Origin: Octopus sinensis
Lineage: Eukaryota
Direction of reading: 5' to 3'
DNA length: 15,211 bases
NCBI RefSeq assembly: GCF_006345805.1
Contig: NW_021825426.1
Coordinates: 1-15,211, forward strand
Part shown: positions 1 through 15,211 of the stretch, piece after piece
Layout: each line of letters opens with the position of its first letter
Position numbering within the stretch: the stretch's first letter is position 1
Made by a program: the position numbers and the translations under genes
The notes under the pieces: model-generated
What the model saw: the letters and a program-made list of their open reading frames with translations, nothing else
Told to the model about the DNA's origin: nothing
Database searches by the model: none

Positions 1-639
1 GACTTCTAGCTCTATTTCTTCTTTGATTCAGAATATTCCATATAGTTTAGATAATGTACCAATTATAAGAAACTTAAGTGAACCGTATCTGCTTCCAAAA
101 TAAAGGAAGAATTGGCTTACAGTCTTTTGATAACTTTCTATTCTTTGTTATTTTAAACAAATCTGATCACTTAGTGTTGTCAGTCATCCAAAATACATCC
201 AAAAGCCAACACGTCTGTCGTTTAAATATATTTATATATTTATATATTCCTGACACATCCACGAGTCATGAATTACAAATAAGGAATTTCTAAGAGCTAA
301 GGAGACAGTATACGTAGTCGACTCGAGCAAGCAAAAATAGAAGCCAAATTACTATAAACCCCACAGCCTACTTTTAGAGTCGGTGCCGAAAACGAAAGAC
401 AGACACATTAGATAATGTAGTTCTAAATACCTCTAATATGACGTATGCTTTTGAAAATAGTTCTGATCAGAATTGATCTGAGGTTAATCAACAACTCTGC
501 TCTAACCCAAGCATGAACTAACACCATGAACAGGGACCACACGAAGATATACTCTAATGAGGTCATATTAATCATGTTTTCTTCAATAGCAGAAAGAAAC
601 AACAATTAGAAAATTAATGCCTGTCGCATCAACAATCTT

Positions 640-948
640 CCAAACAGTCATAATAAGATCTTTTAAAGCTACTGCAAGGTTTACACGTCTCTGTCTCTGA
701 AGATTTCTTCTCTGATGATTACACATCCTGAACTTAGCAAAGACTCCGTTGCAAAGACAGACCCATATTCAGGACAAAAACATCACAGTACTCTATTCTC
801 TAAGAACAGTTACCAATATTTCAACTCTCGGTAAGACTCACTTTAAATAAGTAAAGCAGGATTTGCAAAGATTATGATGGTGTTTGAATGTTTACACTAC
901 ATGTTTAAACTAAACACTGCGTCGACTTATATGTGGGAAAATACGGTA
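640..948 (+). mobile_element. Probable 3' end of a decayed pogo/Tigger-like (Tc1/mariner superfamily) DNA transposon
   Basis: 921-948 reverse-complements to TACCGTATTTTCCCACATATAAGTCGAC, resembling TACCGTATTTT-type pogo/Tigger TIRs with a terminal TA. 650-670 translates IIRSFKA, resembling the DDE_1 'QPLDQGIIRSFKA' motif. The partner TIR was not found and the 5' boundary is unknown. Confidence 0.45.
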
Positions 949-960
949 ATCCGTTGACTA

Positions 961-1199
961 AGGCGGTCGAGTTGGCAGAAACGTTAGCACGCCGGACGAA
1001 ATGCTTAGCGGTATTTCGTCTGCCTTTACGTTCTGAGTTCAAATTCCGCCGAGGTCGACTTTGCCTTTCATCCCTTCGAGGTCGATTAAATAAGTACTAG
1101 TTACGTAATGAGATCGATATAATCGACTTAATCCGTTTGTCTGTCCTTGTTTGTCCCCTCTATGTTTAACCCCTTGTGGACAATAAAGAAATAAGAAAG
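961..1199 (+). mobile_element. tRNA-derived SINE, family A (near full length)
   Basis: Head AGGCGGTCGAGTTGGCAGAA, B-box-like GAGTTCAAATTCC, core GAGGTCGACTTTGCCTTTCATCC...AATAAGTAC and A-rich end. At least 6 further copies align by eye within the window. Confidence 0.9.
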
Positions 1200-1213
1200 A
1201 GCTATATATACGA

Positions 1214-1570
1214 GGCCATGCTGGAGCACTGCCTTTAGTAGAACAAGTCGACCCCAGTGCTTATTCTTTCCAAGCTTAGTACTTATTTTATCGGTCTTTT
1301 TTGCCGAACCGCTATGTTACGGAGACGTAAACACACCAACATCAGTTGTCAAGCGATGGTGGTGGTGGGGTGGTGTCAAGCACAGATTCACACACAAATA
1401 CATACACACATATACGATGGGCTTCTTTCAGTTTCCGTTTACCAAATCCACTCACAAGGCTTTGGTCGGCCTGAGACTATATTAGAAGACACTTGCCCAA
1501 GGTGCTACGCAGTGGAACTGAAACCAGAACCATGTGATTTGGAGACAGGTTTCCACATAGCTCTCGCCTA
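1214..1570 (-). mobile_element. Composite CORE-type SINE, family B (tRNA/CORE head + internal microsatellite + tail module)
   Basis: Head about 1413-1570 and tail about 1214-1375 are joined by a (CA)-rich spacer. Both modules are reverse complements of 3752-3917 and 4631-4837. The minus strand has CACCTTGGGCAAGTGTCTT, resembling the MIR CORE motif. Confidence 0.85.
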
Positions 1571-1691
1571 CCAAATTCACAAATTCACTCACTGTACATT
1601 GGTTGGCTGACGGCTATAGGAGAAGACACTTGTCCAAGGTGCCGTGCAATGGGACTGAACTTGGAACCAAGGTGGTTGCAAAGCGAGCTTC
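1565..1691 (-). mobile_element. Partial second family-B SINE head in tandem
   Basis: AGAAGACACTTGTCCAAGGTGCCGTGCAATGGGACTGAAC matches the adjacent head. It has a small CAAATTCA duplication. Confidence 0.8.
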
Positions 1692-1794
1692 ATGCATTTT
1701 CTATAATCATTCCTTTGCCTTTTCTTCTTCTTCAGTTCATGAAACCTCGTTTTTCATCCTTTCCTGGCGTTTATTAATAACTCCCAACGCAGCA

Positions 1795-2400
1795 CTGTCT
1801 CCTCCCCAGCCTTCTCCCTATTCTCCTCCCTTCCTCCGCTCTTCCTCTTCATCTCCTCCTACTCCTCCTATTCTCCATTCTCCTCTTCTCCCCTTCCCTA
1901 CCTTCTTCTTCCCCTTCTCCCTCCTCTACTACCCCTCTCCCTCCTTCCCTTCTTCACATTCCCTCCCCTCCTTCCCCTCCTTCCCCTTCTCCCCATCCAC
2001 TTACCCCTCTTCCCTCCTCCCCTTCTTCCCCATCCAACCCTCCCCTCCTTCCCGAACCCTTCTCCCTTCTCCATTTTTATCCTCTTCCTCTTTCCCTTCT
2101 CCTTTCTCCTCTTCCCCCTCCTTTCTCCTTTTAGCCTCTTCCCCTTCCTTTCTCCTCCTCCTTCCCTGCCCCTTCATCATTCTCCCTCCTCTTCATTGAC
2201 TCTTCTCTTCATGCTCCCTTCTCTTCATTCTTCCTCCTTTTCTTCATTCTGCCTCCTCCTTTTACCCCACCTCTATCTCTTCCTTCCTCTCCCTCATTCT
2301 CCCTTCTCCTCTCTCCTTCTCATTCCCCCTCCCTCCCTCGTCTCCTCTTTATCAACTTCACCTATCCAATCATTTTCCTTTCTATGCCTTCTGTAACTCT
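1795..2400. repeat. About 600 bp polypyrimidine (C/T) low-complexity tract
   Basis: The + strand is almost entirely C/T (CCT, CTT and CCCT motifs). This explains the S/P/F/L-rich ORFs 1603-2199 and 2196-2396. Confidence 0.95.
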
Positions 2401-2542
2401 TTTCCACCTTCCGCCCCATCTTCGCCGTCTTCATCCAACCTTATTTCCGTTTCGTGTTTCTTGAAGCTCTTACGTTTAATAGACCTTATCTATCTTAATC
2501 CGTTCCCATCGAACCTTCTAGATCTTCTTAAATAAATGCACC

Positions 2543-2600
2543 TGCTTTCTAATAAAAGACTGAGGTCGACTTCGAGATAACCGAAACAACATCAAAAGCA
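2543..2600 (+). ncRNA. Degenerate type I hammerhead-like motif (probably inactive)
   Basis: TGCTTT-CTAATAA(for CTGATGA)-...GAGGTCGACTTC...CC-GAAA-CAACA-TC-AAAAGCA. Stem I TGCTTT/AAAAGCA closes the motif. There are two G>A core changes. Confidence 0.4.
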
Positions 2601-2736
2601 CGTGACCGCTATAAATTCTTACGATTAGTCACTCTGATGAAGGTGAAAAATTAGCTCACTTAATAAAGAAAATATCAAGATTATACATTAATTAGAATAT
2701 AAAAAAAAACAAACAAACAAATAAACAAACTCATAT

Positions 2737-2900
2737 GTGCAGTTATGGCCGTGTGGTAAGAAGATTGCTTGCAAGCCATTGTGTTTTGAGTTCAGTCCCA
2801 CTGCGTGGTACCTTGTGCTAGTGTCTTCCAATATAGCCCCGGGTGAAGTTAAGCCTTGAGACTGGATTCGGTAGACGGAAACAGAAAGAAGCTTGTCGTG
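2737..2900 (+). mobile_element. Family-B SINE head (tRNA-like + CORE), followed by (CA)n(TA)n
   Basis: A-box-like TGGCCGTGTGGTAAG, B-box-like GAGTTCAGTCCC, and GGTAGACGGAAACAGAAAGAAGC shared with 3752-3917. Confidence 0.85.
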
Positions 2901-2962
2901 TATACACACATACACACACAGACACACACACACACACACACACACTCATATATATATATATA
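2901..2962. repeat. (CA)n(TA)n microsatellite
   Basis: Direct reading. Confidence 0.95.
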
Positions 2963-2964
2963 TG

Positions 2965-3745
2965 GCTCCGGCTTGCACTATTCTTTTCAGTGATGCTGAG
3001 GTATGCTTTTGGTGACATACAAATTGGTGTCAGATTCCAGTTTCCTACAAGTGGTGGACTATTCAATCATCAGCGTTTCAAAACCAGGACACCAGTATCA
3101 TTCGTGATCTACTTTTTCCAGATAATGCTGCACTAGTAGCTACCTCTTTAGAGGAAGCTCAAGAACTTCTAGACGACACCTTAACCAACCAGACATCTTC
3201 TACAAAGAGTCTCTGAGGACAATCTGCGGTTATTTACTAAAAGACAAAGTTTCTAATGCCGACTTCTTTAGCAAGTGTAAGATTGTAGGAAGTGAGAGCT
3301 TTCTTATACAATCACAATTGCGCTGGGCTGGCCATGTCGTCAGAAAGAATAACCAAAGTCATCATGTACAGCCAGCTTGAGAGTGGACACAGGAAAGTTG
3401 GTCGACCGTGGCTCAGATATAAGGACAAGCTGAAGAGTATCCTCTTAGTGATGAAGATAGCTCAGAACACCATGGAGCGAACGTTCTCGGTACAAACAAA
3501 ATGGAGATCGTTGTGTCAAAATGGCATTAAAAACTTTGTTACAACCAGCATTAACAGGCTTCGTGGGGTGCAAGGCGAACGAGAAAAGCAGTTGCAGATA
3601 TACCACCTACACTGAGCTGTAATCCTCAAACTTGCAACATTTTTAGCCTTCTTTGCAAACTGTTGGTGGCACTTAAATGTCACATTCGGCATAAGCATTA
3701 TAACTGACAAAGAAAAAGTACGTTGTCGGAGCCTCATTCGTCGAT
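2965..3745 (+). mobile_element. 5'-truncated, internally deleted, frameshifted RTE-clade (BovB-like) LINE remnant
   Basis: Translates (across frameshifts) FFSVMLRYAF...GGLFN.QRFK, IRDLLFPDNAAL (the FADD motif mutated, 3115-3126), LRWAGHVVR, YSQLESGHRKVGRPWLRYKDKLK, WRSL and a C-terminal CxxFxxxCxxxxxLKCHIRH zinc-finger-like remnant. These are typical RTE ORF2 motifs. A deletion near 3180 joins the RT core to the downstream region. Confidence 0.9.
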
Positions 3746-3938
3746 ATACATAGACGTAGGAGTGGGTGCGTGGTAAGAAGCTTGCTTCACAACAACATGG
3801 TTGCGGGTTCAGACCTACTGCGTGATACCTTGGGCAAGTGTCTTTTATTATAGCCTCGGGCCGACCAAAGCCTTGTGAGTAGATCTGGAAGACGGAAAAT
3901 GAAAGAAGCCCGTCGAATATATATATATATATGTATAT

Positions 3939-4065
3939 TTATTATATAGAAGGAGCTTCTACAGGACTAGAACTGTTTCATTCAAGAGAAATCTTCAGGA
4001 AGCTTCCTGAAGATTTCTCTTGAATGAACAGTTCTAGTCCTGTAGAAGCTCCTTCTATATAATAA
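3939..4065. repeat. 127 bp loop-less palindrome (64/63 bp arms, one 1-nt indel)
   Basis: Centre AAG|CTT between 4002 and 4003. The arms are exact reverse complements except GTTTC versus GTTC. Confidence 0.97.
3954..4004 (-). ncRNA. Minimal type I hammerhead ribozyme motif (Penelope pLTR type)
   Basis: Minus strand: AGCTTC-CTGAAGA-TTTCTCTTGAAT-GAAA-CAG-TTCTAGTC-CTG-TA/GAAGCT. It has a 6 bp stem I, a 4 bp stem III, a GUA cleavage triplet and a weak stem II. The mirror copy on + (about 4001-4050) lacks one A of GAAA. Confidence 0.75.
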
Positions 4066-4242
4066 TAATTTTACTCTGCTAGTATTGAGTACCTTATTTA
4101 CTGTGGTTAACCCGAATCAACCGGGACCTACATATATTATGTATATATATATATATATATATATGTTAATAAAAATAGAGCATATGCATATATAAACTAT
4201 ATGTACGTACCTACCTCTACATGTACATATACACGCATATGT

Positions 4243-4616
4243 GTACAGGACACCAAAAAGACGTCGAACACATAGCAGACGAAAAACTAGACACAACCAA
4301 GGAACAAGACAAGCAAAAAAAAGGGATACAGGACAATAAGCACAACGAAAAATCCCCTTCTTCATCGCTAAGGTTCATCTACTAAACGTTTCGAAGTAAA
4401 AGCGAGACGTACTTCGTATACTTCGAAGAACTTCCTTCCTACGAAAAGCAAATCAATTAAAATCTGAGATCTTTTCGCAGAGGGTAAAAAAAGCAAAACG
4501 GTAACGACAGTACAAACATATAAACAGTTAAAAAATATATATTAACAGTGGAACAGTGGAAAAATAAATATATAACAGTGAGAGACAGGACAAGGAGAAC
4601 AAGATAAGAAGGGCTG
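4243..4616. mobile_element. Unclassified A-rich insert between (TA)n tracts
   Basis: Complex sequence bounded by TA-rich repeats inside a SINE. Its layout is similar to 7803-8186 (A-rich arms, central CTT[C/T]ATC...TTTCG). The family is not identified. Confidence 0.4.
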
Positions 4617-4838
4617 TTATATATATATATCTGTGTCTGTGTTTGCCCACGACCACCATCGCTTGATAACCGATGTTGGTGTGTTTACATCCCCGTAACT
4701 TAACTGTTCGGCAAAAAGACCGCCAGAATAAGTACTAGGCTTACAAAGAATATGTCCTGGGGTTGATTTATTCGAGTAAAGGCGGTGGTCCAGCATGGCC
4801 GCAGTCAAATGACTGAAACAAGTAAAAGAAAAAAAACA

Positions 4839-4975
4839 ATATATATATATATGCATATGTGTGTATGTGTGTGTGAGTGTGCGTGTTTGTGTATGCATGT
4901 GTGCGCGCGTGTGTGTTAATGTCTGTGCTTATCCCTCACCGACGCTGGACAACTGGTTATGGTTTGCTAACGCCA
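4839..4975 (+). mobile_element. (TA)/(TG) microsatellite plus the start of a family-B SINE tail
   Basis: GTCTGTGCTTATCCCTCACCGACGCTGGACAACTGG aligns with 4634-4680. Confidence 0.6.
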
Positions 4976-5052
4976 AACAGATGTAGATACTTCTCCACAC
5001 ACAACATGGACTAAAATCTTTTTAAGAATCTACGAAATTACAATAATTTTAA

Positions 5053-5085
5053 TGTCATGATTAGCGACAGCGAAACCGGTCGACA
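5053..5085 (+). ncRNA. 33-nt minimal type I hammerhead-like motif with A3-U8 in place of C3-G8
   Basis: TGTC-ATGATTA-GC-GACA-GC-GAAA-CCGG-TC/GACA. Stem I is TGTC/GACA, stem II is 2 bp, stem III is the palindromic ACCGGT, and the cleavage triplet is GUC. Confidence 0.6.
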
Positions 5086-5292
5086 GACACAATATCAAAT
5101 ATATTAAAACATATATCAAAACTATGTAAAGTGTGTGCATTTTCCTTCTTTTATTTTATATAAATATATTTTGCATTACAACTCACCACGTGAGGACAAT
5201 TGAAATTCCTCCCTTTTTGTTACTATATATATATACATGTATACACACACACTCACACACAAATACACACACACATATATATATATCTGTAA

Positions 5293-5490
5293 GTGTGTTT
5301 ATCCACCAGAGATACTTGACAAACGGTGTTGGTTTGATTACAACTCCATAAGCAAACGGCCCGGAAAATAAAACCGATAGAATACGTACCAGACTTAAGT
5401 ACTGCGATAAATTTGTTCGACTGAATCTTTCAAGATTGTGCTCCAGAATGACCGCAGTTTAAATGTTTGTAACAAATAACAGATAAAAGG
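5293..5490 (+). mobile_element. Diverged family-B SINE tail preceded by (TA)(CA) microsatellite (5225-5287)
   Basis: CTTGACAAACGGTGTTGGTTTG...CCGATAGAATACGTAC...GTGCTCCAGAATGACCGCAGT aligns with 4660-4830. Confidence 0.8.
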
Positions 5491-5744
5491 AAGATATGTT
5501 CAAAGCCAAAAGACTTTTCCTATCTTTGATACAGAATCAAAGAAAGCTTGTAATTCGTGCAAATTACTGTGGTCATCTTTTAATTATCAAAGCGTTGCAG
5601 CTGAGATTAAATTGCAAAGATGGCGTCTATTATTGATGTTAGCTTTGACTGGCGGATGTGATCTATAGCTATTATAGGTGAAAATGTCATCAGTTGTACT
5701 ACAACTATGAAATTGGTTATTTTATATTATTATGTACTATTACA

Positions 5745-5967
5745 AGGCGGCAAGCTGGCAGAATCGTTACCGCACAGGATGAAATGCTTAACCGAGCTTC
5801 TGCTCTTTCCATTCTTTCCGAGTTCAAATTCCGCTGAGGTCGACTTAGCCTTTCATTCTTTCACCATCGATATCATAAAGTACCAGTTGAGTACTGGGGT
5901 CGATATAATCGACTAGTATCCTCCCTCAAAATGTTAGGCTTTCGTGACTATACTAGAAAGGAGTATT
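5745..5967 (+). mobile_element. Family-A SINE
   Basis: AGGCGGCAAGCTGGCAGAATCGTT head, GAGTTCAAATTCC and GAGGTCGACTTAGCCTTTCA. Confidence 0.9.
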
Positions 5968-5982
5968 ACGCGTATATATTGA

Positions 5983-6232
5983 TTTCAAATTTTGGCATGG
6001 TACAAGGCCAGCAATGTAAGGGGTGGGGGTAAGTCCATTACATCGACCTCCAGTGTTCAACTGGCACTTATTTTATTGACCCAGTGCTCAACTGGTAATT
6101 GTTTTATCAACCCTGAAATGATAAAAAGGCAAAGTCGACCTCGGCAGAATCTGAACTCAGAACATAAAAGCAGACGAAATGCTGCTAAGCATTTTTCCCA
6201 GCGTGCAAACCGATTCTGCTAGCTTGCCGCCT
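5983..6232 (-). mobile_element. Family-A SINE with an internal tandem duplication of about 32 bp
   Basis: Reverse complement of family A, ending GCTAGCTTGCCGCCT. The unit CCAGTG.TCAACTGG.A.TT.TTTTAT occurs twice at about 6044-6110. Confidence 0.9.
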
Positions 6233-6260
6233 TACACATAGAATTAGATATTGTTACATC

Positions 6261-7092
6261 CGTGGTATGATCAATAAGTATCCGGACTGTTGCTTTAGTA
6301 ACGAAGCTAAGGCATGGAGAATGAAGCCGCCTGGCACAGATTGACCTTGAATTTTTTGAGTTTTATCGTTCTAGTTCACTTTCGCTGTTTACAGCAGTGC
6401 TTGGAAGGAACGTGTGTAGCGTGTGATCGTCGCATTGACCATGACAAAGTTGAGCACAGAACTGGATCAAGTTTTACCAAAAGCTTGGCGATTCCTGCTC
6501 AGAAGTTTTCAAAAAGTTTTCATCGTTCTCGCCAATCAAGGAGATACTGTGCAACTGAAACCTGGGTGTCTTTTTGGTCATCTAAAAACAGTTTTGGCAC
6601 AAACTTTCCAGACATGCGTCTCATACCAAAATGTTCTGTGATAATGGACTGAACTGAACAGTACCTAAACTGCACATCCTCTGATAACTCACGGCTGGTG
6701 ATTCGACGATTTCCCCTTACAGCTGCACGCACATCTGCGATGTTTTTCTCAGTTCTGCTGATTGCAGGTCTCCAGAACGTTCGTCAATATCGACATTTTT
6801 CGGCCATCTTGGAAATGTCTGAACCACTCGAACACTTGTGTATGACTCATAACACTCCTCTCCATACATTTTAACTTTTTTCCGTATGCCTTTTTTCTCT
6901 ATCATGGCCAATACGACCATGACACGCTACACACGTTCGTTCCAAGCACTGCTGTAAACACCAGATGTAAGCAAGAACGTTAACATTTTGTACGCATGCC
7001 CAACATATTTTAAGGTCAATCTGTGTGAAGCGGCTTTACTCTGCGTGTTTTAGCTTCGTTACTATGGCAACAGTTCGAATACATATTGATCA
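6261..7092 (-). mobile_element. Non-autonomous mariner derivative with long inverted ends and N-terminal transposase remnant
   Basis: Inverted ends TGATCAATAAGTATCCGGACTGTTGC...CACAGATTGACCTT (about 6268-6350 versus 7010-7092) and CAGCAGTGCTTGGAAGGAACGTGTGTAGCGTGT (about 6390-6425 versus 6920-6958). The minus strand encodes YGEEC, QVFEWF..F..GR, DERSG, NRRITSRELSE and FVPK (the mariner WVPH/K linker). The DDD catalytic domain is absent. Confidence 0.9.
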
Positions 7093-7352
7093 GAGCTGGC
7101 AGAATCGTTACTATGGCAATAGTTCGAATACTTATTGAGTGAGCTGGCAGAATCGTTGCCAACCGATCCAAATACTTAGCTGTGTTTCTTCCAGTTTTAC
7201 ATATTAGGTTCAAATTCTGCTGAGGTCGACTTTGCCTTTCATGCTTTCGGTGTCAATAAAATAAGTACCAGTTGAGCACCGGAATCACTGTAATTAACTA
7301 GCACCACCCCTAAATTTCAGGTTTCATGCCTTATAATCGAAAGGATCATTAT
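7093..7352 (+). mobile_element. Family-A SINE fused to the mariner end through a junction duplication
   Basis: GAGCTGGCAGAATCGTT head (twice), GGTTCAAATTCTGCTGAGGTCGACTTTGCCTTTCAT and AATAAGTACCAGT. Confidence 0.85.
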
Positions 7353-7708
7353 CCTGGATTGTCAGGTAAATTCGTTCCTTTTTTCCTTTGCTTTCATGTA
7401 TTTCAATACCAACGAGTGATCTCACTTCCTGATTGGTACTTATTTTACCCACTCCAGTAAAATCTTTTATTTTTTTATCTTTTACTTGCTTCAGTCACTG
7501 GACTGTGGCCATGCTGGAACACTGCCATAAATGGTTGACTTGAACATAACGAGCCCAGTACTTATTTCTTAAGTCTAGTACTTACTCGGGTGAATTTCTT
7601 TAACCGAAACGCTATGTTATGGAATCATAAACAAACCAGCACCGGTTGTCAATCGGCAGAGTTGGAGACAAAGCATAGTCAGAAAGGTGAACAGACATGC
7701 ACTCGCAT

Positions 7709-7726
7709 ATAATATGTATATGTATG

Positions 7727-7803
<77 letters not shown>
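7709..7803. repeat. (TA)n(TG)n microsatellite
   Basis: Direct reading. Confidence 0.95.
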
Positions 7804-7805
<2 letters not shown>

Positions 7806-8186
7806 AATGGAACAAAAACGGAATATAGGGCATTAAAACGTTCGGACAGATAGACAATACAAAGGCAGACAAGAAAAACAATAATTAGGACAAATAAAAA
7901 AAAGTCGGGTCATTTTTGGCTTTCTTTTATCAGTCAAGTACCAGAAGTCACGACCATTTCGGACAGTTATACTTGAGATGGTTCGATCTGGTTGTCCTCC
8001 AAAAAGTCTAAGCTAAGAGCATTAGACCCATTTCTAAGGAAGCTAGCGAATGTGTACAGCAACAAAGACAAAAAAAAAGAAAAAACAAACAAACAAACAA
8101 AATACGGAGAACAAGGTACACAATTACGAATACAAGAAATAATAACACGCATCTTTCGACTGAGAACGATTCAAATTTAGCTGGCG
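7803..8186. mobile_element. Unclassified A-rich insert between dinucleotide microsatellites
   Basis: About 380 bp of complex sequence bounded by (TG)n and (TA)n within a family-B SINE. Confidence 0.4.
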
Positions 8187-8368
8187 TATATATATATATA
8201 TATATATATACATATACATACACGCACACACACACACACACACACACGCACACACATATATATATATATATATACATATATATATCAACAAATTTACATA
8301 CATACGGACACACACACATACATACACACCCACACACATATATATTTGTAAATATATATAGATATACA
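8187..8368. repeat. Compound (TA)n/(CA)n microsatellite
   Basis: Direct reading. Confidence 0.95.
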
Positions 8369-8489
8369 TCTGATAAGCTACCATACAGATTTCGTCTACG
8401 AAATTCACTCACAAGGCATTGGTTATCCCGGGACTTTGTAGGAGAAAGCTGCCCAAGGTGCTGCACAGTGGGAATGAAAGATATCAAAT

Positions 8490-8556
8490 CAAACTCAGTG
8501 GTATTTGAACTCAGAACATAAAAGTATTTTGTGCAACCTCGCTATCGATTCTGCCT
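8490..8556 (-). mobile_element. Family-A SINE fragment
   Basis: ATTTGAACTCAGAACATAAAAG...CGATTCTGCC matches 6149-6220. Confidence 0.7.
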
Positions 8557-8609
8557 GACATCAAACGTTCAATAAAAAGTTTAAAAGTTAAATATTGAAT
8601 TGAGTCACG

Positions 8610-8835
8610 AGGTGGGGGGAGGGGCGTCTACGTGGTTGGTCAACTTGCTTGAAATAGCAACCAAATCTCCTTGATAATGAAATGGGCGTATAGGGTGATT
8701 AATGTGAACCTGAGTTATCTCCTCATTGAAAAAATAAAAGATGGATGGTTGTAGCTGGAATGCAGTTTATTATAGGCTTTCTCAATGAGAGTTAAACTAG
8801 GGCTAAGCAACAACAAAACAACAACAACAACAACC
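8610..8835 (+). mobile_element. Possible retroposon 3' end with (CAA)n tail
   Basis: Complex sequence ending GGGCTAAGCAACAACAAAACAACAAC. It is single-copy in this window, so the call rests on the tail and on recalled similarity to octopus repeats. Confidence 0.35.
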
Positions 8836-8980
8836 ATAAGGACAACAATAGTAACACCATCAATAACTATAAGAACCAGCTTCTGATTAGTGTCAATTAT
8901 GAAATATCCAGATTATGACTGATATCCGAGATAAATAAATGAGAACCCAATCTTGCCCAGCTATATCTGGTGTCATGGTA

Positions 8981-9044
8981 GTTATGTTGTTGGTGGTGTT
9001 GTTGGTGCTACTGCTACTGCAGCTGTTGCTACTACTACTACTAC

Positions 9045-9075
<31 letters not shown>

Positions 9076-9146
9076 GCTACGATCGATATGTTTGTGTGTC
9101 TGAGTGTATTTGCGTCTTTGCGTATGTGTGCATGTGTGTGTATATG

Positions 9147-9193
<47 letters not shown>

Positions 9194-9203
9194 TATATAT
9201 ATG

Positions 9204-9272
<69 letters not shown>

Positions 9273-9440
9273 TATATATATACATATATATATCAAGGGC
9301 TGAAATATGTGCGCATGTGTTGTGTATATAATCTATACAATATCTGTGTGTGTGTGTGCGTGTATATGTTTGTATATGTATACATACACGTATATATATG
9401 CACATAAATATACATACATACAAAAGTATGTATGTGTGTA
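8981..9440. repeat. (GTT)/(CTA)n followed by long (TA)/(TG)/(CATA) microsatellites
   Basis: Direct reading. Confidence 0.9.
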
Positions 9441-9917
9441 TCTATTGTAGTTAATCCTCTTAATCAATATGCTTGGGCTCCTTGTCCACTTTAAGGTGGA
9501 GGACAACTATGATAGCAAATTCAATAAACTGTAATCTATGCATTTCTGCTCTGTTGGTGATTCGTCTTTCGCTGATAAACGATATTTGCATGTTATTAAT
9601 TATATATGACAATGTTGTGAGATAAATAGCATTTTTGCTAGGATTATCATTCACAATTAGATGTGAATTGCAATGGTAGTGAACTACCACCGCACATGAT
9701 CCAATGAACCAATGAATAATAGGTAGATCTTACCATAGCGCTATAGAATATAGCAATAATTATCAGTGATAAAAGATTCCGTTGATTAAATAATTGTGTC
9801 CACCATTAATATCATTGATGCTGTATCTGTGTATACATACATAAATCTACACGTGCATTACACACACACACGCGCACACTCATAAACGTATATATTATTA
9901 CTGAATGTATATATGTC

Positions 9918-9951
<34 letters not shown>

Positions 9952-10250
9952 TGAAGGAATGATACAAAGTAGCATTCAACATATTTGTCTGGAGATACAC
10001 GCATTCAGTAATAGTTTGACTCAGCGCCAGTCTGCATCGCGGAACATCTGATATATATATATATATATATATTTCCGTCTTTCCTGAGCGTCCAATAATG
10101 CTATATTTGTTCCACGTGCTCGCGTTGTTGTGTTTTTTTGTGCTTTCTTGTTTGGATTAACTTTATATATATATATATGTATATATATATACGAGCGAGC
10201 AGAGAAACTGAAAGAATGGTACTCAACACATTTATTGGAAGTTAAATGTG

Positions 10251-10414
10251 TGGATCAAACAGATTGATTCAAATTCCTTGGTACTTTAAGTTTCAAGCGT
10301 TATGCTAGTCGTCAGCCACTTGAATTAGAATATATTCTAATTCCAATGGCTGAAGACGAGCATCATGCTTGAGACTTAAAGTACCAAAGAATCTGAATCA
10401 ATCTGCTTGATCCA
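10251..10414. repeat. 164 bp loop-less palindrome (82 bp arms, about 10 mismatches)
   Basis: TGGATCAAACAGATTGATTC...AGAATA|TATTCT...GAATCAATCTGCTTGATCCA, with the centre between 10332 and 10333 and no indels. Confidence 0.95.
10267..10331 (-). ncRNA. Minimal type I hammerhead ribozyme motif
   Basis: Minus strand: ATTCTAATTCAAGTGG-CTGACGA-CTAGCATAACGCTT-GAAA-CTTAAAG-TA/CCAAGGAATTTGAAT. It has an extended stem I, a near-palindromic stem III and a GUA triplet. The mirror on + has CTGAAGA (10350-10356) but GAGA in place of GAAA (10371-10374). Confidence 0.75.
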
Positions 10415-10645
10415 TCCATCCATCCATCCATCCATCCATCCATCCATCCATCCATCCATCCATCCATGCATGCATGCATGCATGCATGCATACATACATA
10501 CATACATACATACATACATACATACATACATACATACATACATGCATGCATGCATACATACATACATACATACATACATACGTACATACATACATACAGA
10601 CATACATGCATACATATTTATATATAAATACATATTTATATATAC
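10409..10645. repeat. Compound (CCAT)n(GCAT)n(ACAT)n tetranucleotide microsatellite
   Basis: Direct reading. Confidence 0.95.
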
Positions 10646-10647
10646 GT

Positions 10648-12228
10648 ACAGCATATGGAAGAAGTTTAGGGACCACAAAAATCAGGAGAGGCATCTTCCA
10701 AGGGGACTGCCTATCCTTAATGATCTTTGCACTGTTCATGATGCCACTAACACTGATTCTAAGGAAAGCAAAAGCTGGGTATGTATCCAAGAGCCGCCAA
10801 CAAAAAGTCAATCATTTGTTATTCATGAATGACCTCAAACTTTATGGTAAAGATAAATTCCAAGTCAGTTCCCTCGTTGATACGGTGTATACTTTCAGTG
10901 TTGATATCCGAATGGAGTTCGGACTGAAAAAGTGTGGTGTGTTAGTCTTCAAGAGAGGCAAAATCAAATGAATGGACGGGCTAGCGATACCGTCGGGAGA
11001 GGTTACGAAGCAAATAGAAGAGACGGGCGATAAGTACTTGGGGATATTGGAAATGGATAAATTGATGGAGAAAGAAATGACAGAAAAATTTAAGGTGGAG
11101 TACTTGCGCAGACTGAGACTGATACTTAAGTTGAAATGAAACTGACGGAATAAGATTGAAGCTCTCAAATCTTAGGCGGTTTCACTCTTAAGATATGGAG
11201 TAGGGGTAATCGCATGAACTGTAGACGAACTAAACAGCTTAGACAGATAGACAAGGCACTTGCTGACTAAATATGGAATACTCCAACCAAAAAGTGACAC
11301 AGACAGACTGTCTGTGCCAAGAAAAAGACGGGGAAGAGGACTGATTGGATGCGAACACAGCATTATAGCAGAGAAAACCAACATGCGCGTAGCATGGTAT
11401 GTAAAAATGCTACAGTACTATTCTAATGTAGGATGGAACATTGCAAAGATAGCGCACTGTACAAGTACTTGAGAATGAATGAAACTGAAAAATAGGTGGA
11501 TAAAGAAAAGAATGCATGGGCAATTCCATAGGGATGTTGAAGACAGAGAAAAAAGATGGCTATGGATGACTAAAAGTGATTTAAAACCGGACACGGATGT
11601 TCTAATCTGTGATGCCTAAGTGCAAGCATTAAGAACCAATTACATCAAATACAGAATAGATAACACACCAGAAAGTGATAAATGCCGAATTTGTGGATAA
11701 AACGGTAAAACTCTATGGCATATTACCAGTCAATGTACACCACTAGCCCAGAAAGAATATAAGAGACATCATGACAATTTAGCAAGGCCTGTCCATTGGT
11801 CACTTTGTAACAGGTATGGACTTGACAGAGAAAAAATGTGGTACGAACATAATCCCGAAGGCATCATCGAAAATGATAATGCAAAGATCCTATGGGATTT
11901 TATGATTCAGTGCGACCATAATCTAGAGAATAGGAAACCAGACATAGTATTAATTGAGAAAGAAAGCAAACAATGCTGGATCATAGATATAGCATGCCCA
12001 GCTGACAACAAGGTATGCTATAAAGAAGAAAGAAAAGTCGATAGATATAATAGGTTAGCTTCGGAAGGTAAGCAGTTGTGGTCGCTGAAAAAGGTGGCAG
12101 TAGTACCAATAGTTGTCGGAGCCCTGTGAACAGTGAGTAAATATATTGAGAAGTACATGGAACAAATAGGGCTGCAATAAGGGTGGAGCATTTGCAGAAA
12201 ACCGCACTGCTTGGAACCACACGAAAAT
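10648..12228 (+). mobile_element. 5'-truncated, pseudogenised R4/Dong-clade non-LTR retrotransposon (RT + CCHC + restriction-like endonuclease)
   Basis: [24 protein letters not shown] (MDD mutated, 10822-10833), MEFGLKKC, KYLGILE, GRGL, MHGQF, CRIC...WHITSQC knuckle (11683-11736), RHHDN, LWDF, RKPDIVL...IDIACP (PD-(D/E)xK), PIVVGAL and LQKTALLGT. It has many stops and frameshifts. Confidence 0.92.
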
Positions 12229-12261
12229 GTCGACATACACGTGGAACCACACGTGTATGTC

Positions 12262-12408
12262 TATATTGCCCCTTCCGTTTCCCAGTTCGAAAGGGATGCC
12301 CCTCGACTGTTCTAACTTCCGCAGCAGTGGCTCGAGTGCCAATACGTACAGAAGAGGCGACAGCAAGTGTTCCAAACAGTTCCGATAAGTGATCGTTTAC
12401 TTTGACCC
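12262..12408 (-). mobile_element. Short L1/Tx1-clade reverse transcriptase fragment
   Basis: The minus strand encodes VKVNDHLSELF and then, after a deletion of the RQGCP segment, LSPLLYVLALEPLLRKL...GIP. This is a characteristic L1/Tx1 RT motif. Confidence 0.8.
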
Positions 12409-12410
12409 CC

Positions 12411-12453
<43 letters not shown>

Positions 12454-12509
12454 TAGTAATAATAATAATAATAGTAGTAGTAGTAGGTAGTAGGTAGTAG
12501 TAGTAGTAA
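12411..12509. repeat. (TAA)n/(TAG)n microsatellite
   Basis: Direct reading. Confidence 0.95.
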
Positions 12510-12682
12510 TTTTGCCACGAGGGCAGCTTTGGGGAAGGGGAATAAGTCGATTACGTCGACACCAGTGTGTAACTGGTACTTATTTAATCGACTCCGAAAG
12601 GCAAAGTCGACCTCGGTGAAATTTGAACTTAGATCGTAAAAACGGAAGAAACATTGCTTGGTATTTTGCAAGGTCGCCGCCT
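12510..12682 (-). mobile_element. Family-A SINE with internal deletions
   Basis: AACTGGTACTTATTTAATCGAC...AAAGGCAAAGTCGACCTCGG...ATTTGAACT...TCGCCGCCT. Confidence 0.85.
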
Positions 12683-12683
12683 C

Positions 12684-12723
<40 letters not shown>

Positions 12724-12743
12724 TGATGGTGATGATGATGATA

Positions 12744-12965
12744 ATAATCTTTTCTACTTGAGAAGCAAGGCCTCAAATTTAGCGGAGAGGGGACTAGTCG
12801 ATTAAATCAACCCCAGTGTTTCATTGGTACTTAATTTATCGACCGCGAAATTGATGAAACGGAAAGCCGATCTCGGCGGAATTTGAACTCAGAACACGTA
12901 GCGACGAGTGAAATACCACTCAGCATTTCGCCCGGCGTGCTAACTTTTCTGCCAGCTCGCCGCCT
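12744..12965 (-). mobile_element. Family-A SINE, full length
   Basis: GGTACTTAATTTATCGAC...CTCGGCGGAATTTGAACTCAGAAC...CTGCCAGCTCGCCGCCT, flanked by (TAA)/(TGA) repeats. Confidence 0.9.
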
Positions 12966-12968
12966 TCT

Positions 12969-13038
12969 TAATGATGATGATAATAATAATAACAATAATA
13001 CCCCAGTGTTACTTTGATGGCATGCACTGCTCTCTCAC

Positions 13039-13081
<43 letters not shown>

Positions 13082-13160
13082 TAATAATAATAACAATGAT
13101 AATAACAACAATAATAATAATAGCAATAATAAAGATGATGATGATGATGATGATGATGAT
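12969..13160. repeat. (TAA)/(CAA)/(TGA)n microsatellite with a 40 bp unique island (13000-13040)
   Basis: Direct reading. Confidence 0.9.
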
Positions 13161-13582
13161 GAAAATAAAATCTTTTTATTAGTATTGTATTCGTATTGTT
13201 GATCTTTTTCACTCAATGTTAATCCATCGTTGTTGCTGTTTTTTTGTCGTTTTTCCTTTGTTGTTAACCTCTGTACTAACCCTGACACCTTAGGCCCTTG
13301 TGGACAATAAAAGATGTAATTATCATTATAATTATATTTATAAATACTAATTGACAAACCTAGAAGACAAACGCAACTAAATACTTACATAGATACAATA
13401 CATACACAAGCGCGTACACACACATTGTGCGAGAGTGTTAACGACTCATTCACTTCGCTGGTCTTCTGTTTGTAAAACGATTTGTGTATAGTGGCTAGAT
13501 ATTTATAAGACTGTAATGAATCGATTTTGTTGTCTCTGATTTAACTTGACATCAATAGGCAATCTGTCGAACTTCATATTTG

Positions 13583-13920
13583 TACACACACAAATACACA
13601 CACACAAACACACACACAAACACACACGCACACACAAATACACTCACACACACACGCGCGCAAACAAACACACACACACGCATACATATACATATAAATA
13701 TACACACACATATGTACTGACACACAAACACACACACACACACAAACACATATTTGTGCAATATACACAGACATATATATATACACACACACACGCACAT
13801 GTACGTATGCACTCACATACTCACATACATATATAGACACACATACACACACACATATATAAGCACACACAATATACACACACGCAAACATATATATATG
13901 TATGCATGTGTATGTATGCA
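13583..13920. repeat. Degenerate (CA)n/(TA)n microsatellite
   Basis: Direct reading. Confidence 0.9.
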
Positions 13921-13991
13921 ATCTAGACAACGGTAAACGTATATATGTATTCATGTGTAGGTATGTAATCTAGACGACGGTAAAAACTGTA

Positions 13992-14063
13992 CATCGGACG
14001 CGAGAATCGAACCCGGTGTCTGCAGTAAGCTGTATAACAATGCTAACCACTACACAAAGTTAA
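13992..14063 (-). pseudogene. Degenerate tRNA-like sequence (tRNA pseudogene or SINE head)
   Basis: Minus strand has A box TGTAGTGGTTAG (14043-14054), B box GGTTCGATTC (14004-14013), a plausible D arm, an imperfect T arm and TTTTT just downstream (13982-13986). Acceptor and anticodon stems do not close. Confidence 0.65.
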
Positions 14064-14160
14064 CATCACAATTTCAACCGTCCGGTTAGAGACATCAGCA
14101 TTATAAGTACAGAAGCTGATTTACATACATACAGTCACACATGCATGTGTTAATACTGTT

Positions 14161-14164
14161 TATG

Positions 14165-14224
<60 letters not shown>

Positions 14225-14280
14225 GATATATAATATATATATTATATATATATATATATATGTATATTATATATATATAA
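14161..14280. repeat. (TA)n microsatellite
   Basis: Direct reading. Confidence 0.95.
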
Positions 14281-14520
14281 ATTTAAAATAATAATGGTGA
14301 AAAATTGAATATTAATTTGATTAATATCAATTCAAAACCAGTGGTCCAGTATATAGAAAAATCTGAAGATTCAGAAAAATTATATTACATACATATGAGG
14401 AATGACCACTAAGTGGACATCCATTATACTAGAAGTCGACCCACAACGGTCTTACCACTATGGTCTTACCGCCAGAACGTAAGCGAGTAAGACATGAAAA
14501 GATACAAAATATAGAGATCA

Positions 14521-14592
14521 ATCACAAACCCGATTTCGTTGTTACCACTTACGTAATTACTTATGTAGATCTCCGCATCTCATCAGTGCGAT
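14521..14592 (-). ncRNA. Type I hammerhead ribozyme motif with long stem II
   Basis: Minus strand: ATCGCA-CTGATGA-G...(about 40 nt with an internal hairpin)...C-GAAA-TCGGG-TT/TGTGAT. It has a 6 bp stem I (one G-U), G10.1-C11.1, a very short stem III and a GUU triplet. Confidence 0.7.
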
Positions 14593-14713
14593 CGTCATAG
14601 CAAAATATTATTTGAAGAACTATACACGAAACGTCCGCATGAGATCGAACATGTTTATAGTTCTACCAATTAAATGTGGGGTTATATTTCAAAAGTCTTC
14701 GTTTTTGTGTGCC

Positions 14714-14925
14714 AAGAGGTCGCAAAATCACTAGCATGCCGCGACAACTGCTTTGCAGTACTTCATGCGTTTTTACGGTCTGAGTTCAAATTTCGCCGAA
14801 GTTGACTTTGCCCCTCATCCTATCGAGGGTGATAAAATAAGTATCAGTCGAGCACTGAGATAAATGTAATCGACTTACACTCTGCCCAAAATTGCTGGCT
14901 TTGTGCCAAAATTTGATGCCAATAT
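14714..14925 (+). mobile_element. Diverged family-A SINE
   Basis: CTGAGTTCAAATTTCGCCGAAGTTGACTTTGCCCCTCATCC...GATAAAATAAGTATCAGT...GTGCCAAAATTTGA. Confidence 0.85.
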
Positions 14926-14934
14926 CTCAGATTT

Positions 14935-15211
14935 CCCCTCAGCCTTCAGGAACCTCAAATGTTACTTAAAATATTCACTGATTCACGTTGAAGAAAGCAA
15001 CTCGAGCTGATCGACAGGTTCACTGAACACCTTACAAATATCTGATTCGGTAACGGATCGCTCGTCCTCCACCTGTCATCCCGATCGGTTAACATTTCCG
15101 CTGACCGGGTAATACCACATGACAATTTTCCACTTTTGGAACTTTGCCTTAAGTCACACCTATAAGGAGAATAGGAACTTATATTCCTTCTTGGGACGTC
15201 CTAATCTAACA
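14935..15211 (+). mobile_element. Penelope-like element GIY-YIG endonuclease remnant (runs off the window end)
   Basis: TSNVT*NIH* (cf. SSNVIYCIxC), LIHVEE (cf. LYIGET), LIDRFTEHL (15007-15033) and E*ELIFLLGTS*SN (cf. EQ.LIF.LGT..P.GIN). These appear in correct PLE order, with stops and frameshifts. Confidence 0.75.

What the first reader, a model, noticed from the sequence alone, without database searches (positions are those of the whole stretch)
3939..4128. Second, near-perfect hammerhead palindrome whose only defect hits the catalytic GAAA
Seen: 127 bp palindrome with a single 1-nt indel, which removes one A of GAAA in the + strand copy while the minus copy is intact. The 5' strand of stem I (AGCTTC) overlaps the symmetry centre AAGCTT, so the fold-back point is the ribozyme's own stem. 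Its tail shares TTGAGTACC (4085-4093) with the tail of the other palindrome (10218-10226, minus), although the ribozyme stems differ. Both units abut (TA)n. Inference: a recurrent fold-back or self-priming integration mechanism in related PLE pLTR families. Near-identical arms suggest a young insertion or arm-to-arm conversion.
Basis: partly seen in the sequence, partly recalled or inferred. Interest (0 to 1): 0.75.

Follow-up and report, generated by a model that had tools for sequence, protein, structure and literature searches.

The report
Head-to-head hammerhead retroelement insertion copy
The palindrome is one slightly damaged copy of a young repeat present at least 480 times in this genome, likely made when two DNA copies of one short hammerhead-bearing RNA are joined head to head during insertion into a TA repeat, a structure already described for Penelope-like retroelements.

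Summary
Window 3939-4065 is a 127-nt palindrome with one 1-nt indel. That indel removes an A from the GAAA box of the + strand hammerhead motif, and the minus-strand motif is complete.

The palindrome is not a local event. The 190-nt unit is one member of a 97-100% identical dispersed family. I counted 482 tight palindrome-plus-tail copies and 1,893 exact 46-nt hammerhead arms in the 2.72-Gb genome.

In 100 sampled copies the central junction takes 57 different forms: 4-nt AGCT overlap, small deletions and fillers. The only shared substitution sits in both arms in 15 of its 16 carriers. So the palindrome is rebuilt at each insertion rather than inherited.

Arm ends cluster at one nucleotide, +1, which is the first base of stem I. 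It lies 29 nt downstream of a TATAAAT box, and 41 of 50 scorable arm ends carry an untemplated extra G there. I read +1 as a capped RNA 5' end (inferred).

One arm ends at +137 (the tail) and the other near +68. Flanks are (TA)n.

The missing A is an ordinary homopolymer deletion, seen in 3 of 100 other copies. It is one of five deletions in this copy.

No RT/EN ORF was found, so Penelope-like mobilisation is inferred. Head-to-head pLTRs, tails and self-priming are already published. This is a new member of a known kind.

The parts
3777..3932 (.). SINE-like dispersed repeat. Its TA-rich end supplies the left part of the target microsatellite. This is context, not part of the element.
   Evidence: Inverted 156-nt match at 79% to 1398-1553 (I1). 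The same repeat end lies beside other copies of the family, for example L024 and L027.
3916..3938 (.). Left (TA)n flank, the target microsatellite.
   Evidence: In 100 sampled copies, 84 left flanks are 14-mers made only of A and T.
3939..4004 (-). Inverted, tail-less arm, family positions about +66 to +1 read on the minus strand. It carries a complete hammerhead motif at 4004-3954, with the predicted cut between 3960 and 3959.
   Evidence: In the family this arm ends at +68 in 69 of 100 copies and between +61 and +76 in 94 of 100.
3998..4007 (.). Junction GGAAGCTTCC. The two arms each end in ..AGCT and overlap by those 4 nt.
   Evidence: This perfect junction class makes up 26 of 96 non-duplicate sampled copies.
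4001..4065 (+). Direct arm, from +1 onward. Its hammerhead motif at 4001-4050 lacks one A of GAAA (GAA at 4026-4028). The would-be cut lies between 4044 and 4045.
   Evidence: My descriptor finds no + strand motif. The same deletion is in the tail-side arm of 3 of 100 other copies.
4066..4128 (+). The tail, present on one side only. It is 63 nt here and 69 nt (+69..+137) in majority copies. It ends ..GGGACCTAC and contains TTGAGTACC at 4085-4093.
   Evidence: The right arm ends at +137 in 93 of 100 copies and at +136 in 6. No copy of 100 has a tail on both sides.
4129..4166 (.). Right (TA)n flank.
   Evidence: In 100 sampled copies, 84 right flanks are 14-mers made only of A and T.

Best explanation
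Window 3939-4128 is one mutated copy of a young dispersed repeat of about 196 bp that sits in (TA)n, and its palindrome was likely made at insertion by joining two oppositely primed cDNA copies of one short capped hammerhead-bearing RNA at their 3' ends.

Shown directly:
- The family exists and has hundreds of copies.
- Junctions are variable and rebuilt independently.
- Shared variants are symmetric between the two arms.
- Arm ends cluster at +1.
- One arm ends at +137 and the other near +68.
- Flanks are (TA)n.

Inferred:
- A promoter in the parent element (TATAAAT at -29..-23) would start transcription at the A of AGCUUCC, the first base of hammerhead stem I.
- A Penelope-like RT/endonuclease supplied in trans would nick both strands of a (TA)n target.
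- One 3' end would prime in the (UA)n that follows +137. The other would prime on the UA-rich stretch +57..+68.
- Both cDNAs would run to the cap and often add one C there.
- The two ..AGCT-3' ends would then anneal, since AGCT is self-complementary, or be joined with small deletions or fillers.

The hammerhead is carried along uncleaved. Its cleavage is not needed for this step and is untested.

The confidence given is for the whole statement. That this is a family copy whose palindrome is rebuilt at each insertion I hold at about 0.9. That a Penelope-like enzyme moves it I hold at about 0.65. That two separately primed cDNAs, rather than one self-primed cDNA, make the arms I hold at about 0.55.
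For: Family.
- A DNA search of the own genome gave 829 first-look candidates. The 40 scored were all 97-100% identical.
- All 29 other fetched loci show the same palindrome, the same tail and (TA)n flanks.
- Exact-pattern counts, each with a reversed-pattern control of 0: 1,893 hammerhead arms; 482 tight palindrome-plus-tail copies; 1,599 arm-to-tail joints; 873 arms ending at +68 followed by (TA)n.

The palindrome is made anew at each insertion.
- There are 57 distinct junction strings in 100 copies.
- In 96 non-duplicate copies the classes are: perfect 26, one nt short 11 + 7, filler 21, deeper 31. The classes perfect, one-short and deeper are found in both the A-type and the T-type lineage.
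- The only shared substitution (+11 A>T, position N7 of the core) is in both arms in 15 copies and in one arm in 1 copy. The other 76 variant events are one-arm and mostly singletons.

+1 is a discrete RNA end.
- Spacings of inverted arm pairs are 51-66 nt or else 226 nt and more among the first 100 arms.
- Only 15 head-to-head junctions lie within 12 nt of +45.
- Where fillers let the arm ends be read, arms reach +1 or +2 (the aligner placed 4 arm ends at -2, where the filler ends in the same letters as the parent's -2/-1).
- TATAAAT lies 29 nt upstream in parent copies.
- The next base after a left arm that reaches +1 is C in 22 of 24 copies. The base before a right arm that reaches +1 is G in 19 of 26 copies. 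The parent has T at -1.
- Only 6 arms in the genome start at +1 directly after an 8-mer of A/T only.

Two 3' ends.

Penelope-like context.
- The GIY-YIG family PF01541 gave 5,029 first-look candidates. Of 150 scored, 147 were over the cut-off, with open frames up to 883 aa.
- Published Penelope-like features match. These are: an inverted 5'-truncated copy, a one-sided tail and a (TA)n target (PMC8557442, passages); both target strands cleaved and extended, with two RT start sites that bracket the tail and the uncleaved RNA used as substrate (PMC11167929, parts 1-2); and TATA/Inr in the pLTR with palindromes at inverted junctions (PMC3846280, passages).
Against: - No RT or endonuclease ORF was found. 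Ten ORFs of 150 aa or more and 42 sense ORFs of 60 aa or more from long copies gave 0 Pfam hits. Collinear homology runs 3 kb or more upstream and is repeat-rich.
- The 30 best GIY-YIG loci share no similarity with either family. The mobilising enzyme is therefore unidentified.
- Both arms cover the same RNA stretch, +1..+68. One RNA molecule cannot simply template both cDNAs. This needs two RNAs, strand displacement, or copying of one arm from the other.
- Arms of mixed type occur in 1 copy, against about 26 of 100 expected if two RNAs were drawn at random from the pool. That fits one template or self-copying at least as well as two RNAs.
[quoted passage not shown] My TA/UA pairing step assumes it is.
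- The start site and the cap are inferred from DNA only. No usable RNA data were found.
- The hammerhead has a U.U pair at 10.1/11.1. It has no Rfam match. Its fold is no more stable than shuffles, z = 0.05.
- The sample of 100 copies was drawn with a pattern that allows only 44-74 nt between anchors. The tails of the junction distribution are therefore cut off.
Confidence: 0.6

Rival explanations
1. Self-priming or fold-back of a single cDNA. One target-primed cDNA reaches the RNA 5' end. Its 3' end then turns back and copies itself, and the new strand is joined to the other target end at the TA-rich stretch near +68.
For: - Arms almost always carry the same variant, 15 symmetric carriers against 1 mixed.
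- Some fillers are templated copies of nearby arm sequence, for example in L070, L120 and L088.
- The 'C ... G' found around fillers would also follow if the second arm copies the first.
- Self-priming was proposed from palindromes at inverted junctions in rotifer Penelope elements (PMC3846280).
Against: - The commonest junction is a spacer-less perfect palindrome, 26 of 96. An intramolecular hairpin cannot form it, because a 4-nt AGCT cannot pair with itself without a loop.
- One copy, L138, has arms of different type.
- The discrete end near +68 needs an extra assumption.
- The only purified Penelope-like enzyme studied extends both target strands (PMC11167929).
Confidence: 0.22
2. The palindrome was formed once, or a few times, and the finished palindromic unit was then amplified from master copies.
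For: - The first 29 loci found with the window as query all have the identical perfect junction.
- Some junction strings recur at unlinked loci: 7 copies of one string, 6 of another and 4 of a third.
Against: - There are 57 junction strings in 100 copies.
- The same junction classes occur in the A-type and T-type lineages, whose defining base is changed in both arms.
- One-arm variants are mostly singletons rather than shared.
- Tight copies lack the upstream TATA region.
- The 29 identical junctions reflect selection by similarity to the query.
Confidence: 0.04
3. It is a DNA transposon of the MITE or foldback type that targets TA, and not a retroelement product.
For: It is short, palindromic, high in copy number and always in TA-rich DNA.
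Against: - The two outer ends are not inverted repeats of each other. One ends near +68 and the other at +137.
- The centre varies while the ends are fixed.
- Arms extend to variable lengths, up to a 4.2-kb palindrome.
- Arm ends carry an untemplated G.
Confidence: 0.02
4. The hammerhead-like motif is not an active ribozyme. It would be a relic or a structural RNA element kept for another reason, such as protein binding or dimerisation. This rival concerns the ribozyme only and can be true together with any of the insertion models.
For: - There is no Rfam hammerhead hit at E <= 10.
- The 10.1/11.1 position is a U.U pair where G-C is the rule in Penelope-like hammerheads (PMC4209133).
- The fold is not unusually stable. 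In the 137-nt context the minimum-energy fold prefers a competing hairpin.
- Arms starting exactly at the cut site are rare, 2-3 loci.
- The published enzyme system does not need cleavage.
Against: - All invariant core positions are present: CUGANGA, GAAA and GUA. The three helices are in the right order.
- The isolated 50-nt RNA has the hammerhead fold as its minimum-energy structure.
- The only lineage-level substitution falls on N7, the one free core position.
- Loop III holds the palindrome CUAG, as expected for dimeric metazoan hammerheads.
- Family 2 keeps the same core with different helices and has one covarying pair.
Confidence: 0.3
5. The palindrome is an assembly or library fold-back artefact.
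For: - The window is the whole of a small 15,211-base contig.
- The copy differs from the majority only by deletions. That pattern could be consensus error.
Against: - There are 482 copies of the same architecture on chromosome-scale contigs, with locus-specific flanks and junctions.
- Contigs of a run guessed to be RNA (X14; it may be DNA, study P6) carry the junction as a loose end; no laid DNA run showed it.
Confidence: 0.01

Closest known systems
Inverted pLTR / head-to-head insertion structure of endonuclease-positive Penelope-like elements (PMC3846280, PMC8557442, PMC11167929; passages or parts read)
   Same: - An inverted 5'-truncated copy abuts the direct copy.
- A palindrome sits at the junction.
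- A one-sided 3' tail is present.
- A TATA box lies upstream.
- A hammerhead lies in the terminal repeat.
- Targets are AT-rich or (TA)n.
- There are two 3' end positions that bracket the tail.
   Different: - No RT/GIY-YIG ORF is present in the element, even in copies with 3 kb or more of shared upstream sequence.
- The tail is 69 nt rather than 30-40 nt.
- The minimal form, two arms that both stop at +1, is the dominant outcome.
- Direct pLTR pairs were not demonstrated.
Type I hammerhead ribozymes of metazoan repeats and Penelope-like elements (PMC4209133, parts 1-2 read)
   Same: - The CUGANGA and GAAA boxes and a GUH cut site are present.
- Helix I is open and 6 bp long, and helix II is short.
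- Loop III is palindromic (CUAG), which suggests dimers.
- Paired motifs on opposite strands 100-700 bp apart were noted in Schistosoma.
   Different: - 10.1/11.1 is U.U where G-C is usual.
- Helix III is 4 bp with an 8-nt loop, not 1-2 bp.
- There is no extra base after A9 in this family, though one is present in family 2.
- No Rfam model matches.
L1 twin priming (recalled: Ostertag and Kazazian 2001; only search listings were seen)
   Same: Both target strands prime cDNA, the two cDNAs are joined with microhomology, and the product holds an inversion.
   Different: In L1 the inverted and direct parts copy different, adjacent stretches of one RNA. Here both arms copy the same stretch, +1..+68, right up to the RNA 5' end.
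Animal non-LTR retrozymes (bioRxiv 10.64898/2026.07.22.740005; abstract and passages read)
   Same: They are short non-coding hammerhead-bearing repeats, proposed to be non-autonomous derivatives of Penelope-like terminal sequences.
   Different: Retrozymes are head-to-tail tandem arrays thought to pass through circular RNA. Here direct pairs are rare (for example one 310-nt pair, L037), inverted pairs dominate, and cut-site ends are rare.

Membership tests
Hammerhead ribozyme, type I | Core box C3-U4-G5-A6-N7-G8-A9 | tested here: met
   CUGAAGA is on the minus strand at 3998-3992 and on the + strand at 4007-4013. A sub-lineage has CUGAUGA in both arms.
Hammerhead ribozyme, type I | Core G12-A13-A14 followed by A15.1 (GAAA) | tested here: met
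   The minus-strand copy has GAAA at 3979-3976. The + strand copy of this window has GAA only, at 4026-4028, so it fails this feature. The GAAA context is intact in both arms in 27 of 29 and 93 of 100 other copies.
Hammerhead ribozyme, type I | Cleavage triplet N-U-H followed by the 3' strand of helix I, with three helices in the order I-core-II-GAAA-III-UH-I | tested here: met
   GUA at 3962-3960. Helix I is 6 bp, helix II is 3 bp plus U.U, and helix III is 4 bp. My own descriptor finds it, with 2 hits in 300 shuffled windows. The hammerhead fold is the minimum-energy fold of the isolated 50 nt, at -8.1 kcal/mol, z = 0.05.
Hammerhead ribozyme, type I | G10.1-C11.1 closing pair of helix II (near-universal, per PMC4209133) | tested here: not met
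   U.U is at this position. Family 2 has U.U or G.U.
Hammerhead ribozyme, type I | Match to a curated Rfam hammerhead covariance model | tested here: not met
   There is no hammerhead family among 0 gathering-score matches, 122 matches at E <= 10 on the window, or 31 matches on 3900-4140.
Hammerhead ribozyme, type I | Self-cleavage | not testable with these tools
   This needs a transcription and cleavage assay. Indirect evidence: only 2-3 head-to-head loci have an arm that starts exactly at the predicted cut product.
Penelope-like element (endonuclease-positive) | ORF with a telomerase-like RT and a GIY-YIG endonuclease | tested here: not met
   0 of 10 ORFs and 0 of 42 ORFs hit any Pfam family. 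There is no similarity to the 30 best GIY-YIG loci. At most this is a non-autonomous passenger.
Penelope-like element (endonuclease-positive) | Head-to-head inverted 5'-truncated copy beside the direct copy | tested here: met
   482 tight copies. Inverted pairs have arms from 69 nt to 2.1 kb.
Penelope-like element (endonuclease-positive) | Optional 3' tail present at one end only, between two cDNA start sites | tested here: met
   The ends are at +137 (93 of 100) and near +68 (69 of 100). No copy of 100 has two tails. The tail is 69 nt, longer than the published 30-40 nt.
Penelope-like element (endonuclease-positive) | AT-rich or (TA)n target preference | tested here: met
   Flanking 14-mers made only of A and T: right 84 of 100, left 84 of 100.
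Penelope-like element (endonuclease-positive) | Direct terminal repeats (pLTRs) from partial tandem insertion | tested here: inconclusive
   A few direct pairs were seen, at 218, 310 and 779 nt spacing. No full pLTR-body-pLTR unit was defined.
Animal non-LTR retrozyme | Head-to-tail tandem repeats, each unit with a hammerhead | tested here: not met
   Among the first 100 arms on contig C1, inverted pairs dominate and direct pairs are rare.
L1-type twin priming | Inverted and direct segments derive from adjacent, non-overlapping parts of the RNA | tested here: not met
   Both arms cover +1..+68.
MITE / foldback DNA transposon | Terminal inverted repeats at the two outer ends | tested here: not met
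   The outer ends are near +68 and at +137 of the same sense sequence, so they are not inverted copies of each other.

The most novel reading that the evidence does not exclude
Cap-to-cap joining is the default way this class of retroelement completes integration. Both strands of a (TA)n target prime cDNA on a short promoter-proximal transcript. Both cDNAs run to the cap, and the self-complementary first four bases of the RNA (AGCT, the start of hammerhead stem I) let the two cDNA ends anneal. The 5'-terminal palindrome and the position of the ribozyme at the very start of the RNA would then be part of the integration signal. The hundreds of young junctions in this genome would be a natural record that settles how Penelope-type inverted repeats arise: from sense, capped templates, and not from antisense self-priming.
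Probability: 0.3. Interest if true: 0.6.

Novelty: new member of a known kind. Interest (0 to 1): 0.4.

Why it matters
How Penelope-like elements integrate, and why they leave inverted repeats with palindromic junctions, is still an open question in the papers I read. This family offers hundreds of nearly undecayed insertions. The junction, both 3' ends and an apparent cap footprint can be read base by base in each.

That turns the question into something testable: sense or antisense template, one cDNA or two, cleaved or uncleaved RNA.

For annotation, the result is more modest. This locus is an ordinary repeat copy, and its 'defect' carries no functional message. Such loci produce long perfect hairpins that score as microRNA-like in Rfam (55 bits against a 100-bit threshold) and should not be called as such.

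Tried and rejected
- Rfam, three searches. There was no hammerhead hit. The sub-threshold microRNA and snoRNA matches only reflect the hairpin and the microsatellites.
- A covariance model built from 24 family-2 hammerhead regions. It finds both family-2 arms in the window (83 and 76 bits) but not the family-1 motif at E <= 10 with filters off. It gives no cross-family support.
- A family-2 nhmmer profile against the family-1 arm gave only a spurious 22-nt match, and it gave nothing against the 30 GIY-YIG loci. blastn of both families against those loci also gave nothing.
- My first hammerhead descriptor was too strict. It missed even the positive controls, and I replaced it.
- The search for the coding partner failed. 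ORF scans were empty. The exact tail 35-mer count (1,276) shows no large second family that shares the tail. A 10-mer seen as a loose end in reads was in none of the loci stored at that point (L001-L180).
- Sequencing runs. No RNA holder was listed. All 24 runs are kept as contigs, and 'RNA' is only a guess for some. Contig ends near +1 occur in DNA runs too, because that is a branch point of the repeat. Nothing can be said about transcription starts, ends or cleavage. Uneven cover along the stretch is not interpreted.
- The earlier-findings index holds nothing for this genome.
- Papers on octopus repeats (search listing plus passages of PMC13282606) only show that Penelope-like elements are counted among recently active repeats in an octopus. 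I did not establish what organism this window comes from.
- I considered a splice acceptor at ..CTAG|C as the reason for the arm ends and rejected it. Arms reach +1 or +2, which is upstream of that point.
- I considered Pol III termination at the TTTT run (+72..+75) as the origin of the tail-less ends. This was left untested.
Full report
**1. The observation**

The sequence at 3939-4065 is a palindrome of 64 + 63 nt. The repeat finder splits it into a 39-nt arm pair and a 26-nt arm pair, each 100% complementary, offset by one base. The only difference between the arms is TTT at 3976-3978 against AA at 4027-4028.

Read as RNA, the minus strand carries every invariant element of a type I hammerhead:
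- stem I AGCUUC (4004-3999) pairing with GAAGCU (3959-3954);
- CUGAAGA (3998-3992);
- a short stem II (UUC/GAA with loop UCUU, closed by a U.U pair);
- GAAA (3979-3976);
- stem III ACAG/CUGU with the loop UUCUAGUC;
- GUA (3962-3960).

The + strand copy (4001-4050) has GAA in place of GAAA. The centre GGAAGCTTCC (3998-4007) holds the 5' strand of stem I of both copies. The shared 9-mer TTGAGTACC is at 4085-4093, and its reverse complement is at 10218-10226.

I wrote a descriptor after seeing the sequence, so it is not an independent test. It finds the minus-strand motif, finds none on the + strand, and hits 2 times in 300 shuffled windows.

Against the motif, no Rfam hammerhead model matches. 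This holds at gathering score, at E <= 10 on the window and on 3900-4140 alone. The isolated 50-nt RNA does take the hammerhead fold as its minimum-energy structure, but at -8.1 kcal/mol it is no more stable than shuffles (z = 0.05). In the 137-nt context a competing hairpin wins.

**2. It is a repeat family, not a local event**

A DNA search of the window's own genome (2.72 Gb; the window is the whole of contig C1897) gave 829 first-look candidates. All 40 that were scored were 97-100% identical. All 29 other loci fetched show the same palindrome, the same tail ending ..GGGACCTAC, and (TA)n on both sides.

Exact-pattern counts, each with a reversed-pattern control of zero:

| Pattern | Count |
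|---|---|
| 46-nt hammerhead arm | 1,893 |
| Tight palindrome plus tail | 482 |
| Arm running into the tail | 1,599 |
| Arm ending at +68 followed by (TA)n | 873 |
| Arm continuing at least 13 nt upstream of the palindrome centre | 1,118 |

The GAAA context is intact in both arms in 27 of 29 and in 93 of 100 other copies. The same one-A deletion is in the tail-side arm of 3 of 100 copies.

Against a majority-type copy, the window's unit has five deletion events (6 nt) and no substitution. The 'defect in the catalytic GAAA' is therefore one of several small homopolymer-type deletions in this copy. They may even be consensus errors of a small contig. I could not test that, because reads from the other copies swamp this one.

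**3. The palindrome is rebuilt at each insertion**

I fetched the first 100 places of the tight-copy pattern (contigs C1-C3). That order does not depend on similarity to the window.

- The centre takes 57 different forms.
- After dropping four local duplicates, 96 copies remain. Of these, 26 have the perfect GGAAGCTTCC, 11 and 7 are one base short on one side or the other, 21 carry fillers of 1-13 nt (some copied from nearby arm sequence), and 31 have an arm that ends a few bases inside.
- The only substitution shared by many copies turns CUGAAGA into CUGAUGA. This is N7, the one free position of the core. It is present in both arms in 15 copies and in one arm in 1 copy.
- All other differences are in one arm only and are mostly singletons: 76 events in 40 copies, over about 10,600 compared positions.
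- The T-type copies show the perfect, one-short and deeper junction classes of the A-type copies; none of the 15 has a filler.

Shared variants that are symmetric, private variants that are asymmetric, and junctions that recur independently in two lineages are what de novo formation from a one-armed template predicts. A palindromic master copy predicts the opposite.

The pattern I used allows only 44-74 nt between its anchors. The extremes of the junction distribution are therefore cut off.

**4. Where the arms stop**

I number from the A of AGCUUCC as +1.

- In junctions whose fillers let both ends be read, arms reach +1 or +2; in 4 copies the aligner put an arm end at -2, where the filler ends in the parent's own -2/-1 letters.
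- Among the first 100 hammerhead arms on contig C1, inverted pairs are spaced either 51-66 nt (eight pairs) or 226 nt and more.
- Only 15 head-to-head junctions in the whole genome lie within 12 nt of +45, against 482 around +1.
- Parent copies continue upstream as ..TATAAATG(C/G)CAATACAATTCTTGTTAACT, which puts TATAAAT at -29 to -23.
- In non-perfect junctions, the base that follows a left arm reaching +1 is C in 22 of 24 copies. The base that precedes a right arm reaching +1 is G in 19 of 26. The parent has T at -1.

An extra G at the 5' end of retro-copies is the known footprint of reverse transcription reaching a cap. That statement is recalled knowledge and was not checked here. I therefore read +1 as the capped start of a transcript driven by the upstream TATA box. 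I read its coincidence with the start of stem I as the reason the symmetry centre lies in the ribozyme's stem. This is inference from DNA.

Only 6 arms in the genome start at +1 directly after an 8-mer of A/T only. Full-length ends are thus almost always resolved by joining to a second, inverted copy.

Only 2-3 loci have an arm that starts exactly at the predicted cleavage product. Self-cleaved RNA is rarely, if ever, the template. This agrees with the in vitro finding that uncleaved RNA is the main substrate (PMC11167929).

**5. The outer ends**

- The tail-side arm ends at +137 in 93 of 100 copies, and at +136 in 6.
- The other arm ends at +68 in 69 of 100 copies and between +61 and +76 in 94.
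- Six copies reach +89 to +103.
- None of the 100 has a tail on both sides.
- Flanking 14-mers consist only of A and T in 84 of 100 copies on each side.
- The stretch +57..+68 is itself UA-rich, and +137 is always followed by (TA)n.

**6. Mechanism**

The best-supported reading is that two cDNAs are primed from the two strands of a nicked (TA)n target. One starts in the (UA)n after +137 and the other on the UA-rich stretch near +68. Both run to the cap. Their ..AGCT-3' ends anneal, or are joined with small losses or fillers.

This matches the one purified Penelope-like enzyme studied. That enzyme cleaves and extends both strands and starts reverse transcription at two internal sites that bracket the tail. 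Its hammerhead cut lies 85-92 nt upstream of the start (PMC11167929). Here the distance is 93 nt.

Weak points:
- Both arms copy the same RNA stretch.
- The arms are almost never of mixed type: 1 copy, against about 26 of 100 expected for random pairs of RNAs.

These facts fit one template, or copying of one arm from the other, as well as they fit two RNAs. Self-priming of a single cDNA therefore remains a serious rival. Against it, the commonest junction is a spacer-less perfect palindrome, and one copy (L138) has arms of different type.

**7. Is it a Penelope-like element?**

The architecture says yes. The features are a head-to-head inverted copy, a one-sided tail, a TATA box, a hammerhead and a (TA)n target (PMC8557442; PMC3846280). 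The genome is also full of GIY-YIG endonuclease domains: 5,029 first-look candidates, 147 of 150 scored over the cut-off, with open frames up to 883 aa.

The defining ORF is missing, however.
- Long copies share collinear sequence for 3 kb or more upstream of the hammerhead, and that sequence is rich in low-complexity repeats.
- 10 ORFs and 42 sense ORFs gave no Pfam hit.
- The 30 best endonuclease loci share nothing with the family.

I file it as a non-coding passenger that works like a Penelope-like terminal repeat, with an unknown partner.

**8. The second family in the window**

The second family (10190-10425) has the same architecture. It is older, at 73-88% identity (937 first-look candidates, 40 scored). 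It also has a hypervariable junction region.

Its hammerhead keeps the core with different helices and shows one covarying pair in helix III (CG in 14 copies, UA in 8). In the named structure 82% of cells are paired, against 17-57% when partners are slid.

The two families are not alignable, and a model of one does not find the other. The majority form of the shared 9-mer in family 2 is TTGAGTGCC. 'Related families' therefore rests on architecture alone.

**9. Novelty**

The following are all in print:
- head-to-head inverted pLTRs with palindromic junctions, and the idea of self-priming (PMC3846280);
- tails and the microsatellite bias (PMC8557442);
- two-strand extension (PMC11167929);
- hammerheads in these repeats, including pairs on opposite strands (PMC4209133).

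My two searches for this specific family or for cephalopod hammerhead repeats and one for twin priming in Penelope-like elements turned up no description of it. Those searches cover only the held library.

What this genome adds is a large, young set of junctions with an apparent cap footprint. That set bears on the open question of whether the template is sense or antisense.

Verdict: a real feature, correctly seen. It is a new member of a known kind and of moderate interest to specialists.

Noticed in passing
window 10246-10419 (tail 10190-10245 on the minus strand): This is a second hammerhead palindrome from an older family, 73-88% identical among copies, with 937 first-look candidates in the genome. 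It has the same head-to-head-plus-tail architecture. The minus arm has GAAA and the + arm has GAGA. The tail side abuts (TA)n and the other side runs into (CCAT)n and then (CATG/CATA)n.
   Followed up: partly
window 1398-1553 and 3777-3932; also 969-1130, 5816-5929, 7140-7301, 14716-14877: These are SINE-like dispersed repeats in both orientations. The one at 3777-3932 ends in the TA run that received the hammerhead unit. The same repeat end lies beside other copies of the family (L024, L027). From memory it resembles cephalopod SINEs, but I did not test that.
   Followed up: no
window 1-15211 as a whole: The window is the entire unplaced contig C1897. It is dense in (TA)n, (CA)n, (CATA)n, (TAA)n and CT-rich low-complexity runs. 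These produce many sub-threshold mir-297/mir-466-type Rfam matches, all of them artefacts of the microsatellites.
   Followed up: no
L034 (G000:C1:78583900-78588800): This locus is a 4.2-kb near-perfect palindrome (93%) made of two long inverted copies of the same element. It shows that the head-to-head join also happens far upstream of the hammerhead.
   Followed up: partly
L055/L056, L071-L073, L141/L142: Neighbouring copies, 0.36 to 18 kb apart, have identical junction strings. These are local or segmental duplications of finished insertions rather than independent events. I dropped one member of each pair and two of the trio (four loci) from the junction counts.
   Followed up: partly
L037:447-452 (read laying loose ends): Contigs of several runs join the tail from about +72 onward to a different upstream sequence. 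This hints at another element family that shares the 3' tail and could be the coding partner. That upstream sequence was in none of my stored loci.
   Followed up: partly
window 9667-9720: There is a weak match (14 bits, E = 0.56) to the family-2 hammerhead model. It may be a decayed fragment of that family.
   Followed up: no

What the first reader, a model, noticed from the sequence alone, without database searches (positions are those of the whole stretch)
10191..10414. Loop-less 164 bp palindrome carrying a hammerhead ribozyme on each strand
Seen: two 82 bp arms meet head-to-head with no spacer. Each arm holds a minimal type I hammerhead pointing away from the centre. The minus-strand copy keeps CUGACGA, GAAA and GUA; the plus-strand copy has GAAA>GAGA. 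The left arm continues into a tail with minus-strand AATAAA (10231-10236) and ends in (TA)n. Known: Penelope-like elements carry minimal hammerheads in their pLTRs and often integrate with an inverted truncated pLTR. Inference: this is either such an inverted pLTR junction or a small non-autonomous, ambisense, retrozyme-like unit whose hairpin would compete with ribozyme folding.
Basis: partly seen in the sequence, partly recalled or inferred. Interest (0 to 1): 0.8.

Follow-up and report, generated by a model that had tools for sequence, protein, structure and literature searches.

The report
Mirror-image stump of Penelope retrotransposon
The palindrome with a hammerhead-ribozyme motif on each strand is real, but it is the two head-to-head end-pieces of a Penelope-type jumping gene, likely built anew at each insertion and likely a dead end; the unusual part is that such pieces stop far more often than chance at the edge of the ribozyme's first helix.

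Summary
Observation confirmed: centre 10332|10333, 72 of 82 positions pair, intact hammerhead core on minus, GAAA>GAGA on plus. It is the 3' end of a decayed Hydra-clade-type Penelope-like element (PLE). Other genomic copies link the same hammerhead in sense to an RT/endonuclease ORF (13 of 29 RT-anchored loci), with RWK, DKT and CxCX5C motifs. Spacers between arms range from 0 to 2.3 kb, 30 of 30 short centres differ, and arms of one copy are more alike than arms of different copies. So the palindrome is likely made at insertion, not copied as a unit; the retrozyme reading is not supported. Only one arm carries the ~60 nt tail (21 of 24 pairs), fitting the two published RT start sites. Less expected: arms stop at the 5' edge of hammerhead helix I (13-15 of 31-33 versus ~6% expected), not at the cut site (1 of 64). 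A second, young family with a copy at window 3935-4132 repeats this. This scan reported such PLE stumps before on other DNA (e1-7858806, e1-9995956).

The parts
10163..10190 (.). (TA)n target microsatellite at the tailed end
   Evidence: sequence; family ends lie in TA/CA/TG repeats
10191..10250 (-). [quoted passage not shown]
   Evidence: L092/L220: hammerhead, tail, ORF in one orientation; L103; L028 and L249 run on past the tail end
10251..10332 (-). tailed arm: 3' end of the PLE carrying a type I hammerhead
10267..10331 (-). hammerhead with intact core: helix I (10331-10316 with 10281-10267), CUGACGA 10315-10309, helix II 10308-10295, GAAA 10294-10291, helix III 10291-10283, predicted cut 10282|10281
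   Evidence: cleavage not tested
10332..10333 (.). palindrome centre; both arms end at the 5' edge of helix I, with two bases between them that are not in the parent's upstream sequence (inferred from related copies)
10333..10414 (+). tail-less arm: inverted copy of the same 3' end, ending at GATCCA
10334..10398 (+). hammerhead with damaged core (GAAA>GAGA at 10371-10374)
10413..10616 (.). (CATC)n/(CATG)n/(CATA)n microsatellite at the tail-less end
3935..4132 (.). second, independent, young PLE stump of the same design (centre 4002|4003, hammerhead core on each arm, tail on the + side); not part of the finding, used as a replicate

Best explanation
The 224 bp element is a severely 5'-truncated insertion of a Penelope-like retrotransposon with Hydra-clade motifs, made of two head-to-head copies of the element's hammerhead-bearing 3' end, likely produced in one insertion event and likely unable to move or self-cleave. 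Shown: family membership, linkage to the RT/endonuclease ORF, variable centres, within-copy arm similarity, one tail per pair, and a pile-up of arm ends at the 5' edge of helix I. Inferred, from the in vitro Poseidon system (PMC11167929): the protein nicks both strands of a (TA)n target and primes reverse transcription on each, one strand from the distal start site (tailed arm) and one from the proximal site ~55-60 nt upstream (tail-less arm). Inferred, from this work: synthesis often ends as helix I has just been copied, most likely because the new cDNA end is then complementary to earlier cDNA and leaves the RNA; the two short cDNAs are joined by 0-4 nt microhomology. The copy has since decayed neutrally (12% between arms).
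For: Same architecture across the genome (925 candidates, 40 scored; 161 exact matches to a 30-mer core pattern, 0 for the reversed control). Of 29 RT-anchored loci, 13 have a sense hammerhead downstream, 0 an antisense one downstream, 8 an antisense one upstream and 1 a sense one upstream. L220 shows hammerhead, tail and ORF in one orientation (tblastn E 1e-110). An intact relative folds most like telomerase RT. In 69 core-anchored loci, 28 had a BLAST-detected inverted partner, 13 with spacer <=60 and 15 with 132-2292 nt. 30 of 30 short centres are distinct; helix III is identical in both arms in 13 of 19 scorable pairs against 4.9 permuted, p=1e-4; same-copy arms differ 12.5% against 16.4-17.0% between copies (12.2 vs 16.5%, 34 pairs, p=1e-5). 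One tail per pair in 21 of 24 core-anchored pairs; the partner scored tail-less for 39 of 41 tail-anchored arms. Helix-I pile-up: 15 of 33 by script, 13 of 31 after dropping two over-run alignments, expected 5.8%, p<=7e-9. Young family: 9 of 28 pairs have gaps of 4-15 nt and none 16-181 nt. Through the palindrome, the helix I pair probability is about 1e-34 or lower.
Against: No copy with an intact ORF was found, so the parent is read from decayed copies. Pfam gave no RT or GIY-YIG hit for parent fragments or three intact relatives, and the PDB sequence search gave nothing. Rfam has no hammerhead hit. Covariation is weak (12 double-change cells vs 6.6 shuffled, 13/500; score 29/500). An arm's nearest neighbour is its own partner in only 13 of 68 cases. 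Most short-spacer pairs came from a search with the palindromic query, which favours them. No inverted partner was detected for 41 of 69 core-anchored and 31 of 72 tail-anchored arms; some were missed by thresholds, others may have lost it. The double-priming and cDNA-release steps were not tested.
Confidence: 0.88

Rival explanations
1. A small non-autonomous, ambisense unit that is transcribed and re-inserted as a whole palindrome, borrowing the PLE protein.
For: Compact palindromes are the commonest paired form: an inverted arm lies within 110 nt for 37 of 72 tail-anchored arms. In the young family the 40 best-scoring of 506 candidates are 98-100% identical across the centre.
Against: 30 of 30 old-family centres differ and there are no arm-specific lineages. 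In the unbiased young sample only 3 of 9 short junctions have the 8-nt gap, and that one forms at a self-complementary AGCT. The 1-nt deletion shared by 5 young copies sits on the tailed arm in 4 and the tail-less arm in 1, so it does not mark a lineage. The hairpin (-111 to -119 kcal/mol) would bury both ribozymes.
Confidence: 0.07
2. Single arms inserted first; the mirror arm arose later by fold-back repair, or the arms were homogenised by gene conversion.
For: Short-spacer pairs are slightly more alike than long-spacer ones (11.4% vs 15.2%, n=27 and 7, p=0.08). Some junctions (L261, L287, L154, L165) look like fold-back at helix I.
Against: Tail-less arms end at one fixed position followed by TA-type repeats. 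The tail can be on the shorter arm (L091, L108, L109, L226), which a copy of the first arm cannot give. Very young copies are already paired with one tail (14 of 14 inspected).
Confidence: 0.04
3. A palindromic MITE of a TA-targeting DNA transposon that happens to contain hammerhead-like words.
For: Short, TA-flanked, with inverted arms.
Against: The ends are unequal (tail on one side), lengths are variable, and the arms are continuous with an RT ORF.
Confidence: 0.01

Closest known systems
Hydra clade of C-terminal EN+ Penelope-like elements (Craig et al. 2021, PMC8557442; passages, section 11 and supplement part 2 of 59 read)
   Same: RWK, DKT and CxCX5C motifs; hammerhead near the 3' end; (TA)n targets; hammerhead layout atgg-ctgaNgaY...tgaa-actt-a-aagt-N-cca as in Penelope-4_HM. 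Penelope-13_HM is listed with an inverted 5'-truncated copy and a hammerhead on both strands.
   Different: The hammerhead sequence differs from all Hydra entries in File S2, including the cephalopod family Hydra-1_Obim; helix I is longer (3 bp, internal loop, ~10 bp). No tree was built against named Hydra proteins.
PLE insertion units with inverted pLTR and one-sided tail (Arkhipova et al. 2013, PMC3846280, passages; Cervera & de la Pena 2014, PMC4209133, parts 1-2 of 4)
   Same: Head-to-head inverted copy, palindromic junction, tail on only one arm. Dual hammerheads 100-700 bp apart on opposite strands were already reported and tied to truncated PLEs.
   Different: Here the spacer is zero, the tail is 55-60 nt rather than 30-40, and arm ends pile up at helix I.
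Poseidon PAc in vitro system (Frangieh et al. 2024, PMC11167929; parts 1-2 of 4 read)
   Same: Both target strands are cut and extended, AT-rich targets, two internal RT start sites whose spacing is the tail, and uncleaved RNA as template (here only 1 of 64 arms stops at the cut).
   Different: That study saw no difference in start site between strands; here the genomic pairs are coupled (one distal, one proximal). It does not describe termination at helix I in the parts read.
Non-LTR retrozymes (Cervera & de la Pena 2020, PMC7229834, passages; bioRxiv 10.64898/2026.07.22.740005, part 1 of 5)
   Same: Short, non-coding, type I hammerhead, PLE-related.
   Different: Retrozymes are head-to-tail tandem repeats of 150-450 bp that give circular RNA; this is head-to-head, with a coding parent and no shared unit.

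Membership tests
Hydra-clade PLE (parent family) | single ORF with a telomerase-like RT | tested here: met
   LYRDDG-type motif in 14 of 29 loci; 62 homologs at E<=1e-20; model of intact relative P0007 (pLDDT 89.7) has telomerases as its top five Foldseek hits. Pfam gave no hit.
Hydra-clade PLE (parent family) | C-terminal GIY-YIG endonuclease | tested here: inconclusive
   A conserved C-terminal domain with Y.GMT (15 of 29), CxxC and CxH follows the RT, but no profile or fold hit named it GIY-YIG.
Hydra-clade PLE (parent family) | RWK motif | tested here: met
   RRWKAF in L103, MCWKAF in L092; most loci do not reach this far (2 of 29); 10 of 28 long homologs.
Hydra-clade PLE (parent family) | DKG changed to DKT | tested here: met
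   DKTK in 4 of 29 loci; DK[TS] in 28 of 28 long homologs.
Hydra-clade PLE (parent family) | CxCX5C linker and no CCHH motif | tested here: met
   CNCRNPT[TM]C in 2 of 29 by strict pattern and decayed forms in others; 25 of 28 homologs; GIY-CxxC pattern in 0 of 29, a weak test on decayed copies.
Hydra-clade PLE (parent family) | hammerhead in the pLTR and (TA)n insertion preference | tested here: met
Hydra-clade PLE (parent family) | phylogenetic placement inside the clade | not tested
   No named Hydra protein was available as a stored sequence.
PLE insertion unit | inverted 5'-truncated copy at the 5' side, variable length, tail at one end only | tested here: met
Non-LTR retrozyme | head-to-tail tandem repeats, each with a hammerhead | tested here: not met
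   Arms are head-to-head; 1 of 69 core-anchored loci had a second same-sense arm nearby.
Non-LTR retrozyme | circular/monomeric RNA from self-cleavage | not testable with these tools
   Only assembled contigs were available.
Type I hammerhead ribozyme | CUGANGA, GAAA, UH core in three helices | tested here: met
   Minus arm intact; 88.4% of 896 cells pair in 45 family arms vs 20-48% when slid. The plus arm fails (GAGA).
Type I hammerhead ribozyme | G10.1-C11.1 closing pair of helix II (conserved in PLE min-HHRs per PMC4209133) | tested here: not met
   U and U at those columns; many Hydra entries in File S2 also lack it.
Type I hammerhead ribozyme | self-cleavage | not testable with these tools
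   Needs a transcription assay.

The most novel reading that the evidence does not exclude
[quoted passage not shown] This would give PLE hammerheads a role that does not need cleavage and explain the palindromic junctions of PLE insertions.
Probability: 0.3. Interest if true: 0.6.

Novelty: new member of a known kind. Interest (0 to 1): 0.3.

Why it matters
As a feature it is ordinary: a by-product of PLE insertion of a type in print since 2013-2014, from a Hydra-type family not listed in PMC8557442 File S2. Its value is as a mechanistic readout. How PLEs make head-to-head repeats, and what their hammerheads do, are stated open questions (PMC8557442, PMC11167929). Two unrelated families in this genome show the same two rules: one tail per pair, and arm ends at the edge of helix I rather than at the cut. 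I did not find the second rule in six full-text searches (open-access library only, so Arkhipova 2006 and other subscription papers were not searched). The young family (about 2,000 exact arm matches) makes both rules countable at base resolution.

Tried and rejected
Rfam scan: no hammerhead family, only microsatellite/miRNA noise. Pfam on parent fragments and intact relatives, and a PDB profile search: nothing useful. RNA evidence: no RNA holder listed; laying four contig sets gave family-level matches only, no piece spanning the whole stretch, and cannot show starts, ends or strand - neither for nor against expression. The GIY-YIG fragment beside L048 was tested as the parent's endonuclease and rejected: none of 29 other loci of that family had the hammerhead arm. 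The RT fragment at window 10640-12400 is not the parent: no tblastn or blastn match to the family. Pile-up at the ribozyme cut: rejected, 1 of 64. An Initiator-like TCATTC (consensus recalled) at the old family's boundary suggested a transcription start, but the young family has a different sequence there and the same boundary, so it is not favoured. Simple cDNA fold-back as the only mechanism: rejected because the tail can lie on the shorter arm. One search opened an unrelated paper by a misremembered id. A look-up by sequence in earlier scan notes found nothing.

Full report
1. Observation. The palindrome is at the stated place: centre 10332|10333, 72 of 82 positions complementary against 13-29 for neighbouring centres. 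The minus arm has CUGACGA, GAAA and GUA with the cut at 10282|10281; the plus arm has GAGA; the tail 10250-10191 holds AATAAA and meets (TA)n. The 12% difference between arms argues against an assembly fold-back. Rfam did not call a hammerhead. In 45 family arms the type I structure pairs in 88.4% of cells against 20-48% when slid; covariation is weak overall and clear only at one helix III pair (28 CG, 7 UA, 5 UG). The layout matches the Hydra-clade hammerheads tabulated in PMC8557442 File S2, including the ACUU-A-AAGU helix III. By PMC4209133 such a helix III implies dimer-dependent, weak cleavage.

2. It is a family. The 224-mer has 925 candidates in the own genome (40 scored), most top hits with the same one-sided tail. 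To avoid selecting for palindromes I sampled by a core pattern (161 matches; 69 loci from listed matches 31-100 fetched with 3 kb flanks) and by a tail pattern (72 matches, all fetched). In the core set 28 of 69 had a BLAST-detected inverted partner, 13 within 60 nt and 15 at 132-2292 nt; unpaired arms ran up to 1.8 kb upstream.

3. The parent. Upstream sequence leads through a non-coding region into a decayed ORF. Of 29 RT-anchored loci (30 fetched, one duplicate dropped), 13 have the hammerhead downstream in sense, none downstream in antisense, 8 upstream in antisense and 1 upstream in sense. In L092/L220 the order is hammerhead, tail, ORF, so the tail is the start of the next unit. The ORF carries RWK, DKT, LYRDDG, CxCX5C, CxxC and CxH, the diagnostic set for the Hydra clade (PMC8557442 section 11). 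Intact 700-aa relatives exist; one folds most like telomerase RT. Pfam and a PDB profile search gave nothing, so the GIY-YIG identity and the clade placement rest on motifs. The window holds none of the parent beyond arm and tail. No tool named the host; the cephalopod family Hydra-1_Obim in File S2 has a different hammerhead.

4. Made at insertion, not copied as a unit. Arms in one copy differ by 12.2% against 16.5% between copies (34 pairs, p=1e-5). Tailed-tailed, short-short and tailed-short comparisons between copies are equal (17.0, 16.4, 16.8%); helix III variants agree within a copy in 13 of 19 scorable pairs of 33 (permuted 4.9, p=1e-4); 30 of 30 short centres are distinct. Against: only 13 of 68 arms have their partner as nearest neighbour, and many of these pairs came from the palindrome-biased search. 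A transcript through the element folds into one hairpin (-111 to -119 kcal/mol) with helix I probability about 1e-34 or lower, so neither ribozyme would be expected to fold.

5. Mechanism. PMC11167929 showed that a Poseidon PLE protein cuts and extends both strands of AT-rich DNA and starts at two internal sites whose spacing is the tail, using uncleaved RNA. The family fits. Exactly one arm is tailed in 21 of 24 core-anchored pairs (p=1.4e-4 against 0.5), and the partner scored tail-less for 39 of 41 tail-anchored arms, one of them borderline. The tail can be on the shorter arm (L091, L108, L109, L226), which simple fold-back cannot give. I therefore infer double priming with coupled start sites, then joining of the two cDNAs by short microhomology. 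This step is inferred, not shown.

6. The unexpected regularity. Among 72 tail-anchored arms, 15 of the 33 that reach helix I's 5' strand stop within 72-75 nt, at its edge; two are alignment over-runs (L235, L252), leaving 13 of 31; expected 5.8%, p<=7e-9. Only 1 of 64 stops at the ribozyme cut. The window copy is the case where both arms stop at that edge. A second palindrome in the window (3935-4132) belongs to a young family (1,984 exact 44-mer matches) whose endonuclease fragment also has CxCX5C (L355). Among the first 100 listed matches, 28 head-to-head pairs have gaps of 4, 7, 7, 7, 8, 8, 8, 11, 15 and then 182-5927 nt, the short ones all ending in or at helix I; 14 of 14 pairs I chose to inspect have one tail. 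The upstream sequences of the two families are unrelated, so the shared cue is likely the helix. Candidate causes: release of the cDNA end once it can pair with the earlier copy of helix I (junctions L261, L287, L154, L165 look like that switch; favoured); an RNA 5' end at that point; or later deletion of palindrome centres (less likely for the young family). These data do not separate them.

7. Comparison and verdict. Inverted truncated pLTRs, palindromic junctions and one-sided tails are described in PMC3846280 (passages) and PMC8557442 (passages); opposite-strand hammerhead pairs in PMC4209133 and for Penelope-13_HM. Retrozymes are head-to-tail tandem repeats (PMC7229834 passages; bioRxiv 10.64898/2026.07.22.740005 part 1; its supplements are closed), a feature not met here. 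PMC8969392 (passages) gives the same general PLE description. Two earlier scan notes on other genomes reached the same reading; I had formed mine before seeing them. Verdict: real feature, ordinary origin, new family of a known kind, with one testable mechanistic lead. Interest 0.3.

Noticed in passing
window 3935-4132 (centre 4002|4003): Second loop-less palindrome with a full type I hammerhead on each arm (helix III of 4 bp with an 8-nt loop) and a one-sided ~70 nt tail, from a young Hydra-like PLE family: 1,984 exact 44-mer matches, 40 best of 506 candidates 98-100% identical. A better system than the finding itself for junction analysis; no intact ORF seen in six long copies.
   Followed up: partly
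window 10640-12410 (+): Decayed, 5'-truncated non-LTR retrotransposon (RVT_1 E 9e-6; C-terminal PD-(D/E)xK-like segment by eye) ending in (ATA)n; R4/Dong-like by recall only. No homology to the PLE family.
   Followed up: partly
L048:880-1150 (-) and L122-L150: Another abundant family with a GIY-YIG-like fragment (1,504 candidates, 88-92% identity), not linked to this hammerhead.
   Followed up: partly
window 969-1130, 5816-5878, 6125-6210, 7140-7301, 14716-14877, 12520-12960: Several dispersed copies of SINE-like repeats in both orientations; octopus-like by recall, not tested.
   Followed up: no
L020/L027 and L290: Local tandem duplications (about 1.17 kb and 2.4 kb) that each duplicate a whole family copy.
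   Followed up: no
L021, L241, L261: Rare copies with a tail on both arms or nested arms, exceptions to the one-tail rule.
   Followed up: no
window 1880-2350: Long pyrimidine-rich low-complexity tract with strong strand skew.
   Followed up: no
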